This document shows, piece by piece, positions 1 through 30,472 of a stretch of 30,472 nucleotides of DNA. The position numbers were made by a program, and so were the translations under genes. Numbering within the stretch: position 1 is the first letter of the stretch; each line of letters opens with the position of its first letter. Under the pieces are notes generated by a model, which searched no databases, had not been told where the DNA came from, and saw only the letters and a program-made list of their open reading frames with translations. This DNA comes from Nostocales cyanobacterium PMM_0081 (lineage in GTDB: Bacteria > Cyanobacteriota > Cyanobacteriia > Cyanobacteriales > Nostocaceae), in contig CASBQC010000085.1 of the NCBI GenBank assembly GCA_949127805.1, positions 1 to 30,472 of the forward strand, read 5' to 3'.

Positions 1-17
1 CATAGTAATTAATTGTT

Positions 18-206
18 TTGGCTACGCCAAAAAACATTAATTACTATATCTCTCCACTCCCGCGCATTCATCTCACACCCCGGTATAGTGGGTGTGAGGC
101 TTCTGCTGATCTAGCTAAATTGACAACATCTATTATTGAAAATTGGCAAGGTATCAACGTTAAAGGTGGAAATAATACTATTTCTGGCAATACCTTCAAT
201 TTTTGA
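18..206 (+). pseudogene. Truncated remnant of the N-terminal module ORF preceding NB-ARC/TPR paralog 1
   Basis: Only the Gly/Asn-rich tail (WQGINVKGGNNTISGNTFNF*) resembles the tail of ORF 5992..6423 (VFQGNTFNGTNIF*). All three + frames are closed by stops within nt 1-40, so the long helical part seen in paralog 2 is absent. The ORF ends in a TGA that is in frame with 267..2555. Confidence 0.35.
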
Positions 207-214
207 CCACAGTC

Positions 215-232
215 GTCGGAACGGGAACCGAC
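215..232 (+). promoter_or_regulatory. Small hairpin GTCGG-N8-CCGAC starting 8 nt after the TGA at 204..206
   Basis: 5-bp stem with loop AACGGGAA. The paralogous site 6432..6449 has GTCCG-N8-CGGAC, so the only two substitutions in the element are compensatory. Confidence 0.45.
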
Positions 233-266
233 AAAGTTAAATCCCCTCACCAAAATACCAGATAAT

Positions 267-2555
267 TTGCCCTGGAGTGGGGCGACAAAGTTCGTCGGAC
301 GTGAAAAAGAACTCGCACATCTCCACCAACTATTGCAGGAAAACGACTCTGTAGCAATAGCTGCCGTTGCGGGTATGGGTGGTGTGGGTAAAACTGAATT
401 AGCGTTGCAATATGCACTTTTACAGCGCGAATTTTACTCTGGTGGGATTTGCTGGTGTGGTGTCAAAAGCGGTGATGTGGGTTTGCAAATTGTGCAATTT
501 GCTCGCATTCACTTAGATTTAAACCCCTTGACAGATTTAGATTTAATTGGGCAGGTAAAATACTGTTGGCAGCGCTGGGGTGAGGGTGAAGTGTTGTTAG
601 TGCTGGATGATGTCACTATATATAAGGAAATTCAGCCGTATTTACCGCCTTCATCCTCCCGATTTAAAGTGTTGATGACAACCAGAAAGCACTTCGGGAA
701 GATTCCTAAATTATCATTAGACGTACTGGAACCACAAGCCGCGCTAGATTTGTTGCGAAATCTCGTTAGGAAAGAACGAATTGACCTAACCCCCCTGCCC
801 CCTTCCCTGCAAGGGAAGGGGGAGTTTGATTCCCCTCTCCTTGCAGGAGAGGGGTTAGGGGAGAGGTCAATCGGAGAACTGTTAGCCTTGCAACTGTGTG
901 AAAGGTTGGGATATTTGCCTTTGGGGATAGAGTTAGTTGGACGGTATCTAGCTAGAAAAGAGGATTTGTCCCTCGCAGAAATGTTGCAGAGGTTGGAGAA
1001 AAAGGGACTCAACGAGCGTTCTTTGTCTCAGCGAGAAGACGACATGACAGCACAGCTGGGTGTGCAAGCAGCCTTTGAGTTAAGTTGGGATGAATTAAAC
1101 GACACAGATAAACAACTCGCGTGTTTGCTGAGTTTATTTGCTGCGGCACCGATACCTTGGGAGTTGGTAGAATCTTGCTTACCCGATGTAGATGCAGAAG
1201 AGTTAGAAGAAAGTCGGGACGATATGCTGCTGAATTTGCATTTGCTCCAGCGCAAGGAAAGGGGAATTTATCAACTGCATCCACTGCTGCGAGAATTCTT
1301 TCAAGCGAAGTTGCAAGGGTTAGATGTGGCAGAGGAATTCAAGCGATCGCTTTGTCGAATAATGGTAGCAGTTGCCAAAGATATTCCTGACTCGCTCACC
1401 CTTGAGCAAATCACCATTGTCTCTCCGGCAATACCTCATATAGCTGAAGTAGCAAATCATCTTATTGAATATGTCAGCGATGATGATTTATATTGGGCAT
1501 TGACTGGCAATGGTCAGTTTTACAATGCTCAAGGATTGTATGACAAAGCAGCACTTTGGTATGAGCAGTGTGTAAAAACCACTAAACAACGCTTGGGAGA
1601 AGAACATCCTAATGTCGCCACTAGCCTCAATAACCTCGCGGTACTCTACAGTTACCAAGGCAGATACAGCGAAGCCGAACCCTTACACATCCAAGCTTTG
1701 GCACTCAGGCGCAAACTGCTAGGTGAAGAATATCTTGAGGTTGCAGTTAGCCTCAACAACCTAGCGTTACTCTATTATTTTCAAAGCAAATACAGCGAAG
1801 CCGAACCCTTGTACATACAAGCTTTGGCACTCAAGCGCAAACTGCTAGGTGAAGAACATCTTGATGTCGCACTTAGCCTCAACAACCTAGCGGAACTCTA
1901 TTATTCTCAAGGCAGATACAGCGAAGCCGAACCCTTATACATCCAAGCTTTGGCACTCAGGCGCAAACTGCTAGGTGAAGAACATCCTCATGTCGCACTT
2001 AGCCTCAACAACCTAGGAAAATTTTACAGTTCCCAAAGCAGATACAGCGAAGCCGAACCCTTGTATATCCAAGCTTTGGCACTCAGCCGCAAACTGCTAG
2101 GTGAAGAACATCCTGATGTCGCACTTAGCCTCAACAACCTAGCGTTACTCTATTATTTTCAAAGCAGATACAGCGAAGCCGAACCCTTGTACATCCAAGC
2201 TTTGGCACTCAGGCGCAAACTGCTAGGTGAAGAACATCCTGATGTTGCAGTTAGCCTCAACAACCTAGCGGGATTCTATCGTTCTCAAGGCAGATATAGC
2301 GAAGCCGAACCCTTGTACATACAAGCTTTGGCACTTAACCGCAAACTGCTAGGTGAAGAACATCCCCATGTTGCAGTTAGCCTCAACAACCTAGCGAAGT
2401 TCTACTACTCCCAAACAAGTTACAGCAAAGCTGAACCGTTGTACCTGCAAGCGTTAGATATTTTTGAGCGTCGGTTAGGGGTGAATCATCCCCACACTGT
2501 CAAATGTGGTGAAAATCTGGCAATTCTTCGCGCTGACATGGCTTCACAGCAGTAA
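267..2555 (+). CDS. NB-ARC (APAF-1/R-protein type STAND) NTPase with C-terminal TPR array, paralog 1
   Basis: 762-aa ORF with Walker [12 protein letters not shown], Walker B LLVLDDV and a GLPL-like motif LGYLPLGIELVG. These are followed by seven 42-aa kinesin-light-chain-type TPR units (LGEEHPxVAxSLNNLAxxY). The only start available is TTG at 267, there is no in-frame ATG before the P-loop, and the frame is continuous with the upstream ORF apart from one TGA. Confidence 0.9.
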   Translation: MPWSGATKFVGREKELAHLHQLLQENDSVAIAAVAGMGGVGKTELALQYALLQREFYSGGICWCGVKSGDVGLQIVQFARIHLDLNPLTDLDLIGQVKYCWQRWGEGEVLLVLDDVTIYKEIQPYLPPSSSRFKVLMTTRKHFGKIPKLSLDVLEPQAALDLLRNLVRKERIDLTPLPPSLQGKGEFDSPLLAGEGLGERSIGELLALQLCERLGYLPLGIELVGRYLARKEDLSLAEMLQRLEKKGLNERSLSQREDDMTAQLGVQAAFELSWDELNDTDKQLACLLSLFAAAPIPWELVESCLPDVDAEELEESRDDMLLNLHLLQRKERGIYQLHPLLREFFQAKLQGLDVAEEFKRSLCRIMVAVAKDIPDSLTLEQITIVSPAIPHIAEVANHLIEYVSDDDLYWALTGNGQFYNAQGLYDKAALWYEQCVKTTKQRLGEEHPNVATSLNNLAVLYSYQGRYSEAEPLHIQALALRRKLLGEEYLEVAVSLNNLALLYYFQSKYSEAEPLYIQALALKRKLLGEEHLDVALSLNNLAELYYSQGRYSEAEPLYIQALALRRKLLGEEHPHVALSLNNLGKFYSSQSRYSEAEPLYIQALALSRKLLGEEHPDVALSLNNLALLYYFQSRYSEAEPLYIQALALRRKLLGEEHPDVAVSLNNLAGFYRSQGRYSEAEPLYIQALALNRKLLGEEHPHVAVSLNNLAKFYYSQTSYSKAEPLYLQALDIFERRLGVNHPHTVKCGENLAILRADMASQQ
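785..868 (+). mobile_element. Small palindromic dispersed repeat (MITE-like) inserted in frame inside NB-ARC paralog 1
   Basis: About 84 bp that are absent from paralog 2. It contains two perfect hairpins (CCCCCTTCCCT-GCA-AGGGAAGGGGG and CCCCTCTCCT-TGC-AGGAGAGGGG) plus an outer CTAACCCC/GGGGTTAG pair. It translates as LTPLPPSLQGKGEFDSPLLAGEGLGERS without a stop. Boundaries are approximate. Confidence 0.7.
1593..2474 (+). repeat. Seven tandem 126-bp (42-codon) near-identical TPR-coding units
   Basis: Units start at 1593, 1719, 1845, 1971, 2097, 2223 and 2349. Long stretches are identical at nucleotide level (for example cagatacagcgaagccgaaccctt...caagctttggcactc...cgcaaactgctaggtgaagaacatcct). 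Differences cluster in a few codons. Confidence 0.9.
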
Positions 2556-2604
2556 AATTTAAGTTCTCAGCCTCAACGATGAGGTTCTAAACTCGGCTGT
2601 TATC

Positions 2605-2793
2605 GTTTCAAGTGAGAACGTTCTTGTTTCAAGTGAGAACGTTCTTGTTTCAAGTGAGAACGTTTTCGTTTCAAGTGAGAACGTTTTCGTTTCAAGTGAG
2701 AACGTTCTTGTTTCAAGTGAGAACGTTCTCGTTTCAAGTGAGAACGTTCTTGTTTCAAGTGAGAACGTTCTTGTTTCAACCCAGAACTTTCAC
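2605..2793. repeat. Tandem array of a 21-bp unit GTTTCAAGTGAGAACGTTCTT (8 full copies plus 1 degenerate)
   Basis: Units start at 2605, 2626, 2647, 2668, 2689, 2710, 2731, 2752 and 2773 (degenerate). Each carries the 10-bp palindrome AGAACGTTCT, which is broken to AGAACGTTTT in units 3 and 4. There are no spacers. The 21-bp phase continues as a 19-bp direct repeat TTCACCCTTTTAGCCTCAA at 2789 and 2831. Confidence 0.9.
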
Positions 2794-2949
2794 CCTTTTA
2801 GCCTCAAGGTTTATGCTTTGAAGCTCAACGTTCACCCTTTTAGCCTCAACTTCCAAGTTCCAAGGTTGAATGATGGTGTTGTAACGGTACTAGCTTCTTT
2901 GCGAGACGCTACACATCTTACTTCTTTGAAGAAATACAACAAGCTGCAC

Positions 2950-3120
2950 TAAGAGTGTTCCAATAAATAAATGATCCAAAGCCTGTCATTGCGAATGGAG
3001 CGTTCGCGAAGCGTCTCGTAGAGAAGCGGAATGAAGCAATCGCTGAGTCTTTGCGATTGCTTCGCTTCACTTCGTTGCGCTCGCAATGACAATTGGGCAT
3101 TTTTTTACTTGGAGTACTCT
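2950..3120. mobile_element. MITE-like element with inner inverted repeat GTCATTGCGA...TCGCAATGAC (2985..3090)
   Basis: A perfect 10-bp inverted repeat bounds a 106-bp core, and an outer imperfect pair AGAGTGTTCCAA/TTGGAGTACTCT flanks it. Related fragments occur at 16406..16512 and inside 29555..29645. ORF 2918..3100(-) is a translation of this repeat. Confidence 0.6.
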
Positions 3121-3213
3121 AAAGCGATCGCTTTTATCTTCTCTATTGTAAACATCTCTTTAATTCAGTTAACATATCATTAAATCTCCACACTGAGGTG
3201 CTATAGAGATGGC
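3119..3213 (+). repeat. Copy A of a duplicated promoter/leader segment (uninterrupted)
   Basis: About 95 bp that are near-identical to 4311..4496 once the nested MITE there is removed. It ends exactly at the ATG plus 2 nt of ORF 3209..3448. Confidence 0.8.
3146..3175 (+). promoter_or_regulatory. Candidate sigma70-type promoter (TTGTAA-18 nt-TAACAT) for the 3209..3852 TA operon
   Basis: A -35-like TTGTAA sits at 3146..3151 and a TAnnnT-type -10 TAACAT at 3170..3175. A GAGG Shine-Dalgarno lies about 9 nt before the ATG at 3209. Assigned by pattern only. Confidence 0.3.
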
Positions 3214-3448
3214 AACCCTTAATCTCAATATTGAGCAAATCATCAGATTAGTGAAGCAACTAGCAATTCCAGAGCAGCATATGATATTGCAAGCCATTAA
3301 AGCAGAGGAAGATACTTGGTGGCAAAATAGACTCAATTACGGAGAGATACAGATGCGTTCTTTGAGTACAACACAAGGACTAAACTGGGATCTTATGACT
3401 GAACAGGAGCGAGAAGAATTCATAGACAATATCTTGCACGAGCAATGA
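3209..3448 (+). CDS. Putative antitoxin partner of the downstream PIN toxin
   Basis: 79-aa ORF whose stop overlaps the PIN gene start by 4 nt (ATGA). An SD-like GAGG lies upstream. No family was recognised. Confidence 0.55.
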   Translation: MATLNLNIEQIIRLVKQLAIPEQHMILQAIKAEEDTWWQNRLNYGEIQMRSLSTTQGLNWDLMTEQEREEFIDNILHEQ

Positions 3449-3852
3449 ACTCTTATATAGTTGTTTTCGATACAAACACGCTTTTTTCGGGTTTAGGTTG
3501 GCAAGGCAGTCCCTATCGTTGTTTAGAACTTGCTAGAAACAGGCAGATTGAATCTATAACTTGTCGAGAGATTTTATTAGAGTTACGCGAAAAGTTGCAG
3601 ACAAAGCAAAATCGTTCTCCGATAGACGCAGCTGTTGATATTGAGCAAATTCTTGCTTTTTCGCGCTTGGTAGAAATTCCCAATAACCTGAAAGTTGTTG
3701 TTGATGATCCTGATGATGATATGGTGATCGAGTGTGCAGTTGTAGGACAAGCAACACATATTATTACAGGTGATAAACACTTACTCTCATTAAATAAATA
3801 TCAGGATATTGATATTGTCAAAGCTGCGGATTTTCTCAATTTGCTTGCTTGA
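3445..3852 (+). CDS. PIN-family toxin (PIN_3 / TIGR00305-like)
   Basis: 135 aa with N-terminal VVFDTN, a central DPDDDMVIECA and C-terminal IITGDKHLL, the typical acidic residues of this PIN subfamily. It is a paralog of 29835..30260. Confidence 0.8.
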   Translation: MNSYIVVFDTNTLFSGLGWQGSPYRCLELARNRQIESITCREILLELREKLQTKQNRSPIDAAVDIEQILAFSRLVEIPNNLKVVVDDPDDDMVIECAVVGQATHIITGDKHLLSLNKYQDIDIVKAADFLNLLA

Positions 3853-3874
3853 TATGATGCTCGCTTTTTTGTGC

Positions 3875-4024
3875 TTATGGATAATCTACATTTAGATTGT
3901 AAACTGACAAGCGATCGCCATTCGCGCAGCGTGTCCCTTCGATAATTTCAGCAGCTTGCATCCACTGCTTTTCATCATCTTTTGTCAGGTAGCGTACTAA
4001 AATATTTGTATCAAGTCCAATCAC
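3875..4024 (-). pseudogene. Truncated VapC-like PIN toxin remnant (49 codons)
   Basis: A GTG start overlaps the antitoxin stop. The translation VIGLDTNILVRYLTKDDEKQWMQAAEIIEG matches a VapC N-terminus, then diverges and stops after 49 aa, whereas full-length VapC is about 130 aa. Confidence 0.5.
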
Positions 4025-4256
4025 TTGAGCCTTCTTGAATTGCCGCTTCCATTTCTTCTAAAGTTGCGCTTTTCATCCCCGGACGTTGTAATATCCCAGA
4101 TAAGCTTTGGATAGGGACATTCAGAGGAATCAATTTTACTGTTCCATTTTCATCAATGACAAAATCAACCCTACTACCTGTATTCAGATTAAGATAGTCC
4201 CTAATTTCTTTGGGAATAATTACTTGTCCTTCGGTGGTGATGGTTGCACTAGCCAT
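4011..4256 (-). CDS. AbrB/MazE/SpoVT-family antitoxin
   Basis: 81 aa. The N-terminus TITTEGQVIIPKEIRDYLNLNTGSRVDFVIDENGTVKLIP is a typical looped-hinge-helix (SpoVT-AbrB) fold sequence. Confidence 0.8.
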   Translation of the reverse strand: MASATITTEGQVIIPKEIRDYLNLNTGSRVDFVIDENGTVKLIPLNVPIQSLSGILQRPGMKSATLEEMEAAIQEGSSDWT

Positions 4257-4310
4257 TACTCACGTTCCTTACATAACTTCCTTACTAAAGGATAACTTAT
4301 ATTGACTAAT

Positions 4311-4496
4311 CTAAAAAGCGATCGCTTTTATCTTCTCTATTGTAGACATCGCTTTAATTCAGTAGACATCTCCAGAAAAGACGTAGAGACGTAGCAGTGC
4401 TACGTCTCTACAAGGGTTTTGGGCAACGCGTAATTAATTTTCGGGTCTAGTTAACATATCATTAAATCTCCACACTTGAGGTGCTATAGAGATGGC
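4311..4496 (+). repeat. Copy B of the duplicated promoter/leader segment, interrupted by a MITE
   Basis: Same sequence as 3119..3213, but with about 88 bp inserted between AATTCAG and TTAACAT, which is between the putative -35 and -10 elements. The retained ATG (4492) is followed by only four codons (MALT*). Confidence 0.8.
4363..4449. mobile_element. MITE copy M1 (TAGACATCTCC... family), nested in repeat copy B
   Basis: The left TIR TAGACATCTCCAGAAAAG is intact. The core hairpin is AGACGTAGCA-G-TGCTACGTCT. The right TIR is degraded (TTTTCGGGTCTA). The empty site is visible at 3166..3170. Confidence 0.8.
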
Positions 4497-4611
4497 TCTT
4501 ACGTGATTGCAAATGATGGAGAGCGATGTGTGCGATGATGCTCCGCCTACCCCCATCCAGTACAAAATTAGCTACCATCAATCATAATCTAATTATCTTC
4601 ACAAAACAGAA

Positions 4612-4830
4612 ATGTTAATTACATACACTGCCAAATATACAAAAACTAATAGCGGATATATGGGACAACTTATTGAATGGCAAGAAGTTATCACAGAGGG
4701 AGAAACCATAGAAGAATGCAGAGCTATGTTGCAAGACGCAACTAAAGAAATGATTCTTGCCTATCGTCAACAAAATAAAGAAATTCCCACAAGTGATTCT
4801 TTGCTCGAACAACTTCCTATAGAGGTGTGA
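4612..4830 (+). CDS. hicB: HicB-family antitoxin
   Basis: 72 aa. YTAKYTKTNSGYMGQLIEWQEVITEGETIEECRAMLQDATKEMI fits the HicB/UPF0150 N-terminal fold pattern, and a hicA-like sequence follows. Confidence 0.7.
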   Translation: MLITYTAKYTKTNSGYMGQLIEWQEVITEGETIEECRAMLQDATKEMILAYRQQNKEIPTSDSLLEQLPIEV

Positions 4831-5021
4831 GTGTGTCAGTCTAACGAAAATATTTAGTCAAATACTTAGAATAAAATGGCTTTTATTTATTAAGGGAAGG
4901 AGGAAATCATTCTATTTATACTAATGATCTAAAAACTATTCCTGTAAAACGTCATCGTACTATTGATCGGATTACTGCGAATGAGATTTGTAAACAAGCA
5001 GGTTTATTACCTAATTTTTAA
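4827..5021 (+). pseudogene. hicA: HicA-family toxin with two in-frame TAA stops
   Basis: Frame 3 reads VSVSV*RKYLVKYLE*NGFYLLREGGNHSIYTNDLKTIPVKRHRTIDRITANEICKQAGLLPNF*, with stops at 4842 and 4872. The GTG start overlaps the hicB stop (GTGTGA). The reading is otherwise a recognisable HicA (GGNH, PxxRH motifs). Confidence 0.7.
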
Positions 5022-5117
5022 TTGCTCTGTAATGTGGAATTTAGCGGACATAATGTTACACAGTCCATCTTCCACCTAAAACTTATTAAACCACGCTCGT
5101 GCGATCGCCTTTTTACC

Positions 5118-5477
5118 CTAAAATGGAATCCATTCGAGCCGATTTATCCATTCTTCTGCCTCAGTCGTCTCCCAAACCAGCAAAAGTTCTTGTGACAGTT
5201 CTCCTAATGGTATCCTGTCCCGCACCCAAAATAGTCCCCAAATCTGTCCGCCGGCTGCCCAATGTGCTTCCATATGAGCAGGCATACTAGCACGATTATC
5301 TGTCACCAAGAGCCTTTGCGATCGCTCCAGATATAACAACACATCCGGATCGAGTGTACCTAATTGCGGTGCATTACTTTCACCCACACGTAAGATATCT
5401 ATAGCAGGGTTGAGACGCAGCACAGCCACTTTCAAACGAGGTGATAAATTTTCGTCTAGCAAAAAACGCACTTTCAC
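5118..5477 (-). CDS. DUF5615-family (PIN-like) putative toxin
   Basis: 119 aa starting MKVRFLLDENLSPRL. It overlaps the upstream DUF433 gene by 4 nt. Confidence 0.7.
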   Translation of the reverse strand: MKVRFLLDENLSPRLKVAVLRLNPAIDILRVGESNAPQLGTLDPDVLLYLERSQRLLVTDNRASMPAHMEAHWAAGGQIWGLFWVRDRIPLGELSQELLLVWETTEAEEWINRLEWIPF

Positions 5478-5806
5478 AAAGCATTTACCTGCGGTTGAGT
5501 TCTTTGAGCCTTCACTGCTCTTAAACGTTCTACCACAGGTGAAGGATTAACAGCCCATTCTTGGTAACGCTGTTCGCGCCACTTTGTCAAACGTGACAAG
5601 TAAGCATCAATCTCGGCACGATTATGCAGATAATAAGTAATAGTAGCGTGAATCTGCTCCAAGTTCAAAGAAGGCAAACTAGCTGCAATTTCTTCCGGTG
5701 AATATCCTTCTAAGTAATAATCAAGTACATTATCAATGCCGATGCGGTGTCCTTTCAACCGAATATCATCAGACGATAAAAAGTCAAAATAATCTTCTAA
5801 TAGCAT
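5474..5806 (-). CDS. DUF433-family putative antitoxin
   Basis: 110 aa. The stretch GHRIGIDNVLDYYLEGYSPEEIAASLPSLNLEQIHATITYY matches the DUF433 HTH-like pattern and sits in the usual DUF433-DUF5615 pairing. Confidence 0.7.
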   Translation of the reverse strand: MLLEDYFDFLSSDDIRLKGHRIGIDNVLDYYLEGYSPEEIAASLPSLNLEQIHATITYYLHNRAEIDAYLSRLTKWREQRYQEWAVNPSPVVERLRAVKAQRTQPQVNAL

Positions 5807-5991
5807 CGGTCTACCCGTAAATAGAACTTAATGCCATCTTACGCCTTTTCATGCAGTCCTAAATCATCTTAGTTTGTAGCGCGGACTTACACTTTGCTAA
5901 TTTCAAGCCATATTTTTATGCTTCACCGGAGAAGACAAGCATACACTTGAAGATAGATATAACTGTAATCTCGTACTTAATAGCTTGCTGC

Positions 5992-6423
5992 ATGGAACCT
6001 GTAACACTCACAGCTGTAGCAACAGCGATCGCCACAATAGTTTTAACCAAAGCCCTAGAAAAAACAGGCGAAAAGCTTGGAGAAGCTGCATTAAATGAAA
6101 GTCATAAGTTAATTGAACAGCTACGCAATAAGAATAAGTTACCATTTCTCGCGAATGCAACACAAGAAAACCAAGAGCGATTAGATTATGGCAAAGCAGT
6201 GCTGGAGTTGAAAGCAGCAGCAGATGCAGATACCGAAATTGCCAAATCAGTGCGGTCTGTAGAAGCAGCAGCAAACGCCGATGCACAAGTTGCGCCAAAA
6301 GTCAAAGAGTTAGCAAATGATATCAACTCGCAACCACCAGGCATCATCAATCCGACAAAGTTAGCTGAATCGATTAAAAACGTCTTTCAGGGAAATACTT
6401 TTAACGGTACTAATATCTTTTGA
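5992..6423 (+). CDS. N-terminal helical module ORF preceding NB-ARC/TPR paralog 2
   Basis: ATG at 5992 (the track starts at TTG 5947). It begins with a hydrophobic helix MEPVTLTAVATAIATIVLTKAL, continues with charged or amphipathic helices, and ends in a Gly/Asn-rich tail. The terminal TGA at 6421 is in frame with 6484..8571. No family was recognised with certainty. Confidence 0.6.
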   Translation: MEPVTLTAVATAIATIVLTKALEKTGEKLGEAALNESHKLIEQLRNKNKLPFLANATQENQERLDYGKAVLELKAAADADTEIAKSVRSVEAAANADAQVAPKVKELANDINSQPPGIINPTKLAESIKNVFQGNTFNGTNIF

Positions 6424-6431
6424 CTACAGTC

Positions 6432-6449
6432 GTCCGAACGGGAACGGAC
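6432..6449 (+). promoter_or_regulatory. Small hairpin GTCCG-N8-CGGAC starting 8 nt after the TGA at 6421..6423
   Basis: Same position, loop (AACGGGAA) and spacing as 215..232, with a compensatory C:G versus G:C swap in the stem. Confidence 0.45.
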
Positions 6450-6483
6450 AAAGTTAAATCCCCCCATTATAATACCAGATAAT

Positions 6484-8571
6484 TTGCCCTGGAGTGGAGT
6501 GGCGGAGTTTGTCGGGCGTGAAAAAGAACTCGCACATCTCCACCAACTATTGCAGGACAATCACCAAGTTGCAATAGCGGCGATCGCTGGTATGGGTGGT
6601 GTGGGTAAAACTGAACTTGCGCTGCAATATGCACTTAAGCAGCGCGAATTTTACTCTGGTGGAATTTGCTGGTGTGGTGTCAAAAGCGGTGATGTGGGTT
6701 TGCAAATTGTGCAATTTGCTCGCATTCACCTAGAATTAAACCCCTTGACAGATTTGGATTTAGTCGGGCAGGTAGCATACTGTTGGCAGCGCTGGGGTGA
6801 GGGTGAAGTGTTGTTAGTGCTGGATGATGTCACTATCTATAAGGAAATTCAGCCGTACTTACCGCCTTCATCCACCCGATTTAAGGTGCTGATGACAACC
6901 AGAAAGCACTTCGGGCAGATTTCTAAATTATCATTAGATGTCCTACAACCACAAGCCGCGCTGGATTTGTTGCGAAATCTCGTTGGGGAAGAACGGGTTA
7001 ATGTAGAGACACAGGTTATCGCGTCTCTACCTGAAAGGTTGGGATATTTACCTTTAGGGTTAGAATTAGTAGGGCGGTATCTCGCAAGAAAAGAGGATTT
7101 ATCCCTCACAGAAATGTTGCAGAGGTTGGAGAAAAAGAAACTAAAAGAGCGTTCTTTGTCTCAGCCAGAAGATAACATGACAGCACAGCGGGGTGTGCAA
7201 GCAGCATTCGAGTTAAGTTGGGATGAATTAAACGACACAGATAAACAACTCGCGTGTTTGCTGAGTTTATTTGCTGCGGCACCCATACCTTGGGAGTTGG
7301 TAAAATCTTGCTTAAGTAATGTGGATGCAGAAGAGTTAGAAGAAAGTCGGGATGATAAGCTGCTGAATTTGCATTTGCTACAGCGTAAGCAAAAGGGAAT
7401 TTATCAACTGCATCGACTGCTGCGAGAATTTTTTCAAGGGAAGCTAGAAGCACCACCGTTTCAGGAGAGTTGCGGGAATTTTAAACAAGCTTTTGTCAAA
7501 GTAACGATCGCGATCGCCAAGTATATTCCTCAAACCCCCACCCTTAAATTAATCACCGCTGTCTCCCCTGCTATGCCTCATTTAGCAGAAGTAGCGAAGA
7601 ATTTTATTCAACACATTAGCGATGAAGATTTAATCTGGGCTTTCGTCGCGCAGGGTCGATTTTACAGAGGTCAGGGGTTGTATACTCAGGCAGAACCTTG
7701 GTTTAAGCAGTGTCTAGAAGTTACTAAAAAGCGCTTGGGAGAAAAACATCCCGCTGTTGCAACTAGCCTCAACAACCTAGCAGGACTTTACTCCGACCAA
7801 GGACGTTACGCAGACGCCGAACCTTTGTACCAACAAGCTTTGCAACTAATGCGACATCTTTTGGGAGAAGAACATCCCTATCTTGCACCTAGTCTTAACA
7901 ACCTAGCGTTACTCTACTCTTCCCAAGGACGTTACGCAGATGCCGAACCCCTGTACCAACAAGCTTTAAAAATGAGACGACATCTGTTGGGAGAAGAACA
8001 TCCCGCTGTTGCAGTTAGCCTCAACAACCTAGCGTTACTCCACTATTATCAAGGACGCTATAGTGAAGCCGAACCTCTAGCACTCCGAGCGATAGAACTA
8101 GATAGGCAGTTTTTAGGAGAAAAGTATCCTGATTTAGCTACAGATATTCACAATTTGGCTTTGATATACCGCGCTCAAGGACGCTATAGCGAAGCAGAAC
8201 CATTATTTCTGCAAGCCTTGAAACTCAAACAGCTTCTATTGCCAGAAGACCATCCCCTTTTGGCAGATACTATCTACGCCCTAGGTTATATGTACAGAAT
8301 CCAGGGTTGCTACACTAAAGCAGAAACATTTTCCATAAAAGCATTAGAACTCGATAAACGCTTGCTGGGAGACAACCATCCCTATGTCGCGCAAAGCTTA
8401 AACAATCTGGCAGAACTCTACAAATCCCAAGGAAGTTACAGCCAAGCCGAACCTTTATTGCAACAAGCTTTAGATATTTTTGAGCGACGGTTAGCTGTGA
8501 ATCATCCCCACACTATCACTGTTCGTGAAAATCTGGCAATTCTTCGCGCTGAAATAACTTCACAGCAGTAA
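6484..8571 (+). CDS. NB-ARC (STAND) NTPase with C-terminal TPR array, paralog 2
   Basis: 695 aa with the same Walker A, Walker B and GLPL motifs as paralog 1. The first roughly 340 aa and the last roughly 35 aa are near-identical to paralog 1, while the central TPR units have diverged. The start is TTG only. Confidence 0.9.
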   Translation: MPWSGVAEFVGREKELAHLHQLLQDNHQVAIAAIAGMGGVGKTELALQYALKQREFYSGGICWCGVKSGDVGLQIVQFARIHLELNPLTDLDLVGQVAYCWQRWGEGEVLLVLDDVTIYKEIQPYLPPSSTRFKVLMTTRKHFGQISKLSLDVLQPQAALDLLRNLVGEERVNVETQVIASLPERLGYLPLGLELVGRYLARKEDLSLTEMLQRLEKKKLKERSLSQPEDNMTAQRGVQAAFELSWDELNDTDKQLACLLSLFAAAPIPWELVKSCLSNVDAEELEESRDDKLLNLHLLQRKQKGIYQLHRLLREFFQGKLEAPPFQESCGNFKQAFVKVTIAIAKYIPQTPTLKLITAVSPAMPHLAEVAKNFIQHISDEDLIWAFVAQGRFYRGQGLYTQAEPWFKQCLEVTKKRLGEKHPAVATSLNNLAGLYSDQGRYADAEPLYQQALQLMRHLLGEEHPYLAPSLNNLALLYSSQGRYADAEPLYQQALKMRRHLLGEEHPAVAVSLNNLALLHYYQGRYSEAEPLALRAIELDRQFLGEKYPDLATDIHNLALIYRAQGRYSEAEPLFLQALKLKQLLLPEDHPLLADTIYALGYMYRIQGCYTKAETFSIKALELDKRLLGDNHPYVAQSLNNLAELYKSQGSYSQAEPLLQQALDIFERRLAVNHPHTITVRENLAILRAEITSQQ
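7003..7030 (+). repeat. In-frame GTAGAGAC...GTCTCTAC hairpin repeat inside NB-ARC paralog 2
   Basis: It translates as VETQVIASL. It lies at the same place relative to the GLPL motif where paralog 1 carries the 84-bp element. It has the same stem family as the hairpins at 25691, 25729 and 27313. Confidence 0.55.
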
Positions 8572-8706
8572 GTTTTTCGCCGACCAGTCATAGTAATGAA
8601 TACTTGAGGGATTGTCCACGTATGCTTACCTTACAGTCAAAAATTTACCTCTGTCAATTCCCTACGAATTTATGCAAAGCTGTACTTAGCAACTTAAAGT
8701 GAATCC

Positions 8707-10056
8707 ATGAGCCTTTCTCTCATTAGTCAGTATCATTTCCTCGATCGCTTTTTTCGACTGGCGATCGCCAACGTTGCCTCTAACATCATGGTGCCCCTGT
8801 CAGGTTTAATTAGTGTGGCTTTCTTAGGACACCTAAAAGAAATCCATCATTTAGCAGGAGTTGCCCTCGCTGGCATCCTATTTAACTACATCTACTTCCT
8901 TTTTACGTTTTTACGGATGGGAACCACTGGGGTAACTGCTCAAACAGTGGGACAGGATGACCGCGAAGAAATGCTGCGAGTAGGACTGCGGAATGGATTA
9001 GTGGCTTTGGGTTTAGGTGTGGCAATCTTGATTTTACAATACCCTATCCGAGAACTGTGGTTTGCCATAGTCAGTGCTACTCCAGAAGTTAAAGCTTCAG
9101 GGATTGACTATTTCAACGTCCGAATTTGGGGAGCGCCGGCGGTTTTGTTTAATTACGTTCTCATTGGTTGGCTGCTGGGACGAGAAATGAGTGGCAAGGT
9201 GTTGCTGATGTCTGTAGTGGGCAACGGTGCTAATCTGGTGTTCGACTACTTCTACATTATCCGATGGGAGTGGGCAAGCACGGGAGCCGGAATTTCTCAG
9301 GCTCTCAGTCAATATTTGATGTTGTTAGTAGGGCTAGTTTTGGCAAGTCAAGACATTCAGTTCAAAGAGTTACAAACAGCATTCCAACAGCTTTGGGATT
9401 GGTTAGCCTTTAAATCTGCTTTTACCCTCAATGGCAATATTTTTGTCCGCTCTTTAGCCAATATGACTACCTGGGCAGTTTTCACTAACATCAGTGCCGT
9501 AATGGGGACGACTGTTTTAGCGGAAAATGCTTTGCTATTTCAGATAGTATGCCTGAGCGTATTCTTTGTCGAAGGAATTGGTTTTGCCACCGAAACCCTC
9601 ACCGGGAATTTTAAAGGTCAGATGGCTAACGACCAATTTATCCCCTTATTGCAGGTTGCAGTAGGAACCAGCCTGTCGGCAGGACTTTCCATAGCGGCAG
9701 CCTGCATCCTTTTTCCTGAAACTATCTTTGGTTTATTATCCGACCATACTGAAATTATCGAGCCAATTAAAGTTTACGTTCCTTGGTTAATCCTCGTTTT
9801 AGGATGTCAGGCTATTGCTAGTAGCCTCGATGGGTACTTCGGAGGTTTAGCGGAAGGGAAACCTATCCGTAACTCCGCTTTATGCGGTGCTTTATTGGGA
9901 TTTGCACCCTTAGCAGTCTGGGCATGGCAAGCTCATAGTAACCAGATTTTGTGGCTGGCTATGTCGGGGTTTATGGTAACTAAAATGGTAGCGATCGCCG
10001 TTCAAGTGCCAAGAACTCTTCAGAATGACACTGAAGCGATCGCCTCTATGGATTAA
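8707..10056 (+). CDS. MATE-family efflux transporter
   Basis: 449 aa, polytopic with about 12 hydrophobic segments. The N-terminal pattern (LAIANVASNIMVPLSGLISVAFLGHL) is typical of DinF/NorM-type MATE proteins. Confidence 0.8.
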   Translation: MSLSLISQYHFLDRFFRLAIANVASNIMVPLSGLISVAFLGHLKEIHHLAGVALAGILFNYIYFLFTFLRMGTTGVTAQTVGQDDREEMLRVGLRNGLVALGLGVAILILQYPIRELWFAIVSATPEVKASGIDYFNVRIWGAPAVLFNYVLIGWLLGREMSGKVLLMSVVGNGANLVFDYFYIIRWEWASTGAGISQALSQYLMLLVGLVLASQDIQFKELQTAFQQLWDWLAFKSAFTLNGNIFVRSLANMTTWAVFTNISAVMGTTVLAENALLFQIVCLSVFFVEGIGFATETLTGNFKGQMANDQFIPLLQVAVGTSLSAGLSIAAACILFPETIFGLLSDHTEIIEPIKVYVPWLILVLGCQAIASSLDGYFGGLAEGKPIRNSALCGALLGFAPLAVWAWQAHSNQILWLAMSGFMVTKMVAIAVQVPRTLQNDTEAIASMD

Positions 10057-10081
10057 TGTCACGAATCTAATTATTAAAATT

Positions 10082-11098
10082 ATGAACTTACCCTCATCGA
10101 GCCGACTACAGCTTACGCCAGACTTGAATATCTGCCGTATATTAAATGGAATGTGGCAAGTATCTGGCAAGCATGGAGCAATTGACTCCACCAGCGCTAT
10201 TCAGACTATGTTCGATTATATAGATGCTGGTTTCACTACTTGGGATTTGGCAGATATTTACGGTCCAGCAGAAGATTTTATCGGTCAATTTCGGCATCAA
10301 CTAGCTACAATTCGAGGACAAGAAGCTTTATCTAATATTCAAGCCTTCACCAAATGGGTGCCAAAACCTACTCCCATGACTAAGCAGTTTGTTGAGGAGC
10401 AAATTAATATTTCCCGCCAAAGGATGGGAGTTAAAACTCTCGATTTATTGCAATTCCACTGCTGGAGATACCAAGATAACAACTATCTGGATGCCCTCAA
10501 GTATTTGTCAGAACTTCAGGAAGAGGGCAAAATCAAACACCTTGGCTTAACCAACTTTGATACCGAACACTTGCAGGAGATTGTTGAGGCTGGAATTAAT
10601 ATTGTTTCCCATCAGGTACAGTTTTCTCTTATCGATCGCCGTCCGGAAGTGAACATGATACCATTATGTCTGGAAAAGAATATCAAGCTATTCACCTATG
10701 GCACTCTCTGCGGTGGCTTTTTGTCAGAGAAGTTTTTGGGACAACCCGAACCTCAAGCAGAACAGCTTTCTACCGCTAGCTTGAAGGAATATAAAATCAT
10801 TATTGACAAATGGGGTGGTTGGGGTTTATTTCAAGAATTGCTGACTGTACTATCTTCTATTGCCACCAAACATGGAGTTAGCATTTCTAATATTGCAGTT
10901 CGCTATGTCCTCGATAAACCTGCGGTAGCTGGTGCGATCGTTGGTGCGAGGTTAGGGATATCAGAGCATTTAAAGGATAATGCTAGAGTATTTGATTTGA
11001 TGCTGGATACAGAAGACCTTGACCAAATTAATGCTGTGTTAAAAAACTCACATAATTTGTATAACTTCATCGGTGATTGTGGGGACGAATTAAGATAG
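10082..11098 (+). CDS. Aldo/keto reductase
   Basis: The ATG at 10082 is preferred over the track start at 10025, which overlaps the MATE gene. AKR-type motifs are present (GFTTWDLADIYGPAE, HLGLTNFD, VSHQVQFSL). Confidence 0.8.
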   Translation: MNLPSSSRLQLTPDLNICRILNGMWQVSGKHGAIDSTSAIQTMFDYIDAGFTTWDLADIYGPAEDFIGQFRHQLATIRGQEALSNIQAFTKWVPKPTPMTKQFVEEQINISRQRMGVKTLDLLQFHCWRYQDNNYLDALKYLSELQEEGKIKHLGLTNFDTEHLQEIVEAGINIVSHQVQFSLIDRRPEVNMIPLCLEKNIKLFTYGTLCGGFLSEKFLGQPEPQAEQLSTASLKEYKIIIDKWGGWGLFQELLTVLSSIATKHGVSISNIAVRYVLDKPAVAGAIVGARLGISEHLKDNARVFDLMLDTEDLDQINAVLKNSHNLYNFIGDCGDELR

Positions 11099-12049
11099 AT
11101 CGTAATCACAATAGGCTAAATAAGGTTGTAACTGCTTAAGAATTTTCTCAGAATTTTTTTTCACTTCTGGTAACAAGTTAAGCGGACGTGGTTCGCTTAA
11201 TTTGTCATATTCTAAAGTGACTTTTGCGGATAAACCCAGAAATTTCAAAATGTTTTGGATAGTTGTTTCTGGTTGATCGCAGAGGTCTTCATAGCTGACA
11301 GAAATATAATTATGTTGGGGTAGCGATTCAACATTATTCAAGAAAAAATTTACCTCTTCTATATACTTTTTAGTAATGCGATGCAAACCCTGCTCAAAAT
11401 ATTGAGAATAAGATAGCCACTTAAAAGCACGTTGCCAGGGGTTGTCAACCAGACTTTGATAGTCTTTACTAATTAATGCTACATAAGGATTCTTTTTCAA
11501 CCAAAGATTACGGTTAGCTTTCAACCAAGAATTAATTACTGGAATTGGATGTCGGTGAATGAAAATGAATTTAGCTTCTGGAAAAGTCTTTTTAATAAAC
11601 AAAAATGGTTGGAAATACGGAGACTTAAGCAATAAGGGTTGGTTAGTTTTGGAGATAAATTGAATCTTCTGGCACAGCTCGATAAATCGGTCTAAGTTGC
11701 TTGATTTGAGGTTAAATTCATACTCACTAATTGCAAAAGCATACTCTTCCGGTAAATCTGGAGTTACTTTAACTTGATCAATACCGCGAGTATTAATCCC
11801 TAGAGAGTAAAAATATTTTTCTAACTCTTGTTTTGCTTTAGTTTCTATCTGATTAAAATGATTATAAAGCAGTTCATCATATTTGATAATCTGATAAGCA
11901 CTAACAAAATTAAAACACTCAGTTGCCACCAAAGCTTGGTACAAAAAAGTTGTCCCCGAACGTGGAAATCCCATAATAAATATCGGCTTAAAATCAACTG
12001 ACGATAGTAAGTCCAGGTAGGGGCGATCGGCAATACCATTAATAGTCAT
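11090..12049 (-). CDS. Sulfotransferase-family protein
   Basis: 319 aa with the 5'-PSB loop GFPRSGTTFLYQ. It is the last gene of the minus-strand operon, and its 3' end overlaps the AKR 3' end by 9 nt. Confidence 0.8.
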   Translation of the reverse strand: MTINGIADRPYLDLLSSVDFKPIFIMGFPRSGTTFLYQALVATECFNFVSAYQIIKYDELLYNHFNQIETKAKQELEKYFYSLGINTRGIDQVKVTPDLPEEYAFAISEYEFNLKSSNLDRFIELCQKIQFISKTNQPLLLKSPYFQPFLFIKKTFPEAKFIFIHRHPIPVINSWLKANRNLWLKKNPYVALISKDYQSLVDNPWQRAFKWLSYSQYFEQGLHRITKKYIEEVNFFLNNVESLPQHNYISVSYEDLCDQPETTIQNILKFLGLSAKVTLEYDKLSEPRPLNLLPEVKKNSEKILKQLQPYLAYCDYDLS

Positions 12050-12065
12050 TTCTTACTCGAACTAA

Positions 12066-12842
12066 TTAAACATGACCGTAATAGTCGCGGTGAACGACCA
12101 CAGAATAAGCATAATCTAATAGCGTCCCCGCACTAAATACTGGAACATCAATTGCTCGTTGAATAGCGCGGGCAAAGGGTGGAAGTCCAGTACACTCTAG
12201 TACCATAGCCCCCATATTGGGATGAGCTTGATAAAAGTCAACAGCGAATTCTACCAACTCTTTTTCCAATAGGTTATAGTCAGCTTGACGCACACTCGCT
12301 TCTGGGTACATATATAAATCCATGAATCCCGAACAGCAATCCGCTTCTTTGATGCCAGCTAGGACATAATTGCTACCTGGTTGGATGCCCACAGCTTTGA
12401 GGTGAGCTTCTGTCAGAAAATCCTTGAATGCTACCATAACACCTACTACTTTGTTGGCACCAACAATTTGTTGCGCTAAGGGAACTTGCAATAGGGTTGA
12501 CATGAAAGCAGGAACATCAACTGACTCAGCAATTTCTTTTTGAAAGTATCCAAAGTAGCCACACTCGCTGACAATTGCACGACAGCCAATTTTTTCTAAC
12601 TTTTTCGCCGCCCGTTTTATCGCTTCCAGACAGGGCGACTTGTCTTCTGCCCAAATTAAAGCTTGAGCATCTATTCCCTCAGCTATCTCGTATTGCATGG
12701 GAAACGGGTAAGCACTGGCATTTCGCACATCACCTGGAAAACCGGGATTAATCCAATCTAAAATAATCACACCTAAACCCATCCCATAGCAAAGGTGATT
12801 TTTACGAGTTTTAATTGATTTGATTCCTAAATCTCGATACAT
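12066..12842 (-). CDS. Asp/Glu/hydantoin-racemase superfamily protein
   Basis: 258 aa with GVIILDWINPGFPGDVRNASAYPFPMQY and two Cys motifs (SECGYF and LECTGLPPF) typical of this two-thiol fold. Confidence 0.65.
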   Translation of the reverse strand: MYRDLGIKSIKTRKNHLCYGMGLGVIILDWINPGFPGDVRNASAYPFPMQYEIAEGIDAQALIWAEDKSPCLEAIKRAAKKLEKIGCRAIVSECGYFGYFQKEIAESVDVPAFMSTLLQVPLAQQIVGANKVVGVMVAFKDFLTEAHLKAVGIQPGSNYVLAGIKEADCCSGFMDLYMYPEASVRQADYNLLEKELVEFAVDFYQAHPNMGAMVLECTGLPPFARAIQRAIDVPVFSAGTLLDYAYSVVVHRDYYGHV

Positions 12843-12863
12843 TCTCCCTCAAAATAAATCATA

Positions 12864-13619
12864 CTAAACACCCACAATCATCTTCACTGTTACTGGTTCC
12901 CCATCTAAACCAAATTGCTCCTTAGTATGGTCAATGGTGTCTGGATCTACATAAGTTCCAAAGATGCGATCGAACAATGTGAATAGAGCGCCTAGATTTT
13001 TACCATGAAATTGGGGATTAGACAAATGATGTACATGGTGGTAGCGCGGCGTAGCAATAATCCATTCCACTACTTTCATCCAAGAGCGCCATTTAACATT
13101 GAGATGACACATAGTATTATGAACTGATGCAACAACACCAAATAAAATTATTATTTGGGCAGGAATTGCCAGCAGTGGAAACCACAAAATTGTACTTCTC
13201 AATATCCATCTACTGACCAAGCTAGATTTTTGTCCACTTAGCCACCACATTTTTTCTATTGAATGATGCCATTTATGGGTTTGCCAGAATAATCGACTAT
13301 TGTGCATTTGCCAATGAATAACATAGAGACTGAGTTCTCTTAAGAAAATAGCAATAATAATTCTTATAAATAGGGGAATAGATAAAACGTTTGTCCAGCC
13401 TACTGCTTCTATCAGCGATGGGGGAATGACTAGGTTTTGCAAAGGAGAATAAGCATAGGCAACAATGACGATATACACCATCATTATTGCAGCACTTTTA
13501 GATTCCTTGAGAGCTTCGCCTGAATACTTTATTTCTTGTGAAGGGTCTTTTTTTTCCCAAATCCAGAGTACAATACCTGGAATAAACAGCATTGACCATG
13601 CTATAACTAAATCGCGCAT
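12864..13619 (-). CDS. Fatty-acid hydroxylase / sterol-desaturase-family membrane oxygenase
   Basis: 251 aa and hydrophobic, with the histidine boxes HWQMHN, HKWHH and HHVHH. Confidence 0.8.
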   Translation of the reverse strand: MRDLVIAWSMLFIPGIVLWIWEKKDPSQEIKYSGEALKESKSAAIMMVYIVIVAYAYSPLQNLVIPPSLIEAVGWTNVLSIPLFIRIIIAIFLRELSLYVIHWQMHNSRLFWQTHKWHHSIEKMWWLSGQKSSLVSRWILRSTILWFPLLAIPAQIIILFGVVASVHNTMCHLNVKWRSWMKVVEWIIATPRYHHVHHLSNPQFHGKNLGALFTLFDRIFGTYVDPDTIDHTKEQFGLDGEPVTVKMIVGV

Positions 13620-13644
13620 CAGTTACCTCCCTGTTGATTTTTAC

Positions 13645-14979
13645 TTAACAATCTTGTTTAACCAACCGCAAACTAACCGGAGCTAAATTCGCATTCCGAC
13701 TTTGGGGTGTTACAGGCTGGTTATCTGCTAATCTTAATTGATAGCCAGACACAGTAGTTGCCAAAATTAGCTTCATTAAATACAGAGCTAATTCCTCCCC
13801 AATACAACTCCGAATCCCACCACCAAACGGCATAAATTCATAGGCAGAAAACTGACGTTCAATAAAACGTTCTGGCTTAAACTTGTCCGGTTCAGGATAT
13901 AAATTTTCTTGTCGATGCAGCAGATAATTACTGATAGAAACTAAACTACCAGATTGTAATTCGTAACCTGTTATTTCAGTAGGTGTGTTGACACCGCGAG
14001 GCAGAATAAACATTGTAATCGGATACATTCGTAGAGTCTCATTGCAAACAGCAGTCAGATAGGGAAGACGATAAAGACTCATTGGCTCGGAACAGTCTCC
14101 TAAGTTTTCTATTTCTTCAAGCAGTTTTTCCTGAATTTCTGGATTACGGTAAACGCAGTACCACGACCAACAAATTGCAGCAGTAGTCGATTCATTTCCT
14201 GTGGATAATAGTAATAACAAGTTATCCAGTATTTCTACATCAGTTAGGGGCTGTCCCTGTTCGTCGCGAAACGACATCAATAGGGACAGCATATCTGTTT
14301 TATCTGGCTCTACACGAGTCCGACGTTCTGCTATTTCGGCATAAATTAGTTGTTCTATTTGCTGCCGTGTTTGGATAAATTTCTGCCCTAAGTTTCTCTT
14401 GCCTAAAACTTTGGGAAAAAACCTTAACAGGGGAAAGCCAGCGGTTTTAGCTGCGAACAAATTCAACAGAGAAACTATCAGATTTTTCAGATGTTGATAG
14501 CGCTCTTTTTGAGCAGAACCAAACAAAATTTCAATGAGAACTTGCAGCGTAATATCTTGTGCAACTTCCCAAGCCAAAAATGATTGGTTGATTGGTAACT
14601 GCTGCATCACTTGGTGGGTGATATCGCAAATTAATTGTCCGTAATAGCGTACCTGTTTTCCGTGTAGAGGAGGCATCAATATTTTCCGCAAAATTTGGTG
14701 GCGATCGCCTTCGCTTGTCGCTACTGAATTATTGCCAAATATTGCTGTTAACTCTCCAGGAAACGAGACAATTCCTAAATGTTTATCCCGATTTTCGATA
14801 ATCTGTTGAGCAGCTTGAGGAGTATAAAACATCATCAGAGGACTTCCCCAATCTACTCCTTTTGCCCAAAAAGCTTCTGGATGACTTTTAAATGCTCTTT
14901 CCCAGTAGCCAATAGGAGCGAGAATTAACTCAATTCTCTGCCACCATCCGGGAGTTTTCAAACTTTCAACTTGTTTCAT
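13645..14979 (-). CDS. Cytochrome P450
   Basis: 444 aa with the heme-binding loop FGGGIRSCIGEELA, an ETLR (K-helix) motif and the I-helix LSTGNESTT. Confidence 0.9.
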   Translation of the reverse strand: MKQVESLKTPGWWQRIELILAPIGYWERAFKSHPEAFWAKGVDWGSPLMMFYTPQAAQQIIENRDKHLGIVSFPGELTAIFGNNSVATSEGDRHQILRKILMPPLHGKQVRYYGQLICDITHQVMQQLPINQSFLAWEVAQDITLQVLIEILFGSAQKERYQHLKNLIVSLLNLFAAKTAGFPLLRFFPKVLGKRNLGQKFIQTRQQIEQLIYAEIAERRTRVEPDKTDMLSLLMSFRDEQGQPLTDVEILDNLLLLLSTGNESTTAAICWSWYCVYRNPEIQEKLLEEIENLGDCSEPMSLYRLPYLTAVCNETLRMYPITMFILPRGVNTPTEITGYELQSGSLVSISNYLLHRQENLYPEPDKFKPERFIERQFSAYEFMPFGGGIRSCIGEELALYLMKLILATTVSGYQLRLADNQPVTPQSRNANLAPVSLRLVKQDC

Positions 14980-14982
14980 AAA

Positions 14983-16122
14983 TTAACTAGAGTAATCCTC
15001 TAATTTTCCTTCCCTAACCGTATCCAATGTAAAGCAATGGAACCCACCACCAAAAAGTCGTCGGTGCCTGTGCCTGACTGGAATGGGTGTAAAACCATGC
15101 TTCTCTAAGGTTGTCATCAATTCGGGAAACAAAGAGTTAACAATTACTTTTTCCTCATCCACCGATAAAATATTTAAGTCAATATATTTGGTGGTCAAAA
15201 TCAACTCATCATCTTCATATTGAGGAAAAATATTCTCCGTTGGTTCTGGAGGATAAATGATATCCCATTTTTGCAAGAATTCTGGCAGTTTATCTAGAAA
15301 TTTGGGGTGGCGCAACAACAATTTACCCGGTTTTAAAGGCAGTATAATACTGTCAATATGATTGTCGGTCAACTGAAAAATCTTGTGTAATCTGAATTTA
15401 TCCCCCAAATGTCGCTCCAACCACTGAAATCCTAACCAATGATTTTCTGTCGCCACATTAACGATAATATCTTTGCCCAAACGGACGCATTGGGCACCAT
15501 CAATCATCATCTCATATCCGACATCAAATTCTGAGGTGTTTTGAGTGTAAATGTTTTCCACACAGGGGGTGCGATCGCTTGACACATAAGACATATCAAA
15601 AGAGCGATCGGTCATTATCGGTCTGGGCATCGTCGTCCATTTTGCCCCTTGATTAAAATAATGATAAAATATTGGTTTCAATAAGTCGTTCTCGAAATAC
15701 CTAGCTCTGATTTGAGGAGGCGTTTCAATAATTTCGTTACCAATGATTATCGCTTGGTCGCGCACATTTAAGGCGGGAATGCAAGTCGCCTCCCAATAAG
15801 GAGTCTTAAACTTAATGGGATGACTCAACGTCATAGGTTTGTGGACTTTCACCCCTAACCCTTCCAGGGTTTTGACCAGTTCCTCTACATCCTCTGCTAA
15901 CTCTTCGAGATATTTTTTTCCGAGCTTCCTGGTTGAAGAGGTTTCTGCTGAGTTTTCCTTTTGGCTTTCCTTTTTTTCATAAGAAGGATACCAGAAGGCT
16001 GTGTAAGCCACATCATGGAAAAAAAGCTTAAAAGACAACTCCAAGTCTTGGGTATTGTAATTAATCGGCGACCCCACAATCACTTCTTTTAAGGAAGACC
16101 ATTCGTCAAAGCTGTTTACCAT
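14983..16122 (-). CDS. Amidinotransferase (glycine/inosamine amidinotransferase family)
   Basis: 379 aa. The N-terminus is WSSLKEVIVGSP and the C-terminal catalytic-Cys motif is GGGFHCFTLD. It is the first gene of the operon and lies 3 nt from the P450 gene. Confidence 0.8.
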   Translation of the reverse strand: MVNSFDEWSSLKEVIVGSPINYNTQDLELSFKLFFHDVAYTAFWYPSYEKKESQKENSAETSSTRKLGKKYLEELAEDVEELVKTLEGLGVKVHKPMTLSHPIKFKTPYWEATCIPALNVRDQAIIIGNEIIETPPQIRARYFENDLLKPIFYHYFNQGAKWTTMPRPIMTDRSFDMSYVSSDRTPCVENIYTQNTSEFDVGYEMMIDGAQCVRLGKDIIVNVATENHWLGFQWLERHLGDKFRLHKIFQLTDNHIDSIILPLKPGKLLLRHPKFLDKLPEFLQKWDIIYPPEPTENIFPQYEDDELILTTKYIDLNILSVDEEKVIVNSLFPELMTTLEKHGFTPIPVRHRHRRLFGGGFHCFTLDTVREGKLEDYSS

Positions 16123-16405
16123 TACAGGACTTATGCTAATGTCACATCTCTAGAACTGTATCATCAAAGATAACAAGACTCAGGACAATTTTTAGTTGGG
16201 CGGGTAAGGGGTAAAAGTAGCTAAGAGATATTTAGCCGCCACGCAGGAAGCAATCGCAAAACTTTGGTAAAAAACTACAGTTGTCAAGTTAGACGAGGTT
16301 TATCTACTTAATATTTTGTTGAGACGATTTGCGATCGCCCTAAATTATACTTTGGCGAGAGTGACAAAAGAGAGTTAAGGTAAACCGCATCCACAACACT
16401 TATTT

Positions 16406-16512
16406 ATACCGAGTTGCGTTCTTTTGTAGTAGTTCAAGGTTAATGGGATTGCTTCCCTACGCGATCGTTCCGCTCGCAATGACAAATACTACGTTTGAAA
16501 GCGACTTGGTAT
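16406..16512. mobile_element. MITE-like remnant related to 2950..3120
   Basis: Imperfect termini ATACCGAGT...ACTTGGTAT, with an internal CGCTCGCAATGAC shared with the element at 2985..3090. Confidence 0.4.
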
Positions 16513-16558
16513 TAGCTTTCGCTCATACCATTTATTATCCATAATAATCAGCTTAATT

Positions 16559-16591
16559 AGCCCGCAGAACATCGCGGGCTTTGTTTGTGTG
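16559..16591 (+). terminator. Orphan intrinsic-terminator-like hairpin in a long intergenic region
   Basis: AGCCCGC-N8-GCGGGCT is followed by TTGTTTGTGTG. No + strand ORF lies upstream. Confidence 0.4.
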
Positions 16592-16825
16592 CCTGCGTTG
16601 CTCCCACCCTTCTTTTCTTGAGGGCAATACGCAACATCAACGATAATTTATATCACCGTCAATGTGTTGCTAAAGCTTATATTAGCGAAAATACTGAAAA
16701 TAGTTTTAATTGCGTATAACTACTAAATACTGTCAGTGTGAAAATGCCTTTTTTTTGTGCTAAAAAGCCTTATAAATTCACTTTAAATTTACCTGATTGA
16801 AGTGGATACAAATTAAATTAGCTAA

Positions 16826-16910
16826 TAGACATCTCCGAAAAAGAGACGTAGCAGTGCTACGTCTCTACAAGGGTTTCGGGCAACACATAGTTCATTTTCG
16901 GAGATGTCTA
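16826..16910. mobile_element. MITE copy M2 with perfect 16-bp TIRs
   Basis: TAGACATCTCCGAAAA...TTTTCGGAGATGTCTA, with the core hairpin AGACGTAGCA-G-TGCTACGTCT. The ATG at 16904 used by the ORF track lies inside the right TIR. Confidence 0.85.
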
Positions 16911-16978
16911 ATGAAAGGACTGAATCTGTTGCAAATAAACAGACTCTTCCCGCAACCTCAAAAATTAGAGATAAAATC

Positions 16979-18580
16979 ATGACAGTAACTATCAAAAAAT
17001 TGTTAATCGGTGCAACAGTAGCAGCAAGCATGAGTGCGATCGCTTCAACTCCAGCTTTTGGTGCAAGCATTGTTAAGCCTACTAAGATTCAATTCACCAC
17101 CAATGGTGTCAATAACACAGATGCCAATAAACCCAACATCAATACCTGGACTTATGGTTCTGCCCAATCCGATAAGACTGGCATCGGTGGTGTAAACCGA
17201 CGAGTTTTAAACGATACCAAAAACTCCGGCAATATTGAGAAAGCCACCGCAGCTTTAACAGATAACGATAGTGCTACCAACGTTGAACTATTTACAAATG
17301 GTGAAGTTGTCACAGATCACGTTGGCTTCAGTGCTAATTTAGGAAGAAACACCGTCAAGGTAGAAAGTGTCACTAAAGATGATTGGGCTGATGGTACATT
17401 AGCAACAACATGGTTAAAAGGCTTTGGTAATGCTTACAGCGGATTATTATCAAGCATCCCAACAACTCCTGGTTCTAACTTACTCAAAGATTTTAATACT
17501 AACTTTGGTTTTTTAGTTACTACTCTGAGCACCACTGGTTTCAACTCTGCTGGCGATCCTAACATTGGAGGGATTGCATTAAGTCAAATAGATAAACATA
17601 CTGGAGAATTGAAACTTGACTTAGTTGGACACTTGAATGTAGTTGGAAAATATGTAGATCCACGAGCAACGATTGTAGATACTCGAATAACAATTAAAGA
17701 TACCCAAAAAACCATTGTAGATACGCGAGCAACGATTGTAGATAGCCGAACAACCATTAAAGATACGCGAGCAACGATTGTAGATTCGCGAGCAACGATT
17801 GTAGATTCGCAACCAACGATTAAAGATAGCCGAAAAACCATTGTAGATACGCGACCAACAATTGTAGATACACAACCAACGATTAAAGATACCCAAAAAA
17901 CCATCACCGTAAATAAGAAAACTATCCCCAATTCAAATTACAACAAAGAAATCCCCAACCCAACTTTCAATAAACAAATCGCTAACCCAAATTACAACAA
18001 AGAAATCCCCAACCCAACTTCCAATCAACAAATCCCCAACCCAACTTTCAATCAACAAATCGCTAACCCAACTTTCAACAAAGACATCCCGAACCCAACT
18101 TTTAACAAAGACATTTCCAATCCAACTTACAACAAATCTATTCCCAACCCAACTTACAACAAAGACATTCCCAACCCAACTTACAACAAAGACATTCCCA
18201 ACCCAACTTACAACAAAGACATTCCTAACCCAACCTATCTTGCTAAATCCTCAGACTTTGCTCGTAACTCTACAGGAAATGTAATCTTTGACGGGATACT
18301 GCTTAATTTAGCGAGAACAGCAGTCACAACAAATACACCATTGCAAATCAGCGAAATTGCCAAAGTGACTTTCAATGGTAAAGTTGATTATGCATTTGGC
18401 TTTAAAGCTACAGACTCTGGTGCGATCGCAGGCGATCGCAAAGATACCACATCTCACACCGGCATTTACTCTTGGAGTAAGACTTACAAAACTGTACCCG
18501 AACCTTCTGCATTATTCGGTTTAGTAGCTGTCGGTGGTTTAGTAGTTGCTTCCCGACGCAAGCGTGTGAAAAACGCATAA
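16979..18580 (+). CDS. Secreted PEP-CTERM-anchored repeat protein
   Basis: The start is moved to the ATG at 16979, which gives a signal peptide MTVTIKKLLIGATVAASMSAIASTPAFGA. The C-terminus VPEPSALFGLVAVGGLVVASRRKR is a PEP-CTERM sorting signal. Confidence 0.8.
   Translation: MTVTIKKLLIGATVAASMSAIASTPAFGASIVKPTKIQFTTNGVNNTDANKPNINTWTYGSAQSDKTGIGGVNRRVLNDTKNSGNIEKATAALTDNDSATNVELFTNGEVVTDHVGFSANLGRNTVKVESVTKDDWADGTLATTWLKGFGNAYSGLLSSIPTTPGSNLLKDFNTNFGFLVTTLSTTGFNSAGDPNIGGIALSQIDKHTGELKLDLVGHLNVVGKYVDPRATIVDTRITIKDTQKTIVDTRATIVDSRTTIKDTRATIVDSRATIVDSQPTIKDSRKTIVDTRPTIVDTQPTIKDTQKTITVNKKTIPNSNYNKEIPNPTFNKQIANPNYNKEIPNPTSNQQIPNPTFNQQIANPTFNKDIPNPTFNKDISNPTYNKSIPNPTYNKDIPNPTYNKDIPNPTYNKDIPNPTYLAKSSDFARNSTGNVIFDGILLNLARTAVTTNTPLQISEIAKVTFNGKVDYAFGFKATDSGAIAGDRKDTTSHTGIYSWSKTYKTVPEPSALFGLVAVGGLVVASRRKRVKNA
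17657..17906 (+). repeat. About 12 tandem 21-bp (7-aa) coding repeats, xTI(V/K)D(T/S)(R/Q)
   Basis: ATIVDTR ITIKDTQ KTIVDTR ATIVDSR and so on. The antisense ORFs here (17584..17931 and 17621..17896) are repeat artefacts. Confidence 0.85.
17924..18237 (+). repeat. About 11.5 tandem 27-bp (9-aa) coding repeats, IPNPT(Y/F)NK(D/E/Q)
   Basis: The last four units are nearly identical at nucleotide level (attcccaacccaacttacaacaaagac). Confidence 0.85.
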
Positions 18581-18719
18581 GTTCTGAATTTCACACTTGG
18601 CTAAATTTAATAAGTTGATTTTGGCAACTTTTCAGCAACTGAATTGAGATAAATGCGGTGTGAGAAGAGATTGCATAAACCAGTTTTAGCAGTCATCAAT
18701 TAATTATAAATTTAAATTA

Positions 18720-18762
18720 GGGGTAGAACTTCAGTTTTACCCCTACTTGCTTTTGTCTTGTT
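18720..18762 (+). terminator. Intrinsic terminator candidate for the PEP-CTERM gene
   Basis: GGGGTA-N12-TACCCC is followed by the T-rich CTTGCTTTTGTCTTGTT. Confidence 0.45.
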
Positions 18763-18808
18763 CCCAGTCAGAGCATAGGAGCTAGAAAATTACTGAATTT
18801 TCCCTTAT

Positions 18809-18839
18809 ATAAAAAACCCCTAGTATTTCTACCAGGGGT
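18809..18839 (-). terminator. Intrinsic terminator candidate for clpC
   Basis: On the minus strand, ACCCCTGGTAGAAATACTAGGGGT is followed by TTTTTT. It lies about 45 nt after the clpC stop. Confidence 0.55.
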
Positions 18840-18881
18840 CAAATTTATACTTTATTCAAGCAAAAAGTGATTTGCTACAAA

Positions 18882-21332
18882 TTAGCCAACACTCGTTAAT
18901 AACAACTCGCGTTTTTCTGCCTTGCGAACTACCACCTGTCCGTCGTCGTCAACGTCAACAATAGCTGCGTCTCCATCGACGACTTGACCGGATAGCATAG
19001 CTTCGGCAAGAGAATCTTCCAAAAGCCGCATAATCGCTCTACGTAAAGGTCTAGCACCGTAGCTGGGGTCATAACCTTCTTGTACCACACGCTCTTTAAA
19101 GCGTTCAGTCACTTCTAAGGAAATTCCCTTTTCAGTCAACCGGCTAGCAACTTCTTTCAACATGATTTCCGCGATTTGCTTGACTTCTTCTTTGTTCAAC
19201 TGAGTGAAGACGATAATCTCATCCAGACGGTTGAGGAACTCAGGACGGAAGTAAGCTTTTAGTTCTTCGTTCACCAAAGTTTTGATGCGGGTGTAATTTG
19301 CATCGGCTGCATTTTCGTTGAAATCGAAGCCTAAACCACCACCACCTTTTTCAATTACCTTAGAACCGATGTTAGAAGTCAAGATAATCAAGGTGTTTTT
19401 AAAGTCCACCTTGCGACCTTTCGCATCACTGAGATGACCGTCATCTAAGATTTGCAACAGCATATTGAATACATCGGGGTGCGCTTTTTCGATTTCGTCG
19501 AATAGCAGCACTGTGTATGGTTTGCGGCGCACGGCTTCGGTTAGTTGTCCGCCTTCGTCGTATCCTACGTAACCAGGAGGCGAACCAATTAACTTAGAAA
19601 CGGTGTGACGTTCCATGTATTCAGACATATCCAGACGAATCATTGCTTCTTCGGAACCAAAGAAGTAAGAAGCTAATGATTTTGCTAACTCGGTTTTACC
19701 AACGCCGGTGGGACCAGAGAAAATAAAGCTAGCAATTGGACGGTTGGGATTCTTTAAGCCAACTCTAGCGCGACGGATGGCGCGAGATACTGAGGTGACA
19801 GCTTGCTCTTGACCGATGAGCCGTTGGTGGAGAGTATCTTCTAAGTGTAGAAGCAACTCTGACTCAGATTCGGTCAGCTTGTTGACGGGTACACCAGTCC
19901 AGGAAGCGACGATTTGGGCGATGTCTTCTTCATCAACGATTCCGTGGAAAATTGCCTGGTTTTGGGATTCTACTTGCAGTTGCGCTTCAATTTCTAATTC
20001 TTGATCGCGCATTTGTCCTGCTTTGTCAAAATCTTGGAGTCTGACGGCTTCGTCTTTAGCTTTGGAAACGCTGAAGAGTTGACGCTTGAGTTCTTTGTTG
20101 GTAGAGGACATGGAGTTCCGCAGACGAACGCGAGAACCGGCTTCATCAATCAAGTCTATGGCTTTATCTGGGAGAAAGCGATCGCTAATATAGCGGTCTG
20201 ACAATTCGGCGGCAGCTTTTAACGCTGCATCAGAAATTGTCACTCTATGGTGTTGCTCGTAAACGCTCCGCAAGCCCTGTAGAATCTCAATGGTTTCCGG
20301 TACAGTGGGTTCCCCGACCAGAATTGGTTGGAAACGCCGCTCTAGAGCCGCATCGCGCTCAATGTGTTTGCGATACTCGTCAAGTGTGGTTGCTCCCAAG
20401 CACTGAAGTTCACCCCGCGCTAATGCTGGCTTGAGGATGTTAGAAGCATCCAAGCCGCCTTCTGTGCCACCAGCACCAACAAGCGTGTGAATTTCATCTA
20501 TCACGAGGATGATATTACCCGCAGTGCGGACTTCCTCCATGATTTTCTTCAGGCGTTCTTCAAAATCGCCACGGAAGCGAGTACCTGACACTACCGATGC
20601 CATGTCTAGGCTGATAACTTGCTTGTCTTGCAAAATATCGGGCACATCTTGATTTATAATGCGTTGTGCTAGACCTTCGGCGATCGCTGTTTTGCCTACT
20701 CCTGGTTCGCCAATCAAGACTGGGTTATTCTTGGTACGGCGACCGAGAATTTGCACAGCACGCTCAATTTCTTTTTCTCGACCAACTACAGGGTCAATCT
20801 TGCCTTCTTTGGCTAGTTTGGTGAGATTTCTGCCAAACTCTTCTATACTTAGGTTTTGGGTGCGTTTTTGACCACCACCACCTGCGGTAACGCTTGGATC
20901 ATCACCCAAGCGGCGAATGACTGCACTGCGGATACTCTGTAGTTCAACTCCCAGATTTTGCAGTACTTTGGCAGCGACACCCTCACCAGCTTCAGTCAAT
21001 CCCAAGAGTAGATGTTCTGTGTTTATGTAGTTGTGTCCGAGACTGCGAGCTTCTTTAAATGATTGCTCAAACAGGCTTTTGACCTTCGGTGTAAACGGAA
21101 TTTCTGGTGGTACAAAGCCAGTACCGCGACCAATGATTTTTTCTACTTCTCGACGTGCGTCTTTGAGGGTAACACCCAACTCAGTTAGAACTTTAGCACC
21201 CACCCCAGTTCCTTCTCCCATCAAGCCCAGGAGAATCTGTTCTGTGCCGACAAAGTTGTGTCCCAGGCGTCGAGCTTCCTCCTGAGCTAACATAATTACT
21301 CTAATGGCTTCGGAAGTGAAGTGTTCAAACAT
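18882..21332 (-). CDS. clpC: ATP-dependent Clp protease ATP-binding subunit ClpC
   Basis: 816 aa with the duplicated Clp_N repeat ([37 protein letters not shown]), two AAA+ modules ([15 protein letters not shown] and [15 protein letters not shown]) and a UVR-like linker. Confidence 0.95.
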
Positions 21333-21584
21333 AACGGGTTCTTGCTCCCTTGCTGCTTATACTAGAGTGAAAATAATCTTCACTCTTTTTAAACTTTCAT
21401 GTATTTTCTTAAGGACAATGTATCTTTATTTAAAGTGAAGTGGCAGTAGTGAGAGCCGTAAGACTCAGGTGTGGTTGCCGTCTAGTAGTAGATTGGAGAC
21501 CCTGGAGAGCTTGTAAAAGCGCAAAATAATAGCTTTTGGCTCCGAAATTTTGGCGAAATATCAAATTTAAAATCAGTGTAAATT

Positions 21585-21881
21585 ATGACAGACGCATCTG
21601 TAGGTAAAGATCAACAACATCCACTTTACAATCGCGATCGCCCTCTAATAGATAGTTTACTATCTCAAGAGCCAACAGATTACAATTTAGCAGAACTTGC
21701 TAGGCTGCAAATACGTTATCAAGGCTTTCCAGGTGCCAGAGACATTCAACAGACTTTAAATCGAGTCTTACAACAGTGGGGTTTGACGGAAGCCGAACTT
21801 TATGATAAAACCCGCCAAATTCACAATTTTGCCAAGATTTACACAAGTCGCGGCAAAAAAGAAGAACAAGATTGGAATTAG
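21585..21881 (+). CDS. Conserved cyanobacterial small protein (DUF3288-like)
   Basis: 98 aa. EPTDYNLAELARLQIRYQGFPGARDIQ matches my recollection of this family. The assignment was not verified by a search. Confidence 0.55.
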   Translation: MTDASVGKDQQHPLYNRDRPLIDSLLSQEPTDYNLAELARLQIRYQGFPGARDIQQTLNRVLQQWGLTEAELYDKTRQIHNFAKIYTSRGKKEEQDWN

Positions 21882-22019
21882 GGAATGGGAAAGGGGTGCA
21901 TGGGAAAGGGGAATGGAGAAAAGCCCAATTACCACGTTTTGTATTCCCAATTATCAATGCCCGATGCCCAAGTTTGGTTTTTATCTAATTCGTCATCTGA
22001 CTTTGGTATGAGAAATTGT

Positions 22020-22244
22020 TCAATCTTCGGATATTTCGGATCTCTTATTTATCTCATCTAAAACTTCCACGTCTTCAACAGAAGGCAAGGGTAATTGCTT
22101 GGCTTGCAGCAGTTGTCTATAAAGTTGTGCTTCAAGACGGTTAGAAGTTTGAAAATCTGGTTTGCTGTTGTATGAGTCGCCTAATCGAGATTCCTCAGTT
22201 TCTAACCCAACTAGGCGTAAGATAAAATCGCGTAGTCTACGCAT
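22020..22244 (-). CDS. Hypothetical protein
   Basis: 74-aa ORF with no recognisable motif. Coding status is uncertain. Confidence 0.3.
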   Translation of the reverse strand: MRRLRDFILRLVGLETEESRLGDSYNSKPDFQTSNRLEAQLYRQLLQAKQLPLPSVEDVEVLDEINKRSEISED

Positions 22245-22630
22245 TTTTTATATCCAAGTACATCATACTTGTAATTACGCAAACGCTTTCACCTAATCAG
22301 TCAGTTTTCGCGCTTATGAGATAAAGAAAAAATGGAAATGAAAGCAGTTCGGTGTATCTTAAAGTAGCCACAGAGTAATAAAAAAGAGGGAGAAGGGGGA
22401 AAGAAGTGAGAATATTTTTCTCGGTATATACTCTGGGATTATAAGCTATATTTATTTTTTTATACGTCGTAAAATTGAAACTCGTACTAGCAAATTGGGT
22501 TATTAGCGCCCAAAATGTTGAATTCCAAATATGACTTGATTGCTATTAAATTGGGAGATGGCTGTTCAATTAACCTCCATCAAATTTCCAAAATCCATCA
22601 GATGAATTTGCAGTTGAAGCAAATAGCGAA

Positions 22631-23194
22631 TTAGAAAACTACATCTTCGTAAAGCTCGGCTATTGTGACTTCAAAGTTAATACTGTGTAGTCGAAATGAT
22701 TTATTTTCTGCTGTGTAAAATTGCAAAACCCATAGCCCTTCATCATTACGGCGGAAACAATCGACTCGTTGACGTTTGGTGTTAATTAAAACATACTCTT
22801 TGAGACTTGATAAAGTTTGGTAATCGGCGAATTTGTCTCCCCGGTCAAAGGCTTCAGTAGAGTTAGATAACACCTCGACAATTAAACAGGGAAAACTTTT
22901 ATACGCAGGAGTTTCCTGATCTCGTCGATCGCAAGTCACCATGACATCGGGATAGTAATATCGATTTATAGATTCGATGCGTGCTTTCATGTCGGCGATG
23001 TAAACACGACAACCTGAGCCACGTACATGATTACGTAGAAGTGTAGCAAAGTTGAGAGCAATGGTGACGTGGGAATCAAGCGCTCCAGCCATTGCGTAGA
23101 TGTAGCCGTCGATGTATTCATGTTTGATGTCGCTGTGTTCCTCCATTTGGAGGTATTCGTCAGGGGTGAAGTAAATTTCAGGTGAAGCAACCAT
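22631..23194 (-). CDS. Uma2-family (DUF820) endonuclease
   Basis: 187 aa. The motifs YFTPDEYLQMEE, KHEYIDGYIYAMAG, YYPDVMVTCD and LIVEVLSNST follow the PD-(D/E)xK Uma2 pattern. Confidence 0.85.
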   Translation of the reverse strand: MVASPEIYFTPDEYLQMEEHSDIKHEYIDGYIYAMAGALDSHVTIALNFATLLRNHVRGSGCRVYIADMKARIESINRYYYPDVMVTCDRRDQETPAYKSFPCLIVEVLSNSTEAFDRGDKFADYQTLSSLKEYVLINTKRQRVDCFRRNDEGLWVLQFYTAENKSFRLHSINFEVTIAELYEDVVF

Positions 23195-23247
23195 ATTTCA
23201 AACCTCAAGGTTAAGCAATGGAAATTTCTTGATTTAATTTCCTCTCA

Positions 23248-23300
23248 CTCGTAGTGAGCGGTTCACCGCTCAATTTTAAGGGCTGGAGCCGCTTACTACG
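23248..23300. repeat. Palindromic dispersed repeat downstream of the MlaD-like gene
   Basis: The inner hairpin is TGAGCGG-TTCA-CCGCTCA (23255..23272). The outer imperfect pair is CGTAGTGAGCGG / CCGCTTACTACG. Confidence 0.5.
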
Positions 23301-23331
23301 TTTAAGAGCGCGTTTATTTACACTCCAGTAC

Positions 23332-24840
23332 TTAGTTATCAGTTGTCAGCCTAAATCCCGTGTTTTCTTCTTGTTTAAACTGCTGAAGGTTCTTTTGCTG
23401 CTCTTTATAGTCACGCAACTGCTTCAATAAGCGTGCTTGAGATGAAGTGTAGGTACTTGAACTAATTGTAATTTCTGGCTTTTTGGCAGCACTTTTCTCT
23501 TCAGCAGGTGACATATTAATAATCATCACCTTTTGGGTTGCCCTTGGGGTAGGAATAACCAAATCTGGTTTGTTAACGGATGCTTTAAAAGAATCTAAAG
23601 TATCAGCAACCTGCACTTGCTGTTGCATTTGCTCTGTGGAAGAAACTAAAGTACTTAAACCATTCACCAATTGCCGCAAATTATTTATAAAAGCGGGATC
23701 ACCTGTCAACTCATCTAAATCAGATGTAATTTTTTGGGTATTTTCAAATGTTACCCGTGCCGAATCCAAAGTTTGTTGCAATAGCAGTCGATTACTTGGA
23801 TCGTTGAAGGTTTTAGTAGCATCGCGTAAATTAGTTGATGCTTGAGCTGCATTTGCTGAGAGAGTTTCTAAATTTTCTAGTAATTTTCCTTGGGTAAACC
23901 GATTAACAGTTGGTGATAAACTGCTGACTGTAACGCGCAGTTGATTGCTGGCTTGGCTAAGATTATTTAATGTCCCAACCAGCGTTGAGCGATTTGTTGT
24001 CACCAGGTTATCGAGATTTGTCACCAAACTTTTTGCTTGATTTGCAGTGGAACTAATAGTTTTTGCGGTTCTACCAAATTCAGTTGCGGTTGTGCCCAAT
24101 TCAGTTGCGGTTGTGCTAAATTGCTTGGCGGTCGTACCAAATTGAATTACTGTTTGATTAGTAGATGTACTAAGTTTATCTGTTGCTCGTTGCACTGAAT
24201 TAGCTGTAGCGGAAAAAGTGCCTAATTGTTGTTGTGCGTTTTTGCTCAAAACCTGGAGTTCTCGACTTAAAGCCGCTATATTGGCAGCAGCTTGAGAAGC
24301 GGTTTCTAGGGTTTTATTGACATTGTTATAAAATTTCGGGTTACTATATGCAACAGATAGCGCTGTTGAACTGCGAATAAGCTCATCAACACTGATGCCA
24401 ACCTGACCTTTTAAGCGAGAGCCATTACAGACGATAATCTGAGGATTGCAATTTTTTTCTGTGGGTTTAGCGACATCAGTTGCTTGAATTAGCGTTGCTT
24501 TTGGTGTGATGTCGATAATGCTTTCGCTAATCAAACCGGACTGATTAGTTTCAACTAATACATCACGGGGGATTTTCAAATCAGGTTGAGTAATATCAAC
24601 CTCCACTTCAACGTTACTTAAACCAGGTTGAATTTTAGAAATACTGCCTACTTTGACACCACGATAGCGAACAAGTGTTCCCTTTTGCATTCCGGTGGCG
24701 TTAGCAAACTCGATAATAACTTTGTATGAACGTTGAGATGTAGTGACTCTATTCAACCACAGCAGAATTAGTCCAAATACTCCTAATCCTGCCAAAAGCA
24801 ATAACCCTACAGAACCTTCTCTAAATGTTCGCGATCGCAT
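23332..24840 (-). CDS. MlaD/MCE-family ABC transporter substrate-binding protein with long helical C-terminal extension
   Basis: An N-terminal TM segment (GLLLLAGLGVFGLILLWL) precedes the MCE domain (YKVIIEFANATGMQKGTLVRYRGVKVGSISKI). The C-terminal half is low-complexity T/S/N/Q-rich helical repeats. Confidence 0.8.
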   Translation of the reverse strand: MRSRTFREGSVGLLLLAGLGVFGLILLWLNRVTTSQRSYKVIIEFANATGMQKGTLVRYRGVKVGSISKIQPGLSNVEVEVDITQPDLKIPRDVLVETNQSGLISESIIDITPKATLIQATDVAKPTEKNCNPQIIVCNGSRLKGQVGISVDELIRSSTALSVAYSNPKFYNNVNKTLETASQAAANIAALSRELQVLSKNAQQQLGTFSATANSVQRATDKLSTSTNQTVIQFGTTAKQFSTTATELGTTATEFGRTAKTISSTANQAKSLVTNLDNLVTTNRSTLVGTLNNLSQASNQLRVTVSSLSPTVNRFTQGKLLENLETLSANAAQASTNLRDATKTFNDPSNRLLLQQTLDSARVTFENTQKITSDLDELTGDPAFINNLRQLVNGLSTLVSSTEQMQQQVQVADTLDSFKASVNKPDLVIPTPRATQKVMIINMSPAEEKSAAKKPEITISSSTYTSSQARLLKQLRDYKEQQKNLQQFKQEENTGFRLTTDN

Positions 24841-24857
24841 TTTACTCCTTCTGCCAT

Positions 24858-25643
24858 CTAGCCGACGCCGACATGAATCGGTCCATGCACACTCCCACTG
24901 AGAAATTGTCTAATTAAAGGATGCTCTGTATTCTCAAGTTCATCTATACTACCTTGCCACTGCACTTTACCTTGATAGAGAAAAATAACTCGATCAGCGG
25001 TACGACGAATCGTACTGTCTTGGTGGGTAACAATGGCATAAGTACCACAGACTCCCTGAGTACATTGTAATTGGCGAATTAAATCTTCTATTACTGTAGA
25101 GGCAATTGGGTCAAGTCCGGCTGTCGGCTCATCGTATAGTAATATTGCTGGTCCCTCTTTTGGTTTGTCTGGGTTGGATACAACCGCACGGGCAAAACTG
25201 ACACGTTTTCGCATTCCTCCGGAAAGTTCACTAGGGTAGAGCGAACCGATTCCTGGCAAACCTACCATGTCCAATTTTTCTTCAACCAATTCTCGAATGC
25301 GCGATCGCGACATTTTTGAGTATTGATAAAGTATAAACCCTACATTTTGCTCCACTGTCAATGAATCGAATAATGCTGCCTGCTGAAACACCATCCCAAT
25401 GCCAACCGGATCAACACCATCTTCTATCAAACCTTCTCGCCGTAACCCTTGTACATAAATTTCTCCATCGTCGGGAGCTGTTAATCCTGCAATTACCCGT
25501 AAAATTGTTGATTTCCCAGTGCCACTAGGACCAATAATTCCTAATGCTTCTCCTTGGTAAATTGTCAAGTCTACATCGTCTAAAACTTTATTGTCACCAA
25601 ACGACTTAGAAACACCTTTAAGTTCAATTAATGGTTTATTCAT
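24858..25643 (-). CDS. ABC transporter ATP-binding protein (MlaF-like)
   Basis: The start is moved to the Met of MNKPLIELKGVSKSF, because the track's upstream 14 codons lie in STRR heptamers. It has Walker A GPSGTGKST, the signature LSGGMRKRV and Walker B ILLYDEPTAGLD. Confidence 0.85.
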   Translation of the reverse strand: MNKPLIELKGVSKSFGDNKVLDDVDLTIYQGEALGIIGPSGTGKSTILRVIAGLTAPDDGEIYVQGLRREGLIEDGVDPVGIGMVFQQAALFDSLTVEQNVGFILYQYSKMSRSRIRELVEEKLDMVGLPGIGSLYPSELSGGMRKRVSFARAVVSNPDKPKEGPAILLYDEPTAGLDPIASTVIEDLIRQLQCTQGVCGTYAIVTHQDSTIRRTADRVIFLYQGKVQWQGSIDELENTEHPLIRQFLSGSVHGPIHVGVG

Positions 25644-25752
25644 TGGGAATTGCGAATTGGGCATTGGGCATTGGGCAACTAACAATTAACAGACGCGATG
25701 AATCGCGTCTCTACAACTAACAACTAACAGACGCGATGTATCGCGTCTCTAC
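25642..25752. repeat. STRR-like heptamer run plus twin hairpins in a divergent intergenic region
   Basis: The heptamers read ATTGGGA ATTGCGA ATTGGGC x3 AACTAAC AATTAAC. They are followed by AGACGCGAT-GA-ATCGCGTCT (25691..25710), AACTAAC x2, and AGACGCGAT-GT-ATCGCGTCT (25729..25748). Confidence 0.8.
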
Positions 25753-25760
25753 TAACAAAA

Positions 25761-27269
25761 ATGCAAGATTGTGATGTCATAGTCATTGGTAGCGGTATTG
25801 GGGGATTATGTGCTGCGGGATTACTTGCACGTTATGGCAAACGAGTAATTGTTTGTGAAAGTCATACAATTGCTGGTGGTGCTGCTCATAGCTTCAGACG
25901 AGGAAAATTTGAATTTGATTCCGGACCTTCTTTTTATTGTGGTCTAACTGATGCCCAGAGTTTAAATCCTCTCAAACAAGTTCTCGATGTTTTAGGCGAA
26001 TCTCTTTCATGTGTGTCTTACGATCCTTTAGGACATTATCACCTTCCGGAAGGGACTTTTGCAGTTTATAGCAATACTGAGCGTTACCGTCATGAGGTGG
26101 AGAAAATTACCCCTCAAGGTGCTAAAGAATTAAAGCAGTTTGAAGAACGTTTATTACCGCTTTATGAAGGGATGAAAGGCATTCCAACTTTAGCTTTGAG
26201 AACAGATTGGCAGATGATTTTGGTGTTAATAAGACGTTATTTGCCATCTTTAACAAAAATGCTCCCCAATTTGCCGATTGTTCAAGCTTCTGTGGGCAAT
26301 GTGATGGATGCAACAGTGAAAGATGTTTGGGTGCGACGGCTAATCGATTTGGAATGCTTTCTACTGTCTGGTTTAAAGGCACATGGTACTATTGCCCCAG
26401 AGGTAGCTTTTATGTTAGGTGAACGCTCCCGTTGCGGAGTTGAATATCCTGTGGGTGGTAGTGCGGCAATTGTCAATGCTTTGGTACGGGGATTAGAAAA
26501 GTTTCATGGGAAGTTGCGGTTGGGGTGTCACGTCGAACAGATTTTAGTAGAGTCTGGCAAAGCTGTTGGTGTGAGGTTACAAAATGGTGAAATTCTCTCT
26601 TCGCCTGTGGTGATTTCTAATGCCACAATTTGGGATACTTACACTAAGTTGTTGCGTCCGGAAGACTTACCCGCATCTTATCGCAAAGTTTCCCTAAATA
26701 CACCAGCGGTAGATAGTTTTATGCATTTACACTTAGGGATTCGTGGTGAAGGGTTGGAGAATTTGACGGGACATCATGTAGTAGTCCACGATGCTCAAAT
26801 TGATATAACTTCACCGGGAAATACTTGCATGATATCGATTCCCAGTGTGTGGGATGCAACTCTAGCACCTGAAAAACATCATGTAGTTCATGCTTATACT
26901 TTAGAACCTTATGGGGGATGGGAAAAAAATGCTCTTTATGAACAGAAGAAGCAAGAAAAAGCAAAGTCTTTATATCGTGCTTTAGAAAGAATTATCCCAG
27001 ATATTCGCGATCGCGTCGAGCTAGAACTGATTGGCACACCGCTAACTCACACTCATTATTTAAGAAGATATCAGGGAACTTATGGACCAGCGATTCCCGC
27101 AGGTAAAGGAATGTTTCCCAGCACACACACACCCATTGCTGGATTGTATCGTGTTGGTGACAGCACTATGCCAGGAATTGGTGTGCCGGCAGTCGCTGCA
27201 TCTGGCATTTTGTGCGCGAATACTTTAGTTAAACCGCAGCAAACAGCAGAATTGTTGGATAATTTATAG
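25761..27269 (+). CDS. FAD-dependent oxidoreductase of the phytoene desaturase / carotenoid isomerase family
   Basis: 502 aa. The N-terminal dinucleotide fold is DVIVIGSGIGGLCAAGLLARYGKRVIVCESHTIAGGAAHSF and the C-terminal motif is YRVGDSTMPGIGVPAVAASG. Confidence 0.8.
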   Translation: MQDCDVIVIGSGIGGLCAAGLLARYGKRVIVCESHTIAGGAAHSFRRGKFEFDSGPSFYCGLTDAQSLNPLKQVLDVLGESLSCVSYDPLGHYHLPEGTFAVYSNTERYRHEVEKITPQGAKELKQFEERLLPLYEGMKGIPTLALRTDWQMILVLIRRYLPSLTKMLPNLPIVQASVGNVMDATVKDVWVRRLIDLECFLLSGLKAHGTIAPEVAFMLGERSRCGVEYPVGGSAAIVNALVRGLEKFHGKLRLGCHVEQILVESGKAVGVRLQNGEILSSPVVISNATIWDTYTKLLRPEDLPASYRKVSLNTPAVDSFMHLHLGIRGEGLENLTGHHVVVHDAQIDITSPGNTCMISIPSVWDATLAPEKHHVVHAYTLEPYGGWEKNALYEQKKQEKAKSLYRALERIIPDIRDRVELELIGTPLTHTHYLRRYQGTYGPAIPAGKGMFPSTHTPIAGLYRVGDSTMPGIGVPAVAASGILCANTLVKPQQTAELLDNL

Positions 27270-27312
27270 GATTTTTAATATATAGCGCTTCTCATTTGTG
27301 TGCAATATGCCG

Positions 27313-27353
27313 TGTAGAGACGTAGCAGTGCTACGTCTCTACATTTATTTTTT
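27313..27353 (+). terminator. Intrinsic terminator built from a solo MITE-core hairpin
   Basis: TGTAGAGACGTAGCA-G-TGCTACGTCTCTACA is followed by TTTATTTTTT. It lies 44 nt after the stop of 25761..27269. Confidence 0.6.
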
Positions 27354-27436
27354 GAACATGTATGTGATTTAAATTAGAACCGCTATAGTACAACATTTCA
27401 TTAATGCGATCGCCAATTAAATTTGGTAATACCCTG

Positions 27437-27575
27437 CAATCGCATTGTCACTCGATCCAATCGCATTGTCACTCGATGCAATCGAATTGGATCGCGATCC
27501 AATCGCATTGTCACTCGATACAATCGAATTGGATCGCGATCCAATCGCATTGTCACTTGATGCAATCGCGAGGGA
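27437..27575. repeat. Tandem array of two alternating 21-bp units (pattern A A B A B A plus a partial unit)
   Basis: Unit A is CAATCGCATTGTCACTCGATn and unit B is CAATCGAATTGGATCGCGATC, which contains the palindrome GATCGCGATC. Units start at 27437, 27458, 27479, 27500, 27521 and 27542. The ORFs on both strands here are repeat artefacts. Confidence 0.9.
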
Positions 27576-27698
27576 TATTTTTGCATTGGTATAAATTCAA
27601 TCAACAAGCGCTTTTGGGCTATCTTTTTTCTGACCGGAATTGGAAAATCTGAAAGTGTAATCTATTACCATGTAGATGTCGCAACTTTGCAGGTTAAA

Positions 27699-29477
27699 AT
27701 GACAGGCGAACCGATTATTAAATTCACCTTTGCCGTTGACGATCGAGAGTTAGATGATGAAAGACGGCAAAAAATAGCGAACAAGCTGCTACGGGAAATC
27801 CGAGATTTGGATGAGGTTGAGAAGGCAGACCGTGGGTCAGATTTAAACCCAGAAGCAGGAAGTAAAGGGTTTGCCACTTTAATCGGAGTGCTGACGGCTG
27901 AGGTGAGCATGAAGAATGTCAAAAGCTTTTTAGGGTTTTTGAGCGATCGCTTGGCAGACAAGCCAATAAAAATTAATATTAAAGTTGGCGATAAAGAAGT
28001 CAACATTGAAGCAAAAAGCCGAAAAGAACTATTAGAAAGTGAGAGAATAGCAAAAGACCTGTTAGCTGCAACGGGTGGTGGAGCAAATAGACATCTCCAG
28101 AAAAGACGTAGAGACGTTCCACTGGAACGTCTTTACAAGGGTTTCAGGCAACTCATAATTAATTTATGGAGATGTTTAATGCCTAAGAAGATAGCGCTAC
28201 TGATTGGAGTCAGCAAGTATGGTGAAGGAATACCACCCCTATCATCTGCTCTCAATGATGTGGAAGCATATGCACCCAAGAATCCAGAAGCAGAGTATCG
28301 CAAACTTGTTGAACAATATGCCCAAAATGGTGAACTTAGTAAACTTTCCTACTTAATATTAAAGCCGAAACGGAAAACATTTGGAATTACAGATGAAAAA
28401 GCCGAGCAAATAGAAAGCGAAGTATTAGAACCTTTACGCAGACGCTTTGCAAACTTAGAAAGTTACAAACAAGCTTTTATTGAGGTAGTTGAGCAAAAAT
28501 ATCCCCTGGATGAACATACTCGTAAGATACTCAAGGATTTAAGCCAGGATATTTTAGGTCTGAGAAATGAGGATATAGCACCAATTGAGTTAGAGATTAC
28601 ATCTGCTAAAAAAGCGGAATATCGAAAACAAGTTCAGATACAGAAAGAACAAGAAAAAGAAGAGTATGAAAATAGCCTGCGGTATTATGAGCAGGAATTT
28701 ACAAAAGCAGTTAAAGTGCAATACCCGCTAGATGAATATGTCCGCAATGGATTAAAACAGTTTCAAGAGTCTTTAGGACTCAACGATGAAGATGTAGAGC
28801 GAATTGAAGCACCACTTTTAATTAGAAAACAAGCAGAGTACCAGAAACAACAACAACAAGAAGTCAAGAAGCAGCGACAAGAACAACAATCTATTCAAAT
28901 AACAACTGTAAAACCAACGCAGCAGAATAATGAGCTCAGTTCTGAGAAGGATGTAAACTATACGCGGTTGCGCGATTTACTCAAAGCTTACGAGTGGGAA
29001 GAAGCAGATAAAGAAACTCTCGCAGTGATGCTCAAAATCGCTGACAGAGAACAAAAAGTCTGGCTTGATCCCGAATCGATTAAAAACTTTCCTTCCACTG
29101 ACTTACGCACCATTGACCAACTGTGGGTAAAATACAGTGATGGGCGCTTTGGGTTTAGTGTGCAGAAGCGCATTTGGGAAAGTGTAGGTAAAGACTACAC
29201 AAAGTTAGGCGATCGCGTCAGCTGGCGGACGTATGAGACACTTATACAGAAGAATATAGTAGAATGTTTAGAGGATATTAATAAAAAGTTGGGATTCAAA
29301 GAAGAAGCCGTAACGAGGACGGGTGCGAAATGGCTCTACTACACAGACCTCACTTTTGATATTCATGCTCCCAAAGGACATCTTCCTGCAACACTAGCTA
29401 GAGGGGAGGGAGAGCATAATGACTTTGGTGGGGGTTGGGTATGTGTGCCAGCTCTTCTCTCGCGCCGAGACTTGTAA
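27699..29477 (+). CDS. Composite ORF: EACC1-like module + in-frame MITE + caspase N-terminal remnant + helical repeats + GUN4 domain
   Basis: It is one open frame. Residues 1 to about 130 (LLREIRDLDEVEKADRGSDLNPEAGSKGFATLIGVLTAEV...IKINIKVGDKEVNIEAKS) resemble the effector-associated constant component EACC1. Nt 28088..28178 is a MITE. An internal ATG at 28179 gives MPKKIALLIGVSKYGEGIPPLSSALNDVEA, a peptidase C14 N-terminus, but no His/Cys catalytic region follows. The C-terminus WEEADKETLAVML...FPSTDLRTIDQLWVKYSDGRFGFSVQKRIW is GUN4-like. Confidence 0.7.
   Translation: MTGEPIIKFTFAVDDRELDDERRQKIANKLLREIRDLDEVEKADRGSDLNPEAGSKGFATLIGVLTAEVSMKNVKSFLGFLSDRLADKPIKINIKVGDKEVNIEAKSRKELLESERIAKDLLAATGGGANRHLQKRRRDVPLERLYKGFRQLIINLWRCLMPKKIALLIGVSKYGEGIPPLSSALNDVEAYAPKNPEAEYRKLVEQYAQNGELSKLSYLILKPKRKTFGITDEKAEQIESEVLEPLRRRFANLESYKQAFIEVVEQKYPLDEHTRKILKDLSQDILGLRNEDIAPIELEITSAKKAEYRKQVQIQKEQEKEEYENSLRYYEQEFTKAVKVQYPLDEYVRNGLKQFQESLGLNDEDVERIEAPLLIRKQAEYQKQQQQEVKKQRQEQQSIQITTVKPTQQNNELSSEKDVNYTRLRDLLKAYEWEEADKETLAVMLKIADREQKVWLDPESIKNFPSTDLRTIDQLWVKYSDGRFGFSVQKRIWESVGKDYTKLGDRVSWRTYETLIQKNIVECLEDINKKLGFKEEAVTRTGAKWLYYTDLTFDIHAPKGHLPATLARGEGEHNDFGGGWVCVPALLSRRDL
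28088..28178. mobile_element. MITE copy M3, inside the composite ORF
   Basis: TAGACATCTCCAGAAAAG...TTATGGAGATGTTTA. The core hairpin here is AGACGTTCCA-C-TGGAACGTCT, two compensatory pair changes relative to M1 and M2. It translates as NRHLQKRRRDVPLERLYKGFRQLIINLWRCL without a stop. Confidence 0.8.
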
Positions 29478-29554
29478 ACTTTAACATATAAGGCTTACAG
29501 TAAATGTAAAGATTTACAATCAAGTCATTGCCTACGAAGTATTGACAAAAGTCC

Positions 29555-29645
29555 AGGACTTACGCACGGACCACGTGTTTCCGTCATTGCGACGCAAGGA
29601 AGCAATCTCAAAGTCTTGTTTTCTCGTAACAAGTGCGTAAGTCCT
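29555..29645. mobile_element. MITE with perfect 13-bp TIR AGGACTTACGCAC / GTGCGTAAGTCCT
   Basis: The terminal inverted repeats enclose about 65 bp, including GTCATTGCGACGCAAGGAAGCAATC, which is related to the 2985..3090 core. Confidence 0.7.
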
Positions 29646-29834
29646 AAAGTCTTCAAAATCTTGTCCCTTCGTTTTCCTCCCGCTTGGGAATTAATTCCCA
29701 ATTCTTACAGCATAAGTCTACTTAAATAGACTAAAAAGTATACCTAGTCTACTAAAGTAGACTTGAGCTATGAGCAATCAATTTATTACACGGTGGGTTA
29801 GGCAGCAACACACAAGATTTGTCAGTTTCCTAAA

Positions 29835-30260
29835 TTAGAGCATATCAGGAAAATAATGACTGAGAAAAACTTGTGGTGTCAAAATCTGAATATCGTTAAA
29901 TTCGTTTAAGACCAGTAAATCTAAATCACCAGTAATAATAACTTCAGCATTAGCAGCTAAAGCCGTTTCTAGAATCACAATATCATCTGGATCGCGCAAT
30001 TCAGGAACATCTACAGCCTCTGTTGAACACGATTCTGACAACTGTCGTACTACAGCAAGCAAATCTTCTACAGTTACACCCAAAGACTGTATTTTTGTTT
30101 GAAGTTTTTTACGCTCTAGTATTTCTTTTATATCTTCCCGTATCGGTTCAGAAACAAAAATAGTAATTTGGTAAGCTTCCGCTAAATCAAAAATCCGACC
30201 CGGAACTCCTACCCAAAGCAAACCGGAAATCCAAACATTGACATCTAATACAATCCTCAT
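29835..30260 (-). CDS. PIN-family toxin (PIN_3 / TIGR00305-like)
   Basis: 141 aa with the motifs VLDVNVWISGL, DPDDIVILETA and IITGDLDLL. It is a paralog of 3445..3852 and overlaps the upstream antitoxin by 4 nt. Confidence 0.8.
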   Translation of the reverse strand: MRIVLDVNVWISGLLWVGVPGRIFDLAEAYQITIFVSEPIREDIKEILERKKLQTKIQSLGVTVEDLLAVVRQLSESCSTEAVDVPELRDPDDIVILETALAANAEVIITGDLDLLVLNEFNDIQILTPQVFLSHYFPDML

Positions 30261-30472
30261 GCTTTAGAACGTCTTTCCCTTCGTACTTCCTTGACAATTT
30301 CAATAATTTCTTCTAAAGAAGGTTGGTTGGGGTCTGGTTCGGATTCCTCTATTATTTGCGATAACTTGTTCCAAGTCAGTGGCTTGCGGATTTTTTTCAT
30401 GACAATTTCCGCTTCTGTAATTGATACCATATATTCATCGCCAGGACTCAGTTTTGCCTGCATTTCTGCTGG
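30257..30472 (-). CDS. AbrB/SpoVT-like antitoxin, 5' end cut by the window edge
   Basis: The frame stays open to nt 30472 (PAEMQAKLSPGDEYMVSITEAEIVMKKI, which looks like the second half of a SpoVT-AbrB domain). The true start is probably outside the window. Confidence 0.6.
   Translation of the reverse strand, partial: PAEMQAKLSPGDEYMVSITEAEIVMKKIRKPLTWNKLSQIIEESEPDPNQPSLEEIIEIVKEVRRERRSKA

Follow-up and report, generated by a model that had tools for sequence, protein, structure and literature searches.

The window analysed here is an entire 30.5-kb contig of a filamentous cyanobacterium which carries on its forward strand two tandem NB-ARC/TPR genes (ORFs 267..2555 and 6484..8571), as a sequence-only reading of this DNA had recognised. 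NLR paralog 1 (207..2555) and NLR paralog 2 (6424..8571) each comprise a 20-codon conserved linker, an NB-ARC domain, a helical domain and TPR_12/TPR_10 repeats. Pfam matched NB-ARC at 9e-13 and TPR_12 at 7e-119 in paralog 1, and at 8.8e-16 and 1e-90, respectively, in paralog 2. The ORF finder placed the start of paralog 1 at TTG 267; candidate internal starts in paralog 2 are TTG 6484 and GTG 6499. The mosaic similarity described earlier was borne out: the NOD halves share 90-93% nucleotide identity (pS 0.15-0.29), the helical/TPR halves 56-72% (pS 0.5-0.9) and the last 60 codons again 78%. The NTPase halves are similar, but "near-identical" is too strong a term for about 91% identity over 578 nt. 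The TPR arrays differ in size: Tandem Repeats Finder reported an expanded array of 6.8 copies of a 126-nt unit with 86% matches in paralog 1 (1599..2452, forward strand) and 2.6 copies of a 126-nt period in paralog 2 (7735-8057). The NB-ARC region of paralog 1 also contains a palindromic, in-frame 120-nt insert (779..898, forward strand; inverted-repeat arms 792-821/832-861) that resembles a MITE or small dispersed repeat, is missing from paralog 2 by blastn and protein alignment, and is found in the ortholog at locus L018 of Tolypothrix. It is the one clear element behind the MITEs previously listed, which are otherwise just small inverted repeats.

The paralogs are separated by an islet of short genes and repeats. 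A non-coding array of a 21-nt unit (2605..2850) consists of 8.3 copies at 96% (2605-2779), as the earlier reading had seen, and a degenerate tail; the same array adjoins the Hassallia loci L002/L004. It is followed on the forward strand by a complete toxin-antitoxin (TA)-type pair (3209..3852), in which a 79-aa upstream ORF overlaps a PIN_3 toxin gene (3445..3852; Pfam 2.8e-19). On the reverse strand, an AbrB/MazE-type antitoxin gene (4011..4256; Pfam MazE_antitoxin 1.5e-10) accompanies a truncated 49-aa VapC-like ORF (3875..4024; translation "MIGLDTNILVRYL..."), and this segment (3875-4256) recurs near L022 and L056. An orphan HicB-like (UPF0150) antitoxin-type gene (4612..4830, forward strand; Pfam 5e-07) lies in a segment that recurs downstream of five Bell-NLR loci (L016, L026, L042, L045 and L053), and a pair of Pfam-matched genes, DUF5615 (5118..5477) and DUF433 (5474..5806), occupies 5118..5806 on the reverse strand and is kept in L001, L018 and L041. 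TA-type genes are thus present in the islet, but only two of the four supposed modules are complete pairs. The term "defence island" found no support, because the rest of the window outside the locus consists of housekeeping genes and the PADLOC defence models gave, apart from a generic TPR model, just one marginal match. Comparison between genomes showed that the locus is not core synteny, with copy number, islet content and neighbourhood all varying.

Upstream of paralog 2 lies an ORF of 143 codons (5992..6420, forward strand; start ATG 5992, stop ending at 6423) that begins MEPVTLTAV. As had been described, its hydrophobic first helix is followed by further helices, and it is predicted to form a helical bundle (all-helical AF2 model, pLDDT 69); neither its sequence nor its fold matched any PDB entry. 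The module has 231 homologues, and the 120 of these that were listed are all 89-199 aa long. It had been called uncharacterised, but its features match those published for the Bell domain family, HeLo/CC-like domains that target membranes and have a "MEPIS"-type motif at the N-terminus. The two share a length of approximately 120-140 aa, a first helix that is hydrophobic, an acidic residue 2, a bundle of helices, an NLR neighbour and abundance in Nostocaceae, and the MEPVT start is of the "MEPIS" type. The earlier guess of a membrane-inserting cell-death effector agrees with this family, a distant member of which, E. coli Bab, was shown to act in abortive infection (bioRxiv 10.1101/2024.11.07.622273). 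At its C-terminus (6358-6420), the ORF carries an amyloid-signalling-type motif, "KLAESIKNVFQGNTFNGTNIF", homologous to the paired motif of canonical two-gene relatives.

Paralog 1 is preceded by the last ~30 codons of a divergent Bell-type ORF (115..203, forward strand; motif region "...LAKLTTSIIENWQGINVKGGNNTISGNTFNF"). This had been taken to mean that paralog 1 retains only the end of a module and may be an effector-less sensor or decoy; the description holds for the contig as assembled. Window positions 115-298 are 94% identical to positions 273-456 of L018, where a Bell-like ORF of at least 112 aa (26..364) reaches the same point. Positions 1-114, at the contig end, are unrelated sequence with no match, and an inverted repeat (2-19/30-47) is found there. 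We therefore attribute the truncation to an insertion, a rearrangement or a contig-end effect, and find in it no support for an effector-less sensor or a designed decoy. Overall, the observations of the sequence-only reading were partly confirmed and its interpretation was partly supported.

That reading had described a module ORF upstream of an NLR and a possible fusion of the two, but it overlooked that both module ORFs lie in the frame of their NLR, with one TGA between them and no further stop. The frame from 3 to 2555, translated as one, has TGA 204-206 as its sole stop, followed by C at 207, and the paralog 1 frame is open from there; likewise, TGA 6421-6423 (forward strand, as is the first) is followed by C at 6424, from which the paralog 2 frame is open. 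Nothing else at the locus is as informative as this conserved in-frame UGA-C together with the RNA element described below, neither of which the earlier reading had recognised. Among 80 related loci from many Nostocales genera, the module stop is TGA in 78, and in 74 of these 78 the frame stays open for another 100 codons or more (typically 600-1151), as it does in both window copies. Of 80 junctions, 77 have C as the base after TGA (+4), whereas the codons on either side differ between loci; because the loci are kin to one another, these raw counts overstate independent support. UGA-C is the weakest documented termination context in bacteria (PMC5289835). No fused homologue with a sense codon at the junction was found among the 120 close homologues listed or the 150 best representatives. 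The partners behind module and element include NB-ARC/TPR_12, NB-ARC/TPR_1, NB-ARC/DUF7779/phycobilisome and NACHT/HEAT/NCC-H proteins. Six loci have short in-frame ORFs of 30-146 codons (L046, L070, L045, L018, L006 and L072), evidence that some copies are in decay.

Each UGA is followed on the forward strand by an RNA element. In copy 1 (207..245), an 8-nt spacer (207-214) precedes a hairpin with arms 215-219 (GUCGG) and 228-232 (CCGAC) and loop 220-227, followed by AAAGUUAAA (233-241) and UCCC (242-245), which is complementary to the loop GGGA. Copy 2 (6424..6462) has a spacer at 6424-6431, arms 6432-6436 (GUCCG) and 6445-6449 (CGGAC), loop 6437-6444 (AACGGGAA), AAAGUUAAA at 6450-6458 and UCCC at 6459-6462. 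The two stems thus differ by a compensatory G-C/C-G swap, and related junctions have a 5-7 bp hairpin 8 nt after UGA, also with compensatory changes. The covariance model R1 matched copy 1 at 198-254 (67.6 bits) and copy 2 at 6415-6471 (71.1 bits), and no R1 element was found outside these junctions in the 667 kb searched. Hairpin cells were paired in 88% of cases, versus 9-36% with slid partners; three pairs showed 8-27 compensatory double changes, and RNAalifold returned the same stem. Synonymous divergence dropped precisely at the hairpin, to a pS of 0.15 and 0.07, versus 0.31-0.47 alongside. The predicted stability was no better than that of shuffled sequence (z -0.4 to -1.2; window copy 1 +0.07). 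Watson-Crick runs of at least 4 occurred in 76% of cases between a loop and its own downstream sequence, versus 45% in cross pairings and 17% after shuffling, values that ignore phylogeny and are only suggestive of a putative pseudoknot. The loop, rich in purines, is similar to a Shine-Dalgarno sequence, but no start codon was found at a usable distance after it at the junctions.

The stretch from the UGA to the first possible start codon evolves as coding sequence does. The linker to the FVGR anchor spans 24-28 codons, and its length differences are all multiples of three. In the NB-ARC class, codons 17-25, ahead of any start codon, have a pN/pS of 0.28, and an invariant Leu is written as TTA/TTG/CTN; in the NACHT class, pN/pS is 0.43 over codons 13-23. 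The first in-frame ATG/GTG/TTG falls at codon 20-26 in most NB-ARC loci and at codon 38-41 in two, and at codon 23-75 in NACHT and other loci, a range so wide that there is no conserved NLR start.

Relatives with a genuine two-gene organisation served as a natural control. In L057, L059 and L063, of the same Bell family, the NLR starts at an ATG of its own and carries a separate motif copy at its N-terminus, and none of these loci gave a covariance match to the hairpin. The Bell ORFs of L059 and L063 terminate with UGA-U, and there the NLR was confirmed to occupy a different frame. The Bell C-terminus and NLR N-terminus of L063 align with a score of 47, which was reached by none of 2000 shuffles, and the hypothetical readthrough product of L058, with its motif, is collinear with the L063 NLR, a stand-alone protein. 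The post-UGA peptide of the window contains no such motif, with 688 of 2000 shuffles scoring as well.

The computations established how this junction is built and that it is conserved, along with covariation in its RNA, a coding signature and a contrast to relatives organised as two genes. From these we propose, with a probability of roughly 0.6, that programmed UGA readthrough yields an abundant free Bell effector and a rare Bell-motif-NLR fusion; that readthrough occurs, how efficient it is, which tRNA decodes the stop and how cell death would follow are all inferred. A single translational unit would then comprise the Bell domain, its C-terminal signalling motif, UGA-C, a hairpin in the RNA that may be part of a pseudoknot, and the NLR. 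Termination of most ribosomes at the UGA would set free a Bell protein of ~15 kDa, which would be a latent cell-death effector that targets the membrane. A minority of ribosomes would pass the weak UGA-C, probably through near-cognate decoding aided by the structure 8 nt downstream, and enter the NB-ARC/TPR part in frame. Triggering of the TPR sensor would cause the NLR to oligomerise and its N-terminal motif and Bell domains to cluster, and these clusters may activate or template the free Bell pool, leading to membrane damage and cell death (abortive infection or another regulated death). If readthrough occurs, one motif-coding sequence serves both partners and a high effector-to-sensor ratio is fixed, whereas in canonical Bell/BASS pairs the NLR has a separate motif copy. 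Effector-sensor fusion by occasional readthrough would, if true, be a rare kind of bacterial gene control. We know of no established precedent for structure-stimulated stop-codon readthrough in bacterial cellular genes, and no description of such Bell-NLR readthrough was found in the literature searched.

An ordinary two-gene operon is an unlikely explanation, though one to be taken seriously. Here the UGA would always terminate, the NLR would be made from an internal GTG/TTG or an internal-promoter transcript, the hairpin would serve translational coupling, mRNA processing or stability, and the shared frame and conserved linker would be remains of an ancestral fusion. Independent initiation is possible in the NB-ARC class, since most of its loci offer GTG/TTG candidates at codons 20-26 and paralog 2 has GGAG-N4-GTG at 6491-6501 and a promoter-like CGGACA-17-TATAAT at 6445-6473. 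Gene callers also give two genes in L081-L083 (starts 5029 or 5041), published Bell/NLR pairs are separate genes lying close together, and the loop is Shine-Dalgarno-like. Yet no start lies at a usable distance behind that loop, paralog 1 offers no GTG and only a TTG that lacks a Shine-Dalgarno sequence, and in several NACHT-class and other loci the first start comes 50-75 codons on, inside conserved protein. Purifying selection with synonymous turnover ahead of all candidate starts, linker indels in multiples of three, and a junction stop that is UGA-C (C in 77/80) and never UAA or UAG also argue against it, and the true two-gene relatives differ in each of these respects.

We consider it very improbable that the UGA is a functionless inherited nonsense mutation in Bell-NLR fusions that are decaying as pseudogenes and were propagated by duplication and gene conversion. 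The loci are indeed paralogous and recombining, and some copies are plainly damaged: the Bell at paralog 1 is truncated, the NLRs of L018 contain frameshifts, and the in-frame ORFs of L046, L070, L006 and L045 are short. Nevertheless, the stop persists in modules that share no more than 52-60% identity and before unrelated NLR partners, it adjoins a covarying RNA structure, it never drifts to UAA/UAG or reverts to a sense codon in the loci found, frames of 600-1151 codons remain open behind it, and both flanks are under purifying selection. Decoding of the UGA as selenocysteine or another non-standard residue, with the hairpin as a bacterial SECIS-like element, is scarcely credible: a strictly conserved in-frame UGA followed by a conserved stem-loop is the general bacterial Sec layout (PMC9312934), but surveys found no Sec-decoding trait in Cyanobacteria (PMC1794560, PMC9312934), almost all selenoproteins have a Cys-containing homologue (PMC9312934) whereas none of the 120 homologues listed and 150 best representatives has Cys at this site, the site is an interdomain linker and not a redox centre, the loop is not conserved as a SelB-binding loop would be, and the window has no tRNA gene.

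Read as a readthrough unit, the locus shares features with several known systems. Like the antiphage STAND NTPases (Avs, bNACHT), it follows a tripartite effector-NOD-sensor logic, with an NB-ARC or NACHT core and repeat sensors; unlike them, its effector would be joined through a recoded junction instead of a plain fusion, and it matches no PADLOC defence model other than those given above. In fungal HET-S/NWD2, a HeLo effector and an NLR, NLR oligomerisation templates a short motif and switches on a helical membrane-targeting domain, as proposed here, but that system is eukaryotic and made of two separate genes with no recoding, and homology is at best very remote.

Viral readthrough is known from MuLV gag-pol (UAG, 8-nt spacer, pseudoknot), from the UGA-C(UA) of alphaviruses and plant viruses, and from phage Q-beta coat/A1 (UGA); all but Q-beta use eukaryotic ribosomes, and to our knowledge Q-beta readthrough is not known to need structure. 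The window resembles these cases in its potentially leaky, weak-context stop, the preference for UGA CUA/CUG as next codon, the structured RNA ~8 nt downstream, and one ORF that would give an abundant short product and a rare C-terminally extended one. It differs in that its genes are bacterial and chromosomal, and a complete STAND NTPase of 700-1100 aa would make up the extension. The autoregulatory recoding of prfB (RF2) at CUU UGA C also exploits the poor bacterial UGA-C termination signal (PMC5289835), but it is a +1 frameshift with an upstream Shine-Dalgarno sequence, whereas the window keeps its downstream ORF in the zero frame, and the +1 frame of copy 2 stays open for only 11 codons.

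Closer to the module itself, E. coli Bab/Agp and Avast2/Avs2 (Ibarlosa et al., bioRxiv 10.1101/2024.11.07.622273) share with it a MEP[IV][ST]-type N-terminal start. In Bab this lies on a helix 1 predicted to line a pore, with further helices forming a cup around it, and the proposed role, as for the module, is that of a membrane-targeting cell-death executioner activated by a partner. The Bab protein has fewer residues than the window module ("Babybell", ~80 aa), Agp as its partner does not belong to the NLRs, and the two are separate genes. Known from filamentous bacteria and enriched in Nostocaceae, the Bell/BASS amyloid-signalling gene pairs next to NLRs (Dyrka et al., bioRxiv 10.1101/2020.01.06.895854), in whose description stop codons and readthrough go unmentioned, share with the window a ~140-aa protein whose N-terminal helix is hydrophobic, whose residue 2 is acidic and whose helices form a bundle, with a G/N/Q-rich motif at the C-terminus; its gene directly precedes, in collinear order, that of an NB-ARC/TPR or NACHT protein. 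Close relatives of the window module, L059 and L063, are textbook examples with matching motifs. In the window, by contrast, the NLR part has neither a motif copy nor a conserved start codon and is joined in frame to the Bell ORF via a conserved UGA-C and an RNA hairpin, and this class would escape screens for motif pairs in two separate proteins.

Pfam searches of the window identified two NLR-like ORFs on the same strand, paralog 1 (267..2555) and paralog 2 (6484..8571), each with an NB-ARC domain (9e-13 and 8.8e-16, respectively) followed by TPR_12 (7e-119 and 1e-90) and TPR_10 repeats. The Walker A motif GMGGVGKT is present in the NB-ARC domain, and both proteins are thus NB-ARC/TPR STAND NTPases of the NLR-like type. 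Nucleotide identity between the paralogs was 90-93% over the NOD half (pS 0.15-0.29) and 56-72% over the helical/TPR half (pS 0.5-0.9); the final 60 codons were 78% identical, and a 126-nt TPR unit was found in 6.8 copies in paralog 1 and 2.6 copies in paralog 2. These results bear out the tandem pair with mosaic similarity that had been proposed from the sequence-only reading, although the shared stretches that it had called near-identical are about 91% identical. Among the curated defence models (PADLOC), only a generic TPR model (1.5e-15) and, marginally, PDC-S27 (0.003) matched the window, and none of the curated antiphage STAND models in that collection, such as those for Avs and bNACHT, was matched significantly by the NLRs. 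Paralog 1 also contains, in frame within its NB-ARC region, a palindromic 120-nt insert (779-898, with inverted-repeat arms at 792-821/832-861), which translates as 'DLTPLPPSLQGKGEFDSPLLAGEGLGERSIGELLALQL' and resembles a small dispersed repeat or MITE that the coding sequence has tolerated. This insert is shared with an orthologous tandem in Tolypothrix sp. VBCCA 56010 (locus L018), the second copy of which is disrupted by a different insert. Both NLRs of L018 (425-2597 and 4463-5102) are split by frameshifts in the assembly, reflecting either decay or sequencing errors.

The ORF upstream of paralog 2, here called the module, starts at the ATG at 5992 and has 143 codons, with the N-terminus MEPVTLTAV... 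(MEPVTLTAVATAIATIVLTK). In the alignment of its homologues, M1 never varies, and T5, L6, T7 and A8 vary hardly at all. We found 231 homologues; all of the 120 listed are 89-199 aa in length, those with a named organism come almost exclusively from Nostocales, and 147 of the 150 best representatives have at most 217 aa. Searches of Pfam, NCBIfam and PADLOC, none of which contains a Bell model, returned zero matches for the module, and an AF2 model of modest confidence (pLDDT 69, pTM 0.65) was all-helical, with predicted helices at 6-25, 31-46, 66-79, 81-96, 101-112 and 121-133. Foldseek comparison of this model with the PDB gave nothing below E = 4, and a profile search of PDB sequences gave nothing meaningful, leaving the reported structure of Bab (9H9V) unmatched, if it is within that copy.

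The Bell domain has been described as a family of short stand-alone proteins of ~120-140 aa, rarely found as an N-terminal NLR domain, in which the first helix is hydrophobic and residue 2 or 3 is acidic. It has been modelled as a helical bundle in which about five helices cup helix 1, and its genes adjoin NLR-like genes and are commonest in Nostocaceae (bioRxiv 10.1101/2020.01.06.895854). One distant family member, Bab of E. coli, acts as the cell-death executioner of an abortive-infection system, and its conserved 'MEPIS' N-terminal motif is common to Bell domains, Hell domains and Avast2 (bioRxiv 10.1101/2024.11.07.622273). The module is a short stand-alone protein, it adjoins and is collinear with an NB-ARC or NACHT NLR-like gene, and it has a predicted hydrophobic N-terminal helix with an acidic residue at position 2/3, of the 'MEPIS' type. 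On these features, rather than on the authors' Bell HMM, the module is therefore assigned to the published Bell family. The likeness to HeLo and CC domains noted earlier was sound, its features being those published for the Bell domain, and the module can no longer be regarded as uncharacterised, since a described family covers them.

Straight-through translation showed that the Bell and NLR ORFs share a frame in both window copies, with one TGA and nothing else between them. The stop lies at 6421..6423 before paralog 2 ('...GTNIF*LQSSERERTKLNPPIIIPDNLPWSG...') and at 204..206 before paralog 1 ('...GNTFNF*PQSSEREPTKLNPLTKIPDNLPWSG...'). To survey this junction we used 80 fetched loci encoding module relatives, with one genome per species. 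The module stop was TGA in 78 of these, as in both window copies, and an open frame of at least 100 codons, typically 600-1151, followed it in 74 of the 78. With both window copies counted, the +4 base was C in 77/80 junctions and the codon after the stop was CUA or CUG in 72/80, while the preceding codon was variable. UGA-C is a classic weak bacterial termination signal (PMC5289835), and the junction has the predicted character of a conserved leaky stop in weak context, as expected for programmed readthrough. No sense codon replaced the UGA among the 120 listed of the 231 homologues or the 150 best representatives, three long members of which (P0184, P0186 and P0247) are distant Bell fusions without this junction. 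The partners encoded downstream are NB-ARC with TPR_12, NB-ARC with classical TPR, NB-ARC with DUF7779 and a phycobilisome-protein domain, or NACHT with HEAT and NCC-H; because they vary, the module, its stop and the next ~40 nt evidently travel together as one cassette. One scan of Nostocales genomes gave 380 confirmed module matches.

Two loci in the survey differed in other respects. The sole NLR-linked junction with UGA-U (L022, 4433-4438) has TTG, a possible start, immediately after the stop. A readthrough-type unit of Aetokthonos hydrillicola (L049, 4436-6421) encodes an NB-ARC protein ending in PF00502 (1.9e-36), not TPR, so that the C-terminal module of this NLR-like protein appears to be a domain of the light-harvesting antenna.

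The UGA of paralog 1 is preceded by no more than the final ~30 codons of a Bell-type ORF. Positions 115-298 of the window are 94% identical to L018, in which a long divergent Bell ORF (26..364) reaches the same junction point as this remnant. Positions 1-114 are unrelated to the Bell ORF of L018, contain an 18-nt inverted repeat (2-19/30-47) and may represent one end of a mobile element at which the assembly broke. Given the long ORF in L018, the unrelated first 114 nt and the fact that the window is the whole contig, the truncation may be due to an insertion or an assembly break, and the suggestion that paralog 1 is an effector-less decoy is not supported.

A hairpin of 5-7 bp begins 8 nt past the UGA, with arms at 6432-6436/6445-6449 (paralog 2) and 215-219/228-232 (paralog 1), and the two window copies are related by a compensatory swap (GUCCG/CGGAC in copy 2 versus GUCGG/CCGAC in copy 1). 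Among 72 distinct sequences, 88% of cells were paired, compared with 9-36% when the partners were slid, and three hairpin pairs showed 8, 17 and 27 compensatory double changes. RNAalifold independently gave the same stem. Thermodynamic folding of six junctions yielded stabilities not above those of shuffles, so the case for the hairpin rests on covariation. An outer helix, UGACU/AGUYA, was 98% paired but is invariant in sequence. The hairpin loop is rich in purines and complementary to a run of pyrimidines 8-9 nt beyond the stem, with joint changes in places (GGGA/UCCC, GAGA/UCUC, GGGAG/CUCCC). Loop-downstream matches of at least four Watson-Crick pairs were found for 76% of loops with their own run, 45% of cross-pairings and 17% of shuffles, and it is possible that loop and run form an H-type pseudoknot. 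Rfam contained no known RNA family matching the whole window at the gathering threshold or the junction at E <= 10. A covariance model of the element matched only Bell-NLR junctions in the 667 kb searched, and within the window only 198-254 and 6415-6471. Thus, a conserved RNA structure a few nucleotides downstream of the stop, another expected feature of programmed readthrough, is predicted here, with a putative stimulatory role. Outside Nostocales, the same Bell family occurs in Microcoleus and a related metagenome contig (L084, 3501-4889, and L085, 3501-4079), where it ends in TGA-C and the model found no hairpin; the Bell frame of L084 continues into a TM segment, a Pro-rich linker and PPC-like domains, not an NLR.

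We also examined the coding character of the stretch that follows the UGA. Over the hairpin, pN/pS was 1.2 with a pS of 0.15 in the NB-ARC class and 3.3 with a pS of 0.07 in the NACHT class. Such depressed synonymous change together with free non-synonymous change is, at the level of sequence, the signature expected of RNA constraint. Just 3' of the hairpin, and upstream of any conserved start codon, lie stretches of low pN/pS, namely 0.28 at codons 17-25 after the UGA in the NB-ARC class, in which an invariant Leu is encoded as TTA, TTG, CTT, CTC or CTG, and 0.43 at codons 13-23 in the NACHT class. Most NB-ARC loci have their first in-frame ATG/GTG/TTG at codon 20-26, two have it at 38-41, and elsewhere it falls at codon 23-75; the linker to the FVGR anchor, which is 24-28 codons long depending on the clade, differs by whole codons only. 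From this coding signature, the late and variable starts and the whole-codon differences, it appears that ribosomes traverse the post-UGA stretch in the frame of the Bell ORF. The junction thus shows a further feature expected of programmed readthrough, a conserved in-frame extension with a coding signature directly after the stop.

The same region must be considered in relation to an ordinary operon, in which the NLR would be initiated independently. Consistent with this, GTG/TTG codons are found 20-26 codons after the UGA in the NB-ARC class, and paralog 2 has GGAG-N4-GTG at 6491-6501 as well as a promoter-like CGGACA-17-TATAAT in its linker (6445-6473), which could give this gene an independent NLR transcript. 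However, an operon leaves unexplained the conservation of frame, the strict UGA-C, the coding signature upstream of the GTG/TTG codons and the loci that have no nearby start, and we consider it a serious but rather unlikely alternative. The linker TATAAT of paralog 2 is confined to its closest relatives.

Three loci of the same Bell family that are organized as canonical two-gene pairs (L057, L059 and L063) served as a natural control. The covariance model found no hairpin in 3/3 of them. UGA-U terminates the Bell ORF of both L059 and L063, where a check placed the NACHT gene in a different frame; L057 has a premature in-frame TAA in its Bell frame. In the two-gene pairs, the NACHT gene starts with an ATG of its own and repeats the Bell C-terminal motif at its N-terminus. 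The motif pair of L063 (Bell end 'KLAEKIGQVVVGGTGSIQNQS', NLR start 'KFAEKIGVVAHNSTVNIHNQN') had a score of 47, reached by 0/2000 shuffles, and that of L059 had a score of 36, matched by 1/2000. L063 and L059 therefore have the feature that defines bacterial amyloid-signalling Bell/NLR motif pairs (BASS), namely one motif shared by the C-terminus of Bell and the N-terminus of an NLR encoded as a separate gene. In the window, comparison of the Bell C-terminus with the 45 aa after the UGA gave a score of 20, matched by 688/2000 shuffles, and thus no similarity. With no motif after the UGA, only readthrough of the stop would give the window the shared-motif feature. In an alignment, the hypothetical readthrough product of another locus, L058, was collinear with the stand-alone NLR of L063; the Bell C-terminal motif took the place of the NLR-side motif, and both continued '...TPINWHEICRQLLEPRRRL...'.

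Decay of these units into pseudogenes would account for an in-frame stop and fits some damaged copies, but it does not fit the conservation, and we regard it as very improbable. Hardly credible is a UGA decoded as selenocysteine, which the UGA-plus-hairpin layout would fit, as no homologue had Cys at the UGA site (120 listed of 231; 150 best representatives) and the Sec-decoding trait is reported to be missing from Cyanobacteria (PMC1794560, PMC9312934), which leaves neither hallmark of a selenoprotein supported. A tRNA scan of the window found no tRNA. The zero frame of the NLR, together with a TAA that closes the +1 frame of window copy 2 after 11 codons, led us to reject a prfB-type +1 frameshift at UUU UGA C, and reinitiation from the Shine-Dalgarno-like loop was rejected because no start codon lies at a usable distance downstream.

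The region between the paralogs had been read as four TA modules within a candidate defence island. TA-type genes are present, but only two pairs are intact: in the islet, the PIN_3 pair (3209-3852) is complete, an AbrB/MazE gene is accompanied by a VapC-like ORF that is truncated (3875-4256, minus strand), a HicB-like gene (4612-4830) is an orphan, and DUF433 and DUF5615 form a pair (5118-5806, minus strand). The remainder of the window is housekeeping, which argues against a defence island. Directly after paralog 1 lies a 21-nt tandem array (2605-2779, with a degenerate tail to 2850) of 8.3 copies at 96%, and its sequence also adjoins two Hassallia loci (L002 and L004). The MazE/VapC, HicB-like and DUF433/DUF5615 cassettes (window 3934-4272, 4612-5023 and 5054-5842) were found again, at 87-95% nucleotide identity, next to Bell-NLR loci in unrelated Nostocales genomes, Nostoc included (L016, L022, L026, L042, L045, L053, L056, L001, L018 and L041), which suggests that mobile TA modules repeatedly land beside Bell-NLR genes. 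The tandem arrangement was seen again, with other islet content, in Tolypothrix (L018) and in [Scytonema hofmanni] UTEX 2349, where L041 and L003 are 5 kb apart. A chromosome that is probably of the Anabaena/Nostoc PCC 7120 type (L082) carries one copy only; its neighbourhood is different, and UGA-C, hairpin and frame are the same. Comparison of synteny thus showed that the locus varies, with tandem, islet content, copy number and neighbourhood all differing between genomes.

We propose, with a probability of roughly 60%, that each unit is one translational unit in which readthrough of UGA-C gives a rare Bell-motif-NLR fusion while free Bell protein is abundant. The proposal builds on the anatomy, conservation, covariation, coding signature and two-gene control computed here, and from these we infer the occurrence and efficiency of readthrough, the decoding tRNA and all of the downstream biology. 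Termination at UGA-C would produce the abundant free Bell protein, and occasional readthrough, plausibly aided by the downstream structure, would produce the rare fusion. On activation, the NLR would oligomerise and so bring the N-terminal motif and Bell domains together, which would activate the pool of free Bell protein, damage the membrane and kill the cell. It is conceivable, though quite improbable, that readthrough is itself the regulated step rather than a constant leak; the hairpin/pseudoknot would then tie the ratio of fusion to free Bell to termination state, and recoding would help set or trip the cell-death threshold of these multicellular bacteria. RF2 availability, ribosome pausing and phage takeover of translation would be examples, with a factor binding the invariant AAAGUYAA possibly acting as mediator.

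Each component, whether Bell domain, NLR or TA gene, is of a known kind. The recoded Bell/NLR junction appears to be undescribed, combining a Bell/NLR signalling pair with programmed readthrough. Literature on readthrough together with cyanobacteria, Nostoc, Bell, NLR or antiphage, in a partial coverage of journals, described no such junction, and the main papers on Bell/BASS, multicellular-prokaryote conflict systems and defence STANDs mention neither stop codons nor readthrough. To our knowledge, structure-associated programmed readthrough in chromosomal bacterial genes is nearly unknown outside selenocysteine and phages. The finding is unexpected for both fields, Bell/NLR signalling and readthrough, and it is directly testable because the same cassette occurs in the PCC 7120-type chromosome. 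If true, it would be a case of conserved, RNA-structure-associated programmed stop-codon readthrough in chromosomal bacterial genes, and the NLR genes at such Nostocales junctions would carry wrong annotated starts. An NLR-type system would then make its sensor and executioner from one frame, with a built-in ratio and a single shared signalling motif, as a bacterial counterpart of viral Gag/Gag-Pol applied to amyloid-type NLR signalling.

What the first reader, a model, noticed from the sequence alone, without database searches (positions are those of the whole stretch)
5992..6560. In-frame UGA-C stop plus covarying hairpin splits an N-terminal module from the NB-ARC/TPR body in both paralogs
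ORF 5992..6423 and the NB-ARC ORF 6484..8571 are in the same frame. They are separated by a single TGA (6421) and 60 nt of open frame (LQSSERERTKLNPPIIIPDN-LPWSG). The same layout recurs at 204..266 upstream of paralog 1. Neither NB-ARC ORF has an ATG before its P-loop, only a TTG with no obvious SD. Both stops are followed by C (TGA-CTA and TGA-CCA). UGA followed by C is an inefficient termination context in E. coli and in eukaryotes. Eight nt after each stop is a 5-bp hairpin with an identical loop (AACGGGAA). The only two substitutions between the copies in that element are compensatory (GTCGG/CCGAC versus GTCCG/CGGAC). The stop-spacer-structure layout resembles viral readthrough signals. 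From memory (not checked here), single-polypeptide cyanobacterial STAND proteins run from an N-terminal domain through such a Gly/Asn-rich linker into NLPxSG-FVGRE. Taken together, this suggests dosed UGA readthrough that yields a minor effector-NB-ARC-TPR fusion alongside separate products. Alternatives are coupled reinitiation at the TTG, or a shared ancestral nonsense mutation that is tolerated.
Basis: partly seen in the sequence, partly recalled or inferred. Interest (0 to 1): 0.8.

Follow-up and report, generated by a model that had tools for sequence, protein, structure and literature searches.

The report
Leaky stop codon links effector, sensor
In filamentous cyanobacteria, a small gene for a predicted membrane-attacking "Bell" protein ends in a UGA stop that is followed, in the same reading frame, by a conserved RNA hairpin and a large NLR-type immune sensor, so ribosomes probably sometimes read through the stop to make an effector-sensor fusion; I found no description of such programmed read-through for bacterial chromosomal genes.

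Summary
The 143-aa ORF 5992..6423 belongs to a Bell-like family: an N-terminal hydrophobic helix (MEPVT...), a helical body and a C-terminal G/N/Q-rich motif.

I evaluated 120 family loci from many Nostocales genera and from metagenomes.
- 101 end in TGA and continue in the same frame for at least 100 codons into NB-ARC/TPR, NACHT/HEAT or other bodies.
- The next base is C in 98 of those 101.
- 90 of the 101 have a perfect 5-bp hairpin exactly 8 nt after the stop.
- The hairpin occurs in 15 arm combinations and shows extensive compensatory change. A second helix, which would make it a pseudoknot, is probable.
- All net length differences preserve the frame. A coding signature resumes before any canonical start codon in many loci.

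A sister subfamily ends in TAA or TAG. It has no hairpin and no in-frame continuation. In the seven loci where a downstream ATG-started ORF could be read, that protein carries its own N-terminal copy of the Bell C-terminal motif. This is the published two-gene amyloid-signalling layout.

In cassette loci the sensor has no copy of its own (0 of 100). It could acquire the motif only by read-through.

Programmed UGA read-through is the best explanation (about 0.75). No experiment has tested it. I found no prior description.

The parts
5992..6423 (+). Bell-like effector ORF (143 aa, P0001), including its TGA stop
   Evidence: it belongs to a family of about 394 clusters at 50% identity, nearly all 130-160 aa. 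The N-terminus MEPVTLTAVATAIATIVLTKALEKTGE resembles the Bell 'MEPIS' motif. The AlphaFold2 model is all-helical with pLDDT 68. There is no Pfam or PDB hit.
6358..6420 (+). C-terminal G/N/Q-rich motif KLAESIKNVFQGNTFNGTNIF, a candidate amyloid-signalling (BASS-like) motif
   Evidence: Coordinates are. In sister loci the same kind of motif is repeated at the sensor's N-terminus.
6421..6424 (+). UGA stop plus the +4 C, the proposed recoding site
   Evidence: 101 loci have TGA with a long in-frame continuation. The +4 base is C in 98, G in 2 and T in 1. No TAA or TAG locus is in frame.
6424..6431 (+). 8-nt spacer CTACAGTC
   Evidence: The spacer is 8 nt in every locus with a perfect hairpin at that position (90 of the 101). 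The first codon after the stop is CTA/CTG/CTC/TTG (Leu), or CCA/CCG.
6432..6449 (+). Stem 1 hairpin: GTCCG (6432-6436), loop AACGGGAA (6437-6444), CGGAC (6445-6449)
   Evidence: 98.6% of cells paired, with compensatory changes at 3 of 5 pairs; 15 arm combinations. G-U pairs show that the structure is on the sense RNA strand.
6440..6462 (+). Candidate pseudoknot stem 2: loop GGGA (6440-6443) pairing with TCCC (6459-6462). The A-rich connecting loop AAAGTTAAA lies at 6450-6458.
   Evidence: 78.9% of cells paired, with GC to AU double changes; 62 of 77 distinct sequences have at least 4 Watson-Crick pairs there (mean longest helix 4.14 versus 3.05 in shuffles). At least 12 helix types occur, including GAGA:TCTC, GGGAG:CTCCC, ATGAA:TTCAT and AGGC:GCCT.
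6424..8571 (+). Read-through extension: a linker followed by the NB-ARC/TPR sensor body (715 codons plus stop). NB-ARC lies at about 6520-7173 and the TPRs at about 7621-8553.
6484..6501 (+). Possible internal start codons TTG 6484 and GTG 6499, which would allow a sensor-only product
   Evidence: Neither position is conserved across the family as a start codon.
204..245 (+). Paralog 1 cassette: TGA 204-206, spacer 207-214, stem 1 GTCGG 215-219 / CCGAC 228-232, loop 220-227, stem 2 GGGA 223-226 / TCCC 242-245
207..2555 (+). Paralog 1 read-through extension: NB-ARC/TPR body, 782 codons plus stop
9..203 (+). Remnant of the paralog 1 upstream ORF. Only the C-terminal motif region ...IENWQGINVKGGNNTISGNTFNF looks Bell-like.
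   Evidence: It resembles the C-terminus of the family member P0238.

Best explanation
The locus is one translational unit with a programmed leaky stop.

Most ribosomes terminate at UGA-C and release a free 143-aa Bell-like effector. This protein has a predicted membrane-targeting helical domain and a C-terminal amyloid-like motif.

A minority decode the UGA and continue in frame through a short linker into the NB-ARC/TPR sensor. The product is a Bell-motif-NLR fusion. Decoding is most likely by a near-cognate tRNA such as tRNA-Trp (inferred).

Two features are proposed to promote read-through. One is the weak UGA-C context. The other is an RNA hairpin, probably the first stem of a compact H-type pseudoknot, starting 8 nt after the stop. 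That places it at the mRNA entrance of a ribosome whose A site holds the UGA.

The functional rationale is inferred. In the classical two-gene amyloid-signalling layout, the NLR carries its own N-terminal copy of the effector's C-terminal motif. In this layout a single copy serves both proteins, and read-through efficiency fixes the ratio of sensor to effector.

Shown here: conservation of the stop, its context, the frame and the RNA structure, and the complementary distribution with the two-gene layout. Inferred: that read-through occurs, its efficiency, the residue inserted, and amyloid templating.
For: 1. Stop and frame. 101 of 120 family loci have TGA followed by at least 100 open codons in the same frame (at least 40 where the locus ends first). 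None of the 11 TAA/TAG loci does.
2. Context. The +4 base is C in 98 of the 101.
3. Frame maintenance through length changes.
   - The distance from TGA to FVGR is 25, 26, 27, 28 or 29 codons. The distance from TGA to YVPLGL is 46, 47 or 49 codons.
   - Loop lengths of 5, 8 and 11 nt differ by multiples of 3.
   - A 9-nt loop in L087/L088 shifts the frame in which the conserved AAAGTTAAATCCCC is read, yet the ORF stays open for more than 800 codons.
4. Modularity. The cassette joins the Bell ORF to different bodies: NB-ARC/TPR, NACHT/HEAT, NB-ARC/APAF1_C, NB-ARC plus a phycobilisome-protein domain, and an FGE-sulfatase-domain protein.
5. RNA structure. Stem 1 is 98.6% paired with compensatory changes at 3 of 5 pairs. 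For stems 1 and 2 tested together, 0 of 500 shuffles reach the observed values. RNAalifold agrees on stem 1, and its G-U pairs place the structure on the sense strand. Stem 2 is supported by several helix types.
6. No canonical start before conserved sensor sequence in L040, L048, L049, L055, L041, L077, L050, L073, L078 and L080. The synonymous fraction of single-nucleotide codon differences rises from 0.22 (codons 1-12) to 0.42 (13-23) and 0.59 (24-48) in the NACHT class, and from 0.28 to 0.45 to 0.73 in the NB-ARC class.
7. No sense-codon version was seen among the listed homologues: the best 120 of 221 hits, and the best 150 of 394 representative clusters. The one apparent fusion, P0003, is a gene call that read TGA as Trp.
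8. The sister subfamily ends in TAA or TAG (one in TGA-A) and has no hairpin. Where a downstream ATG-started ORF could be read, it lies 27-391 nt away in varying frame. In 7 of 7 such loci the downstream protein repeats the Bell C-terminal motif at its N-terminus (z = 7-15). In cassette loci, 0 of 100 have a second copy (maximum z 2.8). Sensor sequences next to the junction are nearly the same in the two layouts, for example L114 versus L117 and L102 versus L129.
9. The signature is specific. 96 of 97 occurrences in 748 kb are at Bell junctions, and there are 0 matches in viral contigs.
Against: - There is no protein-level or ribosome-profiling evidence. Efficiency is unknown.
- The stem is only 5 bp, and the segment does not fold better than shuffles (z -0.3 to -1.1).
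- To my knowledge, structure-stimulated read-through has not been demonstrated on bacterial ribosomes.
- Most NB-ARC-class loci keep a GTG or TTG 3-8 codons before FVGR, including both paralogs here. A separately initiated sensor is therefore possible.
- In paralog 2 there is a promoter-like CGGACA-17-TATAAT at 6445-6473. The number of such sites in the region is no higher than in shuffles, and the site is not conserved in paralog 1 or in the Nostoc class.
- The first 12-15 codons after the stop show no amino-acid-level constraint. That fits RNA constraint, but it also fits non-translation.
- 11 of the 101 in-frame loci lack a perfect stem 1. One NACHT subgroup (L110, L113, L118, L119) has only a degenerate version.
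- The assignment to the Bell family rests on sequence features and context, not on an HMM or a fold match.
Confidence: 0.75

Rival explanations
1. There are two separate proteins and no fusion. Ribosomes terminate at UGA, and the sensor is made by reinitiation or independent initiation at the nearby TTG/GTG or at a non-canonical codon. The conserved RNA structure serves coupling, pausing or control of sensor translation.
For: A GTG or TTG lies 3-8 codons before FVGR in most NB-ARC-class loci. Annotators place sensor starts there. Codons 1-15 after the stop show no coding signature. Published Bell/NLR pairs often overlap or lie within 10 bp of each other, which suggests coupling.
Against: - It does not explain why the frame is kept in 101 loci through many length changes.
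- It does not explain why the spacer never contains an in-frame stop, or why only TGA-C is used.
- Several loci have no canonical start before conserved sensor sequence, and the coding signature starts at about codon 13-16.
- Under this model the sensor would have no N-terminal signalling motif. The sister two-gene loci all have one.
Confidence: 0.12
2. The conserved junction element has a role outside translation. It could be an RNA processing or stability site, or a shared sequence that promotes recombinational shuffling of effector and sensor modules. The in-frame arrangement would then be inherited from a fused ancestor.
For: Similarity between the two paralogs starts exactly at TTTTGAC. 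The same junction sequence joins different Bell C-termini to different sensor classes, which implies module exchange at or near the junction. A possible outer helix UGACU:AGUYA would sequester the stop codon.
Against: - G-U pairs and strand-specific covariation point to RNA rather than DNA.
- Inheritance alone does not keep the frame through repeated length changes. Nor does it keep TGA from drifting to TAA/TAG or to a sense codon across sequences with only 50-60% protein identity.
- The outer helix shows no compensatory change.
Confidence: 0.07
3. The UGA is recoded by dedicated machinery: selenocysteine insertion with the hairpin acting as a SECIS element, or a genome-encoded opal suppressor tRNA.
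For: UGA followed closely by a hairpin is the layout of bacterial SECIS elements.
Against: [quoted passage not shown]
- No tRNA with a UCA anticodon was found in 61 cyanobacterial species (PMC6933170).
- There is no tRNA in the window and no Rfam match at the junction.
- No homologue with Cys at this position was seen.
- The site is a linker, not a redox centre.
Confidence: 0.03
4. The arrangement is decay. An all-in-one Bell-NLR gene acquired a nonsense mutation that is tolerated, and the copies are pseudogenes or split genes with no selected read-through.
For: Some loci are clearly decaying: L001, L047, L071, L105, L076 and L085.
Against: The same stop, context and structure are kept in about 100 loci across many genera, with intact sensor ORFs of 600-1000 codons. 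No intact sense-codon ancestor or revertant was found. The compensatory changes in the hairpin indicate purifying selection on the element.
Confidence: 0.03

Closest known systems
Murine leukaemia virus gag-pol read-through signal (UAG, 8-nt spacer, H-type pseudoknot)
   Same: An in-frame stop separates an abundant upstream product from a rarer fusion. The spacer is 8 nt, followed by a compact pseudoknot. The ratio of the two products is set by read-through. (MuLV properties are from my own knowledge and PMC4178896, listed.)
   Different: MuLV uses UAG rather than UGA, eukaryotic ribosomes and eRF1, and a larger pseudoknot. Here the stems are 5 bp and 4-5 bp, the host is a bacterium, and the genes are chromosomal immune-type genes. 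Stem 2 is only probable.
Alphavirus-type and mammalian 'UGA-C / UGA-CUA(G)' leaky stops, some with a 3' stem-loop
   Same: The stop is UGA followed by C. In many loci here, including paralog 2, it is followed by CUA (UGA CUA CAG). A downstream structure begins about 8 nt away. (From my own knowledge; PMC4132726 and 10.64898/2026.07.14.738498 are listed.)
   Different: Those signals act on eukaryotic termination. Nothing shows that the CUA(G) context works the same way with bacterial RF2.
Phage Q-beta coat/A1 protein UGA read-through
   Same: This is a bacterial translation system. A UGA is read by a near-cognate tRNA at a few per cent, giving a minor extended protein that is essential. (From my own knowledge.)
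   Different: The Q-beta signal is not known to need a downstream structure, and it is in a phage gene. Here the element is structured, conserved and chromosomal.
Bell/BASS-NLR two-gene amyloid-signalling pairs (Dyrka et al., bioRxiv 10.1101/2020.01.06.895854) and fungal HET-S/NWD2
   Same: A small helical effector carries a C-terminal G/N/Q-rich motif and sits next to, and collinear with, an NB-ARC or NACHT sensor. These systems are found in filamentous cyanobacteria. A sister subfamily of the same protein family shows exactly this layout.
   Different: In the cassette loci the sensor has no motif copy and no conserved start of its own. Effector and sensor are joined by a TGA and an RNA structure. 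Neither paper on these systems mentions stop codons or read-through.
Bacterial SECIS elements
   Same: Both have a UGA followed within about 10-20 nt by a hairpin inside the coding frame.
   Different: No Sec machinery or tRNA-Sec has been reported in cyanobacteria. There are no Cys homologues and no Rfam hit. The loop sequence is variable and pairs downstream.
E. coli dnaX programmed -1 frameshift
   Same: A bacterial chromosomal gene gives two products in a set ratio through a recoding site with a downstream hairpin. (From my own knowledge; reviewed in PMC5009743, listed.)
   Different: dnaX uses frameshifting on a slippery heptamer, and the recoded product is the shorter one. Here there is no slippery site, the frame is unchanged, and the recoded product is the longer one.

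Membership tests
Programmed stop-codon read-through | The ORF continues in the same frame past the stop, and this is conserved across relatives, including through length changes | tested here: met
   101 of 120 loci. Spacer lengths are 25-29 codons to FVGR and 46, 47 or 49 codons to YVPLGL, all in frame. The +1 loop change in L087/L088 is compensated downstream.
Programmed stop-codon read-through | The region after the stop evolves as coding sequence | tested here: inconclusive
   The synonymous fraction is 0.22-0.28 in codons 1-12/15, where RNA structure dominates and no coding signal is visible. It rises to 0.42-0.45 from codon 13-16 and to 0.59-0.73 further on. The signal is therefore met from about codon 13, but not immediately after the stop.
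Programmed stop-codon read-through | A specific leaky stop and 3' context are conserved | tested here: met
   TGA in all 101 in-frame loci. The +4 base is C in 98, G in 2 and T in 1. Sister loci without an in-frame continuation use TAA, TAG or TGA-A.
Programmed stop-codon read-through | A stimulatory RNA structure at a fixed short distance, supported by covariation | tested here: met
   An 8-nt spacer. Stem 1 is 98.6% paired, with compensatory changes at 3 of 5 pairs and 15 arm combinations.
Programmed stop-codon read-through | The extended protein is detected, and read-through depends on the signal | not testable with these tools
   This needs a reporter assay, western blot, mass spectrometry or ribosome profiling. 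Literature searches found no such data.
H-type RNA pseudoknot | A second helix between the hairpin loop and downstream sequence, with covariation and sterically feasible loops | tested here: inconclusive
   78.9% of cells are paired and two pairs show double changes. 62 of 77 distinct sequences have at least 4 Watson-Crick pairs, in at least 12 helix types. Loop lengths are plausible: L1 of 2-3 nt, L2 of 0-3 nt, and an A-rich L3 of 8-9 nt. However, the register slips in some clades, the helix is absent in L083, and relatedness was not fully controlled.
Bell-domain effector with amyloid-signalling motif (Dyrka et al. 2020) | A helical domain of about 100 aa with a conserved hydrophobic N-terminal helix (MEPIS-like motif) | tested here: inconclusive
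   The N-terminus is MEP(V/L)T... followed by a hydrophobic helix. The AlphaFold2 model has seven helices, pLDDT 68. There is no Pfam, NCBIfam or PDB match by sequence or fold. The family's accessions were not found in the paper's supplements.
Bell-domain effector with amyloid-signalling motif (Dyrka et al. 2020) | The same 15-25-aa motif at the effector C-terminus and at the N-terminus of the adjacent NLR | tested here: not met
   In cassette loci, including both window paralogs, 0 of 100 have a second copy after the TGA. In the sister subfamily it is met in 7 of 7 loci (z = 7-15). The window locus is therefore a variant of the published architecture rather than a member of it.
Bell-domain effector with amyloid-signalling motif (Dyrka et al. 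2020) | The motif forms amyloid and templates the effector | not testable with these tools
   This needs fibril assays or in vivo prion-type assays like those in the cited papers.
Selenocysteine recoding (bacterial SECIS) | SelA/SelB/tRNA-Sec present, and Cys in homologues at the UGA position | tested here: not met
   The homologue criterion was tested here: no Cys or any other sense codon occurs at the UGA position in the listed homologues. There is no tRNA in the window and no Rfam hit. The literature reports no Sec trait and no UCA-anticodon tRNA in cyanobacteria. The source genome itself could not be searched for selA/selB/selC.
NLR / STAND sensor | An NB-ARC or NACHT NTPase followed by repeats | tested here: met
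   NB-ARC plus TPR_12/TPR_10 in both paralogs. Related loci have NACHT/HEAT, NB-ARC/TPR or NB-ARC/APAF1_C.

The most novel reading that the evidence does not exclude
Read-through here may be more than a fixed-ratio device. It may be the arming or sensing step of a bacterial cell-death system.

The UGA-C plus pseudoknot would make production of the Bell-motif-NLR fusion depend on the state of translation termination. The fusion is the only form of the sensor that carries the amyloid-like motif able to template the free effector. Relevant conditions would include RF2 activity, tRNA pools and translational stress or infection. Perturbed translation would then raise the level of armed sensor.

A related observation: in Anabaena, loss of the repressor TrcR, which controls a stress-induced tRNA operon, raises stop-codon read-through in reporters (PMC10272220).
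Probability: 0.12. Interest if true: 0.95.

Novelty: new variant of a known kind. Interest (0 to 1): 0.88.

Why it matters
If confirmed, this would be a family-wide, structure-assisted programmed stop-codon read-through in bacterial chromosomal genes. To my knowledge that mode of recoding is established only for viruses, a phage and eukaryotic genes.

It would also explain a class of bacterial NLR-type sensors that appear to lack both an N-terminal effector or signalling module and a conserved start codon. It would add a third architecture to bacterial amyloid-signalling systems: one gene and two products, alongside the two-gene and all-in-one layouts.

It has a practical consequence for annotation. 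About a hundred loci in Nostocales are currently annotated as two unrelated genes with uncertain sensor starts.

It is directly testable in the genetic model Anabaena sp. PCC 7120, which carries a cassette locus.

The compact signal of about 45 nt could serve as a tunable read-through element for bacterial synthetic biology.

Tried and rejected
- **Selenocysteine or a suppressor tRNA.** Rejected on the literature, the lack of a tRNA in the window, the lack of an Rfam hit and the absence of Cys homologues.
- **Apparent natural fusion P0003 (198 aa, W at the stop).** The DNA has TGA. The gene caller used a code that reads TGA as Trp.
- **Long family members P0186, P0244 and P0189.** These are distant fusions to other domains and lack the linker. 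They are not sense-codon versions.
- **Microcoleus locus L082.** It has TGA-C and an in-frame ORF, but no hairpin, and the downstream TM/PPC protein has its own ATG. I did not count it as a cassette.
- **Folding energy.** It gives no signal.
- **Fold and sequence searches of the Bell model against the PDB.** Nothing significant.
- **Link to the published Bell set through accession numbers.** The Nostoc punctiforme NIES-2108 protein here is RCJ37669.1, not the RCJ33357.1 shown in the paper. Neither accession was found in the held supplements.
- **Metagenome scan with a broad alignment (A4).** It was repeated with a subfamily alignment (A5).
- **Outer helix UGACU:AGUYA.** Conserved, but with no compensatory change, so it is left as a possibility.
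- **DNA-level palindrome or recombination site.** Disfavoured by the G-U pairs.
- **Internal promoter in paralog 2.** Not conserved, and the number of promoter-like sites is within chance expectation.
- **Cassette in viral contigs.** No matches.

Full report
**1. The observation**

- ORF 5992..6423 (143 aa) ends in TGA at 6421. It is followed by 60 open nucleotides and then TTG 6484 of the NB-ARC/TPR ORF (to 8571), all in one frame.
- Paralog 1 repeats the layout: TGA 204, TTG 267..2555.
- Both stops are followed by C.
- Eight nt after each stop is a 5-bp stem with loop AACGGGAA. The two differences between the copies are compensatory (GTCCG/CGGAC versus GTCGG/CCGAC).

Four details needed correcting.
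- Paralog 2 also has an in-frame GTG at 6499.
- The ORF upstream of paralog 1 is only a 65-codon remnant, cut off by two hairpin repeats and the contig end.
- DNA similarity between the paralogs starts abruptly at TTTTGAC.
- The hairpin is not energetically unusual on its own.

**2. What the small ORF is**

The small ORF has no Pfam or NCBIfam match. It does belong to a large family of stand-alone proteins of 130-160 aa in filamentous cyanobacteria.
- A word-seeded search found 221 hits.
- An exhaustive profile search found 394 clusters at 50% identity.
- Only a few long, distant members are fused to other domains.

Members share an N-terminal MEP(V/L)T motif with a hydrophobic helix, a helical body (AlphaFold2 pLDDT 68), and a variable C-terminal G/N/Q-rich motif. 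This matches the description of Bell domains with C-terminal amyloid-signalling (BASS) motifs next to NLR genes (bioRxiv 10.1101/2020.01.06.895854 and 10.1101/2024.11.07.622273). I could not confirm membership by HMM, fold or accession.

**3. Family-wide conservation of stop, context and frame**

I collected 80 loci from a genome collection and 53 from metagenomes, plus individual look-ups. Of these, 120 were evaluated.
- 101 end in TGA and continue in the same frame for at least 100 codons, or for at least 40 codons to the end of the held sequence.
- The next base is C in 98 of these, G in 2 and T in 1.
- 8 have TGA with a decayed downstream frame.
- 11 end in TAA or TAG, and none of these continues in frame.

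The genera include Nostoc, Anabaena, Nodularia, Calothrix, Tolypothrix, Hassallia, Spirirestis, Scytonema, Brasilonema, Aetokthonos, Fischerella, Aulosira, Halotia and Aliinostoc. The chromosome of the Anabaena sp. PCC 7120 type is also included.

The downstream bodies differ: NB-ARC/TPR, NACHT/HEAT, NB-ARC/APAF1_C, NB-ARC with a phycobilisome-protein domain, and an FGE-sulfatase-domain protein.

Length changes keep the frame.
- The distance from TGA to FVGR is 25-29 codons. The distance from TGA to YVPLGL is 46, 47 or 49 codons.
- Loop lengths of 5, 8 and 11 nt differ by multiples of 3.
- In L087/L088 a 9-nt loop shifts the frame in which the conserved AAAGTTAAATCCCC is read, yet the ORF stays open for more than 800 codons.

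No sense-codon version was found among the listed homologues. The single apparent fusion, P0003, was a gene call that read TGA as Trp.

**4. The RNA element**

Across 72 distinct junctions, the stem that starts 8 nt after the stop is 98.6% paired.
- Compensatory changes occur at three of five pairs: C-G/U-A in 17 sequences; C-G/U-A/G-C in 28; G-C/C-G in 8.
- For the combined two-helix structure (this stem plus the candidate stem 2), none of 500 column shuffles reaches the observed values. Slid registers collapse to about 30-50% pairing.
- RNAalifold predicts the same stem.
- With the metagenomic loci added there are 15 arm combinations.
- Many pairs are G-U, so the structure belongs to the sense-strand RNA.
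- The amino acids encoded here co-vary (S...T versus P...V) because the nucleotides must pair. The synonymous fraction in codons 1-15 is near the neutral expectation (0.22-0.28). This segment is therefore constrained as RNA, not as protein.

A second helix is probable. It joins the loop (GGGA, GGGAG, GAGA, AGGA, ATGAA, AGGC and others) to a segment about 9 nt downstream of the stem (TCCC, CTCCC, TCTC, TCCT, TTCAT, GCCT and others).
- 78.9% of cells are paired in the fixed register, with double changes.
- 62 of 77 distinct sequences have at least 4 Watson-Crick pairs when the register may slip. The mean longest helix is 4.14 versus 3.05 in shuffles.
- With L1 of 2-3 nt, L2 of 0-3 nt and an A-rich L3 of 8-9 nt, this would be a compact H-type pseudoknot.

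A possible outer helix, UGACU:AGUYA, is conserved but shows no compensatory change.

The element matches no Rfam family. Its overall signature is specific: 96 of 97 occurrences in 748 kb of held DNA are at Bell junctions, and there are none in viral contigs.

**5. Is the region after the stop translated?**

- From about codon 13-16 the synonymous fraction rises to 0.42-0.45, and then to 0.59-0.73 in the sensor domain.
- In many loci this is upstream of the first canonical start codon. L040, L048, L049 and L055 have none before codon 72. L050 has none before 76, L073 before 130, L041 before 42 and L077 before 39. All of these lie beyond the conserved landmark.
- Most NB-ARC-class loci, including the window's, do keep a GTG or TTG just before FVGR. 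A sensor-only product cannot be excluded there.

**6. The sister architecture**

This comparison gives the arrangement a functional rationale.
- A subfamily of the same Bell family (C-terminus ...KIG.VVMPGGTGNIENMSF) ends in TAA or TAG, with one locus ending in TGA-A. It has no hairpin.
- Where a downstream ATG-started ORF could be read, it lies 27-391 nt from the stop, in varying frame.
- In the seven such loci, the downstream protein begins with a copy of the Bell C-terminal motif. An example is MNDNFSKLADKIGAVALPGGTVQVNTQNIDGQKKLTPTKDIPYRGSLHFVGRE. Local alignment gives z = 7-15, and 0 of 500 shuffles reach the score.
- This is the published two-gene amyloid-signalling layout.
- The sequence after the motif (KLTPxKDIPYRGSLHFVGRETELTTIHEDLRRGNYVAITGM) is nearly the same as that after the cassette in read-through-type loci such as L117. 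L102 and L129 correspond in the same way.
- In 100 cassette loci, none has a second motif copy within 80 residues after the TGA (maximum z 2.8).

The two layouts are therefore complementary. Either the sensor has its own start and its own motif, or it sits in frame behind the effector's motif, separated by UGA-C and the RNA structure.

**7. Mechanism proposed**

*Shown:* the anatomy and its conservation.

*Inferred:*
- Most ribosomes terminate and release free Bell effector.
- A fraction read the UGA, probably through a near-cognate tRNA, and make Bell-motif-linker-NLR.
- UGA-C is the weakest RF2 context in E. coli (my own knowledge).
- The structure, 8 nt downstream, would sit at the mRNA entrance when the UGA is in the A site. 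The geometry matches that of viral read-through and frameshift stimulators.
- The fusion would be the form of the sensor that can nucleate the motif's fold on oligomerisation and recruit free effector. Read-through efficiency would set the stoichiometry.

**8. Rivals**

- Reinitiation without any fusion (0.12) does not explain the frame, the stop identity or the missing motif.
- A non-translational RNA or DNA role (0.07) is disfavoured by frame maintenance and by G-U covariation.
- Selenocysteine or a suppressor tRNA (0.03) conflicts with the reported absence of the Sec trait and of UCA-anticodon tRNAs in cyanobacteria.
- Decay (0.03) conflicts with conservation across about 100 loci.

**9. 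Prior knowledge**

Eight full-text searches were run, five of them aimed at a prior description. Three key papers on bacterial NLRs, Bell domains and conflict systems in multicellular bacteria were checked for mentions of stop codons, read-through or recoding. None describes this arrangement. The library does not hold all journals, so prior description cannot be excluded.

**10. Verdict**

The finding is real. The phenomenon is a family-wide recoding cassette rather than a quirk of two paralogs. It remains a prediction until a fusion product or stem-dependent read-through is demonstrated. Anabaena sp. PCC 7120 offers a direct test.

Noticed in passing
window 1-98: There are two hairpin-forming inverted repeats at the contig end: 2-19/30-47 (18 nt, 89% complementary) and 72-80/90-98 (9 nt, perfect). 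They replace the body of the Bell ORF upstream of paralog 1. This looks like a small mobile or dispersed repeat that also broke the assembly.
   Followed up: partly
window 789-881: Paralog 1 carries an in-frame insertion of about 31 codons (TPLPPSLQGKGEFDSPLLAGEGLGERS...) inside its NB-ARC region. It consists of two G/C-rich palindromic units (CCCTTCCCTGCAAGGGAAGGG and CCCCTCTCCTTGCAGGAGAGGGG). This resembles a small dispersed cyanobacterial repeat translated within a gene. Paralog 2 lacks it.
   Followed up: partly
window 3445-3852 (+), 5118-5806 (-), 29835-30260 (-): Toxin-antitoxin-like genes flank the NLR paralogs: PIN_3 at 3445-3852, a DUF5615/DUF433 pair at 5118-5806, and another PIN_3 at 29835-30260. 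A Uma2 endonuclease-like gene lies at 22631-23194.
   Followed up: no
window 8707-16122: A run of genes resembles a small tailoring or biosynthetic cluster: a MatE exporter, an aldo/keto reductase, a sulfotransferase, a racemase-like protein, a fatty-acid hydroxylase, a cytochrome P450, and a 379-aa protein with no Pfam hit.
   Followed up: no
window 27687-29477 (+): A 596-aa ORF (TTG start) has a GUN4-like domain only at its C-terminus (residues 419-571). The N-terminal 400 residues have no Pfam match.
   Followed up: no
L050 3436-5421: A cassette-linked sensor consists of NB-ARC plus DUF7779 and a C-terminal phycobilisome-protein (globin-like) domain in place of TPR or HEAT repeats. This is an unusual candidate ligand-sensing module.
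   Followed up: no
L084 909-2108: Here the cassette (TGA-G, 8-nt spacer, GCCCG/CGGGT, loop-downstream pairing ATGAA:TTCAT) joins a Bell ORF to a protein with an FGE-sulfatase-type domain and no recognisable NTPase. The cassette is therefore not restricted to NLR bodies.
   Followed up: partly
L087/L088 junction; alignment A3 columns 39-51: The nucleotide string AAAGTTAAATCCCC after stem 1 is read in a different frame in L087/L088 because of a 9-nt loop, yet it is conserved. This shows that the string is under RNA-level rather than protein-level selection.
   Followed up: yes
window 6421-6425 with 6452-6456; alignment A3 columns 7-11 with 41-45: The stop codon plus two bases (UGACU) can pair with AGUYA just after stem 1. 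This is 97.8% paired across 72 junctions, with G-U to G-C variation only. It would sequester the stop codon in the free mRNA. Its role is unknown.
   Followed up: partly
window 6445-6473: There are promoter-like hexamers CGGACA-17-TATAAT (10 of 12 positions match) inside the linker of paralog 2. They are not conserved in paralog 1 or in other clades, and the number of such sites in the region is within chance expectation.
   Followed up: partly
L082 3501-4889 (Microcoleus): A Bell family member ends in TGA-C and is in frame with a downstream membrane/PPC-domain protein that has its own ATG. There is no hairpin. This may be a chance in-frame arrangement or a different kind of linkage.
   Followed up: partly

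Follow-up and report, generated by a model that had tools for sequence, protein, structure and literature searches.

A PKS/NRPS-free Nostocales gene cluster predicted to make and export a small oxidised guanidino metabolite

The window analysed here is a 30,472-nucleotide stretch of DNA from Nostocales cyanobacterium PMM_0081 (contig CASBQC010000085.1 of assembly GCA_949127805.1). We propose that its positions 8687-16124 hold a PKS/NRPS-free cluster whose product, on balance, is probably a small, oxidised guanidino compound that the cell exports. The product class is read from the enzyme families, which point to an arginine-derived small guanidine compound as the most likely outcome. The original prediction did not recognise the gene set as a described pathway, and our literature searches found no description of it either; they took in a review of guanidine natural products from cyanobacteria (2025, PMC12371840) and a survey of the amidinotransferases of these organisms (2026, 10.64898/2026.09.06.749771). 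The cluster family is an orphan, predicted to make a yet-undescribed guanidine compound.

Five of the seven genes form a minus-strand operon led by an L-arginine-dependent amidinotransferase (14983-16122; 379 aa), followed by a cytochrome P450 (13645-14979; 444 aa; Pfam p450, 223 bits), a membrane di-iron hydroxylase/desaturase of the FA_hydroxylase family (12864-13619; 251 aa; Pfam, 83.7 bits), an Asp/Glu/hydantoin-racemase-fold enzyme (12066-12842; 258 aa), and a PAPS-type sulfotransferase (11090-12049; 319 aa; Sulfotransfer_3, 87.5 bits; Sulfotransfer_1, 57.6 bits). The open reading frames lie exactly where the original prediction placed them, with intergenic gaps of 3, 25, 21, and 16 nt, each containing a purine-rich motif resembling a ribosome-binding site. 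Their strands also confirm that a MATE efflux transporter (8707-10056, plus strand; 449 aa; Pfam MatE, 116.9 bits) and an aldo/keto reductase (AKR; longest frame 10025-11098, plus strand; 357 aa; Pfam Aldo_ket_red, 223.9 bits) converge on the operon; the 3' ends of the AKR and sulfotransferase genes overlap by 9 nt. The AKR probably starts at an internal ATG (10082; 338 aa), because the gene calls in two related loci (L081 and L092) are of 338 aa. The enzyme families first named from the letters alone are borne out by Pfam and NCBIfam matches, by structure matches, and by motifs, and the catalytic motifs are intact in all enzymes of the block. As predicted, no PKS, NRPS, or SxtA-like gene was found anywhere in the 30-kb window. 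Inside the block there is no APS kinase (the CyrN/SxtO equivalent), ferredoxin, or regulator, and promoter-like and terminator-like sites do not rise above chance level.

To collect relatives, 185,579 species were scanned, each represented by a single genome; this gave 401 stretches encoding a relative, and 80 loci were kept. Alignment of the window with seven loci (L001, L003, L004, L005, L084, L085, and L092) by blastn delimits a conserved, transferable block at 8687-16124: homology extends from 8687-8692 to 16122-16171, nucleotide identity inside is 86 to 93%, and the flanking DNA is unrelated. The implied co-occurrence of the genes in other genomes was found. L092 carries all seven in identical order, with ~92% nucleotide homology from 20 nt before the MATE start to the amidinotransferase start, and L084 carries six before its contig ends; amino acid identity to the window is 90 to 96% in both, the hydroxylase excepted (59 to 61%). 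At least three genomic contexts can be told apart (that of the window, that of L001, that of L004, and that of L003, L084, and L092, which have a common flank on the amidinotransferase side). No terminal repeats of the block were found. The core is present in a mere handful of the 80 kept loci, a patchy distribution. Judged from these alignments, the seven genes are a self-contained, horizontally mobile cassette and not a chance adjacency. Many of the carriers are metagenome-assembled genomes (MAGs) of symbiotic Nostoc.

Within the block, homology to L001, L003, L004, and L005 is lost precisely at 11098/11099 and picks up again at 12852-12865 (blastn), which marks 11099-12852, with the racemase and sulfotransferase genes, as a variable tailoring cassette. 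Its place is taken in L001 by a Condensation/AATase/PapA_C-like acyltransferase and in L003, L004, and L005 by a 342-aa methyltransferase-like and/or a Formyl_trans_N-like protein. The sulfotransferase has the PAPS 5'-phosphosulfate loop (PRSGTT) and the RHP...S motif; it is missing from these four loci, has counterparts of 93% identity in L084 and L092, and belongs to a cluster at ≥90% identity with members in six assemblies. At these two breakpoints, at least three decorating cassettes replace one another, and the racemase and sulfotransferase pair is one of them. The pair is accessory to a conserved core of amidinotransferase, P450, hydroxylase, AKR, and MATE. Because the pair is swappable, "sulfated" applies to this cluster allele only: the sulfation originally predicted stands for the window, where the sulfotransferase is present, and falls as a core trait. 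In this one respect the original reading is refined: five of its seven genes form the conserved core, and the other two are a swappable decoration.

The racemase-fold protein matches NCBIfam PRK07475 (259 bits; cut-off 231), and its match to Pfam Asp_Glu_race is under the cut-off. Two cysteines are invariant, Cys93 (ECGY) and Cys216 (LECTG), and the AlphaFold model (pLDDT 70) resembles hydantoin, aspartate, glutamate, and allantoin racemases and arylmalonate decarboxylase with TM ~0.5. To our knowledge, every solved relative of this fold acts on an acidic proton beside a carboxylate or ring carbonyl. Since homologues at ~70% identity occur in catabolic-looking Chloroflexota clusters, beside MttB and methylaspartate-ammonia-lyase-like genes, presence of the racemase is not specific to biosynthesis.

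The amidinotransferase matches no Pfam or NCBIfam model but aligns over its full length with the solved structures of SxtG (5.9e-54), AGAT (7.3e-53), StrB1 (1.4e-46), and HsvA (4e-44). Eighteen clade members all share Asp121, Asp207, His254, and Cys362, and the gene is the most conserved of the block (92 to 97%). As had been anticipated, the protein does not group with enzymes of primary metabolism, and the core operon is kept intact in relatives; its clade, separate and distant from SxtG, occupies varied specialised-metabolite contexts. Each type of context has its own subclade, so acceptor specificity may differ among them. A sister clade (54 to 57% identity) adjoins a type III PKS, two ECH-family genes, an aminotransferase, and a PGM1-like ATP-grasp ligase, a gene set that suggests pheganomycin-like clusters. 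The family and catalytic residues are established by these comparisons. For the acceptor amine, which is not readable from sequence, we would guess an amino acid, whose amination site would become the guanidino group of a guanidino acid; this may hold because the sister clade sits in pheganomycin-like clusters, and the building block of pheganomycin is an α-guanidino acid, and because the solved racemase-fold relatives work beside a carboxylate or ring carbonyl.

The P450 contains the haem loop FGGGIRSCIG and an ETLR motif and is 79 to 94% identical over all full type-A loci; among solved structures it comes closest to taxadiene hydroxylase, CYP120, and CYP51/3A types, at ≤125 bits. The hydroxylase has four His boxes (HWQMH, HKWHH, HNTMCH, and HHVHH) and four hydrophobic segments. 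Its identity is only 45 to 61% where neighbouring genes are 90 to 97% identical, and by this comparison the gene is a hypervariable allele, a hot spot of divergence. The AKR (93 to 94% identical among type-A loci) has the mithramycin side-chain ketoreductase MtmW as nearest solved relative (6.6e-22). The MATE protein, 90 to 94% identical in type-A loci and the small locus L085, scores 669.7 bits against the NCBIfam GntT model (cut-off 525). We rejected this label as a link to guanitoxin: the model is over-broad, naming MATEs of many cyanobacteria at 55 to 90% identity, and the match is therefore a family label only.

The theme recurs independently in other gene combinations. An 11-gene cluster (type B) is found at ten loci in different filamentous cyanobacteria (Planktothrix, Trichodesmium, Limnoraphis, Microseira, and others) and encodes an amidinotransferase, a sulfotransferase, a SnoaL-like protein, an Old Yellow Enzyme, two FA_hydroxylases, an AKR, two TauD oxygenases, a racemase homologue, and an EamA exporter. 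It shares with the window the amidinotransferase (71 to 75% identity), the racemase-fold enzyme (61 to 67%), and the FA_hydroxylases (39 to 47%), and likewise places AKR, sulfotransferase, and exporter in one operon. Unlike the window, it has the TauD, Old Yellow Enzyme, and SnoaL-like proteins in place of a P450 and exports through EamA rather than MATE; neither its sulfotransferase nor its AKR is an orthologue of the window's. As far as the searched literature shows, type-B clusters seem undescribed. The small locus L085 combines a sulfotransferase, a 2OG-Fe(II) oxygenase, the amidinotransferase (85%), and the MATE (92%). An amidinotransferase is found in every type-A, type-B, and small locus.

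In the pathway we propose, the Cys362/His254/Asp207 triad of the amidinotransferase would move the amidino group of L-arginine onto a small primary metabolite at one of its primary amines. C-H bonds of the resulting guanidino skeleton would then be oxidised by the P450 and the di-iron membrane enzyme, and the AKR would reduce a carbonyl arising en route. In this allele, the racemase-fold enzyme may invert a stereocentre beside a carboxylate or carbonyl, after which the sulfotransferase would sulfate-esterify a newly formed hydroxyl, and the MATE pump would carry the product out. Given the shared core, the swappable cassettes, and the divergent hydroxylase, we predict that sister strains produce congeners which share one scaffold and differ in its decoration. 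A point against the pathway is that lipophilic substrates are the usual ones for FA_hydroxylase enzymes and for P450s of this type. As precedent, cyanobacterial tailoring of free guanidine compounds is known for SxtD (sterol-desaturase-like), SxtN, CyrJ, and CyrK (PMC2885083), and GntB is a transmembrane arginine hydroxylase (bioRxiv 10.1101/2023.03.21.533663).

Lipid remodelling would use the same enzymes differently, the amidinotransferase turning an amino-lipid head group (ornithine- or amino-hopanoid-type) into a guanidino lipid that the P450 and di-iron hydroxylase hydroxylate and that the sulfotransferase, or the acyltransferase of other strains, decorates. The four membrane segments of the hydroxylase fit this, as do its sole NCBIfam match (ornithine-lipid hydroxylase OlsE, at 77 bits far under the cut-off of 475), the terpenoid, sterol, and fatty acid substrates of the P450's nearest solved relatives, and the PapA/alcohol-acyltransferase-like L001 cassette, of a type known from lipid esterification. 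We nevertheless consider it unlikely: every variant retains an exporter (MATE, or EamA in type B), genes for lipid synthesis or amino-lipids were found neither in nor near any locus, characterised amidinotransferases all take soluble amines (PDB names; PMC12371840), and cyanobacterial membrane hydroxylases are known on free arginine or guanidine intermediates. Somewhat less likely still is detoxification of a foreign or host-derived compound, with P450 and hydroxylase as phase I, sulfo-, acyl-, or methyl-transfer as phase II, MATE as phase III, and the amidinotransferase as a passenger or in a separate role. Without that gene the set is a classic oxidise-conjugate-export triad whose strain-variable part is the conjugating enzyme, symbiotic Nostoc is frequent among the carriers, and Kamptonema joins close P450 and MATE copies to quite different enzymes without an amidinotransferase. 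Yet 48 nt from the 3' end of the amidinotransferase gene persist in the Kamptonema locus, which therefore looks derived from an amidinotransferase-containing ancestor, and in the block this gene, the most conserved one and present in every type-A, type-B, and small locus, is translationally coupled to the P450 (3-nt gap).

A tiny ribosomal peptide of the biarylitide or pheganomycin type, cross-linked by the P450 and capped at its N terminus by the amidinotransferase, has precedents in a Saccharothrix biarylitide cluster with an amidinotransferase adjoining the P450 (PMC13417212) and in the amidinotransferases of pheganomycin and thiovarsolin clusters. The best NCBIfam match of the P450 is the RiPP enzyme ApyO, but the score of 133 bits stays below the cut-off (525), and terpene P450 models score equally. 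The block has no ATP-grasp ligase, the operon's gaps leave no room for a precursor and no short frame lies inside, and interlocus homology ends at the amidinotransferase start codon, which excludes a conserved upstream mini-gene; we regard this reading as very improbable. Lowest of all we place chance neighbours or a role in everyday arginine metabolism (guanidinoacetate synthesis, for example), for which the public annotation of the amidinotransferase ("glycine amidinotransferase") and the widespread, highly conserved racemase family speak. Several assemblies keep the gene order and sharp common boundaries with differing flanks, the distribution is patchy, and tailoring enzymes and an exporter belong to the block; chance adjacency is contradicted outright by the gene order of L092 and by shared block limits amid unrelated flanks.

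The favoured reading, a small exported guanidino metabolite, has parallels among known systems. The cylindrospermopsin (cyr) and saxitoxin (sxt) tailoring sets, to which the cluster was originally likened, do resemble it at the family level; the likeness goes no further, with 38% identity to SxtG and no APS kinase. In cyr, the arginine-dependent amidinotransferase CyrA takes the first step, and CyrJ (PAPS sulfotransferase), CyrI (hydroxylase), and CyrK (MATE) complete the correspondence (PMC2885083), whereas the NRPS-PKS line (CyrB-F), the uracil-forming enzymes, and the APS kinase CyrN have no counterpart in the window; the cyr hydroxylase is a 2OG oxygenase, in place of a P450 and a membrane di-iron enzyme. 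In sxt, SxtG amidinates an α-amino group, the FA_hydroxylase-type SxtD acts on a guanidine intermediate, SxtN is a sulfotransferase, and MATE exporters are encoded too (PMC2885083), but the window lacks the SxtA-type starter, Rieske oxygenases, and carbamoyltransferase. Among actinobacterial α-guanidino acid pathways, pheganomycin contains such an acid (PMC8939145), and ketomemicin clusters have an amidinotransferase without an NRPS or ribosomal route (PMC11943689); these types use a type III PKS arylglycine or a PLP C-acyltransferase and ATP-grasp peptide joining, absent from the window, and do not have its FA_hydroxylase, sulfotransferase, and MATE set. The guanitoxin (gnt) pathway requires no amidinotransferase, unlike the window, and employs a PLP cyclase/aldolase, a kinase, an N-oxygenase, and methyltransferases, families not found in the window. 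It is nonetheless, like the window, a PKS/NRPS-free cyanobacterial route, leading to a small guanidine toxin, in which a transmembrane hydroxylase (GntB) takes a guanidino amino acid in its free form and export is by a MATE protein (GntT).

The ORF list of the window reproduced the originally predicted coordinates of all seven genes of the block. A MATE exporter (8707-10056, + strand) and an aldo/keto reductase (AKR; 10025-11098, + strand) converge on five minus-strand genes encoding a sulfotransferase (11090-12049), a racemase-fold protein (12066-12842), a membrane hydroxylase (12864-13619), a cytochrome P450 (13645-14979), and an amidinotransferase (14983-16122). The gaps between the minus-strand genes, starting from the amidinotransferase, are 3, 25, 21, and 16 nt, and ribosome-binding motifs of the GGGAGG, GAGGGAG, and GAGTAAG type abut the start codons of the hydroxylase, racemase, and sulfotransferase genes. 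Pfam and NCBIfam searches confirmed the families of six of the seven genes, that of the racemase together with a fold search; the exception is the amidinotransferase, which was identified by its match to solved structures.

The amidinotransferase has no Pfam match even at E=10 and no NCBIfam match above noise. Searched against the PDB with phmmer, it aligns end to end with SxtG (5.9e-54; query residues 2-377), AGAT (7.3e-53), StrB1 (1.4e-46), and HsvA (4e-44), so the missing profile match reflects a gap in the libraries and is not evidence against membership. Cys362 (GGGFHC), His254 (NHID), Asp207, and Asp121 are invariant across an 18-sequence alignment; the counterparts of Cys362 and the NHID histidine in SxtG are the cysteine of FHC and the histidine of LHID, and the catalytic residues of SxtG are given as C362, H258, D209, and D131 (PMC12371840). 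Homology and catalytic residues together identify a putative arginine:X amidinotransferase of the AGAT/StrB1/SxtG/HsvA family. Its cluster at ≥90% identity has 27 members, including several Nostoc MAGs, Brasilonema, and Plectonema radiosum.

The P450 carries the heme-thiolate loop FGGGIRSCIG at residue 385 and the ExxR motif (ETLR) at residue 314, and scores 223 bits in Pfam; by its FxxGxxxCxG and ExxR motifs it is a predicted cytochrome P450. Its 90% cluster in the protein collection has a 37-aa Klebsiella fragment as representative and includes several EamA fragments of 30-37 aa, an odd membership that is an artifact of database clustering. The hydroxylase scores 83.7 bits against the FA_hydroxylase cut-off of 31 and combines four hydrophobic segments with histidine boxes at residues 102, 115, 167, and 194, as expected of a putative membrane di-iron hydroxylase/desaturase of that family. 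Comparison of its alleles in the window (12864-13619) and in the related loci L092 (7378-8133), L084 (8461-9216), and L001 (12503-13249) reveals identities of only 45-61% where the adjacent genes reach 90-97%; the last ~50 residues are nearly invariant, and it is the catalytic and membrane part that has diverged. The window allele is the sole member of its 90% cluster. Such a divergence hot spot points to replacement of alleles or to selection for diversity in regiochemistry.

The sulfotransferase exceeds the cut-offs of both Sulfotransfer_3 (87.5 vs. 27 bits) and Sulfotransfer_1 (57.6 vs. 22 bits) and retains the 5'-PSB loop PRSGTT (residues 29-34) and RHP...S (165-173); domain scores and PAPS-binding loops thus predict a PAPS-dependent enzyme. 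Its ≥90% cluster holds six members from six assemblies, and its metagenomic relatives (41-50% identity) lie outside amidinotransferase clusters. For the racemase, hydroxylase, and sulfotransferase, sequence searches against solved structures gave nothing useful, and the racemase was placed by fold search only. Foldseek analysis of its AlphaFold model, whose first 52 residues are of low confidence, returned hydantoin racemase (2eq5), Asp racemase (1jfl), arylmalonate decarboxylase (AMDase), Glu racemases, and allantoin racemase at the top (probability 1.00; TM 0.45-0.56). Cys93 and Cys216 are invariant; the NCBIfam model PRK07475 matches above its cut-off, and the Pfam score is below gathering (24.7 vs. 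31). The modeled two-domain fold and the cysteine pair place the protein in the Asp/Glu/hydantoin racemase superfamily. In two Chloroflexota loci (L087 and L088; gene 10001-10786), homologs with 68-70% identity adjoin MttB-family methyltransferases and a methylaspartate-ammonia-lyase-like enzyme, with an SBP_bac_5 ABC importer and OpuAC proteins also nearby. These contexts suggest a catabolic role for the family there on some small nitrogenous acid, and because such homologs occur, we regard the racemase-fold enzyme as a widely used small-molecule catalyst and not as a pathway marker.

The window MATE matches the NCBIfam GntT equivalog model NF041358 at 669.7 bits (cut-off 525). The same name falls on MATEs of Nostoc, Kamptonema, Planktothrix, Moorena, Scytonema, Waterburya, and others (55-90% identity), and PGAP gives it to MATEs of many cyanobacterial genera that show no trace of a gnt cluster in this analysis; the model seems too broad. 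Because the label covers the MATEs of so many cyanobacteria, it is uninformative on substrate, and we rejected it as a sign of a guanitoxin-like product, the other gnt families being absent from the window.

To define the block as an inherited unit, we compared all genes of 80 loci with amidinotransferase relatives (one genome per species) and of contigs with close homologs. All seven genes recur in the window's order in L092 (GCA_965184865.1), and six are found in L084, a JGI metagenome contig, before the contig ends. Amino acid identities between L092 and the window are 94% for the MATE, 90% for the AKR, 93% for the sulfotransferase, 96% for the racemase-fold protein, 61% for the hydroxylase, 93% for the P450, and 94% for the amidinotransferase. 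Between the window and seven related loci, nucleotide homology runs from 8687-8692 (20 nt before the MATE start) to 16122-16171 (the amidinotransferase start); the sequence beyond 8687-16171 is unrelated. On the amidinotransferase side, L003, L084, and L092 share a flank with ferredoxin and GFO/IDH oxidoreductase genes, and the window, L001, and L004 each present another genomic setting. Sharp shared boundaries combined with differing flanks indicate that the seven genes form a discrete block and that this block has moved from one genomic context to another. Chance adjacency, a possibility that the original prediction had raised against itself, is excluded by these boundaries and by the gene order shared with the related loci. 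At the block ends, the search for terminal repeats and mobile-element signatures gave short chance matches only.

Within the block, homology between the window and L001, L003, L004, and L005 stops at 11098/11099 and resumes at 12852-12865, the exact ends of the sulfotransferase and racemase pair. The slot holds this pair in three Nostocales contigs (the window, L084, and L092), a 457-aa Condensation/alcohol-acyltransferase/PapA-like protein in Nostoc sp. CCY 9925 (L001), a 342-aa methyltransferase-like protein (weak PRMT5 match) plus a Formyl_trans_N-like protein in Limnofasciculus baicalensis BBK-W-15 (L004), the Formyl_trans_N-like protein alone in Plectonema radiosum NIES-515 (L003), and the methyltransferase-like protein alone in a MAG (L005). 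The three named strains are culturable. A shorter related locus, L085 (7.6-kb contig), combines another sulfotransferase and a 2OG-Fe(II) oxygenase with the amidinotransferase (85%) and MATE (92%). The differing slot genes define a core of amidinotransferase, P450, hydroxylase, AKR, and MATE with strain-dependent decoration. The original reading of the seven genes as a unit therefore stands, with the racemase and sulfotransferase forming a swappable cassette outside the conserved core.

A locus in Kamptonema sp. UHCC 0994 (L093, 10001-16226) contains a MATE (82% aa, 87% nt) and a P450 (75% aa, 85% nt) close to those of the window, partnered by an IDO-like heme protein, a threonine-dehydratase-like PLP enzyme, and a DkgA-like reductase. 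It has no amidinotransferase gene, ~48 nt of whose 3' end persist upstream of the P450. The locus looks like a remodeled derivative cluster, and we therefore use it only with caution for inference of the P450 substrate.

The remainder of the window encodes two NB-ARC/TPR proteins, toxin-antitoxin-like genes, a PEP-CTERM protein, a Clp ATPase, an Mla-type transporter, a carotene-isomerase-like oxidoreductase, and a GUN4 protein. The MATE-side flank of the cluster holds the two paralogous NB-ARC/TPR (STAND-type) proteins (267-2555 and 6484-8571) and a DUF433/DUF5615 pair (5118-5806); two paralogous PIN-domain genes lie at 3445-3852 and 29835-30260. The cluster sits within an accessory, defense-island-like region, and its flanking genes resemble those of Scytonema, Tolypothrix, and Plectonema. 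A domain scan of the ORFs found no assembly-line or starter enzyme here, in agreement with the predicted lack of a PKS, NRPS, or SxtA-type core among the scanned ORFs of the window. Rfam searches for riboswitches, guanidine type included, gave no match to any family, either in the window at the gathering threshold or, with E≤1 allowed, in 8400-17000; promoter and terminator counts were not above those of shuffles. Inside the block there is no riboswitch, regulator, ferredoxin, or APS kinase; a ferredoxin gene flanks it in L003, L084, and L092. Outside the block, the 780-nt gap from the amidinotransferase start to the PEP-CTERM gene contains a strong hairpin of terminator type at 16559-16590 (+ strand), with AGCCCGCAGAACATCGCGGGCT leading into a T-rich tail. 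No + strand gene terminates there, and the hairpin may represent either a small RNA or some relic.

Relatives of the amidinotransferase define a wider family of clusters. An 11-gene operon (type B) recurs in ten loci (L082 in Planktothrix; L019 in Trichodesmium erythraeum IMS101, 4776136-4797269; L009, L011-L014, L016, L017, and L022) whose carriers, including Limnoraphis, Microseira, Lyngbya, Elainella, and Floridaenema, are filamentous and partly bloom-forming. It encodes an amidinotransferase, a sulfotransferase, a SnoaL-like protein, an Old Yellow Enzyme, two FA_hydroxylases, an AKR, two TauD proteins, a racemase homolog, and EamA; in Planktothrix its neighbors are a carbamoyltransferase, a glycosyltransferase, a second sulfotransferase, and a TylF methyltransferase. 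The type-B sulfotransferase and AKR are not orthologous to those of the window, which indicates that amidination, oxygenation, sulfation, and export were combined more than once; orthology of the sulfotransferases was rejected because their alignment is limited to the PAPS loop.

Other members of the amidinotransferase clade lie beside P-type ATPase, MoaF, and FAD oxidase genes in Thiomargarita, Thioploca, Anaerolineae, and actinobacteria; beside an NRPS module and aminotransferase in Rhizonema, Scytonema, and Nostoc sp. P2039 MAGs; and beside P450s, TauD, PhyH, and a racemase in Streptomyces. The linkage to an FAD_binding_4 oxidase and a MoaF-like protein (L018, L021, L024, L032, and L086; with a P-type ATPase in some, L018 and L021) is another undescribed recurring gene set. 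In a neighbor-joining tree each context type forms its own subclade, all far from SxtG (38% identity). An actinobacterial clade (54-57% identity) is sister to the remaining members; its loci encode a type III PKS, two ECH-family proteins, an aminotransferase, and a PGM1-like ATP-grasp enzyme, a set resembling the pheganomycin pathway, which yields an α-guanidino arylglycine (PMC8939145). Prediction of the acceptor amine from a context common to the clade failed; its members are spread over at least six contexts that are unrelated, with a separate subclade for each.

The analysis establishes the enzyme families, intact active sites, operon-like spacing, co-inheritance as a block, and modular variation; the chemistry is our proposal. 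The amidinotransferase would transfer the amidino group of arginine to a small amine, the P450 and membrane hydroxylase would oxidize the skeleton, and the AKR would reduce a carbonyl; in the window allele a stereocenter beside a carboxylate or carbonyl would be inverted and a hydroxyl sulfated before the MATE pumps the product out. That the acceptor is an amino acid is a tentative proposal, to which we give a minority chance; it is favored because the nearest pathway-assigned amidinotransferase relatives sit in clusters that resemble an α-guanidino acid pathway and because, to our knowledge, all solved members of the racemase superfamily require an acidic proton next to a carboxylate or ring carbonyl. 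Activity of enzymes of this kind on free guanidine intermediates has precedents in SxtD, SxtN, CyrJ, and CyrK (PMC2885083), as well as in GntB, a transmembrane arginine hydroxylase (bioRxiv 10.1101/2023.03.21.533663).

Other readings have been weighed against this guanidine pathway. Remodeling of a membrane lipid is suggested by the pairing of an FA_hydroxylase with a P450 type biased to lipophilic substrates and by the PapA-like cassette, but the exporters are conserved and lipid genes are absent. The varying conjugating enzyme suggests a detoxification triad; against this, no gene of the block is as conserved or as tightly coupled as the amidinotransferase, and even the Kamptonema locus that lacks it retains the 48-nt remnant. 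A biarylitide-like RiPP cluster has a parallel in a described biarylitide cluster with an amidinotransferase (PMC13417212). No minimal or hidden precursor next to the P450 was found in the gaps, which contain no short ORF, or upstream of the block, where no sequence is conserved; the RiPP reading fails for want of both space for a precursor gene and conservation of one. Returning to the guanidine pathway, type-A (window-like) clusters of symbiotic and terrestrial Nostocales and type-B clusters of Planktothrix, Trichodesmium, Limnoraphis, Microseira, and Lyngbya could conceivably make an unrecognized class of small guanidine alkaloids, built without PKS or NRPS from an amino acid and an amidino group supplied by arginine, possibly as cyclic saxitoxin- or guanitoxin-like bioactives, their decoration (sulfate, acyl, methyl/formyl) varied by cassette exchange; we consider this full picture improbable. 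Such alkaloids would escape standard genome mining, since neither Pfam nor NCBIfam has a model for their key enzyme.

Cyanobacterial guanidine natural products include the major toxins saxitoxin, cylindrospermopsin, and guanitoxin. As originally claimed, we found no matching description of the gene set: neither it nor the type-B cluster is described in the papers to which our literature searches led, among them a 2025 review of cyanobacterial guanidine natural products (PMC12371840) and a 2026 survey covering the amidinotransferases of cyanobacterial clusters called by antiSMASH (10.64898/2026.09.06.749771). The family has probably been overlooked because the profile libraries miss its key enzyme and the published survey was confined to antiSMASH-defined clusters. 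The cluster would add a new, experimentally tractable route to guanidine compounds, easily cloned at 7.4 kb and seven genes, and offers a natural example of combinatorial tailoring through a swappable decoration cassette and a hypervariable hydroxylase. With related clusters in bloom-forming genera, an exported guanidine metabolite could bear on water safety and symbiosis chemistry.

Compared with the known pathways, the cylindrospermopsin core (NRPS-PKS CyrB, PKSs CyrC-F, and uracil-forming CyrG/H) has no counterpart among the scanned window ORFs, which lack AMP-binding, ketosynthase, condensation, and amidohydrolase domains; the unscanned ORFs (≥80 aa) are all ≤141 aa. The saxitoxin starter SxtA, Rieske oxygenases SxtT/H, and carbamoyltransferase SxtI are absent from the window, and its amidinotransferase falls outside the SxtG branch, to which it is 38% identical. 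For guanitoxin, the families of GntA and GntC-J (PLP cyclase, aldolase, kinase, methyltransferases, and N-oxygenase) are likewise absent. All enzymes of the block belong to known families, and cyr, sxt, and str already follow the logic of amidination, tailoring, and export; the novelty lies in a sharply bounded seven-gene block without an assembly line, its cassette exchange, and a broader family that reaches bloom-forming genera.

Follow-up and report, generated by a model that had tools for sequence, protein, structure and literature searches.

A MITE-bridged reading frame joining an EACC1-family module to a caspase-less repeat-GUN4 protein in a Nostocales cyanobacterium: a probable case of conflict-module decay

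EACC1 and its partner caspase constitute a two-gene conflict system (Kaur, Burroughs, Iyer & Aravind 2020, eLife, PMC7159879). In the Nostocales cyanobacterium PMM_0081, a contig of 30,472 nucleotides, hereafter the window (the whole stretch of DNA that was analysed), carries a single reading frame in which an EACC1-family module is joined through a MITE to a protein deprived of its caspase. The question raised by this locus is whether the frame is the remnant of a decaying system or a rewired one, two outcomes that the earlier note, made from the sequence alone, had left side by side.

Anatomy of the fused reading frame

The fused ORF occupies positions 27687..29477 of the forward strand, on which all oriented features below also lie, with a TTG at 27687, the first ATG at 27699 and the stop codon at 29475-29477. 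It is one open frame, of 596 aa from the TTG and 592 aa from the ATG, as the earlier note had described, and the NCBI gene call on the same contig (P0121) is the 592-aa fusion with 100% identity; that protein forms a one-member cluster in a database of 5.8 billion proteins. The computed masses are 68.6 kDa for the fusion from ATG 27699 and 50.4 kDa for the 432-aa product from ATG 28179, which replace the 66 and 49 kDa given previously. Four pieces follow one another in the frame: the EACC1-family module, the MITE, a caspase N-terminal stub, and helical repeats with a GUN4 domain. Upstream, 3′ of the amine-oxidase gene, a terminator-like GTAG palindrome with a T-run (27312..27344) forms the upstream boundary of the transcription unit. 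An Rfam scan found no known RNA families anywhere in the window.

The EACC1-family module (27699..28087, 129 codons), supported by its homologs, a profile link to PF19953 and an AF2 model, ends two residues and a stop codon short of the 131/132-aa standalone orthologs and is otherwise complete. Its homologs (n = 138) are nearly all standalone proteins of 130-134 aa. The earlier note had named a failure to match EACC1-type profiles as counter-evidence to this identity, and no Pfam or NCBIfam EACC1 model matches the module directly: PF19953 gives nothing at E <= 1 with either the module or the whole ORF, and the precomputed Pfam entry is '-' for all 120 homologs listed. A family profile built from 40 members, however, retrieves 281 representative clusters at E <= 1e-3, and PF19953 EACC1 is matched by 22 of the 91 clusters scanned among those retrieved. 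P0380 reaches 33.4 bits with PF19953 (cut-off 23.6) and E = 1.4e-10 with the window-family profile, and hhalign of A2 against A3 gives a probability of 100% and E = 1e-44 over 132 columns, A3 being built from A2-profile hits and not independent. Moreover, the downstream gene has intact orthologs that match NCBIfam NF047832, 'caspase, EACC1-associated type'. These comparisons indicate that the module is homologous to bona fide EACC1 proteins at the profile level. The cyanobacterial subfamily is too divergent for a direct PF19953 match. The Pfam model misses Nostocales EACC1, which carries a 'hypothetical' annotation; a subfamily profile would help.

Alignment and AF2 model give the module the EACC1 architecture, that is, a small alpha+beta protein with a hydrophobic small-residue segment and a central loop. 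The near-invariant positions are E47 D48 .. P51 E52. G54 S55 K56 G57 F58 A59 T60 L61. G63. The model (pLDDT 78.7) consists of b-a-b, a disordered loop at 46-64 and then b-a-b-b-a; the loop begins near the near-invariant D48, and pLDDT is below 50 at 52-57. Foldseek of the model against the PDB retrieved only generic ferredoxin-like/dimeric alpha-beta-barrel folds (best E = 0.018). Matches of the N-terminal module to PH_NF1, AAA_lid_4 and Rad50 hook in Pfam, NCBIfam and PADLOC (E > 0.03), and one to Cas7/Cst2/DevR (17 bits against a cut-off of 72.75), were rejected as chance.

The downstream protein has its own ATG at 28179, immediately 3′ of the MITE as had been claimed, and opens with the caspase stub MPKKIALLIGVSKYGEGIPPLSSALNDVE (28179..28264; DNA 97.7% identical to L005), whose exact length of 29 aa replaces the former estimate of about 30 residues. 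The helical EYRK / YPLDE / LGL-EDV repeat region (28265..28940) is collinear with the 640-aa orthologs and leads into the GUN4 domain (28941..29399; residues 255-407 of the 432-aa product), which Pfam PF05419 recognizes with 145.3 bits against a cut-off of 29.2 over profile positions 2-128 of 141. A second EYRK/YPLDE repeat, a 30-aa GUN4 insert and a C-terminus divergent from that of L001 were considered as extra lesions and rejected, because the 640-aa ortholog group normally has all three; the repeat and the insert are common to P0122-P0130. A PADLOC match to PD-T4-6 (2.4e-42) covers the GUN4 part only and was rejected as a sign of system membership.

The 91-bp MITE (28088..28178) is a small element without coding capacity of its own, with TIRs TAGACATCTCC / GGAGATGTTTA. 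The inverted repeats at 28088-28103 and 28163-28178 mark its ends, their 16-nt arms showing 88% complementarity and an 11-nt core, TAGACATCTCC. It is open in one of the three forward frames, exactly the one used by the fused ORF, where it encodes the linker (N)RHLQKRRRDVPLERLYKGFRQLIINLWRCL. Further copies at ~4363-4450 and 16827-16907 make three in the 30-kb window, with none expected by chance; relatives of the element reside on three Nostoc plasmids, and no IS with the same TIRs was found in the 30-kb window. An AAT direct repeat flanks both the junction copy and the copy at 16827-16907, and in these flanks a 3-nt AAT duplication is indistinguishable from a 2-nt TA duplication plus one extra ancestral codon. 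The MITE core is a GTAG-tagged palindrome, GTAGAGACGTTCCACTGGAACGTCTTTAC (28108..28136), found also alone at 27314-27342 and of the kind catalogued as the GTAG-tagged REP class (PMC3733652). As RNA, the element is predicted to fold with -40.5 kcal/mol (z = -7.6). A second MITE-like insertion, with 13-nt perfect TIRs AGGACTTACGCAC / GTGCGTAAGTCCT (29554..29645), lies 77 nt past the stop codon and is missing in L018.

The ancestral junction and the deleted caspase core

The EACC1 and caspase-repeat-GUN4 genes were said to be separate and adjacent in relatives, and the orthologous loci confirm it. The nearest relatives, with 90-94% DNA identity, belong to Tolypothrix, Scytonema, Hassallia and Spirirestis; the order MlaD - ABC - amine oxidase - EACC1 - caspase/GUN4 is shared by L001, L005, L006 and L008, with flanking genes 91-98% identical. 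L001-L006 and most of the 40 genome loci have a caspase-family gene directly 3′ of EACC1, the two as a rule overlapping by 8 nt, while in the window the 3′ partner is reduced to the 29-aa stub. In the intact pairs the EACC1 gene, of 130-138 aa, overlaps the ATG of the caspase-repeat-GUN4 gene by 8 nt, its stop TAA lying within the caspase ATGCCTAAG; the caspase-repeat-GUN4 protein has 640 aa in the closest orthologs. The MITE is lacking at this junction in ~45 related Nostocales loci, the junction being uninterrupted in L001, L003, L005 and L006, and the orthologous empty sites read GGTGGAGCAAATGCCTAAG. Relative to them the window has 92 nt extra, so that a +1 frame offset becomes an in-frame junction. 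The MITE lies exactly at the junction and is open in the used frame, as had been proposed. An apparent junction 'insertion' of 137-198 nt in Scytonema hofmanni UTEX 2349 (L007, L012) was rejected, as it corresponds to scaffold N-runs.

Alignment to L005, the closest ortholog (94-98% DNA identity), reveals one clean in-frame deletion of 624 bp, or 208 codons, between 28264 and 28265: window 28179-28264 corresponds to L005 5001-5086 and window 28265-29477 to L005 5711-6923. The missing codons are aa 30-237 of the 640-aa ortholog, and among them are both the catalytic His (SGHG) and the catalytic Cys (DACYSG). The scar, AGCATATGC (28262..28270), joins the parental ends GAAGCTATGCAG and CTAGCATATGCC, with AGC(A)TATGC microhomology at both ends of the deletion. 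Neither Peptidase_C14 (PF00656) nor NF047832 matches the window protein at E <= 1; with NF047832, orthologs P0128 and P0124 reach 174.6 and 164.3 bits (cut-off 140). The downstream protein is therefore caspase-less as claimed, and the alignment of MITE-free loci, a check that the earlier note had advised, recovers the original stop/start as well as the extent of the deletion. A metagenome scan with the deletion-junction 20-mer AATGATGTGGAAGCATATGC yielded no second instance of the allele; two matches were rejected, being unrelated sequence with no similarity to the locus.

Decay and the competing readings

The remnant shows a signal of relaxed constraint. In it the window lineage has 3 synonymous and 21 nonsynonymous private changes; L005, L006 and L018 taken together have 29 and 34 (Fisher p = 0.005, window remnant versus intact orthologs). 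Compared with the neutral site ratio the window remnant does not differ (p = 0.45), whereas the intact orthologs do (p = 7e-6); the test comprises 24 changes, scores multi-nucleotide codon changes crudely as nonsynonymous and does not tell relaxed constraint from positive selection. Of the alignment columns that do not vary among nine intact orthologs, 13 hold a residue private to the window, against 0-5 in the closest six. In the EACC1 part the private changes are 8 synonymous to 5 nonsynonymous.

A mechanism can be drawn by analogy with the Ktedonobacter racemifer system, the only one in which EACC1 cleavage and pore formation have been shown experimentally. EACC1 is there a pore-forming toxin that requires cleavage by the partner caspase; its N-terminal half is autoinhibitory, a cleavable loop links that half to the C-terminal one, the caspase cuts at Asp49, the C-terminal fragment is toxic, EACC1 causes liposome leakage, and toxicity is lost in the catalytic Cys mutant (Evans et al. 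2025, bioRxiv 10.1101/2025.11.14.688446). In the intact Nostocales relatives, EACC1 would likewise be a latent pore-former held by its N-terminal half and translationally coupled, through the 8-nt overlap, to the caspase-helical repeat-GUN4 protein, the GUN4 end of which is probably a sensor or regulatory module. Once activated, the caspase would cut the central loop, here perhaps at or near D48, and the freed C-terminal fragment would oligomerise into a membrane pore and kill the cell.

We propose that in the window strain this chromosomal, vertically inherited module of heterocystous cyanobacteria is decaying and that the ORF fusion is accidental, a reading that we hold to be very likely. 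Two independent lesions, whose order we infer, account for the allele. A microhomology-mediated deletion took out the entire catalytic core in frame, so the EACC1 toxin would no longer be activatable in cis. The MITE inserted in the AATG stop/start overlap, where it did away with the stop codon of EACC1 and with translational coupling; since the insertion contributes 92 nt and leaves the frame open, the two ORFs became fused. The fusion would be a by-product without selected function, and the caspase-less remnant would then have accumulated changes at the neutral ratio. Decay is favoured over rewiring because of the neutral-looking substitutions, the singleton allele and recurrent inactivation elsewhere, the caspase gene being broken in other ways in at least 5 other genomes (frameshifts in L011 and L016, truncations in L015, L022 and L033). 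Of the two outcomes left open earlier, decay thus gains support and rewiring receives none that is positive. Against decay count the 592 fully open codons, the 145-bit GUN4 domain and the 8:5 private changes of the EACC1 part, nothing being visibly broken besides the deletion.

That same open frame, with intact EACC1 and GUN4 domains, is what a rewired functional fusion would look like, with the EACC1 pore-former tethered to a protease-free helical-repeat/GUN4 scaffold and either activated by a caspase in trans or serving as decoy or regulator of other EACC1-caspase systems. The ratio of private changes in the EACC1 part fits such a protein, and natural fusions of EACC1 to protease or other domains are known (P0284, P0343, P0309, P0278), P0284 being an EACC1-CHAT protein on at least 24 contigs. 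Since some relatives have a pair of EACC1-caspase loci in one genome (Scytonema hofmanni L009/L012, Tolypothrix carrinoi L014/L043), a paralogous caspase outside the 30 kb analysed could act in trans. Nevertheless, the allele is absent from all ~45 related loci, the remnant evolves at a neutral ratio, and the linker is arbitrary MITE sequence. Moreover, the C-terminal fragment, which is the toxic one in the tested system, would here bear a tail of ~460 aa. EACC1 is C-terminal in most natural fusions retrieved by the family-profile search. We consider such a fusion improbable. If it were expressed and processed in trans, mobile elements could rewire a toxin-protease pair; the evidence points away from this.

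It is likewise improbable that the fusion is irrelevant and that the MITE acts as a portable promoter and ribosome-binding cassette for the 50.4-kDa repeat-GUN4 protein, which we take to be a putative tetrapyrrole-binding protein, in a non-defence role. The best sigma-70-like match of the region, TTTACA-16-CATAAT (28132..28159, 10/12), lies within the MITE and points to the downstream ATG; a Shine-Dalgarno-like GGAG in the right TIR (28167..28170) precedes ATG 28179 by 8 nt; and GGAG and start codon are arranged in the same way where the copy at 16827-16907 meets ATG 16904. These signals, which are consensus matches only, could still yield a protease-free 50-kDa protein, although on full-length transcripts starting upstream GGAG and ATG would be sequestered by base pairing in the MITE hairpin, and the neutral pattern of the remnant speaks against a maintained product. 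Other Nostocales have repeat-GUN4 proteins of 385-419 aa that lack the caspase (P0192, P0215), but P0215 lies next to a truncated TIR fragment and may be a remnant too. Several 'GUN4-only' homologs were rejected as natural protease-free analogues, most being fragments of broken caspase or TIR genes; P0139, P0160, P0172 and P0180 are obvious fragments of broken caspase genes. Just as improbable is a combined version in which the MITE, with its promoter-like site and a GGAG 8 nt before a start in two of three copies, would express the protease-free EACC1-GUN4 fusion, the standalone repeat-GUN4 protein or both, to be cleaved in trans by, or to titrate, a paralogous EACC1-type caspase; if true, it would be a natural case of a mobile element turning a toxin-protease suicide module into a decoy or into a component regulated in trans. 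Finally, an assembly or sequencing artefact at the deletion or the MITE junction is highly unlikely. The allele is known from one assembly, and the N-runs at the same junction in UTEX 2349 indicate that the region can assemble badly; on the other hand, both junctions are precise and in unique sequence, the window has no Ns, the deletion is in frame and shows the kind of microhomology that accompanies genuine slippage, and both TIRs of the MITE are intact, with an AAT repeat flanking the element.

Read as decay, the locus offers a well-documented case of the death of a conflict or suicide module in multicellular cyanobacteria, through microhomology deletion of the protease and a MITE at the gene overlap. 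Such events create long, plausible 'multidomain' ORFs that automated annotation accepts, as the NCBI call illustrates. The strain provides a natural caspase-null allele with intact EACC1, a possible control for tests of cyanobacterial EACC1-caspase-GUN4 systems.

Comparison with known systems

The locus and its relatives share with the EACC1-caspase system the small 5′ EACC1 gene adjoining a 3′ gene for an N-terminal caspase with a variable C-terminal module, the multicellular cyanobacterial hosts and, through its profile link to PF19953, the EACC1 family itself, whose members Kaur et al. 2020 (PMC7159879) describe as small, of alpha+beta type and marked by a single conserved hydrophobic segment in which small residues abound; in the window family this segment is central and follows a flexible, Asp-containing loop. 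The window strain departs from that system in having no caspase catalytic core and in the MITE-mediated fusion of its genes, which would make the defining activation step impossible in cis. Among the GUN4-fusion proteins of cyanobacteria (kinase-, TIR-, CHAT- and caspase-GUN4; PMC7159879), the downstream protein resembles the caspase-GUN4 type, with EYRK/YPLDE helical repeats before a C-terminal GUN4 and 86-90% identity to the 640-aa orthologs, but its enzymatic head is gone save 29 residues. The intact relatives would also resemble bacterial gasdermin-protease modules, a parallel drawn by Evans et al. (bioRxiv 10.1101/2025.11.14.688446), in which a neighbouring protease cuts away an autoinhibitory part, leaving the rest to form a membrane pore; EACC1 is, however, unrelated to gasdermins in sequence and fold, its PDB matches being weak and generic.

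The element itself finds its counterparts in the MITE and small-repeat ORF fusions of bacteria, such as Anabaena MITEs (Wolk et al. 2010) and Rickettsia RPEs, reviewed by Delihas 2011 (PMC3184786). As in these and in Nezha, a small non-autonomous TIR element forms a strong hairpin, occurs in several copies, occupies a site that is empty in relatives and has an ORF in frame with chromosomal ORFs. Its 91 bp fall short of the length of Nezha in Anabaena/Nostoc (~130-170 bp). Whereas the known cases extend or interrupt a single gene, the MITE in the window bridges two formerly overlapping genes of one operon.

Layout of the fused frame and loss of the caspase

One frame stays open from a TTG at 27687, with its first ATG at 27699, up to the stop at 29475-29477 and encodes 596 or 592 amino acids; the public gene call on the same contig, P0121, is exactly the 592-aa product and the only member of its cluster among about 15 billion proteins. 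The frame is composed of a 129-aa module (27699-28087), a 91-bp MITE (28088-28178) with inverted repeats TAGACATCTCCAGAAA / TTTATGGAGATGTTTA and a perfect-stem palindrome inside, a caspase N-terminal stub, MPKKIALLIGVSKYGEGIPPLSSALNDVE (28179-28264), and helical EYRK/YPLDE/LGL-EDV repeats that lead into a GUN4 domain (28265-29474; PF05419, 145 bits). The GUN4 region (residues 215-409 of the 28179-29474 product) also matches the PADLOC model PD-T4-6 (2.4e-42), an anti-phage candidate, so GUN4-like domains are also present, away from any caspase, in at least one catalogued defence protein.

Closest to the downstream part are its orthologs P0122-P0130, Peptidase_C14 plus GUN4 proteins of 637-640 aa from Tolypothrix, Scytonema and metagenomes, with 86-90% identity. 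The DNA alignment to the closest orthologous locus, L005, whose gene is intact, consists of two blocks only, window 28179-28264 with L005 5001-5086 (97.7%) and window 28265-29477 with L005 5711-6923 (93.7%). A single in-frame deletion of 624 bp (208 codons) has thus removed residues 30-237, and with them both SGHG (His) and DACYSG (Cys), which bears out the loss of the catalytic region proposed in the earlier note. Caspase profiles detect nothing in the remnant downstream of the MITE, and the orthologs reach 164-175 bits with NCBIfam NF047832, "caspase, EACC1-associated type". The parental deletion ends, GAAGC/TATGCAG and CTAGC/ATATGCC, have AGC(A)TATGC in common, as would be expected of slippage or a microhomology-mediated deletion. 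What looked odd beside the 561-aa protein of locus L001, a second repeat unit and a 30-aa GUN4 insert, is normal for the 640-aa group.

The upstream module

The upstream module is an EACC1. Its family comprises tightly conserved standalone proteins of 130-134 aa in Nostocales and other filamentous cyanobacteria (138 matches), labelled hypothetical in annotation and with no Pfam matches among them. A profile of 40 members (A2) reached 281 representative clusters when run against 1.84 billion proteins, and 22 of the 91 scanned contain a PF19953 EACC1 match; the identity assigned earlier therefore stands through the reach of this profile, and not through any Pfam match in the family itself. Alignment of A2 with a second profile, A3 (probability 100%, E = 1e-44), provides no independent support, since A3 was drawn from matches to A2. 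PF19953 misses this cyanobacterial subfamily, one protein of which is mislabelled "sugar ABC transporter permease".

The AF2 model of the module (pLDDT 78.7) predicts a beta-alpha-beta unit, a disordered loop (46-64) and a beta-alpha-beta-beta-alpha unit. In the family alignment the loop starts at the near-invariant E47-D48 and leads into an invariant Gly-rich segment, GSK(P)GFATLIG. Both features fit the conserved hydrophobic segment abundant in small residues described for EACC1 by Kaur et al. (PMC7159879) and the experiments of Evans et al., in which a caspase cleaves EACC1 at Asp49, the N-terminal piece being autoinhibitory and the C-terminal piece forming membrane pores (bioRxiv 10.1101/2025.11.14.688446). 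The EACC1 profile also found natural fusions, EACC1-CHAT, caspase-EACC1, COR-A/COR-B-EACC1 and TRADD-N-EACC1 (P0284/L051; P0343, P0309, P0278); the EACC1-CHAT protein P0284 occurs on at least 24 contigs, and in L051 a separate 769-aa Peptidase_C14 gene comes next.

The MITE at the gene junction

In the syntenic loci L001, L003, L005 and L006 the EACC1-type and caspase-repeat-GUN4 genes are separate and adjacent, as stated in the earlier note, and their junction is uninterrupted (...GGTGGAGCAAATGCCTAAGAAG...); the small gene, whose TAA lies within ATGCCTAAG, overlaps the downstream start by 8 nt. Alignment to these MITE-free loci recovered the ancestral overlap and, with L005, the extent of the deletion. 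The window junction has 92 nt more, with an AAT repeat on the flanks; as the ancestral frame offset is +1 and 92 = 2 mod 3, the insertion brings both frames into register, and the only one of the three MITE forward frames without a stop is that actually entered. The placement of the MITE exactly at the junction, open in the frame used, was therefore correctly described. None of about 45 related loci carries a MITE there; in Scytonema hofmanni UTEX 2349, what look like two junction insertions are runs of N in the scaffolds.

Further MITE copies lie at about 4363-4450 and 16827-16907 of the window (matches expected by chance, 0), and three Nostoc plasmids carry relatives. Folded as RNA, the element gives -40.5 kcal/mol (z = -7.6). 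Its core is a perfect palindrome starting with GTAG, GTAGAGACGTAGCAGTGCTACGTCTCTAC, present within MITE copies at 4383-4411, 16840-16868 and 28108-28136 and solo at 27314-27342, and it belongs to a class of GTAG-tagged REPs that has been described from filamentous cyanobacteria (PMC3733652). The solo palindrome (27312-27344) comes immediately behind the amine-oxidase gene; a T-run follows it, and by its score the site resembles an intrinsic terminator. The copy at 16827-16907 adjoins ATG 16904 of a 558-aa ORF (16904-18580; no Pfam matches) in an arrangement, GGAGATGT[C/T]TAATG, that repeats the one at 28179, and GGAG 8 nt before an ATG together with AAT flanks is found in two of the three copies. 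This placement may reflect an AATG target preference, or the element may be kept as a ribosome-binding or promoter cassette.

In intact relatives, the caspase would be activated by a sensory or regulatory signal that plausibly enters at the repeat/GUN4 end, and would cut EACC1 within the loop; the C-terminal fragment would then oligomerise into a pore, leading to cell death. Beyond the input step and the cleavage site, which we infer, the scheme is taken by analogy from the tested Ktedonobacter system. Here, with the protease gone, the toxin has no activator in cis. The MITE has also deprived EACC1 of its stop codon and undone the coupling of stop to start, so that ribosomes from 27699 must make a 68.6-kDa chimera with a MITE-encoded linker of 31 residues. 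Initiation at ATG 28179, yielding a product of 50.4 kDa, is conceivable; the region's strongest sigma-70-like match (28132-28159) and a GGAG (28167-28170) both lie within the MITE, but in a read-through transcript GGAG and ATG would be buried in the predicted hairpin.

Decay, rewiring and known systems

The locus is a mosaic. Its EACC1 part (27699-28087) is nearest to L001 (93.7% DNA, 95% aa), where the caspase partner belongs to the short 561-aa type, whereas the downstream gene (28179-29477) is nearest (about 94%) to the 640-aa type of L005 and L018, in which EACC1 identity drops to about 90%. These similarities hint at allelic recombination where the two genes meet. Between the amine-oxidase gene and EACC1 lies a tandem array (27437-27569; 21-nt unit, 42-nt super-unit, 3.2 copies, 91% matches) with several frames open on both strands; array-like repeats precede EACC1 in Scytonema hofmannii FACHB-248 (L006) and none do in L001, L005 and L018. 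Conflict-type genes abound nearby: two NB-ARC + TPR STAND NTPases (267-2555, 6484-8571), two PIN_3 toxin-like genes (3445-3852, 29835-30463), one with a small partner ORF upstream, and a Uma2-family endonuclease (22631-23194).

The bridged frame was confirmed as a whole, and of the two outcomes that the earlier note had left side by side, decay or rewiring, decay is probable, being favoured by three independent observations: the substitution pattern, the unique allele and the breakage of the same gene elsewhere. In the remnant, the window lineage has 3 synonymous to 21 nonsynonymous private changes, not distinguishable from the neutral site ratio (p = 0.45), against 29:34 in pooled L005, L006 and L018, which are strongly constrained (p = 7e-6); the difference has a Fisher p of 0.005, on a small and crudely counted sample. 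Window-private residues occupy 13 columns invariant in nine intact orthologs, compared with 0-5 for the six closest. The deletion-plus-MITE allele is unique among the sequences searched. The caspase-GUN4 partner is independently frameshifted (L011, L016) or truncated (L015, L022, L033) in at least 5 of 40 species-representative genomes, each time beside an intact EACC1, a pattern suggesting that the protease may often be lost before the toxin; among the "GUN4-only" proteins in databases, several are pieces of such broken caspase genes. A second MITE-like element (29554-29645, 92 nt, perfect 13-nt TIRs AGGACTTACGCAC / GTGCGTAAGTCCT) lies 77 nt past the stop of the fused ORF, is single-copy in the window and has no counterpart at the corresponding position of Tolypothrix brevis (L018).

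Decay is tempered by the EACC1 part, which is intact (8:5 private synonymous to nonsynonymous changes), and by relatives that can hold two EACC1-caspase loci, so that cleavage in trans would be possible in a strain viewed here through a 30-kb window. Together with natural fusions such as EACC1-CHAT, these points speak for functional rewiring of the fused ORF; against the neutral-like remnant, the unique allele and the breakage elsewhere, we consider it very unlikely, and an assembly or sequencing artefact more improbable still.

The locus belongs to the EACC1-caspase two-gene system, as a degenerate member of the cyanobacterial caspase-GUN4 form. In-frame ORF fusions by small repeats, MITEs included, are documented, with Anabaena among the hosts (reviewed by Delihas 2011, PMC3184786, after Wolk et al. 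2010). The present locus differs from these in that the MITE bridges two formerly overlapping operon genes, an arrangement best read as neat, yet accidental.
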